Translations under genes and position numbers: made by a program
Part shown: one piece after another, positions 1 through 64,000 of the stretch
Layout: each line of letters starts with the position of its first letter
Position numbering within the stretch: the first letter of the stretch is position 1
From: Phoronis australis
Lineage: Eukaryota > Animalia > Phoronida
Length of the DNA stretch: 64,000 nucleotides
Direction: 5' to 3'
NCBI GenBank assembly: GCA_002633005.1
Contig: NMRA01000063.1
Coordinates: 390,438 to 454,437 of the forward strand
Notes under the pieces: model-generated
Database searches by the model: none
Seen by the model: only the letters and a program-made list of their open reading frames with translations
What the model was told of the DNA's origin: nothing

Positions 1-691
1 TTCGCCAAACAATCCCCCCCCCCCCCATCACCACCACCCCTTGGCCCCTGTGCTCCCAATGCCACCATATTTGTAACGAATCTCCAACGTCCGCCCTAGG
101 TGACGGTTAGAGCCCTGGCTAATACAATACACTGCCCTGCCCCCCAACTCAAGATCCTGGATCCGTCCCTGGGACAATCCCGGGGATGAAGCCATCAATA
201 GTTGAGTAACCCTGAAACAACACGGAGAGTAAGAATGGGCCTAGTACTAGTTCACAGACCGATAGGAGGAGCTGCCTCAAGTAGCAATAATAGAGATCTA
301 ACGGTGTGAAAATTCCCGAACTAAAGCTCAGTAGTTGTGATCAGCTCAGCTGTGATTCACTTGAGACAGGCAGCTCGTACCGCCGTCTGCGCTCACTCTA
401 AGGTCAAGCTTCGTTTTATTGTGACCCAGTTTATTTTATTATGGCTTTGAAGGAGTTATTTTGAAAAGTTGAGGTCCCCAAGTGCCTGGTATAGTGCCTT
501 TGGGGCTGTTTCAAAATGCCTAGTTGAAACACGACCGGTAGTCCAGTTCTCGGGTGGCTGGGGAAAATGATAGTGTATAGCAAACATGTTCACACTTGCT
601 GAACGCCTGCAGTTCAAATTCAGTTCCCGTGGATCACTGAGATTCTGCGCGGGCCAACTGCATGGTTACATTTTATTTTAAACGTTGGTAC

Positions 692-846
692 CAGGGCGGA
701 TCCAGGATTTCAAGTTAGGGGGGCCAGGGCAGAGTATTAGCCGGGATTTTGTCCGTCGAACATTCGCACCCCCGAACTGCCAAATGTAATCTAGGAGAAT
801 TTTAGGGGGGTATAGCCCCTTTGGCTCCCCTCTAAATCCGCCACTG
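692..846. mobile_element. 155-bp MITE, CAG(G/T)GCGGAT-type ends, 5-bp TSD GGTAC
   Basis: cagggcggatccagg...ctaaatccgccactg flanked by ggtac (687-691 and 847-851). A related end lies at ~150-172. Confidence 0.75.
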
Positions 847-2675
847 GGTACATCAGTCATGACGTGCACGCGAATAAGGACAAGCAATCAATTCAGTTTT
901 GAAGAACAAAAATTCATTGCTCAGTACTACTGGAAATTAAAAACACCAAGGAAGTGCAAAGACAACCTTTCCAAGCAATGAGTTTAATAATTTTATTTAT
1001 TTAAGGATTTTAAAGCATTTTTCTGTCTACGGTTTGTGAGTCCGAATTTCATCAATGTCTTTGAGACTCAAAATCTTCTATAAGTGTTCTTTACCATTTG
1101 GGGGAACGAATTATAGTTTTCCCAGCTTAAGGCTGCAATTAAATTCACTGAAACATCATCAATTCTTACAAGATTAGCTTCTAATTGTCAAAAATCACCT
1201 ATATCCATTTTCGTAGGTACGTAAAGAAGTCAATCAGAAACCAACGAATTTGTTTATCGAAACGGAATGTTATAAACAATTTCCGCATGCATGCTTGCAG
1301 ACTTTTGGCGGGTAACCGGGGGAATTAATATGGGAGATGGGACATTCGTATCAAGGTGTATTTTTGCTCATTTCAGAGGTACCTATAACGGTTTACGAGG
1401 TAAACTTGAACTCCACTGACAAGAAAAATACTGAAATCTTTGTTTACTATTGCAAGAGTTCCCTGAGTACCCCGTTTCGACATGTACACGGTCATTACAA
1501 ATAGTAGCCGAGACAGCAGTGGTTTAGACATGTGGAAATTACTTACAAACAACTCATAGTAACCATCTGATACTACGGGAAACAATAACATTATTTTATA
1601 ACTAACCATCGGAAATAATTCTTTTGTGTGATTCACAAATAGTGGTTTTCACGTTCTTCAAAATTCCACTCTTTCGATGGCGGCAATCCTACTGTATTTG
1701 TCCACATTTTTGGTTGTTTGGGTCGAATGGTTGTGCTGTAGACGAATGTTTTGCGTTTTTTGATGAATTTGGAGTCTCAACGTCCATCGTGAATACTTGG
1801 CAGTGTCGGATTTACATGTATAGAGGGACAAAGGGACATTTCCCCCGAACTGCTCCACCGAGAGAGCTAGGGTACCGTCTGAAATGGGACACCTTTAGAT
1901 CAAAGGCTAAACATCATTAAGCTTGGAAAAAAATGAGTGAGCATTCCACCGGCGTCGTGTGGTCTCAAAACGATGCAGGGAGTGACCTCCTTCAACATGA
2001 AAGCCGGTTGCACGATTTCACAAAAAACAGGAAATTAGAGGTAATCAATTTCAACATTGGGCCCGTAAGAATTTGTCAATTAAAACACAAAAAGGGTGGC
2101 CACTTGAATGTCATCAATGGCCTCTTTCAAGGGCGGGGCCCCTCAATATGAATATATCTATATTTTCAAATATCAGGAAATGCGCAACAATTTATGTTAT
2201 TTGGCATGTCATTAATTTTTTTAAGTAATATACAGTTCCGAGGAAAAATGAAGCAAAAGTTGTCTTCCTTATTCCTTGCATATAGAAAAATTATAGTTTT
2301 GCAGTTGCAAACTTGACGTACTGAGTTTGAAAATCCAGTAAATTAGTATGCTCCGCAAAAGCATCGCTTTACAACTTTTCTCGTTTTTCCGAAATAAATG
2401 TATGATTTATTTCGTGCACGTTTTCAAGTGCGTTTAGACGACCTGTGCTGCAAAAGAGGAGACCTTAACGACAATGTTCTGGCCAGGGTCCTCAAAAGAT
2501 AAACCATGCACTGATGCAGAGTTGTTAAATGTTCTCTTGAATTTTCTCTCTTATCCGTATTTCGCACTCTTTCTTTTCTCGACTGTCTCTGGCCCCACGC
2601 CTATGTCGTTGCCACGGTTTAACCCTGACGCCTGAAAACTTTTGGTTCTGGTCAGTATTTTTGCGTACTTTGGAA

Positions 2676-2862
2676 TTTTCTGTGTAATGTACTTGTAGCC
2701 ATCTGGTCATAAATTCTGTGTAATGTACTTGTAGCCATCTCGTCATAAATTCTGTGTAATGTACTTGTAGCCATCTCGTCATAAATTCTGTGTAATGTAC
2801 TTGTAGCCATCTCGTCATAAATTCTGTGTAATATACTTGTAGCCATCTCTTAATAAATTCTC
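2676..2862. repeat. 36-bp minisatellite, ~5 copies
   Basis: Unit tctgtgtaatgtacttgtagccatctcgtcataaat. Confidence 0.9.
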
Positions 2863-4450
2863 TGAATAAAGCTCGACAATGGTGGATATTTAACCGCCGA
2901 AAGATGTCGCTACATTTTACCAAGTTACTGTCTTTATTCAGACCTTACTTGTGTTCATCAATGCCAGATCCTTCGATAGAATTCTCTTCTTGAATCTAAA
3001 AATATGAATAACTTTGATCTGAAGAGTCTGTGAATAAATTCTCCGACTTTTTCGAAGTAGGTCTATTTGAGGACAAGCCGGAGCAATTGAGGTTCATTTC
3101 TGAGTAGACGACGCATAGATATGGTTAAAAAACTTTTTGAAATCTAGGAGATCCCTTACAAAAATTCTTGGTCATATCCCCCAAGTATAAATGTAGCACT
3201 GGTCGTTGACAAATGGTCTTTAAAATGTCTCTCGTACTTTACCGTGCAATGTACTTGTTTTTCGTTTCGCGACTGCCCCTCCGTCTCCCTGTGCCCGGCA
3301 TTCCGCAGTTTTCGTCTCCCGTGCGCCCGGCCTTCAGTTCTCGTCTTCCCTGCGCCCGGCCTTCAGTTCTCGTCTTCCCTGTACCCACTAGTAAGATACA
3401 TAACGCATCTCTAACTTACGTACAGCACTGGATATTCCTTGCAAATTACATTGACAATACACATTAACAATACACATTTACAATACATATTGACAATACA
3501 CATTTACAATACATATTGACAATACCCTTTCATGGAATGTACTCATAACGGAAACCGCAAACAAAATTTCTTAAACTGCGTATCATCTAAACTATCTCGA
3601 CTCACATACCGAATAATTGTTTGGGCATTTGGAGATTGCTCAAGGTTAAAATGTTACAAAAAAGCTATATGAAATGTTAACAAATCTCGGTTTCTTAGCC
3701 ACACTTAGTCGCCCAATTTGCAAAACTTAACAAATATTACTTTTTGAGGATAGATTTACATTTTCTTGCTTAAATTTTTTCTACAAATATATAAACAAAT
3801 TCTCCCCGCCAAGATACTTTTACAATATAGAATTCACCCAAAAGTATCGACCACTTCGAGAAAATGGCAGAACCACACCATAACAATTTCTCCGTTACAT
3901 TATTTATATAATACAACAATCGCCCATCATATGCTATGCCTCCAACGAAAAAACACCAAAGAAAAACAAATTGTATTACCATTTGCCAATATCTTTTGAA
4001 CCACTGCAGTTTTCCAGTTTTCGGAATAAAACAATAACTCATTCCTTATTAGATCTTTCTCTCTACTTTAAAAAAAATATACTATAAACAACTATGATGA
4101 AAACTGCCACATCATAGATTATTACATATGTTCGAATGTTTAGAGATACTGTGTCGCTGCTGTTCATCTCCAATGCTTTCCGTTTGGGATTGTGTACGTC
4201 AGTTATTGAATCCATTTTTCTGTGAATTCATCTTGTACCTAATTATAATCACCGTAACCAGCCGTTAGCAGTTTATACCTTGGTTGGTAACCAACGGATT
4301 GTACTAGAATGCCATTTAATGAAAAGAAATGTATACGTATATGATAGCAGTCATTATTGTATTGTTGCTTGTCATATATTCGTTCCTTCACTGAAATATT
4401 CATTTTGTTTCGCACTGAAAATTTTTTGTTGTATATGCATAATGATAAGT

Positions 4451-4600
4451 TCTCTCTCTCTCTCTGTCCCTCCCTCCCTCCCTCGCTCCCTCGCTCCATC
4501 GCTCCCTCGTTCCTTCCCTCACTCCCTCCCTCCCTCCTCCCTCCCTCGCTCCCTCCCTCCCTCCCTCGCTCCCTCCCTCCTCCCTATCTCCCTTCCTCTC
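4451..4600. repeat. Polypyrimidine (CT)n/(CCCT)n tract just upstream of the putative promoter
   Basis: Read directly; GGGA runs on the minus strand. Confidence 0.9.
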
Positions 4601-4624
4601 ATCCTAGGCTTACTCCCGCCCGCC

Positions 4625-4802
4625 CGAGATCCAATGGTTTCCGTTTGCCTGTGACGACCCGCACGTTTCTCCCTCTATTGGCAAATAACGTAATTGTTTC
4701 CCATGTGTTTTCCCGCGATTTTACTCGCAGAAAGTGAGGGTTTGCTGTCGCGGGACGAGAGTATTCGTGCGCTGAATATCACTTCAGAACACACAGGTAA
4801 GT
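4625..4802 (+). promoter_or_regulatory. Probable SHMT promoter and non-coding first exon; CCAAT 4631, E2F-type TTTCCCGC 4709-4716, donor CAG|gtaagt 4796/4797
   Basis: CpG-richer patch and a perfect donor upstream of the acceptor that sits 1 nt before the ATG, which requires an upstream exon. TSS not determinable. Confidence 0.6.
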
Positions 4803-5253
4803 TTGTTCGGTGAAAACATTGTTTCGGTACTTTAAAGCTCGTAAACTGCTACGACTGGCAACCGAAAAACTCCGCCATTGATCAATGTTTCTCTTTTTAC
4901 CATTGTTTACTCGTTCAGTTTCATTGGCACGTCATATCTGATCAGAGGAGATCTATGTTATCAGGCCAGTGGAAATTCCCTGTTCTGCTATCGTATTTCG
5001 GTGACCTATATTCACTTTGTACCATCGTGCTTAAGAATGTTGGAAAATTTTGAATCTGCAATTTTCAGCTTCGTAGCTTACAACCATTTTCCCATTTCCA
5101 CTCTCACCCAGGGTAGGTTACATTTTGATGGTGGGGCGAGGGGAATGGGTTTACACACATGTCCATTATTTTAGGTAATGCGGTAATAAGATTTGGAAAC
5201 CAAATATCCATGAAAAAGTCAATCTATAGTAGGGGTTTGTTCCAGAAACGTAA

Positions 5254-5330
5254 TTTTTGTAGGGATGCCCGTGTATTTTGTAGGGATGCCCGTGTATTTT
5301 GTAGGGATGCCCGTGTATTTTGTAGGGATT
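5254..5330. repeat. 21-bp tandem repeat, ~3.5 copies
   Basis: Unit ttttgtagggatgcccgtgta. Confidence 0.85.
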
Positions 5331-6424
5331 TATCAGTGCAGAATTATTAGACGTGCGGAAGTTTAATGACAAGTTGAAGCCTGAATGGGTTCAAGAGGAG
5401 ATGGTTAGCATGTCGTCAGTAATGAGTACATCTTTTGAAACTCAAATTTTAAAAATATGGATAATATTAGGACTTTTGTAGACTAAGAATGGGATTTTCC
5501 AACTCTCAGAGCTCTTTTTGAGGAATTAGATTGGAAAAGGGGCACCCTTTTGTAGGAGTAGCATTTAGCACCCTTTCTTTCAAACGGCCATGAAACGTTC
5601 ATCCAGCTGAGGGGCACATCCCGACATACTCAATTTCTTTTTGTGAACACGTGCATGGAGGCATCAAACAAAATGAGAGGTTCCTTGTTGTATTGAACAA
5701 ATCATGTGTTTCTTGGCAAGTGACCAAGTTTATTGTGCAAGCCTGCTATGTGTTACTTTTGTTGAGTTGTGTTTGCATGCATACTCACACTGAATTGTAA
5801 GTGCAGAGATTTCGTTCTGTTATTTAGCAATTTTTTATTTACCAGATAAAACAAGTGAACAAAGTAATTAGTGCGAATACTATTTAGTTGCACAGCTATT
5901 TGGCTCCACTGTCTACAAGATTGTTTAGAATTGCTGTGTTGTTGATGTACAGTTTACATAAAGCAGGTTGTCATTCTCTGCATATTGAATATTAATGCAA
6001 CAAGTTGTATATTACCTGCAGTACACATGTCTGTCTGTAACTAACCATATAGATGACATCAAGCTACCGACTTCCAATCCTCAACTTATCTCCCCTGACA
6101 GTCTGACTGCATAAAAAGGACAGCCTTCCAGTCAACGTTCTCACTTTATCACACTTCAGAGTGTACTGTGGTAGGTTGACCTGAGCAGAGTCCATGTTGA
6201 AACCAGACATTAGTAACAGCATGGTTTAAATGGAAGTGTTGGTTTGAATTTGAACTCGGGCATATAATTTGGACGTCTCTGTCATTTCCCAACTTTTCAC
6301 ACTAGTCTCCACTTCCTTGGGGGCATTCTACCTAACTCCCATTAACCCTTGCGGTGTTTCAACAGTGTGCCTGGCTTTTCATTTTGACTGGCTTTTCTTA
6401 GCACTGTTTCTTATTTTTGTCAGC

Positions 6425-6657
6425 ATGAACGGAGACAGCAGTGACATAGTCATGTCTAACAGTGATCCATCTTGGAACTTACAAGTGGACATCCGCGAAG
6501 ATGATCCAGAAATGGCAGAAATCATAAAGAAGGAGAAAGACCGCCAAGTTCGCGGGCTGGAAATGATTGCATCGGAGAACTTTGCCAGCAAATCTGTCCT
6601 ACAGGCATTGGGGTCATGTTTAAACAACAAATATTCAGAGGGTCAACCAGGCGCCAG
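6425..6657 (+). CDS. SHMT1: SHMT coding exon 1 (MNGDSS...[10 protein letters not shown])
   Basis: Acceptor tttttgtcag ends 6423, ATG at 6425, donor AG|gttggt at 6657/6658 (phase 2). A second in-frame Met (MSNSD) could be an alternative start. Confidence 0.93.
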
Positions 6658-9600
6658 GTTGGTTGGAAATGTCTTTGTAAAGCAGCACATGTGTTGAAAA
6701 CTTTCAGTCATAACTTAATAACGAAATCTACAAATATGTTAATGAGTCTATCAAGCTGAACCATCAGTTTCAAAATGCAGTTGCAGCAGAGAGATAATGT
6801 ACCGTTGAACTAAAATGCCTTGAGAAAGACTGGTTACCCTTATGATTATCTAAAGCATTTTTTGTAAGGTTAACATGTTCCTGGTAAGGAAAGTTCCTAA
6901 AATGTGAATATAGTGACCTATGGTTATTGTTCTCGTTTTACAGTATAAAAATCTAAATTGAGTAACTGGGAGCAAGACGGAGCATTTTTTTTTGTTTTGA
7001 TGAGCCAGACACGTGGTCTTAAAATTCTTTGTCTTGTATCCCCTTATTGTAAACTATAAATAACTATCTTAAGCGGCCATGTCATAATGAATATACCCAG
7101 ATGGCCTCATGCTGTCTTCAACTCTCCTCATTCATGGAGGCAGAATTGCACATGTTCTGATTGATTTGAAAAGTTTGGATACTAAAGGAACTGAGACTGA
7201 CCAACAATATGACCATTACCAGTTTATCATTGTTTTCATGTCACAGTGCTTCACGTTTAGCTTGACCCCAACTCCCCTAATGCGGCTTAGTGAAAATCCC
7301 AAGTCGCCAAATAAAAACTTAAGTCACCAAAACTGAGGTCAGAGGTCGCCGACCAAAACTGAGGTGGGAGGTTGCCGACCAAAACCAAAATATTGACCAT
7401 AAAAAAACGTGTCATTGTCACCATTCAACTGGGGTCAACTCATTTAACAGGGGTCAACTCATTCAACAGGGGTCAACTCCTTCAACATTGGTAAAATTCT
7501 CTGATCACTTTAAAATGTTTACTGGAATTCATAGTTTGTTCAGACTATTTACTATATTTTGGTTTGCTCACCCTGTCTCAACTCCTTGTACCTATCTAGT
7601 GTTCTCCACAAAACCAATTCCAAACTCGACGCAAATTTCTAGAGTTCAATATCAGTAGTCAACACTGTCTTTTCTCTAGTCTATAGCCATAACATCTCCA
7701 CTGGATATATTTCTTGTTTTACTTTGCAACATAGCTCGTGGCGTACCCCGGGCAAAATAGATTACGATAAATATTTATGTGTTTCAAAAATATACACTGA
7801 ACTGGTCAGGTGTGACCTACCTTTTGACACTTTGTAGGGCCTACACGTGAAAACCGCGAATCGTACTCGAAGTGCCCATTCAGCTGACGACTGTTACACA
7901 AATAAATAATTTGTTGATAAAAGCACGTGGCCAGTAAGTGCGAGCTACATATACCTGTCACTTGTCATCGCATACATTATTACTCTTCGGGAACTATCCA
8001 TGAAACTACGGGTAGCATATCGGCAAGATATAAATATTGGCGCTAATTTCGGAAATTTCTAATGCTGTAAAAACTGTTGCGTTATTTTTAAGGGGGATTG
8101 CTTTATTAATCACTTTAATGTATTCATAATTGGTGTTTTTTAAGTAAAATACCTGATAAAATGCCCCACTGATAGTGGTCACCTCCGCCCCTGAATCTTC
8201 CAGATAATAACTCAGACTATCACACATTCAGTCAGGTGACTCAATGACATTCGGCCTTAGTCTCTACCGAGACAATTCTTGCACGTTTTAATAGTAGATG
8301 TGATCAGCAAGTGCTAAATAAAACGCGTTATCGTGATACTGCTTTTTTTATTTCTTTAGTTACAATGCACACCTAAATCCATTACATTGCATTTACTCCG
8401 GCAAATGAACGCTGATGACACGCTCGCGCTCGCTCACTCACACACGCAGACGATCTGCAAAACAAAGGTCACGTGACTACGACGTAAGTTTGCCCAGAGT
8501 TTTTTCTCATGTCGCTGGGTACGATCTTGCGCAGATTCGTACCTGTCTTGTTCTTAATACCGACTTCACAGGAACTTAAAATCTTAGGGGCGCAATTTGG
8601 AAAACTTAAGTGAGGATTTCAGCTAATTTGTTGAGTTGAAACTATATTTTTATTCAAGCTGCCCTGTCGACGATCGTGAGGCAGCAGCGCATTGACAAGT
8701 TTTCGCCCTGGGATTTCAGCAAAATTTTCTGTATAATTGATCGTAATTTAAGAACGAAGTTTGATAGAAATGCGCCAGTTTTTTAGAAAGTCTCTCATAG
8801 GCTACAGATACATCACATAGCATAAGTTTGGTGAATCCTAGCTTCCGATTTCACCCGTTTCGGAGACCGGGTTTCAACTGCCTTGGGTTGCAATAAGCGC
8901 CTCCCCCCCGAAACAAATTTTACCAAGCGCCTCGGGCGCCTTATTATGGTGAATATGGTACTGTTAACTGCCTCTTAGTAAAGTGAACTATGTTTACTGT
9001 TGGTAAAATCAGGCTCTGATTAGACGCTGAGGGCTGAAGTACCAAAACAGCCAAGGTTTTAAACCTGGCGCGGCAATTTTTAAACTTGAAGCGCTTCCCC
9101 CAAACTTTATGCGGCAAAATCCAAACTCGTTACCGTGTCGAGTCAAAACAGGTCATGGAGAACACTGCTATGGATCGAAAAGCAGACAATCAGAAACACT
9201 GAAGAACTGTGTTTGATGGTCCTACCTTGTCCGTTTTGCCGAATAATTCTGACTTCTGTTTGTTTACTTCCTCTTGTAATTTGAGTCTGTGTTTGATATG
9301 TGCTGACTGGATGTGGCAAATGCACTGATTTCACGAAAAAACAGAACAATTGTGAACTAACAGGGCTCGACGCTATTAAAATCGCCAGGTCGCAAAATGC
9401 GACCTAGCCAAAATCCCAGGTCGCATTTTCAAAATCCAGCTCGCATTCGTAAATGCCAGGTCGCAAAATTTTCCCGCTATTTTTACGCGCCAAAATAGAT
9501 TTTTTAGATCATCGAGAAAATGTTTAGATTATGCTCTTACCTGCAGCGTTAAATGCTCACAAATTTTGGATCTCAAAATTGACTTCATTCATGCAGGTAC

Positions 9601-12600
9601 GGCCTTACTGTTCTTCACGACCGCCATTGAAAGTCTCTAGAGCGCAAGGCAAGTTGCCGGCGTGAAAGTTGAATCAGTGCTCTCTAACTGACTTGTGCAT
9701 ACGAGTAGCTAAATTTGCGAAGTGAAAAGGGAGAAAATACCCGTTGAACAAAAAGTATCTAGGATTTTGTTAGATCTGGTCTGCTACTGGCCGTCATCAA
9801 AGTCGTTAACGATTCAAACTAACTCGGGTAATCGCGAGTTTGCTCTTCAATACCTTCCAAGTACGGGAAAAAATAGGTCAGTCGCAAAACGACACGCAGG
9901 TCACTAGTGTTAACTTTCTTTCCGAGGTATAAAACAAAGCCGAGATTTGGTTTTTACATATTGTGAAAAGACGTTTTCGAAAACTGAAGTTGTGTAAAAT
10001 GAAACTGACACACACCATATAAGCTGCGTGTCAATTTTAAACCACACGCGGTCGTTTGTAGTGCGCAATGATGGGCGCTAGCTTGAACTGTGGGCGCTTA
10101 ATTAGAAATTCTCAAAATTTCAGGGGGGACTTTTAATAGATCAGTGAGCGCTTATTATGAAACACTTTAAAGGTAGGGAGTAGGCTTGTGCGTGAGCATA
10201 GTCGTTAACCTCAGTGTTTGCGGTAATAAGATATTAAAACGCTGCAATGGTAAAAAACGTTATAATAATACGATTTTGCGAGGCAAACTCCATCTGGTAG
10301 GGGTGACTTTCTGGATATCGTTACCAACTACATTGTACCCTTTTTAGCCACCCGGAATGATTTTTTTAACTGCCCGCTTCAGCCGGAACAAGGTTGTTTC
10401 TATAGGAGTCTGAACATTTTACGGCGAAGGTGGTTCGGGGAGCGAAAAGTTGCCGGGGGGTGTATAAAGAGAAGAATGAAAAGTTCGCTAACTTGAACCA
10501 CAATTTCGCATCTAGTGCCAGTTTAGTTGCAATAGCTGGCTACGGGCATAGAATACAGGGTTTACAGAACATCGACCTCGGGAAACATCGGAACAGGATA
10601 ACGTTAGTTCTGGGTTATATCGGTCCCGGGACATCGGGTCTTTTATAACCGCTGGGAATCTGAGTTCATTTTCAAATAAACCAGAGCCAAGCCGGTATAC
10701 TCTTTCATTTAGGACTGTCGCTGTTCTTTGAAGTGGTGCGCACGCGTGAGTTCACGCACTTGAATCGCTGGAGTAGGCCTACACTTTACGTTGGCAACAA
10801 CGTGTGAAAGACAAATCATATTTCGCGCACGTAGCCCCAGAAACAAGTAAAGGGTTTGAGAATTTCTTGGCAACTGAAAGTAAAGACGTGACCGTCGTTT
10901 GGCGATTAATAAGGTTGTCATTTTCACTTTGGCTGTCTTAATACGATAAAAGGAGAAGCACATCTCAGTCTAAGTCACGATTGTCTGCCGGGACCGCTTG
11001 CGCGCTAACGGTGCCGCAGTGCGATATCAGGGATATTGTCGTGGATATTTGGTACATGTAATAAGGACATCTTATGTGAAAAATAAGCATTTTTGTCCAC
11101 CACAAAGTTTGGTAAGTTGATCGCTTAAGAATTAATAGAAATACCGTTGTTTTGTGAATTTTTATCACGTGTAAGCAGTGGCCCGAAACTTTCTTCGGCA
11201 AATCCGGGAATTTACAAAAGTGGCCGAAAGTGTTAGCCAATGAAACGCGTCAAAGATCGATTCTTCATATCCCATGTTCACGCAACTTGCTTACAAGTCA
11301 TCGGGAGGCCTGCCTCCCGTTCAGTAGCGCTAGGACCTCGCTAAGAAGCAAGACTTCGCGAGATGACGTGAGATATTGCCGTGTATTTTAAATGAGAACA
11401 TGTGACTTTGACTAGGATTTTGCAAGGTCCTAGCGTAGGTCCTAGCGTCTACTGAACGCACGCCTGTTCTCGGTTAGTATTCTTTTGAACTTGTATTTGG
11501 CAACAACCAAATAACGGTCGGATTAACAAGAGCTGCTTTGTATTTGCCAGGTATCTGTTGAGAAGTGTAAAAACTCAGCTCGCATTCGTTGGAAATTCCA
11601 GGTCGCATTTTGCGACTTTATACGAGCTGACAAAAATCTCAGCTCGCATTTCCAAATTTCAGGTCGCAAATGCGACCTGCAGCTCGTTATGTCGAGCCCT
11701 CACTAAAAGTATTGAATCTAGAAAAAAATGTTATCATTATGCGCCCACATATTTATATGTGGACGCATTATGCCGTCATCTCCGTCCAGCCGTCTGTCCG
11801 GCGTCCGCTGCTCTATCTCCAAAATGCCTTGATGTTCATGAAATTTTGCACGTTTTCCTTCCGGGGATGGGATGGCATGAGCGAACTTTCGGGCGGATCC
11901 GACTACTGGTGTGCCCCCTTTTGGCAATTTTAGTTTTTTACGTTTACCTCTGTATCTTGAAAAGTCCTGAACGGATTTTTATAAAATTTGGTGGCACCTA
12001 TTAGTTAGATGACGCTGTCCTTCCGTTTTCAGATGGATTAAACGTAGTTTGTGCCACCTAGTGGCCATTTTTACTGTTTTCGAGTCTTTTTTTGCGTGCT
12101 CCCCTCTATCACGCAAACCGCTCAAAGGATGATTGTGAAAATTGGCACATATGTTCTTACAGTGAAGTGGACGGCTGACGATGATTTTCTGACGATTTCG
12201 ACTACTGTGGCGCCTCCTAGTGGCAGTTTTGTTTTTTGTGCCTATGGCTGTATCTCCTAAACCATTCGAAAGATCCTTACAAAATTTAGTAAGTGTCTTT
12301 ATATGATGTTGACAACGGACGATGACAACTTTTGGACGGATGTGACTACTGGTGTGCCACCTAGTGGCAATTTATTTTTACGTTTACCTCTGTATGTTCA
12401 AAGGTCCTCAACGTATTTTCATGAAATCTGTTAATGAGTTGACGCTATCTCTTCTTTTTCAGATGGATTCGACATAGTTTGCGCCACCTAGTGGCCATTT
12501 TTACTGTTTTCGAGTCTGTTTTTTGGCGTCCACTTGTCTATCAATCAAACCCATTTCAGGATAATTGTAAAAATTTGGTTTTACTATGAAGTGGACAGCT

Positions 12601-15600
12601 GACGACGATTTTCCGAGTTCGACTACAGTGGCGCCTCCTAGTGGAATTTTTTTGCGCTCATGGCTGTATCTCCTAAACGGTTTGCAGGATCTTTAATTAA
12701 TTTAGCAAGTGTACTTAATAGACGACAACAACTTTTGGACGGATCTGACTACCGGTGTGCCCCCTAGTGGCAATTTAGTTTTCTACGTTTACCAGTCTGT
12801 ATCTTCAAAGGTCCTCAACAGATTTTCATAAAATTTTGAATATAGGCTTCTATTGGTGGGATGACGCTATCATCCTATTTTTGGATGTAATCGCGTTATT
12901 TTGTGCCACCTGGTGGCCATTTTTTGCTGTTTTCTAATCTTGTTTTTGGCGTCCAGCCCTCGATCAACCAAATCATTCTAGGGATGGTTTTGAAAATTGG
13001 CATATATGTTTTCAGTGTGAAGAGGACGTTTGATGATGGTGACTGACTTAACTGTGGCGCCTCCTAGTGGTAGTTTTGTTTTGTTTTGCGCCCTTAGCTG
13101 TATCTCCAAAACCCACTGCAAGATCTTTATTAAATTTAGTAAGTGAACTTATATGAAGGTAACAAATGACGACTTTCAGGCGGATGGAACGGACGCTGTG
13201 CACACCAATGGCAGTTTCGTTTTGTTTTGTTTTGTTTTCCGTTATTTCTCTGAAGTTCCTTTGACAGATTTTTATGAAATATGGCATGTTCCCGTTTTTG
13301 GATGGATTGTATGTTTTTGCGTCATCTAGTAGCCATTTTTGTGATACAAATGAATAACCCTAAAAGCACACCATTTGCGATGCATTCGTTGGCGCATTTC
13401 AATGCTCTGCGTTGCTCTTGTTTTAAGTTTGGAAGTCATCACAAATTTCAAATGAATTGCGAGTGAATTATTGTCTGACATTGCTACTCGCTGTAGCAAC
13501 TTCGTGGTCACTTGGGTTGGTCTGTCTGAAGTGCACAGTGCATCTTCACAATCAAATATACTTATCATGCATTATACACTCATGACTTTAGGGCTACTAT
13601 GAACAACTTTTAGTCTGTCTGAAGTGCACAGTGCATCTTCCCAGTCAAATATTCTTGTTATGCATCATGCACGCATGACTTTAGGTTTACTAAGAACAAC
13701 TTTTGATTTAGTTCACTTACCTTTCTGTAGTTTGTCCTGACTTGTTCCTTACTCATATTCACCCATTAACTCCAGTATGCACCCCGACTTGTTCCTATCT
13801 CACATACACCCCCCATTAACCCCAGCATGCACCGTGACTTGTTCCTTACTCACATCCACCCATCTGTACTTGTTCCTTACTCAAATTTTCTGACCTTTAA
13901 ACAACTGACTTTCAGTCATTACTTTGAGAGCAGAGTCAAGTTCAGTGAAGGAACAATTTGGCAGTCATACTCTCACATACACTCTCACGCACACTCTCAC
14001 GCACACTCTCACGCACACTCTCACGCACACTCTCACGCACACTCTCACGCACACTCTCACGCACACTCTCACGCACACTCTCACGCACACTCTCACGCAC
14101 ACTCTCACGCACACTCTCACGCACACTCTCACGCACACTCTCACGCACACTCTCACGCACACTCTCACGCACACTCTCACGCACACTCTCACGCACACTC
14201 TCACGCACACTCTCACGCACACTCTCACGCACACTCTCACGCACACTCTCACGCACACTCTCACGCACACTCTCACGCACACTCTCACGCACACTCTCAC
14301 GCACACTCTCACGCACACTCTCACGCACACTCTCACGCACACTCTCACGCACACTCTCACGCACACTCTCACGCACACTCTCACGCACACTCTCACGCAC
14401 ACTCTCACGCACACTCTCACGCACACTCTCACGCACACTCTCACGCACACTCTCACGCACACTCTCACGCACACTCTCACGCACACTCTCACGCACACTC
14501 TCACGCACACTCTCACGCACACTCTCACGCACACTCTCACGCACACTCTCACGCACACTCTCACGCACACTCTCACGCACACTCNTCTCACACACTCTCA
14601 CACACACTCTCACACACACTCTCACGCACACTCTCACGCACACTCTCACACACACTCTCCCACACACTCTCACACATACTCTCCAGGGCTCAACGTTATT
14701 GAAATTGCGAGGTCGCATTTTGCGACCTAGCCAAAATCCAGCTTGCATTCATAAATGCCAGGTTGCAAAATTTCTCGAATTTTTACGTGCTAAAATTGAT
14801 TTTTTTACTTCAAGAAAATGTTTAAATTATGGTCTTACCTGCAGCTTCAAATACTCAAATTTCAGGTTGCAAAATTAAGTTCTTACGTACAGCATTGCTG
14901 TTCTTTATGACCACCATTGAAAGGCTCTAGAGCGCAAGACTAGTTGCCGACGTGAAAGTTGAATCCGTGCTGTCTAACCGACACGTGCATTCCAGTAGAT
15001 AAGTTTGCAATGTCAAAAGGGTGAAAATAGTTTTTGAAAACGTATCTGCGGTTTTGCTAGGTCTGACCTACCTGTATTTGACTATAATCGAAGTCGTTAA
15101 AGATCTAAACCAACTCTGAGTGCAAACTCTTTCTATTTTTGTTCGCAGCCCAAACTTTGCTACTCAACGTTTGAAAACCATCTTGTCGAAAAAGAATCCG
15201 CGAAACGTTCTAACCCAGTGACGTATTCGGATGGGCGGGAACTGTTCAGTGAAAATTTCAAAAAAATGTATTTATGCCGTTTAAATACTCAACAATATTT
15301 CATGAAATGAAAAGCCTCGAAATAATTCCACCGTGCGGGTTTCCATCGGGTAATTCAAGTTTGCTCTCCAATACTTTCCATGTCCGGAAAAATAGGTCAG
15401 TCACAAAACGACACGCATGTCACTAGTTTTGTCTCTCTTTCGGGGGTATAAAACAAAGCCGGGGTTTGGTTTTTACATATTGAGAAAATAAGTTTTTTGA
15501 AAACTGAATTTGTTGTAAAATGAGAGCTGCGTGTTAATTTCAAACCACGCATGGTTGTTTGTAGTGTGCTGTGACGGGCGCTAGTCTGAACTGTGGTCGC

Positions 15601-18600
15601 TTGAATGGAAATTCTCAAAAGTTGAGGGGAACGCTTAGTAGAGCAGTGAGTGCTTATTACGAAACACTTCAAAGCTAGGGAATAGGCTTGTGAGTGAGCA
15701 TAGTCGTTACCCTGAGAGCGGTAATAAGAAGACTGCAATAGTAAGATGTGTTATAATACGATTTTGCGAGGCAAACTTTATGGCTATTGATACCACCTAC
15801 ACTGTACCTTTTTAGCCACCCGCAATAATTTTGTTTTTATTGGCCCACTTCAGCCGGAACAAGATTCTTTCTATTGGAATCTGAAAATTAATTTACTGTG
15901 TGGTCCGGGGAGCGAAAAATTGGCAAGTGGGGAATGAAGAGAAGAATAAAAAGTTCATTAACCACAATTTCGCTTTTCCCCATTTAGTTGCAGAATAGCT
16001 GGCTATGGGCATAGAACATCGGACCTAATAAACATCGACCTGGGGAACATCGGAACACGAAAATATCAATTCTGGGCTACATCGGTCCCGGGGAATATCG
16101 TTAAGCATCGGGAACTGCCGGGAACTTTTAATTTCATTGTCAAAAAAACCGTTGGCACCCGGGTGCTTAACAAAGCCAAGCGGGTATAAACTTTCATTTA
16201 GGACTGTCGCTGTTCTCTTTTGATGTGCAGTGGTGTGGTGCGCATGCTTGAGTTCATGCACTTGAAGCACTGGAGTAGGTCTGAAATTTAAGTTGGCAAC
16301 AATATGTGAAAGACGACTAATACATGTATATCGCGCACGTAGACCTAGAAACAATTAAATGGTTTGAGAATTTATTGGCGACTCAAAAACTACTCAGCTG
16401 AAAGTAAAGACGTGGCTGTCCTTTCACGATTAATGGGTGGTCATTTATGGGTGGTCATTAATGGGTGGTCATTTACACGTTTGTAGTCTTTTGCGATAAA
16501 ACGAGATGCTGAGACGCACATTTTCAAGTAGCGATCGTCTGTCACGGGTCTGCTTGCGTGCTAACAACAGGACCGACCAGTGTCGCAGTGAGATGTCAGG
16601 GATATTGCCGTGGGTATTTGAAAATAAGGGCATCTTACGCGAAAGATACACATGTTTTTGCACCACAAAATTTGGTAAGATAATCATTTAAGAGTTAGTA
16701 GAAACATCGCTGTTATGTGACGTTTTATCATGTGTTATGTCGTGATGCGAAACTGGAAATTTGCATAAATAGCCAAAAATGCTATCCAATGAAATTTGTC
16801 AAAAATCGATTCTGCATTATCCCATGTTCACAGGATATGTTGACAAGTTATCGGGAGGGCTATTCTTGGAAATTTAAACTTGATTTGCAACAACCCAATA
16901 ACGGTTGGATTCACACGAGTTGCTTTCTATTTACCAGGTATCTGCCGAGTAGTGTGAAAACTCAACTCGCCTACAATGGAAATTCCGGATTTCATTTTGC
17001 TACTTGATATGAGCTGGCAAAAATCTCAACTCTCAATTCAGGTCGCAAATGCGACCTGCAGCTCGTTATGTCGAGCCCTGCTCTCATACCTGCTCTCACA
17101 CCTGCTCTCCCACATATTCTCCCACATGTTCTCATTGAAGATACATGGCGATATCTTGTGGAATCTTGCACGATTTTCATTTTCTTGCAAAGCACCGGTG
17201 TTACTAAACTGTACTCTTGTTCATTGAGTTGGTCATTTTATGGGCCAAGCTTCAAACATGGTGTCTTAAGCAATTTGACCCCTGAGACTAGTTTTTTGGC
17301 GACAAGCTTTAAACTTAAAGTGTGCCTATAGAAATAATGTTAGTTTTTTGTGCTCATATGTACAACTGTGTAACAGTTGGACACTTTGATTATTTGTTGA
17401 AATTCATCAGAGAAAGAGTGATGGAAAGTCTGCATAATTTTTGCATAGGTATTATGGCGGCAATGAATTCATTGACGAGATGGAACGACTTACATGGAAG
17501 CGTGCCCTTGAGGCATTTCACTTGAGCAAGGATGAATGGGGCGTGAATGTCCAGCCTCTGTCTGGTTCCCCAGCCAATTTTGCTGTCTATTCTGCCCTGG
17601 TTGAACCACACGGTCGCATTATGGGACTTGACTTACCTGATGGCGGCCATCTTAGTCATGGATTTTACACTGCCAAGAAAAAGGTAAGGTTACTCAACTA
17701 GGCTGTTTCATTAAAAATTCACAATTGTTCAAACTTATGTGCCCTCATTAATATGTGCTGTCATTAACATGTGCCCTCATTAACACGTGCCCTCATTAAC
17801 ATGTGCCCTCATTAACATATGCCCTCATGAACATGTGCCCTCATGAGCATCCACCCTCATTAACATGTGCCCTCATTAACATGCGCCCTCATTAACTTGT
17901 GTCCTCATTATTTGCCTTCATTAACGTTTGCCCTCATTAACACGTGCCCTCGTTAACATATGCCCTCATGAGCATGTGCCCTCATTAACATGCGCCCTCA
18001 TTAACATGTGTCCTCTGTATCATTTGCCTTCATTAACATTTGCCCTCATTAATATGTGCCCTCATTACCATGTGCCCTCATTATAATGTGCCTTCATGAA
18101 CATATGCCTTCATTAACATATGTGGGTTCATACTGATGTCAGCTCTGTCCATAACAGTGTTTTTCTGTATTTTTTGTGTCTTGTGTAACACTAGTGCCCT
18201 GAACATGATTTTAGAATTGCGGTTGGTTCACCCTCTAGTGGGTAAGTTACAAGTGGAACTTTCTTATATTTTTTGGTCTGCTGTACTTACCGTATTTGGC
18301 CGTGCTTTGGACAGATTCTAGGAACTTGGGCCTTGCCCCTCCAGATCATGTTTCATTGGTTGAAATAAGTACTTTGTTAGACATGAGGAGTCCAGTGGCA
18401 GAGCTCAAGAAGTTAACATCCATTCTCACTTAAACAAATTCCTGACTATTCAGGCCCCTAGCCAGCATTGCGCAGGGAGTGGTTCGAATTTTTTGAACGG
18501 TGGACCTTTGATATTTTGCAAACGTCGACACTGTGGAGTTTTCATTAAGACCCTCAGTTGACGCAGCTTAATCAGGGGGAAGGGAAGTGTGTATACACAA

Positions 18601-21600
18601 CAATGACTCCCAGCTCTACGTTTTTTGAGACGTGGCAGCATTAGTAATACCAGAGATGAGGATGCTGGGACGGTTGCTTGCAACAATTTTGCTGTTGTCC
18701 ATATGTATCCTATCTTTAGCGGATAAGGTGGAGGTGGACCTTTTCCGCGGAGGAGAGGGAGGGAGGGGGGGGTTCGTTCGGACTTCTCAACCCCCCTGGC
18801 TACGGGCCTGTATTCGTGCAGCTTTCGGGTTCCTACCGTACTTGGTTGCCGATAGTTTAGTCCCCAGCCATTCTCGGGCTTCTCCCGAGCTTGACTGCTG
18901 TTCACATTTCGAAACAATAACTGAGTTGCCCCCTTTTCTATATAGGTCGATGTCAGCATTCCCATGCTGCCATTATGGCGTTTTGTCCATGCCCATCTTA
19001 AAGAGTCTTATTTAGTTTTATCTATTTACGTCATAATAAATGACATTATTCGCAATCCTCCTCTTGTTTTACTCTGCAACATAGGTCGTGGCGTACCCTG
19101 GGCAAAATAAATTACGATAAATACAAATTATGAAGAGCATCTAGCCTACCCGAACATTCAAATTTTCTAAAATCACAACGCTGCGATATACCCATGTACT
19201 AGAGTATGCATCAACTGGATTACTTGTAAATGTGACATATTGTACTTATATATTCAGATCATAATGATAAACATATGTACTATGGGGGCACATTACAGTT
19301 ATTACAGACTTTTGGCAGCCAACACACACCGAAGTAGAGATGGGCCTTTTCCTCATGTGCTAATCAAGTGTCTGAAAAAAAGGGTTTTGTAGCATTCCCA
19401 ACTCACAAGCACTGCTCGTGATAACTGAAACTTACGCTACAGATTTTAAATCGGTTAATTCACATCAGAAAAAAATCCCGGCACACAAAAATATTATAAA
19501 TATTACATTAATAAATAAAATAAATAACTTAATAAAGATTAGGATAACATAAAAATGTAACAAACAGTCAAAATTAATTTTTTTGTATCCACCTGCCTTA
19601 AATGGAATTGAATATACAGTTTGATGTTCTTTGTATAAAAGGCCACCCATACACTTGTATCATCATAAACGTACTGTATCCTGTAGTCCCTAATTTTATG
19701 GGCACTGTAGTGTGTAGAAATGTTTGGAGAAAATGAGCACCTTTTCTATCTTTGTCATTTGTTAATCACATGGTGGGCACATATTAATGTGTAGAAACTT
19801 TAAGAGCAAGCCAGGATTTTACAGTTTAAGCTTGAGTATTAGAAAAGAGCTGTTGGCGATAAGTGAAATTAGACTCGTGTCCAAAAAGCCATTAGTGAAA
19901 CAGCTTCCTGGACCCATCTGGTTGAAAATTATGTCAGCCCTGTTATCTTAGCTTGTAAGTATAGGTTATACAACGTAGGTGTTTGTACCAGTGGTTATTA
20001 GCCCTAATTTGCATATCACGAATCGAGATATAATAACACACTGGTACCAACACGTACGCTGTATAACCTTTTTATCCTATACGCCCCACTGAGGATTCTT
20101 TAAAGAAGCGGGTTTACACAGATTGCTCCGCTTGTTTTTGGTGTCGTTTGCCATCTTTTATCAATGATGATCGCAGATCGCGTGATACGTATTACGTGCA
20201 CGCAATATTTTTATGAATGAATTTTTTGCAGCCTGCATGACACGGCAGTCAAGTTGTATTTTACAGCAGCTATACAGGCTTGGGATGCATATCTGCTATC
20301 TTCAGTATTTTCGTCAGAGGTTGAGCTAAATCTATTTCTAAGTTAAAGTTTGCTTATGTTTCTGACTGTTTTTCTTGACTTTGTTGAGTAATATCTGTGC
20401 AGGATATCCAGACGTTGTGGCTGATGCACATTCAGATGCTTCTTAAAATGATCCTGGCACGTGGTTCTTATCATTTTTAGGTTGAAAGTATTCCGAAATT
20501 TATCTTAAAATTGACAATTGTATGTGTGTCAGCCATATTGTGACCAGGCTTTTGAGTAAACTTCATTGTATTTGTATCAGCCAAATTGTTGCCATGCTTG
20601 TGTCGCTAATGTTTTTTTAAGTTGATAGGAATCTATTTTTGTAGATCCTAACTTATGCTTGTATTGTATCATTTCACTGCTTTCTCACCAGGTGTCAGCC
20701 ACATCAGTGTACTTTGAGAACTTCCCATACAAACTCGACGTATCTACCGGTTTAATTGACTACGACAAACTGGCGGAGAATGCCAAACTGTTTAAGCCAA
20801 AGTTAATTATTGCAGGTGAGTTAAGTGCACAACTGATCTATGTTCTTTTACCAGACAAGAGTATGACTAGAGTATGACTAGTGTGGCTAGAGTACGACTA
20901 GTATGACTATAACTAGTATGACTAGAGTTTGACTTTGAAAATTTTGATAACTTTTCATTGTTGGAAGCTGCACTTTGCCCTGTCAAAAAACAAAAACTTA
21001 ATAACAAAGCTTTTTACTCTCATCAAAAGGTGATTGCATAATGCAGGGCTCGACATAACAAGCTGCAGGTCGCATTTGCGATCTGAAATTTGGAAATGCG
21101 AGCTGAGATTTTTGTTATCTCGTATCAAGTCACAGATACCTGGCAAATATAAAGCAACTCTTGTGAGTCCAACCATATTGGTTGTTGCCAAATCAAGTTC
21201 AAAAGAATACTAACTGAGAACAGCCCTCCCGATAACTTGTAAGCATGTCGTGCGAACATGGGATAATGCAGAATCGATCTTTGATGGGTTTCATTGGCGA
21301 ACATTTTCGGGTACTTTTGCAAATTTCCGTATTTCTCGAAGAAAGTTTCAGGACACGGCATAACGTGATAAAACGTCACAAAACTGTGGTGTTTCTACTA
21401 ATTCTTAAGCGATTAAACTTACTAAAGTTTATGGTGGAAAAACATGTTTATTTTTCGCGCAAGATATCCTTATTACCATACTTGTCTGCGTTACTGCCCA
21501 GGGCGCTTAAACTGGGAATCTAAAAAACTGGGTGGGCGGTAAGCCAAGCATGGGTGGTTAAAATCAAAATTTTTGAAGTCGGGAGTTGTTGCTTACTGCA

Positions 21601-24600
21601 CAGAGGACCGATTTTACCCTGACGTAGCTACACTGACATCGGACTTCAAGCACAGTTAAAATATAGATCGGAGGATTGAAGTAACGGACTTCGACGGCCT
21701 GCACACACGATACAGCGGCGTCTTGTTTCTGAGCGTGATTGGCTTTTCCGTACCTCGGTCGCTGCTGGTCATCTCTTAGAACTAAGGTAGGAGTGCGTAC
21801 AGTAGGGCAAGTTTCTTGAGAGAAAAGACGTATCAAACAAGACTCCGCTAGTTTGCGATGTATTTTTTAGGAAAGCACTTGATTGTGTAAAGATTTGAGT
21901 CCGCTGGACACTTAAGCAACCAAGCACCTGCTAATGATTGACAGGTCTTCTTATTGATTACGTTGAAAACTATAACATTTTATATATTTTATATTTTATA
22001 TATTTCTTTTTTAGTTCAAAGCCAACACCCTCTTGCTCAAAGCAGTGCTCAACAATCCCCCCATACTACTATTAGGCAACGGGTACTCGGTCAGCTGCCA
22101 AAATATTGAAGCAAAAACACCTCTTGTAAATAGTCATAGGGCAAATCAAAAGTTCAAAAAAGTAAGTTTTTGACCGCGTGGAATGTGGACAGAATGTTCG
22201 ACTTGCGCTAATGACAAGTTGATTTTTTTGGAATCTTGCATTTGGGTGGGCGCTTCCATTTTGGTGTCAGGAGCGTAAGTCAGGAAAAAAATGCCTTTAA
22301 CCAAGATGGGAAACAGCGACACAAGTTGGCTTGTCACAATGGACCATGTCTTTTCTTATTTCAATGGTCAGGGTGGTTATGCTTCATGTACTGTCATGGG
22401 GAATCACAGAAATGTTGGCCACGGACGTGATATCCCTGTCAAGTACTGCTTTGCTGGTTCTTCTACAGCAAATGAAATACATTCGACAAGCGCTCTCTCA
22501 GTGATCAGTACGTGTCGACTCGAGTTTCGCGTGAGCCAAAGGAAACAATTGTGTCTCCTTCAGTGAAGGGCATGAGAATACGGGTATTTTACCGCCATAG
22601 CAAGGCAAGGTCCCGTTTCCGCTAAAACTGATTGATTGTCACAGAAAGGTAAGCGAGTTGCGCACGTTTTGGAATCTTAATTTTGTGCGACGAACGTTCA
22701 CAGAAGCACAGATACTTTTACGGAAGTCTCGATCATGAAAAATTGGGGGTGGGCGGTAAATCGAGCATGGACGCTTAAAAATTAAAAATTGAAATTTTTG
22801 AGGGTGTGCGATAAGCCAAGCATGGGCCATAATGCAGATGAGTATGGTACATGTACCAAATACCCACGACAACATCCCTGATATTGCACTGTGGTATTGG
22901 TCGGTCCCGTTGTTAGCACGCAAGACGTCCTGGCAGACAATCGTGACTTGGAAATGTGCGTCTTTTTTATCGTATAAGACACCAAAAGTGAAAATGACAT
23001 CCCTACTAATTGCCAAACGATGGCCACGTCTTTACTTTCAGCAAAGTAGTTTTTGAGTTGCCAAGAAATTCTCAAACCCCTTTACTTGTTTCTGGGACCA
23101 CGTGCGCGAAATATGATTTTTCTTTCACACATTCTTGCCAACGTAAAGTGGAGGCCTACTCCATTGATTCTAGTGCGTGAACTCACACGCATGCGCACCA
23201 CTCTAAAGCTGCTCATCAAAAGAGAACAGCAACAGTCCTAAATGACAGAGTATACCAGCATTTTTATGCGCCCACATATTTATATGTGGTCGCATATTGC
23301 TGTCATCTCTGTCTCGGCGTCCGCGGCTGTATCTCCTGAACCCCTTGCAGGATCTCATTGAAATTTGGCAGGTGTGTTCCTATGGGGTTGACGACAGAGA
23401 GCGACGAGTTTTGGACCGACACGTATACTGCTGTGCCCTCTAGTGGCAATTTTAGTTTTTTACGTTTACCTCTATTTTCAAAGTTCCTTAACTGATTTTC
23501 ATGAAATTTGGCACATAGGCATCTATTAATAAGTTGACGCTATCCTCGGATGAATTTGAGGCATTTTGCACCATCTAGTAGCCATTTCGAGTCGTTTTTT
23601 GACGTCTGTCCCTCTAACAACCAAACCACTCGAAGGATGATTGTGAAAATTGGCATATATGTTCTTACTATGAAGAAGACAGTTGACGATGATTTTCCGA
23701 CGACTTCGACTACTGTGGCGCCTCCTAGTGGCAGTTTTGTTTGTTTTTGAGCCCATGGCTGTATCTCCTAAATGCTCTACAGGATCTTTATTAAATTTAG
23801 CAAATATATGTATATGATCTTGACAACGTACGACGGTGACTTTCGGAAAGATCGGTCTACCGGTGTGCCCCCTAGTGGCAATTATATTTTTTTTACATTT
23901 ACCTCCGTATCTTCAAAGGTCCTCAATGGATTTCCATAAGATTTGGCACATAGACATCTATTAGTGAAGTGACGCTAGCCATTCATCTTCGGTTTGATTC
24001 AAGGTATTTTGCACCACCTAGTGGCCATTTTTGTTGTTTTCGAGTCTGTTTTTTTGGCGTCCGTAACTCTGTCAACCAAACCACTCTAAGGATGATTGTC
24101 GTGAAAGTTGGCATGTATGTTCTTTCTATGAAGGGGACGGTTGACGATTAATTTCCGACGACTTCTACTACTGTGGTGCCTCCTAGTGGTGATTTTGTTT
24201 TTTCGCACCCATACCTGTGTCTCCTAAGCCCTCTGCAGGATCTTTATAAATTTAGCTCGTGTAGTTTTATGAAGTTAACAAGAGAAGACGATAACTTTTA
24301 GACAGATCCGACGAACACTGCCCCCTAGTGGTAATTTCATTTTCCTTTGTTTCTCTGAAGTTCCTCGATGAATTTTAATGGAATTTGGTAAATGACTTTC
24401 TTTTAACGAAACGATGACATTTTCTGGTTTTCAGATGGATTTGACGTATTTTGCACCATCTAGTGGCCATTTTGATGATACAAATAAACAACCCTATAAG
24501 TATACCATTTGTGATGCATTCGTGGGCACATTTCAACGCTCCGCGTTGCTTTTGTTGGTTCTGTTAAGCATCCGGGTGCCAGTGGTTTATTTGAAAATGA

Positions 24601-27600
24601 ACTTAATAGATTTCCTGCGGTTGTAAAAGACCCGATGCTTTATGATATAACCCAGAACTGATATTTTCCTGTTTCGATTTTACCCGGGGTTGACGTTACC
24701 TAATGATATTCTATGCCCGCTATTGCAACTAAACGAGTAGATGCGAAATTGTGGTAAGCGAACTTTTTATTCTTCTCTTCATACACTTCCCCCCCCTGGC
24801 AGTTTTTCGCTCCCCAGACCGGCGTAAAATGTTCTGACTCCAATAGAAACAACCTTATTCCGGCTGAAGCGGACAATTAAAAACAAAATTATTCTAGGTG
24901 GCTAAAAAGTTAACGTCGTAGGTGGTAACCATAGACATCACATAGACCGGGCACGCGCCACTCAGATACATGCAGCTCGCATTGTCAATATTACGCCATA
25001 TTGGAGAGTGCTACACAGGACAAAAATGGCGGAAAACACTGGGAGCCCTACGGCATCAGTCAGAAAATTGGCGGGCTCACAGTGTTATGCTTGCAGCCAA
25101 AGAGTTAAGTTTTTTGGTCCTGGGTATTTTTGGTTCGGCCATGGAGTTTAGAGGTGCTGCCACTAGGTTTTCATGTTCTGTCACCATAGTTTAAGGGGAG
25201 TGATTATGGGTTGTTTCCACATCAACCTTGATAATTGAGACCATATGAGATCAATTAAAACATAATTATTGACCAGCATATGCTGTTATCCAATGATGAT
25301 GCTGTTTTTTAATTGTACTTAAGTAAATATTTGCTATCAATGACAATCATGTGTATTTTTACTTGTTCTGAACAATAACATCCTAGAACCTACTCGCTAG
25401 CCATCAAAATCAGTACATCTAAGTGAATAATGTATTCTCTGTTGAAATATATACTGCTTAAAAACTCACTTCTTATTAAGTATTTCACAATCAGATTTCT
25501 TCTGTTGTATTAAAACAAACATATCCCTGCAAAATCTGTACTTATGTTAAAGTTGACATTGCAAATTTTGTGGATTTGCACTGCTTGCTTATGAGCTCTT
25601 TGTTTAGTGACTCAAAACTCGCGCAAAAAGTAAAGTGCACAGTAACCAAAATATCAAACCTGTACGACTGAATTGCACATCCAATCTATACCCAAAATAC
25701 AGAATTTCCCACTCGAAACCGAGTGGAAATATACCCAACCGAGCCGGTGTAGCATTAAATAATGAACCCGACGGTGAAAAATGACCCCGTCCATTAAATT
25801 TAGGCCGCCCATTAAATGCAACCTGGTTCGTATTTTAATTTTACGTAGTTACCCAGGGCCATTCTCCATATTGAAAACTAAGGATTATTGGGCACAACAA
25901 AAGTACGTCCCCAGTGAGCAGCATGTCTCCTGGATGGAAACCCGCACAGGTTTGGGAATTATTTCAAGGATATTCATTTTATGGAAAACCAAATGTTGAG
26001 TACATAAACAGCATTTTTGTTGTGAAATTGCACTGAATTGTTCCTGCGCATCCAAATACATCATTGGGTAGGGCATGGTTTCACGGATTTTTTTCTACAG
26101 ATGTTTTTCAAACGACGAGTTAGGTTGCAAAATTTTGGCTACGAACAAAAAATAGAGGGAGTTTGTACTCCGAGTTAGTTTGGATCTTTAACCACTTTGA
26201 TGACAGCCATATAGCAGGTCATACCTAGAAAAATCGCCGATACTTTTCTTTCTTTTCACATCGCAAACTTAGCTACTCAAATGTACGTGTCAGTTAGAGA
26301 GCACCGATTCAAGTTTCACATCGGCAACTAGCCTTGCGCTCTAGAGCCTTTCAATGGCGGTTGTGGAGAACAGTAATGCCACAGTAATGCTATACCTGCA
26401 TGAACGAATTTTACGATCTGAAATGTGGGAGTATTTAATGCTGCAGGTAAGAGCATAATCTAAACATTTTCTTGATGATCTAAAAAATTTATTTTGGCAC
26501 GTAAAACGGCAGGAAAATTTTGCGACCTGGCATTTATGAATAAGAGCTCAATTTTGAAACCATGACCTGGGATTTTGGCAAGGTTGCAAAATGCAACCTG
26601 GCAATTTTATAGCATTGAGCCCTGTAATGTGATAGTATTCTATTTCTGTAACAATACGAACATCGGAACCGTTAGCAACTCGAACAAAAATTTGAGTTTG
26701 TTGGTGCTGACGTTGGCTGTGACTTGCGTTGATAATGGAAGTGGAATGCTGTTGTGGTAAGGACCATCAAGGCACCGGTTTTGTGAGAAAAGGGGCGTAA
26801 TTTGACTATTATTTTTTAGCCAGCTTAATATGGCGAAATGCAGCTTTAACAGAATAAATTAACTTTTTTTTAAATTGGCCAGAACTTGGGCATGTGACTG
26901 TTGCATCAAATGTATTTGATTGAGGGCATTCCTCTCAAGTCTGTGTTGTGTTGCTATCAAGGTACCAAGTGACTGAGCTAAACAACAAAGCACTTCACTG
27001 TGTTACTCATTACTGGATCATGTGTCTGTGACCATCATTCTCACCACTTCAGGCATTCACACTCTGGTCCACACCTGCAATTCTGTGTTTTCAAACAGCC
27101 TTTTCAATGCCATTCCTTTGAGGTTGCGACGCTGTGAAAGAATGTTCAGCTGGCCCACTTTCCCTGTTCTCCTTAACCAATAACCTGCCGTCGTTTTTCA
27201 CCAGAGATGTCTGTTTTTTGAATATCAGGCTTGTGCCTAAAGCAGATAGTCTGATGTTAATGTTTTTGCAGCCCAGTCAAGTGTATTGATTACTCAAGCG
27301 AAGGTCAGTAAGCTTGGAATGTCACCTGGTGACTTAACCTTGAGCTTTGATGAGTTGTGTAGATGCAAGCATTTGATGAAGGAAGCTAGCGTGATCACTT
27401 GCTTCTCTTGCAATGTATGACATCAGCTTGTTATTCGCCCCTCATATTTATATGACATCTTGTTATACGCCCACATATTTATATGACAGCATCTTGTTAT
27501 GCGCCCACATATTTATATTTCATCTTGTTATGCGCCTACATATTTATATGACATCTTGTTATGCGCCCACATATTTATATGACATCTTGTTATGCGCCCG

Positions 27601-30600
27601 CATATTTATATGACAGCCTCTTGTTATGCGCCCACATATTTATATGACAACATCTTGTTATACGCCCACATATTTTTATAGCAACATCTTGTTATGCGCC
27701 CACATATTTATATGACAACATCTTGTTATGCGCCCACATATTTATATGACAACGTCTTGTTATGCGCCCACATATTTATATGACAACGTCTTGTTATGCG
27801 CCCACATATTTATATGACAACGTCTTGTTATGCGCCCACATATTTATATGACAACGTCTTGTTATGCGCCCACATATTTATATGACAACATCTTGTTATG
27901 CGCCCACATATTTATATGACAACGTCTTGTTATGCGCCCACATATTTATATGACAACGTCTTGTTATGCGCCCACATATTTTTATGACAACTTGTTGTTA
28001 CGCGCCCACATATTTATATCAATGTCTTGTGTGATCATGTGTTTTTTCAAGGTTTTTGTAGAAGATGTTTTACTATGTAACTCCAGGAGAAGTTTGGATA
28101 ACAATTACTGTGTAGCTATTGACAGTTTTGGCAATGATGTTCTATGCAAGTATTGTGTGGTAGTGCGATGCTGGCGGAGACAATCTGAACCAATTGATGA
28201 AGTTGAAAAGCACTCCATGTTGTTTGTCACAGCCACTTATGAGAATGGCATTCATTGGTCACCCAACCAAAATGGATGTTGTCTTCTAGACAGTCGAATT
28301 GGTCCTTACTCAGATTAGAGTATTTTCAGGGCTTGGAAAGAACTGCATTGTTATGCTCCCACATGTGTGGTCACATATTGTCATCACTTTGTCCGGTTGT
28401 TAGGTTGTCCGGATGATTTGTCAAAAAACCCTGGTCGGATTTTGATGAAATTTGGCACAAGGGTGTTGAGCATCACTGGAACGGTTTATGTCTCTTTTCA
28501 ATGTGCCCTGCCCCCTGGGGTCAGGGGGCGTCGCTTTTTCTGTATTTTTGGGTCAAGAGCGTTTCTGGTTGATATCTAAAAAAGGGATTGACTGATTTAA
28601 CTGAAACTTGAAGCAAAGGTGTGTGATGTCAATTTGCTGGCATGATTAAATTTTTGAGTGGATTCAACTACTGCAGCACCTCCTAGTGGCCATTTGTCCT
28701 CAATGAGGGGCTTTTCGAGTGTTGTTTTGGGGAGAAGAGCATTTTCGGATGATATCTAGAGAACTGATCGGTGGATTTCATTGAATCTTGACACAGAGGT
28801 TTTTTTATGAGATTACACTGGTACCATTTGATTTTTGGTCAGATTTGACAAATGCAGTGCCACTTAGTGGCCATTTTGTGTGAGAGCGTTTCCAAATGAT
28901 ATCTAGAGAACAGATCGATGGATTTCAATGAAACTTGACCCAAAGGTGTTTAATAACAATGCGCCGGGACCATTAAATTTGTGGGTGAATTTTGACTACT
29001 GTAGCGCCTTCTTGTTGCCATCATGTTATCAGTGAGGGCTTTTTAAGTGTTGTTTGGTAAATATTGTTTCCAGATGTTATCAATAGAACCGACTGGCATA
29101 CTACTTTGAAACTTGACGCAGGGGTATGTGATGAGATTGCAACAGCACCATTTGCTTTTCGGCCGTATTCGAGGTCTGTAGTGCCTCTCAGTGGTCATTT
29201 TGTGTGAGCGTTTCCAGATGACGTGAGTTCGACTGTTGTAGCATCTCCTAGTGGCCATTATGTTTTCAAGTGTTGTTTGGGGAATAGCGTTTCCAGATGA
29301 TCTAAAGAACAGATTGATGGATTTTGTCAAAACCTGACATCAAGGTGTATGATGAGATTGCGCCGGCACCATTTGATTTTTGGTCAGATTCAATAGCTGC
29401 AATATGGCCATTTTGTATGTGAGTGTTTTCGCATGATGTTGGGAGCCGAGTGAAGGATTTCAATGAAAGGTGATGCAGATGTTTCTGTTGACAATGCACC
29501 AGCACCATTAAAGTTCTGGGCAGATTCGTCCACGGTAACACCTCCTACAGGCCATTTTTTTCGACATGGGCTTTAGAAGTGTTTAGAGGAAGAGTATTTC
29601 CTGATGATATCTAAAGAACCGTTTAATAGATTTCATCATTTTTGACACCATTTGATTTTCGGGCCAATTTGACAACTGCAGTGCCTCCTAGTGGCCATTT
29701 TGTGTAATCGTTTCTGGATGATATGTGAAGAACGGACTGAGGGTTTCAATGAAAGTTCACGCAGAGGTTTGTAATGACATTGCATCGGCACCATTAAATT
29801 TTCGGCGGATTCGACCACTGTCGCACCTCTTAATGGCCATTTTGTTTTTGACATGGGTTTTGAAGTATTGTTTGGGGAAGAGCGTTTCCGGATGATATCG
29901 GGATTGTTAGTAGATAAGCCCACTTGATGAAACGCCCATGGGCGTTTATTCTGAAAATTATTTGGTGTTGCAACGTCTAGTGTCAAGTGTCCAGATAATG
30001 GGGTAGTTTGTTCGTAAAATTTCTTCTTAAAAGGTCACTCGGCGTCAATTTTGTGTCTCAAATTCAGTTTCGTGGAACATTTATCATTTACAAAAACAAA
30101 CAAGGTGTTGGCAAACTATCTATTTATTAACATAACATTTAAAAACAGTTTTATGTAAAAAAATGTCAAAGTCAGCAGATCTATGACTTTCCGTTTACAA
30201 GACCCCCTTTTCCAAATAATTGCCCGGGTGTTTCTTTGGTTTTAATAAAACTCCTGAAAATCTTCATTTCCTGTATACACGCCCATCTGCTTATCTATGG
30301 AATATCTGAAGAACTAATTGAAAGATTTCATTGAAACTTGTCACAGGTATATGATGAGATTACACCATTTCATGTTTGGCTGGGTTTGACTATTGTAGTG
30401 CCTCCTAGTGGCCATTTTGTGTGAGTGCGTTTCCAAATGATTTGTAGAGAACTGAGGGAAGGATTTCAATGAAAGTTGACATGGGTTTGTGATGACAGGC
30501 GGCACCATTAAATTTTCGGGCAGATGTGACTACTATAGCACTTCCTAGTGGCCATTTTATTTCCAATGTGGGCTTTTCAAGTGTTGCTTAGGAGAAAAGC

Positions 30601-33600
30601 ATTTCCGGGTGATATCTCAAGAACTGATTTACGCATTCCACGGACGCAAAGTTATGAGATTGCGCTGGCACTATTTAAGTCACAGCTGGATTCAATTTAA
30701 TGAAGGATTTCGATGAATGTTGACACAGAGGTATGTTAGGGCAATGTGCCGGCAGTTCCAGGCTTATTCGACCTGTGTAGCACCTACTCATTTTTAACAT
30801 GAGGCTTTTCACGTGTCATTTGGGGGAAGAATATTCCTGGATGATATCTGAAGAATCGATTGATGGATTTCATTATAACTTGACACTTGGGCTGGCACCA
30901 TTCAATTTTCGGGCAGATTTGAGTTCTTCAGCGCCTCCTAGTGACTCTTAGAAACATATCTTATGCAATGTACCGTGGGTGCTTGTCACCGCCCCAGCAT
31001 TGCTTTTTATGCGTCCACACATTTATATGTGGACGCATTATGCCGTCATCTCCATCCATCTGTCTGTCTGTCCGTCCATCCGGTGTCCAGCGTCCGCTGC
31101 TCCATCTCCAAAACCACTTGACGTATGTTCATGAAATTCGGCACGTGTTGGTTTCATGGATGGGATGGCATGAGCGAACTTTCGGACAGATCTGACTACC
31201 GGTGTGCCCCCTAGTGGCAATTTTAGTTTTTTACGTTTACCTCTATCTTCAAAGGTCCTCAACATGTTTTCATAAAATTTTGTATATAGGCACCTATTAG
31301 TGAGATGACGCTTTCCTCCCGTTTTCGGATGGATTCGACGTATTTTGCGCCAATTAGTGGCAATTTTTACGGTTTTCGGGTATGTTTTTTGGCGTCCACC
31401 CCTCTATCAACCAAAGTGCTCGAAGGATGATTGTGAAAATTGGCATGTATGTTCTTACTATGAATAGGACAGCTGACAATGATTTTCCGACGACTTCTGA
31501 CTACTGGCGCCTCCTCGTGGCAGTTTTGTTCATTTTGCTCCTAGGGCTGTATCTTCTAAACCGTTTGCAGGATCTTTACTAAATTTAGCAAGTGTATTGA
31601 TATGATATTGACATTGGACGACAACTTTCGGACAGAGCTGACTACTGGTGTGCCCCCTAGTGAGTGGCAATTTTAGATTTTTACATTTACCTCCGTATCT
31701 TCAAAGGTCCTCCACATGTTTTCATAAAATTTGCCATGTAGGCATCTATTAGTAAGATGATGCTATCCTCCCAATTTCAGATGGATTTGACATAGTTTAT
31801 GCCACCTTACTGGCCATTTCTACTGTTTTCGAGTCCGTTTTTGGCGTCCACCCCTCTATCAACCAAACCACTCAAAGGATGATTGTGAAAATTGGAATGC
31901 ATGTTCCTACTATGAAGAGGACCGCTTACGATGATTTTCCGACCACTTTGAGTACTGTGACGCCTCCAAGTGGCAGTTTTTTTTTGCGCCTATGGCTATA
32001 TCTCCTAAACCGTTTTCAGGATCTTTACTGAATTTTTCAAGTTAATTTATGTGATATTGACCACGGAGGACGACGATATTCAAGTGGATGTGACTATCGG
32101 TGTGCCCTGTAGGTGCAATTTTAGTTTTTTACGTTTACGTCTGTATCTTCAAAGATCTAAAACGGATTTTCATAAAATTTTGAATCTACGAATCTATTGG
32201 TGAGATGATGCTATCCTCCCGTTTTCAGATGGAATCGAGGTATTTTGCACCACCTAGTGGCCATTTTTGCTGTTTTTGTGTCTGTCTTTTAGCAGTCACT
32301 CCTCCATCAACCTAACCATTCTTAGGATGGTTTTGAAAATTGGCGTATATGGTCTCGGTGTCAAGAGGACAGTTAACGATGAAGATTTTGACTACTGTGG
32401 TGTCTCGTAGTGGTAGTTTTGTTTTGTTTTGTTTTTGCTCCCAGTTGATGTATCTTCTAAAGTCACTACAGAATCTTAGTTAAATTTAGTAAATGTATTT
32501 ATGTGAAGCTAACAACAGACAACAACGACTTTCAGGTGGATCCAACGAAGTGTGCTCCCTGGTGGCAATTTCATTTTATTCCGTTTTCCTTTGTTTTTCT
32601 GAAGTTCCTTGACAGATTTTTATGGAATTTGGTGAATAGCTTTCTATTAAAGAAGCAATGACATGTTCCCGTTTTCGAATAGATTGGACGGTTTTGCTCC
32701 ATCTAGTGCCCATTTTTATGTTACAAATAAACGACTGTTAAAGCACTTCATTTGCGTTGCATTCGTGGGCGCATTTCAATGTTCTGCGTTGCTCTTGTGT
32801 TACTATTGGAGACCAAGCTTGATAAGGCTCTAGCAAAGTGTCAGTTTTCTTAAGTTCTGAAATCTGGAAGCAAGGAACAATTTGAGACCTGTTTTATATT
32901 TGTGAAGTCGAAATCAAAAAGGTGGTTCATGTGGGCTCATTACAGTTCCATGGTGCATTTAATTCAACTGTAAACTATACTTTGTTTCTTTGCCAGGGAC
33001 TAGTTGCTACTCTAGAGAACTGAACTACAAGCGTTTCCGTGAGATTGCTGATTCGGTAGGGGCTTACCTATTGGCTGACATGGCTCATATATCTGGACTA
33101 GTGGCCGCCCAGGTAATCGCTAGTCCATTTGACTTTTGCGATGTCGTTACCACAACAACGCACAAAACACTGAGAGGTCCAAGATCTGGAATGATTTTCT
33201 TCCGAAAAGGTTTGTTGTGTTAAGTTTAAATTGTACTGCACGTGTTTTTATTGTGCATGCATATTATACTGTATGTAACGCACAAAAGTTCAGTTGTGTA
33301 ATTGCACCAAATGGGCTGCAGCATTGAAATACCAGTTAAAGTAGCTGTTACTAACTGATAAAGGTAAATACCAGTTAAAGGTGCTAGTAGTAGCAGGTAA
33401 AGGTAAATTCCAGTTATAATAGCCAGTAGTAGCAGATAAAGGTAAATACTACTTAAAGTAGCTGTTACTAGCAGATAAAGGTAAATACCAGTTAAAATAG
33501 CTAGTAGTAGCAGATAAAGGTAAATACTAGTTAAAATAGTTCTTACTAGCAGGTAAAGATAAATACCAGTTAAAATAGCTAGTAGTAGCAGATAAAGGTA

Positions 33601-36600
33601 AATACTAGTTAAAATAGTTCTTACTAGCAGGTAAAGGTAAATACCAGTTAAAGGTGCTAGTAGTAGCAGATAATGGTAAATACCAGTTAAAATAGCTAGT
33701 AGTAGCAGGTAAAGGTAAATGCCAGTTAAAATAGCTAGTAGTAGCAGATAAAGGCAAATGCCAGTTAAAATAGCTAGTAGTAGCAGATAAAGGTAAATGC
33801 CAGTTAAATAGCTAGTAGTAGCAGATAAAGGTAAATGCCAGTTAAAATAGCTAGTAGTAGCAGATAAAGGTAAATGCCAGTTAAAATAGCTAGTAGTAGC
33901 AGATAAAGGTAAATGCCAGTTAAAATAGCTAGTAGTAGCAGATAAAGGTAAATGCCAGTTAAAATAGCTAGTAGTAGCAGATAAAGGTAAATATCAGCTA
34001 AAGCAGCTGTTACCAGCAGATGAAGGTAAATTTTGATGTAAAATGCAGTGACTAACCATGTCTGCATTTTGTAATCTTGAAATTAAAAAGTAAATGCTCA
34101 AATAATGAATAAGGGACAAACGTCACGTAAAAACAACGTTAGTGAATGAAAATTTTACATACCTTTCAATGTATTAACAAAACTGAAAACATCATTCCAT
34201 CAGCAACATTTTGAATCTGTTCCACATTTCTGAGTTACTTTTCCTGTTACATACCGGTAATTTATGCACAGTGGAACAGTTTGAGCTGTTACCAGTTGAT
34301 ATTCATTGATAACATTTGGCGGCTTTAACCACTTGTGCCTATACAACATGAAAATTCCAGTAGCATATACACTGTTCTGGGTAACTGGTCAGGAAGGACT
34401 TTTCTTTCTCAGATGGTATTTTTAAGATACAACACATGTTTTGTTAACAGTTTAATTAATGCCTCACTCTTTCAAAATTCATCACAGGTGTCCGCAATGT
34501 TCTCGCAAATGGTGAAAAGGAAATGTACAATCTAGAGAGACCGATTAACGAGGCCGTCTTCCCGGGTCTGCAGGGTGGACCACACAATCACGCCATCGCT
34601 GGTGAGAAATTAAAGGCCAACACTGTTTTTTTCTTTTTGTGTTTGTCTGAAGATGACGATAGACGACCACAAGTGAAATTTAGCAAATAAGTTTCTACTT
34701 GTTGGAACCCATGCGAAGCTGGTGTGTGGGAATCTGCTTTAGCTCTGTTAACAATAGATATAGAAGTTGCCTTGGTGATACATGCTTAAGTTAGGAAACA
34801 AAAATAGGTAAAAGCTGTGCGGTTGTCAATGCCTTTTATTGTGTGCCCATATATTTATGTGTGGACGCATTATGCCGTCATCTCTGTCCGTACGTCCGTC
34901 TGACGTACGTCAGGCGTCCGTTCGCCGGCGTCCGCTGCTCTATCTCCAAAATGCCTTGACGTATGTTCATGAAATTTTGCACGTGTTCCTTTCGTGGATG
35001 GGACGGCATGAGCGAACTTTAGGACAGATCCGACTACCGGTGTGCCCCCTAGTGGCAATTTCAGTTTTTTACGTTTACCTCTGTATCTTCAAAAGTCCTG
35101 AATGGATTTTCATAAAATTTGATATATAGGCACCTGTTAGTGAGATGACGCTATCCTCCCGTTTTCAGATGGATTTGACGTGGTTTGCGGCACCTAGTGG
35201 CCATTTTTACTGTTTTCGAGTCTGCGTGCGTATAAGACAGCAAAAGTGAAAATGACAACCCTACTAATTGCCAAACGACGGCCACGTCTTTAGTAGTTTT
35301 TGAGTTGCTAAGAAATTCTCAAACCCCTTTACTTGTATCTGGGACTACGTGCGCGAAATAAGATTTTTCTTTCACACATTCTTGCCAACGTAAAGTGGAG
35401 GCCTACTCCAGTGATTCTAGTGCGTGAACTCATACGCATACGCACCACTCCAAAGCTGCACATCAAAAGAGAACTGCAACAGTCCTAAATGACAGAGTAT
35501 ACCGGCATTTTTATGCGTCCACATATTTATATGTGGTCGCATATTGCCGTCATCTCTGTCTGGGCGTCCGGCGTCCACGGCTGCATCTCCTGAACCCCTT
35601 GCAGGATCTCATTGAAATTTGGCAGGTGTGTTCCTATGGGGTTGACGACAGAGGGCGACGAGTTTCGGACCGACCCAAATACTGCTGTGCCCCCTAGTGG
35701 CAATTTTAGTTTTTTACATTTATCTCTATTTTCAAAGTTCCTTAACCGATTTTCGTGAAATTTGGCACATAGGCATCTATTAATAAGTTGACGCTATCCT
35801 CCCGTTTTCGGATGGATTTGAGGCATTTTGCACCATCTAGTGGCCATTTTTACTATTTTCGAGTCGTTTTTTTTCGTCCACCCCTCTATCAACCAAACCG
35901 CTCAAAGGATGATTGTCAAAACTGGCTTGTATGTTCTTACTATGAATTGGACGGCTGACGATGATTTTACAGCGACTTCGACCACTGTGGCACCTCCTAG
36001 TGGCAGTTTTTTTTTGCGCCTGTGGCTGTATGCCCTAAGCTGTTAGCAGGATCTTTACTTAATTTAGAGAGTTTATTTGTATGATGTTAACAATGGAGAA
36101 TGACGACTTTCAGACAGCTTTGACTACTGGTGGCAATTATATTTTTTTACGTTTACCTCTGTATGTTCAAAGGTCCTCAATGTATTTTCATACAATTTGG
36201 CATACAGGCATCTGTTAATGAGGTGACGCTATTTCTCTGTATTCAGATGGATTGGACCTAGTTTGCGCCACCTAGTGGCCATTTTTATGCGCCCACATAT
36301 TCATATATGGACGCATTATGCCGTCATCTCTGTCCGTCCGTCCGTCCGTCCGTCCGGCGTCCGCTGCTCTATCTCCAAAACCCTTTGACATACGTTCATG
36401 AAATTTGGCACATATGTTCCATGGATGAATGGGACGGCATGTGCGAACTTTCGGACGGATCCGACTACCGGTGTGCCCCCTAGTGGCAATTTTAGTTTTT
36501 TACGCTTACCTTTGTATCTTCAAAAGTCCTTAACGGATTTTCATGAAATTTGGTATGTAGGCACCTAGTAGTGAGATGACGCTATCCTGCCGTTTTCGGA

Positions 36601-39600
36601 TGGATTCGACATAGTTTGCTCCACCTAGTGGCCATTTTTACTGTTTTCGAGTCTGTTTTTGTGCTTCCACCCCTCTATCAACCAAACCGCTCAAAGGATG
36701 ATTGTGAAAATTGGCATGTATGTGCTTACTATGTAGAGGACGGTTGACGATGATTTTCCGACGATTTCGACTACTGTGGCGCCTCCTAGTGGCAGTTTTG
36801 TTTTTTTGCGCCCATGGCTGTATCTCCCAAACCGTTTGCAGGATCTTTACTAAATTTAGCAAGTGTATTTATGTGATGTTGACAACGGACGATGACGACT
36901 TTAGGATGATTCTGATTACCGGTATGCCTCTAGTGGCAATTTTAGTATTTGCCTCTAGTGGCAATTTTAGTATTTTACATTGACCTCTGTATTTTCATAG
37001 GTCTTCAGGTGTATACTTTGTGTTACTTCGTGACTGTGAAGGAAAAGTTCCAAGTAGAAATTTGTTTCTGGCATTCTAATGCTGTGCTAATCTCGTATGT
37101 TGGTAAATTTGTTTTTAATTCTATGTTTCTGTGGTGCTTTAAGCAACTGGTGTATAGGATGTGCTTGTATTATGAAGATTACTCACATTTTGCCCCTAGC
37201 CTATTGAGGAGACAATGACCATGCCTTTCCATTTTGCAAAGTATGCCCTCTACTGGCCACTTTATGGTACCAATAAACAACCCTAGAAGGATACCGTATG
37301 CGGTGCAATTGTGGGCGCATTTCAACGCTCCGCGTTGCTCTTGTTACAGTTTTCGATTACTGTGAAGTGGACAGCTGACGACGATTTTCCGACGAGTTTG
37401 ATTACTGTGGCACCTCCTAGTGGCAGTTTTGTTTTTTTTGCGCTCATGGCTGTATCTATTGAACGGTTTGCAGGATCTTACTTAATTTAGCAAGTGTATT
37501 TATAACTTTCGTACGGATCTGACTACTGGTGTGCCCCCTAGTGGCAATTTAGGTTTTTACGTTTACCAGTCTGTATCTTCAAAGGTCCTCAACAGATTTT
37601 CATAAAATTTTGAATATAGGCATCTATTGGTGAGATGACACTATCATCATCCTGTTTTTGTTTGGAATCGAGGTATTTTGTGCCACCTGGTGTCCATTTT
37701 TGCTGTTTTCAAATCTTTTTTTTTGGTGTCCACCCCTCGATCAACCAAAGCATTCTAGGGATGGTTTTGAAAATTGGCGTATATGTTTTCAGTATGAAGA
37801 CGATGTTTGATGATGGCAACTGACTACTGTGTTGCCTCCTAGTGGTAGTTTTGTTTTGTTTTGCGCCCATAGCTGTATCTCCAAAACCCACTACAGGATC
37901 TTTATTAACTTTAAAAAGTGAATTTATATGGAGATAACAGACAATGACTTTCAGGTGGATGGAACGGACGCTGTGACCACAAATAGCAATTTCATTTTGT
38001 TCTGTTTTCCTTTTTTTTCTCTGACAGATTTTTATGAAATATGGCATGTGTCCATTTTTGGATAAATTGTACATTTTTGCGCCATCTAGTGGCCATTTTT
38101 ATGATACAAATAAATAACCCTAAAAGCACACCATGTGGAATGCATTCTTGGGTGCATTTCAACGCTCCGCGTTGCTCTTATGTATCATTTGTTATTGTCA
38201 TAAATTTTTTGTTCTTAAATGTCGCATTTCATTTTTGTTGAATGTCCACTTTTATAGTTTTTTGCCATACACAGATGTGACGGTGATAAGACCACGAAAT
38301 ACAATGCGTCTTCATTACCATGCACACATATATTCATGAATGTATGCTTTACAGGTATCCTCAATCAAGTTATCTTGATACTATTCCCTGACCCTGTAGT
38401 GTATGCAGATCTTCAAATGATGGTCGACTGGGTAGATTGAGGAGTAGTGTTCGTAGGCAAAAAAAGTTCAATGTCCTTTGGACTGGCACAGTAAATACGC
38501 CTCTTTTTCTACTATGAAGATGAAGATTTGAACCAGAAATTGAGATTTTAATCAGTTATTTTTCAAAAAGGTATTTCGAATCTTGAGTTGTTTTTTGTAG
38601 TAACCGATACCTGTAAAAGAGAAGAGAAAACAATGTAAGATCAAGCACAATTGGCAGCCATTTTAACACACTAGTGTTCTCCATTACCAGTTTTAACCTG
38701 TTGCTTCGACAGGTTTGTCGATGCTCCCGTCAGATTTGGGTCAAGTGAATGATGCTTTTGTCTTTAATGTTGTCTGGTTGCAAGTGGTTTGTCGCCTATC
38801 TACCGTATATCTGTATGTATATGTGGATATGTATGAGTCTTTGTATTCGGACCAGTGGAATATATTCACAACTACTGATTACAAAAATGAGACAACATTG
38901 TGACAAGACTTACCCTGCACATTATGCACATTGAGTAATAGGCTCATCTGTTCTCACTCTCAGGTGTTGGTGTGGCCCTCAGACAGGCATGCAGGCCTGA
39001 GTTCGTACAGTACCAAGAGCAGGTGGTGGCCAACGCCAGGGCGTTGTGCAAAGGTCTGCAGTCACATGGTTATACCATTGTGTCAGGTGCGTGTCATGTC
39101 TACCGTTTGTGTAGCAAGTATCAGTGTGTCTGAGATACTGTTTGTAGGTTAGGCGTATACTCTTGAACTTTCCTATTTCGTAAGTGTCCACATTCATGTA
39201 ACTTACAATAAAAGTACATTCCACTCACTCCCTGTCAACATCGTCACCTCTGTATGCAAATATGGGACTAGCTGGTAACATCACTCATAGACGAAAGATC
39301 TATAGTTGATGAGCAGACTTGCTGACTTTTTCAACTATGTGTTGTAGCAAATTACTATTATCAGTTGGACTCTCCAAACACTTTAGCTTGTGTATTTACT
39401 GCTTGTGTATTTACTGCTTGTGTATTTACTGCTTGTGTATTTACTGCTTGTGTATTTACTGCTTGTGTATTTACTGCTTGTGTATTTGCTGCTTGTGTAT
39501 TTACTGCTTGAGTTGGTTGACGAGGAATGATGTCATTTAAAAGTGTATAGTTATAGAAAGGGTTGCTGTCACATTTGTCTCAAGAGGTTCATTGTTAAGA

Positions 39601-42600
39601 CTTTCCAACTCAAAATGTTTTTAAATGTTAAAACTTTTTTAGTTTAATTTTAACAACCCGGCTTGTGTTTGTTGTCTTGAACATTGAATGTCACCATTAA
39701 ACTTGCGGTTTTGTTGCTGTTCCAATTTGTGAAAGTTAACTATAGTTGATTCACTTTCGCTGAATGGTTTGTTATCAATAGGTGGCACTGACACTCATCT
39801 AGTGCTTGTGGACCTCCGTCCGCAGAAAGTAGATGGCGCCAGGGCTGAAAAGGTACTGGAGGAGATCAGTATCGCCCTGAATAAGAACACATGTCCCGGT
39901 GACACGAGCGCTATCAAGCCAAGTGGTCTGAGGATTGGAACACCAGCGCTAACCTCGAGAAACCTCAAAGAGGATGATATCATGCAAGTTGTCGAATTCA
40001 TCCACAAAGGTATGGCTGAAACACGGTGGCCAGTCTGCTTTTTATTGGCTCATTATGCCGTCATGGCAGTTTGTCTGTCAGGTGTCTCCGGTTGTATCTC
40101 CAAATGTCTTTAATGGATACAAGTCAAGTTTTGTTGACATGCTCCTTTCTTGGCTGGGATTACATGAGCCAATTTCTGGACAAATCTTCCTACTGCTGTG
40201 CACCCTAGTAGCAAGTTATGGGGGTGGGGGAGGGGGAGAGATAGAGAATATGTTTTTTAACTTATATATATAACAAATTAGTCAATACAATAAAGAAAAA
40301 ACATTTGGATATTTATGTATGTAAGATGGAGATCCCCAAAGGCACAAGCCCAAAGTACATTCAAGAGAACATTATGTGAAAACATTTCTGAAATCTGTTT
40401 ACACTAACCTCTAGCCTGTTTACTTTGCCACAACATTTAATTTGATAATTTCGCCACTCATCTTCAGAAGTTATTGTGAAGTTCCTCAAAATTTGTTTTA
40501 TTATTTTGCAATAGTTTGTTATAACACTAACCTAAACATTTCCATTTCAAACTGTGTCCTCTGATTTGGTGAATACCGTATTCGCCTTGATAAGCGCCCA
40601 GGGCGCTTAGAAAAATTCACTTCAGGGGGCGCTTATTATAGCCCAAAAGTGGTCGAAACCCGGTCTCCGAAACAGGTGAAATCGTAAGCTAGGATTCATC
40701 AAATTCACGCTCTGTGACTCATCTATAACCTGTGACAGAGTTTCTACAAAATTGGGGTGCGTTGCTATCAAGCTTTGTTGTTAAATTACGATCATTTTTC
40801 AGAAAATTATACTAATATCCCAGGGCGAAAACTTGCCAACTGATGCATCGCTGCTTCACGATCGCCGATAGGTCAACTTGATGTCTTGAGTAAAAATACA
40901 GTTTCGATTTATCAAATTACCTGAAGTCCTCTTTATAAAAGTTTTCAAAAAAGCGTCCCTAAGATTTTAAGTTCCTGTGGAGTCGGGATTAAAGCATATA
41001 AAGCCGATTTCATGAAGGTGGTTTAACAAAACCAGGTTTAAGACTTAAAACTGGTCTTCCTAAACCTGGTCTAATTTTAGACCTAACTTGCATTTCACCA
41101 ATGTGGTTTAAAAGTCTGAAAGCCTAGTTTTGTTAGACCAGGGAGCGGGTTTAGTAAAACCAGGTTTAAAGTATCTAAGACATCCTGCTGTGTCGATCTG
41201 GATGAATCCAACAAACTATTGAAGTGCTTTAATGAAACCTTGATCATGTGGGTATACAATGGCACACACTAGTAGAATCAGTGCAGACATTTGCGGAAAA
41301 GGTCTAAAAGCTTTTCTCATGAGGAAAAATGTAATGTCTGGGCCCAACACACATACACACATTAAAATACATGCTCACGATTAGCCACAACATGATAAAT
41401 GTCCCAATTTATTTCCATGCCATGGGGCGGGGGGGCAAGACCCCTTCCTGGCAACATTAAATCAGAAACCAATGGAAGTGGAACTCAGAAGAATCAGAAG
41501 ATACTGTCTTCAGTCAAACCCATAGCGCTTACGATGACACCTTGCTCGACCAGTCGTATTCTGAGGAATCAGCAGGACACCATCCAGCACATTCTGGTCT
41601 ACGCATAGGCGGATCCAAGGGGGTCACAGGGTCCGGACCCCTTTTCCCTTGATTTTAGTGATATCAAATCTATGATTTTCTTAATGTTGAGTTTGTCCCC
41701 CTTTCAAAAAGTCCTTGACCGACGCCCCCTTAAAAATTGTGGGTCTTCCCCTACTGCGTTTGATCTTATGTCATCGTAAAACTGAATATTGAAAATGGTC
41801 CATTGTCACTCTAAAACTGCGTCGTAAATGCACACCGCGGCATCATTCAGGTGCACCTATATCGTGCAAGTCTGTTACATAACTGTTAAACCTGGGTCTG
41901 ACCAAGTCTAAAGTTAATGCTGGTTTAAGATCTTGATACAGGTGTAAAGAATATAGACCTCGTTGGTGAAATGAAAACTGACTTAGACCAGGTCTAAAGT
42001 TAGACCAGAGTTAAACCAGGTTTTACTAGACCACTGGTCTAAAAGTTAAGCCACATTTATGAAATGCAGATTATATTTAAACCTATGAAATCGACTGATT
42101 AAGTCCAAATCTGCGCTAGATCATATGCCGCAATACGAGAAAAATGTGAACGCACAAATGTTGTTATCACGTGATGTTTGTTTTTAAGTTCGTCTGTGTA
42201 TTGTGTGAGTGAGCGAGTTCATTTGTGAGAGTAAACGCGATGTAACGATCTAGGTGTTCATTGTAACTAAGGAAATCAACACAAGCAGTAAAGCAGAAGG
42301 TATTTTATTTAGCACTTGTTGATCTCATCTGCTAAAAAACGTACGAGAGTTTTCTCGGTAAGGCCGATGTCATTGAGTCGCCCGGTGACTGGATGCGTGA
42401 CAGTCGAACAGTTATTTTTCGGGAGATTCGGGAGGTGTAAGGCTGCGGAAGAGTTCTCTACAGTGGGTCATTTTGATAGTTCCCGAAGACTAATCTTTGA
42501 TGACAGGTACTTGGATGTAGCGCACGCTTCCTGGCCACGTGCTTTGAACTGAACAAAGGTCAAGTGAGTCTTCGATTCGTGCTTGTGTTCTTTTTGAAGC

Positions 42601-43091
42601 ACGGAGGTTTGAAGTCTATAGTCACGGCTAAATACTGACATAGCGGCTAGGCTCGTTGTCTACAAATGCTTCACACAATGATTTTTTCAGGACTGTTGGA
42701 TCTTATTGATAAATTGAAGACGTTACTGTAGAATTTTCGAACTGTAGGTAAGGCATTTTTGCATGTACACGGTGTTCATGGACTGGGCGCGTATTTCAGC
42801 AATGTCTGAAAACGCGTGGGGGGTGCTTATAGGGGCATGGGCGCTAATTGGGGCAAATACGGTATTTTGATCTGAACAATTGTTTTTTTTTTTGCTAATC
42901 ATGGCACATCGTGTTCTTATTCTCCAGCCATTGTTCTCACCCAAGAAATCAACGCGGTGTCCGGTAAGTTGTTGCGCGAGTTCAAGGAAAAAGTGGAGGA
43001 GCCAGAATTCCAAGAGAAGATCAAAACTCTGAGACAGGAAGTAGAAACGTTTGCCCGCAAGTTCCCCATGCCGGGCTTTGACGAGTGGTAA
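6425..43091 (+). CDS. SHMT1: Serine hydroxymethyltransferase, cytosolic type; join(6425..6657,17449..17683,20692..20815,32997..33209,34488..34601,38964..39086,39782..40009,42928..43091), 477 aa
   Basis: Exon lengths 233+235+124+213+114+123+228+164=1434 nt (478 codons) with all introns GT-AG and phases joining in frame. Motifs [51 protein letters not shown] (PLP lysine), [39 protein letters not shown] and QVVAN plus an acidic N-terminus with no presequence favour the cytosolic type. Confidence 0.96.
7840..8958 (-). mobile_element. Truncated inverted copy of the Tc2-like element at 40576-42862
   Basis: Right end ...gtgaatatgg|ta is the reverse complement of ccgtattcgcc. Internal segments match ~40600-40990 and ~42100-42580 in reverse. 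Left boundary approximate. Confidence 0.7.
9361..11701 (+). mobile_element. Non-autonomous DNA transposon copy 1 (hAT5-like), TIR CAGGGCTCGAC, 5-bp TSD ACTAA
   Basis: actaa|cagggctcgac...gtcgagccctc|actaa; subterminal aggtcgca..tgcgacct palindromes; no transposase ORF. Confidence 0.88.
11737..13421 (+). mobile_element. Helentron-associated non-autonomous element (HINE/DINE-1-like), family 1
   Basis: 5' subTIR plus inverted repeat atgcgcccacata..tatgtggacgcat, (gtcc)n microsatellite, ~150-bp internal tandem monomers, degenerate 3' subTIR plus hairpin and ctcttgtt end; T-rich insertion site. Confidence 0.85.
13965..14683. repeat. 12-bp repeat (ACACTCTCACGC)n, with an ambiguous base at 14585
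   Basis: Read directly; a degenerate continuation follows 17080. Confidence 0.95.
14684..17080 (+). mobile_element. hAT5-like copy 2, 5-bp TSD CTCTC
   Basis: ctctc|cagggctcaac...gtcgagccctg|ctctc; colinear with copy 1. Confidence 0.88.
17449..17683 (+). CDS. SHMT1: SHMT coding exon 2 (YYGGNEFID...GFYTAKKK)
   Basis: ttgcatag|G TAT TAT; donor AAG|gtaagg. Confidence 0.96.
17735..18122. repeat. 16-bp minisatellite (catgtgccctcattaa)n
   Basis: Read directly. Confidence 0.9.
18451..18810. mobile_element. MITE with CAGGCCC(C/G)TAGCC TIRs
   Basis: caggcccctagccag...ctggctacgggcctg; flanks share TATT (4 bp). Confidence 0.65.
20692..20815 (+). CDS. SHMT1: SHMT coding exon 3 (VSATSVYFE...KLIIAG)
   Basis: tctcaccag|GTG; donor GCA G|gtgagt. 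Confidence 0.96.
21476..22847. mobile_element. Tc1/mariner (Tc2-like) non-autonomous element, TA TSD, nested in hAT5-like copy 3
   Basis: ta|ccatacttgtctgcgtta...taatgcagatgagtatgg|ta; the host sequence ccttat-TA-catgtacc is restored on removal. Confidence 0.78.
23262..24556 (+). mobile_element. HINE family 1 variant inserted at a TT inside hAT5-like copy 3
   Basis: Same termini as 11737-13421. The uninterrupted host reads gtataccggc-TT-ggct in reverse complement at ~10685-10700. Confidence 0.85.
27414..28020 (+). repeat. 34-bp minisatellite (~18 units) made of HINE terminal sequences
   Basis: Unit tcttgttatgcgcccacatatttatatgacaac(a/g). Confidence 0.9.
28351..31003 (+). mobile_element. Older, divergent HINE (family 2) with internal satellite; ~390-bp insert at 29911-30297
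   Basis: 5' ttatgctcccacatgtgtggtcacat; monomers ending gtgcctcctagtggccattttg; degenerate 3' gtgggtgc...gcattgc; insert bounded by tagataagc/gcttatcta. Confidence 0.7.
31004..32798 (+). mobile_element. HINE family 1, full length, head-to-tail behind the family-2 copy
   Basis: ttttatgcgtccacac...gtgggcgcatttcaatgttctgcgttgctcttgt. Confidence 0.85.
32997..33209 (+). CDS. SHMT1: SHMT coding exon 4 (TSCYSR...[12 protein letters not shown]...FRKG), contains the PLP-binding Lys
   Basis: ttctttgccag|GG ACT; donor AAA G|gtttgt. Confidence 0.96.
33325..34030. repeat. 39-bp minisatellite
   Basis: Unit gttaaaatagctagtagtagcagataaaggtaaatgcca. Confidence 0.92.
34488..34601 (+). CDS. SHMT1: SHMT coding exon 5 ([38 protein letters not shown])
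   Basis: catcacag|GT GTC; donor GCT G|gtgaga. Not in the ORF track; translated by hand. Confidence 0.95.
34838..38179 (+). mobile_element. Composite HINE cluster: HINE 5' part (34838-35224), hAT5-like fragment (35229-35507), HINE variant (35508-), nested complete HINE (36284-37345), HINE 3' part (37346-38179)
   Basis: Three 5' termini and two 3' termini. The host phrase ccatttttactgttttcga is split at its T-run by the 36284-37345 copy. Confidence 0.8.
38964..39086 (+). CDS. SHMT1: SHMT coding exon 6 ([41 protein letters not shown])
   Basis: cactctcag|GT GTT; donor TCA G|gtgcgt. Confidence 0.95.
39386..39510. repeat. 15-bp tandem repeat (gcttgtgtatttact) x8
   Basis: Read directly. Confidence 0.92.
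39782..40009 (+). CDS. SHMT1: SHMT coding exon 7 ([11 protein letters not shown]...VEFIHK)
   Basis: tcaatag|GT GGC; donor AAA G|gtatgg. Confidence 0.96.
40040..40215 (+). mobile_element. Eroded HINE 5' fragment
   Basis: cattatgccgtcat...tgtatctccaaa...gtgcaccctagtagcaa aligns with the family-1 5' region. Confidence 0.55.
40576..42862 (+). mobile_element. Tc2-like non-autonomous element, CCGTA termini, TA TSD; nested insertion ~41000-42100 containing a small MITE at ~41607-41752
   Basis: ta|ccgtattcgcc...ggcaaatacgg|ta; the inverted copy lacks the ~41000-42100 segment at ~8540. Confidence 0.8.
42928..43091 (+). CDS. SHMT1: SHMT last coding exon (IVLTQE...[13 protein letters not shown])
   Basis: ttattctccag|CC ATT; TAA at 43089-43091; typical SHMT C-terminus. 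Confidence 0.95.
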
Positions 43092-43318
43092 ATGAACCAG
43101 AGGTCCATTATGCAAATGCCCAAGTAGTTGCAAATAGGTTGTGGTGACATTATTCGAAGTTCTAGACCACAATGGAGCTTGATTTGCAACTTTGCTACAA
43201 ATTTGATTTCAATGTATTCTCCGAGTGTAACTCCGCGTTAAGTGTTTGGCTAATTTCAGACACAATGACTTTTGGTTAAAGTGTATGTTCATTTGGAATG
43301 TTATTCAGTACATGTTCT

Positions 43319-43342
43319 ATTAAAATATAATGAACCAATAAA
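43319..43342 (+). terminator. Candidate SHMT polyadenylation signals (ATTAAA 43319, AATAAA 43337)
   Basis: About 230-250 nt after the stop, followed by GT-rich sequence. Confidence 0.5.
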
Positions 43343-43374
43343 TTAACAGAGAAATTGTTAATGTGTCTGAATGA

Positions 43375-43634
43375 GTTGACTGTGACTGGTCTCATCTTTG
43401 TGCTCTGTTAGCTTGTCTTCCTTTAGATAACTGTGACTGGTCTCATCTTTGTGCTCTGTTAGCTTGTCTTCCTTTAGATGACTGTGACTGGTCTCATCTT
43501 TGTGCTCTGTTAGCTTGTCTTCCTTTAGATGACTGTGACTGGTCTCATCTTTGTGCTCTGTTAGCTTGTCTTCCTTTAGTTGACTGTGACTGGTCTCATC
43601 TTTGTGCTCTGTTAGCTTGTCTTCCTTTAGATAA
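43375..43634. repeat. 51-bp minisatellite x5
   Basis: Unit tgtgactggtctcatctttgtgctctgttagcttgtcttcctttagatgac. Confidence 0.92.
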
Positions 43635-43680
43635 CAATTCAAGCTCACACCATGTTATAGTCTGGGGTAAAGTGTACTTT

Positions 43681-44037
43681 TGTACTCTTCATTGCTTCCA
43701 ATGTTATTGGCTAGCATGAAACTGCATGCACTACTGTCCTGTACTCTTCATTGCTTCCAATGTTATAGGCTAGCATGAAACTGCATGCACTACTGTCCTG
43801 TACTCTTCATTGCTTCCTATTTTATAGGCTAGCATGAAACTCCATGCACTACTGTCCTGTACTCTTCATTGCTTCCAATGTTATAGGCTAGCATGAAACT
43901 CCATGCACTGCTGTCCTGTACTCTTCATTGCTTCCAATGTTATAGGCTAGCATGAAACTGCATGCACTACTGTCCTGTACTCTTCATTGCTTCCAATGTT
44001 ATAGGCTAGCATGAAACTGCATGCACTACTGTCCTGT
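43681..44037. repeat. 59-bp minisatellite x6
   Basis: Unit gtactcttcattgcttccaatgttataggctagcatgaaactgcatgcactactgtcct. Confidence 0.92.
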
Positions 44038-44374
44038 TCCAGTTGTGGCCAGTGCTTAATGTGTCTTATGACATTGAGTGTTTGTCTAAGTGCTTTGATA
44101 TTTGTATAGTGCCCAGTGCTGACTTGTCAATCGTGTGGCACTTTGAACTATTTGTTGAAAAACTGCAATTGTGTGTATGTCAAATTCCCAAGACAAAAAA
44201 ATGCTGTATGTTGTACTAACAGAATATCTAATAAGAAGTCTTGATGAGTGACTTTATGACAGTTTTTGTGTCATTAACACCTTGTTCTGGATAGTTGAAT
44301 AATCGTTCTTTAGTTGTAAAGCCCTCTGATTAATTGATTTATTTAACAACTATGGTCCACAAAATAATAGAGTA

Positions 44375-44562
44375 CAATATACCACTATACCAACATACTA
44401 TACCAATATACAATCTGATATCACTAAACAACATACTACTACACCAACACAGTCCTATACCAACATACTACTATACCAACACAGTCCTATACCAACACAG
44501 TCCTATACCAACATACTACTATACCAACATACTACTATACCAATACACCACTATACCAACAT
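44375..44562. repeat. Degenerate ataccaacatactact repeat
   Basis: Read directly. Confidence 0.75.
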
Positions 44563-47068
44563 GCAAAGAAACATTCATACAAATAATGCTGTAGTAGCAG
44601 TAAAAAGTAAATTAAATACAACAGTCGATGTGTGGATAGCGCAAAAATGTTTAAAAAAGACAATTTGGTGCAACTTGTTCGAAAGTCGTATAGCAGAGGA
44701 CACTATACACGCAGCAACATAGGCATGCGCGCACTCGGCCTAAAATACAGGGGGCTCGAATTTTTCGATATCTGGACCCTTCACTGAAAGAAATCGACGA
44801 GGACTAAAAAAATTGGGTGACTAGGTTCAGGCTCACGGACCATGCATCCGCGCAGACTTCCCGTGGATTTTGTGGACTTTTGTCCCGTTTACTCGGACTT
44901 CTTGTTTCACTGAAGCGGGCCTTTTTGCCCAATTCGCCAAATGGGTCGAGCCCCTCCTGGGTGCGCCCATGCATTGGCAATAGGGTTCAAGGACTGAGGT
45001 CGACAGTAAATGCGGTCCGTAAAATTGGGCCTTAGAATAATTACTTGCAACAGCTGTTTGGAAACTCCCCAGCTGCATGGTACTGTTGTGAAGGAAGATT
45101 GCAGTGACAAGCGTTTTGCCTCTACAGGTCACTAGCCCATAACATATATATTACAACTTTGATGAGAAAGGATAGCCTACATGAGATTCAGTTACGGAAC
45201 AGAAATAAACAGTGCCATAATCAATTATGGGGATCAGTTTCAGCATTTTTTGCCGCAGTCCTAGCTATAACTTACACATTTGACTACATTTTAACAGTGG
45301 CAAGTTGCAATTTCTCAAATTCATATTTGTTGACTTGATTGGTTGTAACTTTCGTCCAGAAAACCACAACAATGTCTACCTTATGGGGCTCGGGCTACGT
45401 TACGTACAGACACTCCCGTGAACACAAGTCCAGTGAGATACCCTATGTTATGAATCACTTGATCGCAATTGCGAGTGTCTTCGGTCTGACAGAGTACAAT
45501 CCCGGTCCTAGCTTGCAGAACCTCTCACTCCTAAATGGAGAGTGGATGTCGCCTCACGTTCAAAATGCGGGCCTCGGAGCGATAAAATGGGTTGGGCTAC
45601 TCTAGTCTATACCAAATGATGTAATTATACTTGAGAAGATAGAATAACCACTCTAGTTGGCGACTCGTCCCTACAAATTAACCTGTCCCTACATTTGCAT
45701 AACACTGTCTATGCAAATGATACCAAGTTTGATAGCCTGAGCTGTTCAGGTCACATGACCTTGTTTATTGAAATGATTCTAGAGTAACCGCGTGAACGAA
45801 AAGTTATTTAAAGCTGCCTAAAGCAAGCTAAAAACGAAAATAGAATTTGGCCTTGGTATTATGATATTCCTTACCGTAGCAGGATTCCATTTCCGTTGCC
45901 AGCTCAAGTCAAAGTCATTACGTACATGCATCATTTTCGCAAATTTTAGGTTCGGCCAACGCTAATAAACTTTGAAGCCTTTTCATGACTCGCTGATCAC
46001 TTCGTAACGATATTGTTGCTGGTAACGGAAATAGGAATATTACCAGACCCATTTCGTGAGAGTAAAAGGTATACGGTTCAATTTTCTTCTTTTTAGACAG
46101 CTAAGAAATGCAACTTTAACGTAAATGCGGCAAGTTTACACGTCATCATGAAAAACGAAGTAGCTATTATTTACGTTCACGGTTTATAGGTACAGTAGAC
46201 CTACCTGTTTTCCAAAAAAGTTTTGTGGGTTTTGAGATGCTACCCAAGCAAAAAACCTCTTCCAAAGCTGTGCTGCCTCGTGCGACATTTCCTGTTCTAT
46301 TGACAAAGTAACTAAAACGACCATTGTACAAAATTTTCAGGTAAAAAGTTACCAAACCCGGTTTTGGCCTGTTAACAGACACTAAAAACGAGTTCTCAGA
46401 AACAATTCTCCTTAACTCAAAAAACCCCAAACATTGAGGAAAAGTTGAACTCCTTTCAAAGCCTGCTAAACGGGCAAGCGTGACCTACACTGTCAGCGAA
46501 TTACTGCTGTGGGGAAAATACTGCCCACCAATGACCATAATGTCCAATTTGTGAGATAGGGGGGTATGAGTTTTTAGTTGATTACTGCTTTAACTTGGAA
46601 GATAAAGGCCAATACATTAGCAGGTGGCAGTACGCGGATTGGCTGAAATCATCAAAACAGGGTTTAGTATCCTTTTAAATATTTTTATTCTTTAAGTTTC
46701 ATAAGCTGATTTACAAGGCCCAGGGTGTTCGACACTCCATCTACTACAGCAACTGAAATAAAAGGATACGCACATATGTTTAGGTATATCGCGAACACCT
46801 GTCCTGTGCTCAGCGGCCAAGGTCATTAGTCGGCCTTGGATCACGATGTCAGCCCAAGACCTGTGCCATCGATTTCATACCCAGAGTCTTAGTGGCGAGA
46901 AAAAAACGACACGAACCGCGAACTTCATGGGTACTGGTTGTGGATCTAGAAAATGAGGATACCCACCCTAAGGACCTGAAACGGGGAGCCATTTGTACGG
47001 AGCTCTTGAAAAAGCCACTGTTTTGTATGGTATTGTTCCAGGAATACCAGCCTTTTGCAGTGAGGGAC

Positions 47069-47338
47069 CTAACCTCTTGTAAGAAGTCTTGGCCGGACTG
47101 TGATTGAATAAAGCTAACCTCTTGTAAGGAGTCTTGGACTGTAATTTGATAAAACTAACTTCTTGTAAGGAGTCTTGGACTCCAATGGGATAAAGCTAAC
47201 CTCTTGTGAGGAGTCTTGAACTATAATTGGATAAAGCTAACCTCTTGTAAGGAGTCTTGGACTATAATTGGATAAACCTCTTGTAAGGAGTCTTGTACTA
47301 TAGTTCGACAAACCTAACCTCTTGTAAGGAGTCTTGGA
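47069..47338. repeat. ~40-bp tandem repeat, ~7 copies
   Basis: Unit aacctcttgtaaggagtcttggactataattggataaagct. Confidence 0.85.
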
Positions 47339-47513
47339 CAGCTGAATTGTCAATCGTAAACAGTACAAGAAGGCGTCCATGTTGTAAAAAATGAGTACAT
47401 TTGCAATGAATTTGGAGCTTGGAACCTTTAAGTGATCAAGACTCCCAAAGTGCAATCCTTTGCGTTTTTTAAAGATTGGTAGTCTGATATCCAAGTTAGT
47501 CTGCGGTTATGGT

Positions 47514-47653
47514 TCATCTATCTGTATTGAGATGAACCTCTGATATTTCAAGGTTACTGGAACTTCTCCATCCAGTGTAACAGCTTCCCACACTTCTGAC
47601 TTTGAACGATACCTCTACAGCGCCTCTTACTGGTAGTTCACACATACCTTCAA
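47514..47653 (-). CDS. CTHRC1-like domain C exon c, terminal (EGMCELPVRGAVEV...CYTGWRSSSNLEISEVHLNTDR*)
   Basis: Acceptor ttgttttacag; TGW motif; TGA at 47516-47514. Confidence 0.9.
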
Positions 47654-48316
47654 CTGTAAAACAAACACGCCAGTCGAGCTTAACATTTTAACAACAACAA
47701 CCACAACACAATAAAATCTGCATTCTGTCAAAAGCTATATTTTAATTGATGTAAACCACTTAAAGGTACATTCTCCTCGAGAAAATTAATTTTACAGAAA
47801 TTAGATATAGCCAGTAACAGAACTCTGAGCCAACTCGAACGCGTTAAATAGTCTATTTTAAATACACCAACTTGACGTCAGTGAATGTCTAATAAACAAC
47901 GGCGAGAATTGGCGACTTGTAATAGAATCACAAGAACACAGGGGATTTTGTTATTTTAAAGTTCTGGTAGAGACGAGAGTTGCACTACAATAGTTGGTCC
48001 CTGTACTCCTCAAGTATATTGCTCTTTGTAAGAAGAAAAGTCCAAAATATGTCTTGTTTCCGAAAGCTTTTCTTATTTATTTTGACTATAAAATTTAACG
48101 TAAACAACTCTATAACCTGTTTGGTGGCAATATTTAATAAGTTAGTTCATCCCTAATTGAGTTGACTTCGTTACCACAAAAACCCAACGTTTCACCAGCG
48201 GCACAAAACTAAAAGGTATCTTAAGAAGAAGAGATCATATTACTGATATCTATTCAATGATTTGATTATAACAAAGACCGGAGACCTAGTTATTGTATAT
48301 ATACATACACATACAC

Positions 48317-48389
<73 letters not shown>

Positions 48390-51300
48390 GGCCTACACAT
48401 GCATGCATACATACATACATATAAAAATTAGATGGAAAACTAATTTTGGTGATTGGTATTGTTTTTTGGTCAAATTTTATGCACAAAAACTAGATTTTTA
48501 AAGCCTCTTAACATAATTTGGGGTTCTGCGAAATTTATGATTCTATAGCGGTTGGCTTAGGAGACAGGAATATTCACCAGGGGAGGGATGGTCAAACAAA
48601 CAACGGGGGGAAGTGTTGGATGGGGGAGGCATTTTGCGATGATTGGGGGACCACAACCTTTTTATTTCACCCGTGGCTAAGGCAGGGTTGGCAAGGGTAT
48701 AATATATCTAACAGGCTTACAGAATAAGTTATAATACACATTTTATGAATCAATTATCGATGAACCTATACAGGTACTTACCAACCGATGGTTGATGATA
48801 ATTGTGATATGTGTGACTCATGACGATGGAGCCGAGGATTGGTCCTGGATTCGAGCACTCGACGTCATTAAATGCAAAGTACCATGCGCAGCTCTGGGAG
48901 TTGGAATTCCAGTATGACGCTCTCAAGGTGCCCAACCAACGTACTTTGAGTGCACTGCGGCTTGACAACTTGAAGTATTCCACTTTCTGTTCGCAAATAG
49001 AACAAGCACATCATGTTTACTGCCCTTTTGGGAATGCCTTTTGAAATGAGGGCAATTAAATTTTATCCAACTAGAGAGCATTTTGCGGAAATACTTTCTA
49101 AAATGAAATCATACCGATAAGAATCTTTAATACGCAGACTCTGATAAAATACCATGAAATTGTTTTAGCGTTTCCAGCACTTTAACCGGCTATATACCAG
49201 CGGTAACATGACGGTTCACAAAACACATTTTCAGTTCCTTTTTACCGCGCAACTCTTGCCAGGCCAAGTTCATTCGTTCCTCCAGTCGCGCTGGTCACCC
49301 TGAGTTCAGCACCCAGCCATCGCCACCAAACGCTAGTGACGCAAATTTGCTGCGCCATTCGGATGGCAGCAAACGCGGTGGATTGATCAAACGAAGAAGC
49401 ATACTCGGGATAGTCAAAGATTAGTCCAGTGTACTCCCGCTAAGACTTCGGCACAGGCGCTTTGGTGAACACAAAAATGGATAAACCCACTGCTATCGGT
49501 GACCATTTAGTTCCATCTAGCCACACCATCAATATCTACAATACTAGAGTTCTAGCCAGGGGGGAACATTGGCACTCCCGCAAGATCAAAGAGGCCTTTT
49601 ACATTAAACAATACAACCCCCCCACTCAACCGTGACCAGGGACTACAACTTCCTCCCATCAACCACAAGGACGTGTTACGTTACTTCCGGTTCTACAATG
49701 GCGGGAAGACCAGCCATGTGATCAAGGGCCTGAGCTGCAGACTATGCTTATCTGACTTATAGTCTTCTAGTAAGTAAAGTCTGTCGTTTTTACTATCATC
49801 ACAGAAGACGACGATGAATTATTAACACTTTTAATCATTACAGCGGGCTTGTAAAGTCAGTCCCTCAAATTTGGTTAGCTACCCTTTATATCAGTCTGAA
49901 TATGTAAAACAAAAATTCCTAGCAATTTCGACTCCACTGTTGCATACACAGGCGTCCTCAGCTTCTGATCGTCCCCAATACACTACATATAATACTACTA
50001 TATGTAGTGTATTGGGGACGATCAGAAGCTGAGGACGCCTGTGGTTGCATATCGTCAGTGCTCAAACGGGGTGCTCAAACTTTAGGAAGACTTTGTCAGA
50101 AACTTGAAAGCCCCAAATAGCCATGTGGATAGTGCCCTGCAGAAGTGGGTTAGAGTTTTAAATGTTATTTATGTTGATGATTTTGATTGGTCCAAAATTT
50201 ATCCATTACCTTATGTGTTAGCGTTAGATTCATATTTTAAGGTATTTCACGTACAAAATTGTACGCTGTATCTATAACAACAAATGTATTTTTAACGTTA
50301 ATTAAAGTTCAAGAGAATGACTTGTGTTACGAAAATATAAACGTAAATGAACACTTTTCGGTTACCCTGATAAAAAATTAACATCTATTTGCATATTTAC
50401 AAACATGATAACAAGTTACACGAAACTTGGGACGAAGACAGGGTCGAACGTCAGCACCAACAGTCCAAAACTTGAAATTTGCGGCATCTCCAGTCTTCAT
50501 CACCAAGGCGTCCTCACGCGTTCCGTTGAGTCCACTAGTCCACCAAAATAATACAGTCAAGTTCCATACACAAGACGCTACTGTCCGCGCCGTAGCAAAG
50601 GCTCACCACGTGAACAAATAACGCTCAGTATTCAGAAAGTATGAAGAAACCATAAAGTCCAGCCTCAGTGTTCAGACAAATCATGATACACGTCTGCTCA
50701 CCATCAGCGACCAACTAGAACTCCGATAAAACTCAAAACTGCCCCCTAGCTCTCATAGTCAGACTATATGAAAAGAAATTAGCGCGAAATTCTTGCCTCC
50801 CAAAACGTCACTTCCGGAGTAGACTACGAGTAATTAATTAAATTACGAAAAGCAGTAAATAAGTGAAAAAATATGTCTGGGATAATCAACGAACCTTATT
50901 TTTGCTAAAAATGACATGAAAAAAGGTTGCCTTCGCCTTTAATGATACTCACAATACTGCTATATCTGGTCTCTGGTCTCGTTTTCGCACCATTGGAGTT
51001 TCTCATTATTTGTTGGCGTCTTGCTTTTTAATTTTTTTCTCGACTGCATTTATTGCATTCGAGCTTCAAATGCCAGCGAAGTGTTACTGCAACCAATCAG
51101 CTACATCGACATGTATATAATGTTCTCATTGGTTGCAATTTAGCAATGCGTTTCCTACCTCCGGGAGATTTCTATCTGGGACCGTTCATATCAACCAATC
51201 ACTCACACTTCATGCCTTATATATAATACCTCATTGCGAATCCCCCTTCCCTCATGCTCCATTCCAGGATTCCAGTGGCCAAGATAAAATTTCAGATGCT

Positions 51301-54300
51301 TTACAAATGAAACTTTTGCCAAGACCAAATGTCAACAGTTGTACAACAGAACAATTTCATACACCCAGAACCCATAATTTCAGCTGCCGTATATAACTAC
51401 AGTTGAACCACCGTACAGTAAATAATAAACAGATTCAGACTCCACCCACTGCAATTGTGGTTGAAATATAGTTCAACAGTAGAACTCAAGTGAACAGTCA
51501 CCCTGCAACTGCATAACCAAATGTAAAATAAATAAAACCCAAATTTTGTTTTGATGAGTGTGAAGAACACCGGTGTAGCTACAGAGGGCCATGTCCCCCT
51601 TCATGACAGCGTTCTGTCGTTCAGCAACTTTCCAGACGTGAAGGGTTCTAAACGTGCGGTAACATCTGGCTTTTTTGTTAACTGCCCAGGACAGTCGTTT
51701 GTCCCGTATGACTACAAGCAGGCCAATTATCTACCAGGCTTCACTGGGTTACTGAAACCTGGCAGAATAGATTGTCCTAACCAGTGGCGGATCTAGGATA
51801 TCACAAGAGGGGGCCCAACATTTTGTCTGTAAACATTTGCGCAAAGCACGACTGTAGATGCGCATAGCACCCAATGGGGGGAGGTCGGGAGGGGAGAAAT
51901 TTTTAATTTCTGTTTTTTCCTTGTATCCCGAAGTATTATCCAAGAAAAAAGGCAAAAAAGAGAAAGTGTCAAACAGGAAAAACTGCAGGAACCACAGACT
52001 CGAACTCACGACCTGACGATAGAGCACGCGTGCTTTACCACTGCACCACCACGATTTAACTCCTAATTTGCTACTAAGAGACCTACTTGTTTATGGTCCA
52101 CAGCGTTTACGGGCGAAACCTTTTTTGTAATGTTTATTACAATTTTTATATTTTGTGCAATCAGTTCGTAACAAATTTGTTGTATTTAAAATAGTCTTTA
52201 ATTGCCCAAAAGACCAAATCCGTTATTTTGTGTTGGCATAATGACGCGATTGCTTTGGAAATCGTCTTAAGGTTTGACAAAGAGAGAATTATGAGTTTCT
52301 GAGTGATTCACTGAGGCTTCGATTAAAATTCACATCTTACCAGCAGCTTCTGTTTTTTCATCGTCACCCAGATTCCATTTTCTTTAAAAAATGAAGTAAT
52401 TTTCTTCATTGCACAGTGAAGCAGACGACGGAAACAGAGTCGTAGTGCGCAGCCCCACTGCCGGTCGCCTGGGATATCGCGGGAGAGCCTATATACTTAG
52501 CCATAGTTCCGTTACGATTGATCCGTGTTCCGAATTTGACACTTGAAATTGGATCTGAGCCCCCCCCCCCAACACAATAAAACTGCACACATTTCAATCT
52601 TGTTTCCGCCGTATAATGTTAATTACCGGGGTTAATTAATAAACTCAACATTTCCCTACGCTCTTGCTATTTTATTTTTTGCGGCCAAGGGGCAGGCTGA
52701 TCCGATCCGATCGGAGATTAGAGCAAAAGAGAGCCGGCCCTCCCGACCATAAATGCCAGAGTGGAGTTAATCAGTCGTGTAAGATATTGGCTACAGGGGT
52801 AAACTTCCCAACTTGCTGTTGGGCTATTGAATCGAACAAATTGGGAGCAACGGGAAAACGCCGTAATGTTGATCATTGATAAAAAATCCTCCCCGGGTCA
52901 ATTTCAATTCATTTCAAAATGCCCTCTTTGCCACTCGTTTTCTCAATCACCTGGTCTCCAGCAATTTCACGTTTGTTCCGCCCCCTTCCTCTTCGTACTC
53001 CTGGATACGCTAGTAGTGATGACCTGTCATGGAGAGTTGTCGTAGCTCCATAGACAGCAGTGTCAGTAATTACTAAAATATTGAAGAAACGTTTGCCTGA
53101 TTCAACCGCCCGCAACATGCGCACAACGCATCTTGTTCAGGTAACATCAAAGATTTTATAGTTACCTTGGGATATAGTATCTTTGGTATCACACACAAGT
53201 TTTCGTAGACTGAATTAATTTCAGTCTAGCGCGGAAAAATAATGTAAACTCACTTTGATTTGCCCGTTGGTCGTCCCCGTATTCAGTGAGTGCCAATAGT
53301 GGTGAGCCAAGTTGAACTGCGGCACACGGACGCTTGTGCCATCTGGTCGAACATCTAAAGATAGAACGTCGCAAATAACCCACTGCTTTAGACAAAGGCT
53401 AAATTACTAAACAATGGTGTCAGTGCAGGGTGCAAAGAATGTTATGGTTTCGCCTCTAAATTCCAGCTTCGATACCCCAAGCCCCCGTCTCGAACCAGTA
53501 AACACCAAACCCAAGGTACAAAGTCCATACCTGCGCCCATTAACTCGACACATGCACCAAAAATACCGGACGGTACCACACAACATCCAATCCTGGACCA
53601 TGGGTCTGGCTGAAGAACTGATCCTCGGGTATATGGAACAGGGTATGATGCATTTTCTTTGGGTGTGTGGAGTTTGGGTAGAGGGTACGAAGGCTGTACC
53701 ACAGGTTTTGTGTGTTAGTCTGATACTGATGATACAGCGAATGAAGCTAGAATTTAGGTGAGCACGATGGGATCGTGTCCATCCCTGAATGTAGTCGTAG
53801 AAAATTAGAAGATAAATTAGGTTCTGTTACGTAGTAATGCAGTAAGACACACTGTTTTCGTAGACATGAAATAAAGTGACAAATGTACTTAAATTCAGGC
53901 CGTGGTATTGCAAAAATTCCGGAAGATGAAATTTTACTCGGTGTAGGATTCCATGGCTGTAATAACTGTCTACAATGCTGCCTTTATATCATATTTACAT
54001 AAGTGTTAAAACTAAGGCGACGTGACATTTAACTTTTAGTAAGGTATCAAAGAAGTCTACAATGTGGTTGCCGTTCGCAAAGATAATTTACTCTGTATGT
54101 TTACACGACTCAAGAAATTCCCCTTGCCGTGCGAGAGACGATGACAAGACACGAAATTTAAGTTTGTAATAATTACGTGAGACTACATGCGCATTACAAA
54201 AGAAATGTATCTCCTCGTGTATTCGTGAAAAAGAAAGCTAAACAGCTGAGGGAGACAGACTGTCGACCTTGAGAAGATAGGGCGTTTGGCAGCCTGAAAA

Positions 54301-57300
54301 CTGCAGACGATCGCTTCTTTCGCTTGTTCCTTTTTTACGTAGAGTGACTACTTACATGCACTGATCTTTGAATTCAACCTGACTTCCTCAACAATAATTC
54401 GACTGTAGCTGTTCGAACCCTGGTAGGGACTTATGGATCCGCCGCAGTCTTGATGCCATAGCTGGATTTTTACATTGCCTTCAGCTAGTCCTTTACAGAT
54501 TCCACCAACTACAAAATTGGCATGATTCGCAAGAATCTCCGATCAATGTCTGGAGCACCTTAAGTTCGACTCTAGGGTCACTCGGTGATTTTGATCTTGA
54601 AAAGCGTACTTCATACTGTGTAGGTCATTCTTTTTCAAGTTAGCACCATGAATATTTTAGTCCAAATTAGCTCATTTTTGGTTCAAGGAGGCTCAATAAG
54701 TAAAACAGTTTCAAAACGGTTTAGAAGAATTGGAAACAAAAAATCTTAATGATGTACTATTAGACACAACCTCTCTATCAGAAAACAGCTTCTGCATCTT
54801 CAAACGGGTTTCTGTTAACTTTCTTTTGAGCGCCAGAATTCGGTAAATTTTGCCATTTTTGTGTTTGATTTTTAGCTATTTTTGAGGTGCTCTGCGGGCC
54901 AGTTAGCGGGGCGCTGGTAGTTTCAAATACAATTTTCCATCATGCAGTTTGTTTCGACAAACTAAGAAAATAACAAATATTAAAAAATGTTTTTTATTTG
55001 TTTCCAAGCAACAGCCGGCAATGCAAAGGACAAACTATCGCGCATTTTACAGTCCTTGACTACAAGCAATCTGTAGATGTATCTATTAAAGCTCGTTAAA
55101 GGAGATTCAGTAATTTTTGCAAAATATTTTTCTATTGTGATGAAAACCATAATCTTCTTAGCCCATACATACAAACTATTCACAAGGCTATTAAAAATGG
55201 AAAGGAGAAACAACTGGAAGAAAATCAACCCCGAGAACAAGCAGGGTTTAAAAAGAGCTACTCAGCAACAGACCATCTGCAAGCGCTTGGACAAACAATT
55301 GAAAAATGTAACGAATTTAACCTGCCACTGTGTGTTGGTTTCATAGACTATGAAAAAGCTTTTGATTCAATTGAACATTTTGCCATTATTGAAGCCCTAA
55401 AAACATCAACATAAATGAAAAATATGTAAAACTGCTGCAAAATATATATACAGATGCAACCGCCACAATACACATCGACAACCACGTCTCTGAAAGATTC
55501 AACATAGAGAGAGGAGTTCGACAGGCAGACCCAATTTCACCTAAACTGTTTACACTGACAATGGAAGAGATCTTCAAATCTTCAGACCTTCGAAGGGGAG
55601 TAAACATAGACGGAGAACATCTAACAGACCTAAGATTTGCAGATGATGTTGCTTTGTGCACAGAAGACATAACACAACTAGAAACAAATTTAAATATACT
55701 AAATGAAGAAAACAACAATGTGGGATTAAAGATACACAAGGACAAGACAAAGTACATGACAAATTTTGAAACAGATGAACAAGTAATGGTGGAGAACAAG
55801 ATCATTGAAAAAGTCACACAATATAAATACCTGGCACACTATACAAATGGGGAACCGTATGACCAATGAAATACAAATCCGAATAAGAGCTGAATGGAGT
55901 TACTTTGGAAAAAAACAGAGAGATATTCCAAGATAAGAACATACCCATATCCCTGAAAAGAAAAGTATTTGACCAGTGCATCATCCCCACAATTACCTAT
56001 GGATGCCAAACATGGACCTTAACAAAGCAGATAAAAACACAGAGAGCAATGGAAAGAAAAATGCTTGGAATAAAATTACTAGACAGGATTCCACACACAG
56101 AGATAAGAGAACAAACAAGAGTCATGGACATAATCAAGACAATTCTGAAATTGAAATGGAGGTGGGGCGGACACGTGTCCAGAGCACAGGACAACAGATG
56201 GACAAAAAGATTACAGAGTGGCAACCCAGATATGGAAAGAGATCAAGAGGACGGCCCCACGCCAGATGGAGAGATGACATCGTGAAAACGATAGGCCCAA
56301 CATGGATGAGAGCAGCAAGAGACAGAACAAGTTGGAAGGCATTGTCAGAGGACTACATCCTGCAGTGGATGGACAACGCCTAGATGAGATGAGATGAGAT
56401 GAGATTAAAACCAGCGACTTCAATTTTTAAATGATTCAAGTACTGCTAGCCTCCCTGGTGACAGCTTCTATAACTAAATTTCTTTGGTAAAAGTTCATGA
56501 AATTTGGCAAAATGTTTCTATCGAAATGTTTTCAAGTGATTCTAACCTGTGTTGTCCTACCGGCAGTAGTTATAAGCGTTTTGGAGACGGTTCACGTGTC
56601 TAATGTTTGCAACCACACCTGCCGCCAGCAAGTGTCTAATGTTTGCAACCCCACCTGTCGTCAACATGTGTCTAATGTTTGCAACCACACCTGTCGTCAG
56701 CATGTGTATAATGTTTGCAACCACGCCTGTCCTCATCATGTGTCTAATGTTTGCAACCACACCTGTCGTCAGCATGTGTCTAATGTTTGCAACAACACCT
56801 GCCGTCAACATGTGTCTAATGTTTGCAACCACACCTGCCGTCAGCATGTTCTAATGTTTGCAACCCCACCTGTCGTCAAAATATGTCTAATGTTGGCAAC
56901 CACACCTGTCGTCACCATGTGTCTAATGTTTGCAACAACACCTGCCGTCAGCATGTGTCTAATGATTGCAACCACACCTGTCGTCAACATGTGTCTAATG
57001 TTTGCAGCCACATCTGCCGTCAGCACGTGTCTAATGTTTGCAACCCCACCTGTCGGCAAAATGTGTCTAATGTTGGCAACCACAACTGTCGTCACCATGT
57101 GTCTAATGTTTGCAACCACACCTGCCGTCAGCATGTGTCTAATGTTTGCAACAACACCTGTCGTCAACATGTGTCTAATGTTGGCAACCACACCTGCCGT
57201 CAGCATGTGTCTAATGTTTGCAACCACACCTGTCGTCAGCATGTGTCTAATGTTTGCAACCCCACCTGTCGTCAACATGTGTCTAATGTTTGCAACACCT

Positions 57301-60300
57301 GCCGTCAGCATGTGTCTAATGCTTGCAACCCCACCTGTCGTCAGATGCTAACTACTGCTGCGACAGTCTACCTTATTACCGAACAATCGTTATATTAAAT
57401 GTAATGAAGCCTTTTCAATATGATTTTTTTTCATTTCTACAGGATTCCAAAAAGTGATTTCGTCACTTCCTATAAGAGATAAAACATATCTCAAAAATAT
57501 TGGACGCATGGGCTTCAAACTTTAAAGTTAGTTGAGGGTTGATTCTAGTAAATAATCTCAAGTGATATCAGAACAGCAAAGTTGATGTGTAAGCCAAAAT
57601 GATCGTGACAACCTTTTAACACAGTAATTTATTTTAGAAAATCTCTGCAATACAAAGGGAGCCATCATTATGAAAGTAGAAGTGCATAACTGCTACCATG
57701 GCCACTGAGTACTCCAAAAACATTTCTCCATGATTATAAAATAGGAGATGTTGCACGAAAGAAGGGTTTGAGTAAGTGTCACGTGTCACACTTCATCATC
57801 CAAATGCAGCCTATACCTGTAAACCAATTAAGATTTATTCGCATTTTGTTGCTCTTAATTTGTTAACATACGTCATAAAAATGATTTGAAAATACAGGTC
57901 CAAATATAGGTCAAAATATAGTAGCAAGCAACCCATTTTTCCTACCAGAGAAACTGACCACTCGGAATGAGTTGACACGGCACAGCTTTGTGAGTAAACA
58001 GAGGTTAAACTTACTTGGGTGATCTCTCATTTGGTATCCCGTCTTTGAACTGCCATAATGTGTTATAATACCATCTATTTTCCCTGGGTTAGAACACTCC
58101 AAGTCGTTGAACCTGAGGGAGTATAGCGCGCAGGTAGTACCTGTGTGACTAGGAAGCTCACGGAGTTGACCTCGCCACACGACCCTTAGTCCCGTTGACG
58201 ACAATCGCTTCGAAAAATTTATTATCTAGTGAAGAAAAACAGTGGTTTTACACAGAGTTTTGAACAGCTGCATGTCGCACTTGTTAATATAGCTAAAAAT
58301 GAAAATCGAATTAGTTCTTTACTCTAATGAAATTGTCATGATAATCCTTATCATGATCTGATTCTATTACAATTAGAAATTAACAAACACTTGATCCAAA
58401 TCCTTTACTCAAGAAAGCGGCGAAATAATGTTAGGGATATTTCGGCAAACACTGCGGCGTTAAGCAAACAATCAATCTTATGTCAAAGTAGCTATTCAAA
58501 AATACACATTATTTTCACCAACAATGAAATATAATTGCTTTTTAGCGTTCTTCATAACAAAATCAGTCCATCACACAGTTTTTATTTATAGGCAGTAATT
58601 TATTTTTGTCACACCTAATAGCTAATCTAAATCATGTAAAAAAGATAATTTCTATTTCTGATATACATCTCGAATAATATCATTGTAGGCTCTATTATTC
58701 TATTCATGTCAGTCCTCAACCAAATCAATATTCACTATTATTCTACATATGTTTGCCATAAGTATGATTTATGTCTGGCAAAAATACAGCCAATGGGAAT
58801 CGAGCAACTATGTCAGATATAGACAAAGGAAAAATGAATTGTGATATAAATCAGCCACTGAGAATTCATCATTTCTCTATTTTATGTCTGACGTAATTCT
58901 CCGATTCTCATTCAGATCAGACACAGATTAACGGTGGATTTTAAACTCGTTTTAACCAGACATAAGTAGAGAATGGCAGCGAGTCATGAATCATTGCACA
59001 TGACAATTAATTCGGGAACTGTGTCAGTCATTATTGAAATTATGTTTAGCACATTTTGACATAATACTTATTGTAGTATGCGATGTTCATTTGTTTGTGG
59101 AATTTCCACGAGAAGTCGTTATGGATTCCAGTTGGTGCACCTTTTAGTAAAACACCTTATTCACGCAGTCGCATTATTACAAAGAATCTCATTTTAGGTT
59201 TTAAAAACAATGCTTTCCGCGCTTAATTACAGTGCAGAACATGTTTTTCGCTTGCCTCGTTATATTTATATTTATATCTCAAATGCATGGTTTTTAAACC
59301 TAAACAGAGGAACATTTTTAAAATAGCGACTGCCTGGATAAGGGGCTTGTTCCAAGAAACTGACTTAAGTTCATTTTTTACTTAAGTTTAAAATTTGTCT
59401 TAACTTCCAAATTTTGAAACTTCCACATTCGGTAAGTTAGTCAAAATTAAGACAAAACTTATGTCAAACACTTGAGTCAAACTTAAGATCTCTTTCTTCA
59501 ATTTATTTTTAAACAGATTTAACTTTCATTTTAAGATTTACTAAAAATTTAAGATTTGTCTTAGCTGAGTGACTTTTGTTGGAACGGGCCCAAGGTCTAT
59601 GGGTAATGTTAAATGGCTAAATCACTAAAAAGTATAAAAGCTCCCAGCGGAGTACGACCTCATTCTAAAACCAGGTCAACCTGACTTGGAAGCATTTGGC
59701 ATTGAGTTCATTAAATGGAATTGAATATACAATTTGATGTTTTTTGCACAAACGCCCGCCCATATATAACATCATATCGGAAAGCAATGGAAATCTTTTC
59801 TATCGCAAGGTCTATATACTCATTTCTCAGTTATTTGTGGTCATTTCACTACATTTATCATACATTAATTTCTGGTTTCTGATGGGCTGCGGCTACAAAC
59901 TCCTATTGAACATTGATTATGGTGACGATTCGCATTTACTGACCACATGTGTAAAGCATACGCGCAGGTCACTTACTGCAAAGGCTACTGCGTCGTTCTT
60001 TGTTGCCGCATCATTTTGCCAGAAAGCTTGTTTGACGTTGAACGAACTCAAGGCAGAACACGTCGTTTTGTCTAGATGAGAACAAACGCGTAATCGTGAT
60101 TACTGTGTCACACAAATTTGTGATTGTATTAATAACAGCATAAGCACAAAAAAGGAACCTGTTAATGGTAGACAAACGTGAAAAATATTTAGTTACAACT
60201 TTTATGTCCAGAAAACATGGGTTTGTACACTTTCAAAAATGAACCCACCTTTCGTCCCAAAGCCAACTTTTGATTTAGTTTTTTAAGTTCTCTTAAAAAG

Positions 60301-63300
60301 TTGTTTATTGATCGACACAATGTTCTAAAGCTTGACATATCATTGCTTGTCATATTATTGGTCGAACATAGTAAGACCAAACATATCTCCTAATTTGACC
60401 CACAAACAAGTCGAGTTCAACTTTTTAGCGCCAAATGATCTAAATCTAAATCCAGTTTCTGCGACGGAACGAGGGTTTGTTACCGATTGAACGAGGGTTT
60501 GTTACCGATTGAACGACAGTTTGTTACCGATTGAACGACAAAAGCTACTGCAGTACTTGCTGCAACTCATTTTAATCAGGCGTCAGCTGTCATGGCAAGT
60601 ATACTTTACCTAAGCTCGCGGACATGTCCACTTCCCGAACCATGAGGCGCGCGTACGAATGGGAAGCGAACAATATGTGCGAGCTGTAAGAACTGTTTTC
60701 CGTACTTCCTTTACAGTTGCTTACATAAACATCAATGGTAACGTCACCGGCCGCCAGTCCTTCACAAATACCATCAACTAAAACATTTCATCCAATAAAT
60801 AATATTTGATACTGTACATTCTCAAATATAATTTCTTTTTCAGTGTAATCTATATGTGTCAAATCACATGTAATGTTGTCACAGTTATTAACATAAAGTA
60901 AAATTTGATTTGCGGGTAGTTAAAAAGACGAAGTTAACAGCTCCAAACTCAGTTTGTTCAATTCGGCCAGTGTCACCGACGGAATTTGAATTCTTGAATG
61001 TAATTAAAATTTTCTTTACTTTAACCGAAAGCTGATGTTGGTTCACCTAGAATAGCACAATTAGAGAAAAAACATATTAATTGATGCTGGGGCATCTACA
61101 ATAGCACAATTAGAGTAAATAAAAGCATATTAATTAACATCAACTTATTTACGAGGACATTTGGTCAATCTTCACCAAGTTTCATATTCTCTATTTATCG
61201 CAAGATAATATTAATGTTTTAAACACTGAAATTACTGAACTGTTATTTGAAATGAAGTAAATTAAGAAACGCTACTTGACCACCTTGTGTCTTTCAAAGC
61301 ATGTACATGTATAATACGTGTAAAGAATTTTGATTAAAAAATCAATCAAAGTTAATTTTAGTAAAAATACTAGATTATAATTCAAATTATACCGGAAGCT
61401 GCTAATTCATTTTTTCATCCGCAACATGAAGGTAGGAAGTTACTATTACAAAAACATCAACACCACATATTCTTTTTCAAGTTAAATAGCTTTGAAAAAG
61501 ATTTAGAAAATATCAGATTAATCTAAGTATTTTTAAAAAAAAGCTCTTGAAAGAAAAAGTATTAAAAACACATAATACTAAAAAATATTAAAGCTAATAA
61601 AATGTCTTGGTGATTAGTAAACAGCGTCCAGTAAACAGAGTCCAGTAAACAGCGTCCAGTAAACAGCGTCCACAATTATTTCAATGTTTATTTCGTGCAT
61701 GATCTATGTTAAGAGTGTGATTGAATTTGCAAGATTTGGAATTTATTATTGTGATTTCTTTATCTAGATAGTTTTTCAAAAAACTGTGAATTTGTAAAAT
61801 TCAATGACAATTGCGCTCATATGATTATTTTAGTACCTTTGTGATCTTTGGTGGATGTTTTTCCTAGAATCATTGTGTGGATGTATGGCTTTATGAAAAA
61901 CAGATGTTGATTCTATTGTAATGTTAGTATGGAATGAATAAAGGTGCTGTCGATTCTATTGTAATGTTAGTATGGTATGAATAAACGAGCTGCTGATTCT
62001 ATTGTAATGATAGTATGGTATGAATAAACGTGCTGTTGGTTCTATTGTAATGATAGTATGGTATGAATAAACGTGCTGTCGATTCTATTGTAATGATAGT
62101 ATGGTATGAATAAACGTGCTGTTGGTTCTATTGTAATGATAGTATGGTATGAATAAACGTGCTGTTGGTTCTATTGTAATGATAGTATGGTATGAATAAA
62201 CGTGCTGTCGATTCTATTGTAATGATAGTATGGTATGAATAAACGTGCTGTTGATTCTATTGTAATGATAGTATGGTGTGAATAAACGTGCTGTTAATAA
62301 AAAAAGTTTCATGAGAGTTGTAACCTTTAGCAATTGTGATATTTCAAAAGATTTGAAACCAATGAAATTAGATACTTCATATGTAATTGTTCGCTCACAT
62401 ACCACACCGCGCGTTGTCATTGATTGTCATTTCACATGTTATAAATGATGTTTGATATTTAAAACGAATACTAAAAACCCGATGCATGGTAATGGCCGCG
62501 GAACAAAATAATTTTAAAGTTTTTTACATTGGTCACAAATGTTCCTAGAGAGTGTTGAAGGTTCACGATATGTACAATTATATTTAAAATAAACACAGCT
62601 TTGACCTAACGGCGACAAGATAATCTCAGAAAAGTCTGTTTCTTTTTGCTCGAAGTTAAACTGATTTTTGGTCGCAAGTGGAACCGTTTATTTCATCACA
62701 GTGCAGCCTGACGGTTTAATTGCAGTATATTTTGAATTAATTGACCTACCTTCTTCCATTTTTCCGTAGAGCAAGTTTACGTCACTCTCGAAATGAATGA
62801 TGTCTATTCCACCTGATTTGGGACATGTCGCTCCATTAAACTTGAAATACAAGGTTGCACAACACGCAATAGAACACCCCTTGGAGCCACGAAAATCGGT
62901 AAACAATGTCACGTGCAGACCGGATTTCGGGGATTTTTTCGGGTACACTTTGGTCTGGAAAATTGAAATTCATTTTAATCGAAGAGAAATGTCAATTGAA
63001 CAGCAGAGGGCAAGCAGACTCTATTTGACTTCTAGTAAAGAATGCAGGCTGCGTTCCGCACTTACAGCGAAAAAGTTTCGTTTTTGAAATGGAAAAAATG
63101 ATGCTATAATTAACATTCCGTCTTTCACCGCCGACCATCACTTCGGTGGCTGCCATTTTATTAGGGTGCGCTTGTTAGGTAGGATACGCGACCCAGTCAC
63201 TCAAAATTTTTTTACACTTGCGACGTCAGTGGTGTAAGCCTATCCGACGGGATTAGACTACTCGGGGGATAAAACTGAACTATTTTGACCTGTCTCAAAC

Positions 63301-63838
63301 ATGCAGTGATGCGAACTCAAGGTTTAAATTTATAATTTTCATATTGGATGAATATCTCTCCGTCTTCATTAATAAAATTTGCAATTTTTCAGCGCATCGT
63401 TTGTCGTGTTGCATATGCATGTACATGTGATTTGTTTGAGACTTGACACTGACAGGTTTTCCTTTCAAGGAGTAAAAGCCGCGGACGACGCCGGGAAGAA
63501 CGAGTTTGCGATCTTTCTTTTAAATCAAAATACGTCACATGTCAAACCTCCTCAGCTCGCTAAATGTCGGGGTGTAAAACGTTATTGAGAGACTGAGACG
63601 CGTTTGCGTAATATGCACGCGAAACACGTACTTATCATTCTGCGTGGATTTGCGTGGTCTTGATTGTGTTTTGCGTCTACAGGTAATTGTGTTTTGCGTC
63701 TACAGGTAATTGTGTTTCAAAATGTTACCTGCAGTTTATGTTCTTCTGCCAATCTGGTCGTCCACTCTTGGTTTGTCTTTCCAATATAGAATTGTCGGAT
63801 GTTGCCGAGAATTTCTTCAGAACAATCGTCCGTGTCGA
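47514..63838 (-). CDS. 5'-partial gene with three tandem CTHRC1 C-terminal-like domains; complement(join(47514..47653,48782..48986,53254..53354,54356..54508,58015..58225,59977..60071,60610..60777,62750..62954,63729..63838))
   Basis: Nine GT-AG exons totalling 1388 nt (2 nt + 462 codons) splice in frame. Each trio matches the CTHRC1 C-domain pattern N-x-K-Q-x-x-W / F-x-K-x4-L-x-V...C-x2-WYF-x-FN-x2-EC-x2-P-x2-I / EG-x-CEG...TGW-x-S-x-SRIIxEE, recalled from the human protein. Confidence 0.88.
48300..48420. repeat. (CA)n/(TACA)n microsatellite
   Basis: Read directly. Confidence 0.95.
48782..48986 (-). CDS. CTHRC1-like domain C exon b (KVEYFKLSSRSALKVRWLGTLR...CAWYFAFNDVECSNPGPI...)
   Basis: Acceptor tttgcgaacag; donor G|gtaagt; same 205-nt length as the domain A exon b. 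Confidence 0.92.
49445..49815 (+). mobile_element. Penelope-like retroelement 3' remnant (GIY-YIG endonuclease C-terminus)
   Basis: Frameshifted translation RRFGEH..KPTAIGDHL...HTINIYNTRVLARGEHWHSRKIKEAFYIKQYNP.LNRDQGLQLPPI; the RxxEH, KEAxYI and LNRDxG motifs are typical of Penelope endonucleases. Confidence 0.85.
49947..50043. mobile_element. 97-bp perfect fold-back MITE, 45-bp arms, 7-nt loop, 8-bp TSD GTTGCATA
   Basis: 49947-49991 is the exact reverse complement of 49999-50043; TSD at 49939-49946 and 50044-50051. Confidence 0.93.
51989..52052 (-). repeat. tRNA-derived (SINE-head-like) fragment
   Basis: A-box TGGTGCAGTGG and B-box GTTCGAGTC on the minus strand; no complete cloverleaf. 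Confidence 0.5.
53254..53354 (-). CDS. CTHRC1-like domain C exon a (VRPDGTSVRVPQFNLAHHYWHSLNTGTTNGQIK)
   Basis: Acceptor ctatctttag; donor AAA|gtgagt; WHSLNTG...GQI resembles WSSLNYG...GKI. Confidence 0.88.
54356..54508 (-). CDS. CTHRC1-like domain B exon c (GGICKGLAEGNVKIQLW...SYSRIIVEEVRLNSKISA)
   Basis: Acceptor aattttgtag; SRIIVEE motif; donor GCA T|gtaagt (phase 1). Confidence 0.88.
55150..56403 (+). mobile_element. 5'-truncated, frameshifted RTE-clade LINE (RT domain) with (GATGA)n tail
   Basis: EQAGFKK, FIDYEKAFDSIEH, RGVRQADPISPKLF, LRFADD, LKWRWGGHV, GRPHARWRDD; TSD-like at(g/t)aaaacca at 55140-55149 and 56404-56413. It lies in an intron of the CTHRC1-like gene, antisense to it. 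Confidence 0.92.
56593..57346. repeat. 36-bp minisatellite, ~21 copies
   Basis: Unit catgtgtctaatgtttgcaaccacacctgtcgtcag. Confidence 0.95.
58015..58225 (-). CDS. CTHRC1-like domain B exon b (IINFSKRLSSTGLRVVWRGQLR...FNDLECSNPGKIDG...)
   Basis: Acceptor ttcttcactag; donor A|gtaagt. Confidence 0.9.
59343..59591. mobile_element. PIF/Harbinger-type MITE, 3-bp TSD AAG
   Basis: aag|gggcttgttccaa...ttggaacgggccc|aag; internal cttaag repeats. Confidence 0.6.
59977..60071 (-). CDS. CTHRC1-like domain B exon a (KTTCSALSSFNVKQAFWQND...AFA)
   Basis: Acceptor ttctcatctag; donor GCA|gtaagt; NVKQAFW resembles NYKQCSW. Confidence 0.88.
60610..60777 (-). CDS. CTHRC1-like domain A exon c (DGICEGLAAGDVTIDVYVSNC...ARLMVREVDMSASL)
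   Basis: Acceptor gttttag; no stop; donor TTA G|gtaaag (phase 1). Confidence 0.88.
61903..62294. repeat. 43-bp minisatellite x9
   Basis: Unit tctattgtaatgatagtatggtatgaataaacgtgctgtcgat. Confidence 0.93.
62750..62954 (-). CDS. CTHRC1-like domain A exon b (TKVYPKKSPKSGLHV...CSIACCATLYFKFNGATCPKSGGID...)
   Basis: Acceptor caattttccag; donor G|gtaggt; CC-x3-YFxFNG-x2-C motif. Confidence 0.9.
63729..63838 (-). CDS. CTHRC1-like domain A exon a (DTDDCSEEILGNIRQFYIG...HKLQ)
   Basis: Acceptor ctgttttcag (phase 1); donor CAG|gtaaca (phase 0). Confidence 0.75.
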
Positions 63839-64000
63839 CTGAAAACAGTGATCGAGGTCTCATCACATTGACTCTTGACAATGATGACGTAACAAACTCA
63901 GGCTCGGCTCCAGTTTTCCGCCATTCCACCAGACGAAGAAGGTCTCAAGATGAGACCGAAAGCTTGTGGTTTCTATGTAAACTTCATGACACCGAAAGGT

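Follow-up and report, generated by a model that had tools for sequence, protein, structure and literature searches.

The window, a 64,000-nucleotide stretch of the Phoronis australis genome (contig NMRA01000063.1), encodes on its minus strand a protein in which the CTHRC1 head domain occurs three times in a single chain, as the diverged copies A, B, and C. The gene is real, it is expressed, and its product is one chain and a member of an undescribed animal family. The explanation we favor as probable is that the three heads pack into one pseudo-three-fold head of the C1q/TNF type, in what is probably a secreted protein, one likely to bind extracellular targets. On predicted structure it would work like a fused C1q/TNF head; by sequence it is neither a canonical CTHRC1 nor a C1qDC protein.

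The gene model comprises nine exons that run from 63838 to 47514, separated by eight introns that are all GT-AG, and the spliced join is an open frame of 461 amino acids with its stop codon at 47516-47514 in E9. The exon phases 1-0-1 recur three times, each three-exon module corresponding to one CTHRC1_C domain (PF25815). In the first module, E1 (63838-63729; phase 1 in, 0 out), placed by homology only, encodes the end of a Cys-rich pre-head linker and the first strand of domain A; E2 (62954-62750; phase 0>1) encodes the middle of the domain (PF25815 E 3e-4, and a match to the coral profile described below), and E3 (60777-60610) its end (PF25815 E 2e-4, with read depth), from which a phase-1 donor continues the chain. 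The second module begins with E4 (60071-59977; phase 1>0), which carries the A>B linker with a conserved Cys and the start of domain B, and which has read junctions on both sides. The middle of domain B is encoded by E5 (58225-58015; phase 0>1; PF25815 E 2e-7, RNA reads), and its end, together with the first half of the B>C linker, by E6 (54508-54356; PF25815 E 4e-5), which again has a phase-1 donor. The second half of that linker and the start of domain C lie on E7 (53354-53254; phase 1>0; read junctions on both sides), followed by the middle of domain C on E8 (48986-48782; phase 0>1; PF25815 E 1e-9, RNA reads) and by its end and the stop codon on E9 (47653-47514; coral profile E 3e-4). The introns of the window are long and repeat-rich, and the first AATAAA 3' of E9, a candidate poly(A) signal, is at 46689. 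An Rfam scan over 44000-64000 gave no hammerhead and no other credible RNA.

E1 was the best among 28 candidate exons, adding 9.2 bits, a gain matched by none of 300 shuffles, and its Cys is invariant in all six three-domain relatives. Upstream in-frame AGs at 63871, 63907, and 63943 score within ~1 bit as alternative acceptors. A motif likeness had offered a different reading of this exon, as a Penelope-type GIY-YIG remnant, which was rejected; Pfam gives no GIY-YIG match for E1 or for its entire open frame, and the exon fits the CTHRC1 family instead.

The identity of the domains was established with two profiles. PF25815 matches five of the nine exons taken singly (E2, E3, E5, E6, and E8; E 3e-4 to 1e-9), although, of these, just E5 and E8 reach the curated cut-off by themselves. 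The second profile, built only from seven coral-type single-domain proteins from metagenome loci, matches the spliced model three times (57.9, 80.5, and 72.5 bits); over the six frames of the window its matches at E<1e-3 are confined to the six larger exons, with no further copy. The Pfam C1q and TNF families are found neither among the exons nor among the relatives. The claim of the earlier note that the gene encodes three CTHRC1 C-terminal domains is thus borne out by both profiles, and so is its claim that no collagen intervenes, since the 461-residue chain contains no Gly-X-Y run of at least three. The repeats are ~150 residues each and share ~28-30% identity with one another (26-41 identities over 86-147 columns), with alignment scores of 63-131 against shuffled maxima of 53-58, A-C being the weakest pair. 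Next to no similarity among them is left at the DNA level, and the repeats are old. Domain A, which has lost the usually conserved Gly-Trp near its end and has an insertion there, is the most altered copy.

Stranded RNA reads cross both inter-domain junctions, and the three domains are therefore one chain. Four runs (X1-X4) were picked by species label, and ~18-19% of each of X1 and X2 was read; the read comparison covers four of the eight junctions, with E1>E2, E2>E3, E5>E6, and E8>E9 outside it, and a second comparison, of the E6-E8 region, used two of the four runs, X1 and X2. The A>B junction (60610>60071) is spanned by 9 reads in X1 and 5 in X2, 14 in all, and the B>C junction (54356>53354) by 11 and 10, 21 in all; junction 59977>58225 has 5 reads in each run, and junction 53254>48986 has 7 and 4. 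All junction reads are first-mate on the plus strand, which under the usual stranded protocol corresponds to minus-strand RNA. Exon depth in X1 and X2 is similar over the three domains, at roughly 5-12; runs X3 and X4 have zero depth on E3-E5. Of three raw-read runs, two show the exons.

These reads bear directly on a rival explanation, in which the locus consists of three tandem paralogous single-domain genes or of a read-through chimera of them. Tandem CTHRC1 paralogs are common in invertebrates, according to the accessible parts of Leclere et al. 2020 (PMC7058181), and unspliced read-through at the E3 or E6 donor would reach a stop within a few codons, which counts in favor of this rival. 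As unused donors would end the chain so early, reads over the two junctions are decisive, and 35 reads in two runs splice across both boundaries. The depth past the E3 and E6 donors is that of exon bases alone (0.35 in bin 54144-54362, zero in bin 60370-60515), so there is no sign that either exon is used as a terminal one. No signal-peptide or collagen exon is used between the domains, and the relatives described below are single three-domain proteins with the same linkers. The three-gene arrangement is thus already largely refuted, and we regard it as very improbable. The single chain proposed earlier stands on the very junctions that the earlier note had singled out for checking, and transcripts ending after each domain, which it had named as evidence to the contrary, find no depth beyond the donors.

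Relatives with the same arrangement are found in other animals. A HMMER scan with the three middle exons against 1.84 billion representative proteins returned 279 matches at E<=0.001, of which the best 150 were listed; the three best-scoring all have three domains, a ranking that favors multi-domain proteins because scores add. Among 156 proteins compared, 124 have one CTHRC1_C copy, six have two, eight have three, and one each has four, eight, and nine, with the remaining 15 having no domain above the length filter. Word-based searches for homologs, one with E5 as the sole query and one with the three middle exons, turned up none among 44 and 305 candidates, respectively. Among the matches listed, the three-domain animal proteins are RefSeq models of the brachiopod Lingula anatina and one Logan protein, and the three-domain architecture that the earlier note proposed to look for in proteomes is thus present outside Phoronis. 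Lingula has five such genes, named 'uncharacterized' in RefSeq (XP_013395411 and an isoform, XP_013419728, XP_013417801, XP_013412409, and XP_013399537); three more Lingula models and one Bugula protein are partial or two-domain.

The window chain and its three-domain relatives are colinear in blastp (28-33% identity over 415-457 amino acids), and 54 of the 66 columns invariant in six relatives are also kept in the window chain. In length, the B>C linker agrees with that of five of the six relatives; the A>B linker, judged by eye, exceeds theirs by two residues and has the same cysteine; and linker residues Cys5 and Cys165 are invariant. Because the A-B-C order is colinear over the entire region and the linkers are position-specific, sequence comparison places the window gene in this Lingula-type PAN-3xCTHRC1_C family. 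An intron-containing animal locus from a metagenome (L016/L017) shares both the A>B linker motif and the intron phases of the window gene, and locus L015 has several tandem modules.

Position-specific similarity is also seen in trees and profiles. In a tree of 77 domains with linkers, a quick tree rather than a finished careful one, the domains group by position, with one group each for A, B, and C (SH-aLRT 90/84/85), and none of 500 label shuffles gave a value as low. In a linker-free tree (FastTree, core columns), C holds weakly (0.71, with the two Bugula domains inside) and A and B mix, although each domain of the window gene still has as its nearest neighbor one from the same position; much of the grouping signal sits in the linkers. 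Class profiles for A, B, and C built without window sequences assign window domains B and C clearly and A barely (77/70/74 bits on the A/B/C profiles). E4 scores 16.9 bits on the class-B profile versus 4.7 and 10.4 on the others, and E7 scores 20.2 bits on the class-C profile versus 3.0 and 3.6.

The 5' end of the gene is outside the window, and the relatives indicate what it may encode. They carry a PAN_1 domain (present in P0001, P0002, P0003, P0005, and P0156) and a Cys-rich segment, mostly with a hydrophobic N-terminus and with no collagen. By homology, the missing part probably consists of a signal peptide, a PAN/apple domain, and the Cys-rich segment, which is more probable than the collagen or additional domains that the earlier note allowed for. 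The chain could alternatively be longer than three heads or have a collagen upstream, the three domains then being only its tip, as in Oscarella P0008, with a collagen and four heads, or the bacterial-type P0154, with nine heads. In alignments, however, E1 corresponds to the Cys-bearing stretch ahead of domain A in PAN-type family members and not to an inter-domain linker or to Gly-X-Y, and consecutive G-X-X triplets never exceed three in the six three-domain relatives. A longer chain of this kind is accordingly improbable.

The fold was modeled on two relatives, P0003 and P0002, which are ~30% identical to the window chain, using AlphaFold2 without templates. The P0003 model (pLDDT 76, pTM 0.72; 49-row alignment) is weak in domain C (pLDDT 45-78); the P0002 model (pLDDT 70.5, pTM 0.73) was made from 12 rows of the family only. 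In both, each domain is predicted to be a jelly-roll sandwich, and the three are predicted to pack like a C1q/TNF trimer. The best Foldseek match of the P0003 model is a single-chain gC1q. In VIA-align the same model matches 5hkj, 5hzf, and 5kca at Z 21.7 (339-354 residues aligned, rmsd 3.6-4.0) and 4zch (APRIL-BAFF-BAFF) at Z 19.3, with the next row at Z 12.2. The P0002 model matches the single-chain trimers at Z 22.1-25.7 (rmsd 3.4-3.8), among them 5hzf at Z 25.7 and 4dou at Z 25.2 (342-343 aligned, rmsd 3.4-3.7), with the next row at 7.7. These matches span all three domains in both models at 7-9% sequence identity, and sequence searches of the PDB gave no CTHRC1-like chain, so that the match is not a template copy. 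AlphaFold2 may nevertheless lean toward a C1q/TNF arrangement known from its training whenever three jelly-rolls are linked. When the three domains of P0001 were cut apart and given as separate chains, complex prediction scored 0.41 versus 0.42 for the control, which weighs neither way; an ESM Atlas search with P0001 as query gave no usable match. The intramolecular pseudo-trimer put forward in the earlier note is consistent with the models of both colinear relatives.

The heads could instead be beads on a string that trimerize between chains (AAA, BBB, CCC), producing rods or a domain-swapped lattice. CTRP4, a two-C1q protein in which the domains behave independently and only one oligomerizes (review PMC9952994), shows that tandem heads need not pack in cis, and the existence of proteins with two, four, and eight such domains (P0012, P0010, P0008, P0021) means that three is not obligatory for the domain. 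On the other hand, the animal family keeps exactly three domains joined by linkers that are short, conserved in length, and position-specific; in animal proteins with two or four domains, the heads are set apart by collagen or other long spacers; and the two independent models each show a single compact unit matching single-chain trimers. We therefore consider inter-chain trimerization unlikely and retain packing within one chain as the preferred reading.

The intramolecular head would replace the collagen-held, three-chain trimer of ordinary CTHRC1. C1q/TNF protomers have their N- and C-termini together at the base of the trimer, and short linkers can therefore join three of them, as engineered in 5hkj and 4dou. 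The repetition of the phases suggests that a three-exon module with symmetric 1-1 phases was triplicated to give the head, which may then have become fixed because the copies came to occupy different places in the trimer. With the copies covalently linked, the collagen would be unnecessary, and three copies and three clefts would be free to diverge into one asymmetric recognition surface. Two cysteines specific to the family, one before A and the other in the A>B linker, have no partner among the core pairs and may hold the base of the trimer together. If, as the relatives lead one to expect, the product has a signal peptide and a PAN/apple domain, it would act in recognition or adhesion outside the cell.

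Canonical CTHRC1 consists of a signal peptide, a short collagen, and one PF25815 domain; in the accessible parts of Leclere et al. 2020 (PMC7058181), the head is modeled ab initio as C1q-like, a C1q/TNF-like trimer is proposed, and HHpred on the head alone gives no significant match. The window protein shares with it the head domain with its core Cys pairs and a predicted C1q/TNF-like trimeric arrangement, but has three diverged heads in one chain in place of one, and before domain A the Cys linker of its family; collagen is absent from its 461 residues and from the relatives, which carry PAN/apple instead. The same paper (Fig. S5 legend) notes that Symbiodinium proteins contain as many as three Cthrc1 C-terminal domains, labeled A, B, and C. 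Like the window protein, these have three PF25815-type domains in one predicted chain; they differ in being from a dinoflagellate and grouped with bacterial sequences, and no structural reading is given there in the parts available. In the accessible supplement of that paper, three Lingula accessions of the three-domain family and Bugula are absent, and 14 of the 32 places where Lingula occurs give eight Lingula entries, all of them other sequences. The closest known proteins are the Lingula PAN-3xCTHRC1_C database models, with which the window gene was compared from E1 onward and which have the same linkers and the same extra cysteines.

The best functional analogs are secreted multi-C1q proteins of bivalves (smultiC1q), which have C1q domains numbering 'three in most cases' (PMC6835236; also PMC10672478), and the mussel three-C1q protein HcC1qDC6, whose domains bind bacteria and PAMPs (PMC5519582). 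As far as the available parts of these papers go, they are secreted, collagen-free, and have three tandem heads of the C1q/TNF fold. They differ in belonging to the Pfam C1q family, which has no sequence similarity to CTHRC1_C, and their repeats have been explained by valency and not by an intramolecular trimer. The best structural matches are engineered single-chain trimers of gC1q (5hkj, 5hzf), adiponectin (4dou), Cbln1 (5kca), and APRIL-BAFF-BAFF (4zch), which in contrast are man-made C1q/TNF fusions. Among solved single-domain structures, the folds closest to the P0003 model are the Chlamydia Pgp3 C-domain and the bacterial TNF-like lectins PLTL and BC2L-C N-domain (Z ~12; 8-16% identity), all homotrimers of separate chains whose likeness to CTHRC1 heads is one of fold only; the lectin matches drop to Z 6-8 in the P0002 model.

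As to the ligand, our leading guess, a tentative one, is glycans, with the protein acting in recognition or adhesion as lectins do, because in the nearest folds sugar is bound between protomers (for PLTL, between neighboring protomers, in the accessible part of PMC12914763) and the mussel three-C1q protein binds bacteria. Likeness to lectins is a lead only, since fold by itself does not reveal what is bound. The ligand could also be a protein partner or receptor, and a purely structural matrix role is rather unlikely. In the accessible text and supplement of a Lingula shell-proteome paper (PMC13425148), CTHRC1 and the two accessions searched are not named, and a shell-matrix role thus has no support from that source. 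More speculatively, the family might be an old, undescribed group of secreted animal lectins that join PAN/apple to a natural single-chain trimer with three different sugar-binding clefts, a reading we hold to be doubtful. If it is true, the orphan head of human CTHRC1 would be a self-trimerizing, TNF-like binding module, fold kin of bacterial fucose lectins, and such trimers would have been fused repeatedly in nature (animals, dinoflagellates, and bacteria).

The earlier note did not recognize the architecture for this family, but it is less novel than that implies: the Symbiodinium three-domain proteins are in print (PMC7058181, Fig. S5 legend), and animal and bacterial-type multi-head proteins are in databases. 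The latter include Oscarella, with FN2 besides its collagen and four heads, Actinia, with two collagen-head units, Branchiostoma, with folate-receptor repeats and two heads, and bacterial-type proteins with three, eight, or nine heads. A full-text literature search, with most subscription journals outside its scope, gave no paper on an animal three-CTHRC1 protein or its fold. Human CTHRC1 is a much-cited marker of fibrosis and cancer, and because no solved structure of a CTHRC1 head was found in the PDB, the animal triple-head protein would be useful: as a natural, collagen-free single-chain trimer it would fix the trimer geometry and should be an easy target for expression and crystallization, and its inter-domain clefts are the place to look for a ligand. 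It may also be a further case in which symmetric exons were triplicated and a homotrimer thereby became an asymmetric head made of one chain, a counterpart to the bivalve proteins with three C1q domains.

Other arrangements of the CTHRC1_C domain were found beyond the three-domain chain of the Phoronis australis gene. An intron-containing metagenome locus (L015) carries several tandem CTHRC1_C exons (2587-6060), with two domain-end exons in succession and shifted intron positions, and its motifs are similar to those of the Bugula two-domain protein. The Branchiostoma floridae protein P0010 contains, twice, a unit of folate-receptor repeats, a His-rich stretch and a CTHRC1_C head; the Oscarella protein P0008 combines collagen, four CTHRC1_C heads and fibronectin type II.

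In exon E6, which encodes the end of domain B, the RNA reads differ allelically at 54436 (4 of 8 in read run X1 and 1 of 5 in X2); worked out by hand, the variant is predicted to turn Ser into Phe at a codon within a loop-like part of the domain.

Intron 5 of this minus-strand gene holds a broken non-LTR retrotransposon fragment with RVT_1 matches (55100-56383, plus strand, antisense to the gene), adjoined by a 36-bp tandem array (56596-57344). Intron 7 holds a near-perfect, MITE-like 54-bp inverted repeat (49941-50049), where reads on both strands derive from other copies of the repeat. About 90 bases upstream of E1, the first of the nine exons within the window, the sequence at 63925-63965 (plus strand) folds as a short hairpin, which we take to have a degenerate hammerhead-like look, as at the ends of Penelope-like elements; this likeness is unconfirmed, and an Rfam search of 44000-64000 returned no hammerhead match for it.

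The neighboring gene (6254-43091, plus strand) encodes a serine hydroxymethyltransferase (SHMT) and lies tail-to-tail with the CTHRC1-domain gene, their 3' ends ~4 kb apart. The Pfam profile PF00464 matches its exons at ~6.5 kb and ~39.8 kb; the terminal exon, with a stop at ~43091, is presumably also SHMT, judging by likeness. Its introns are dense in a diverged family of 140-450-bp repeats (11.9-13.3 kb, 23.3-24.5 kb and 28.6-38.1 kb) that have in common a short CCACCTAGTGG-type core.
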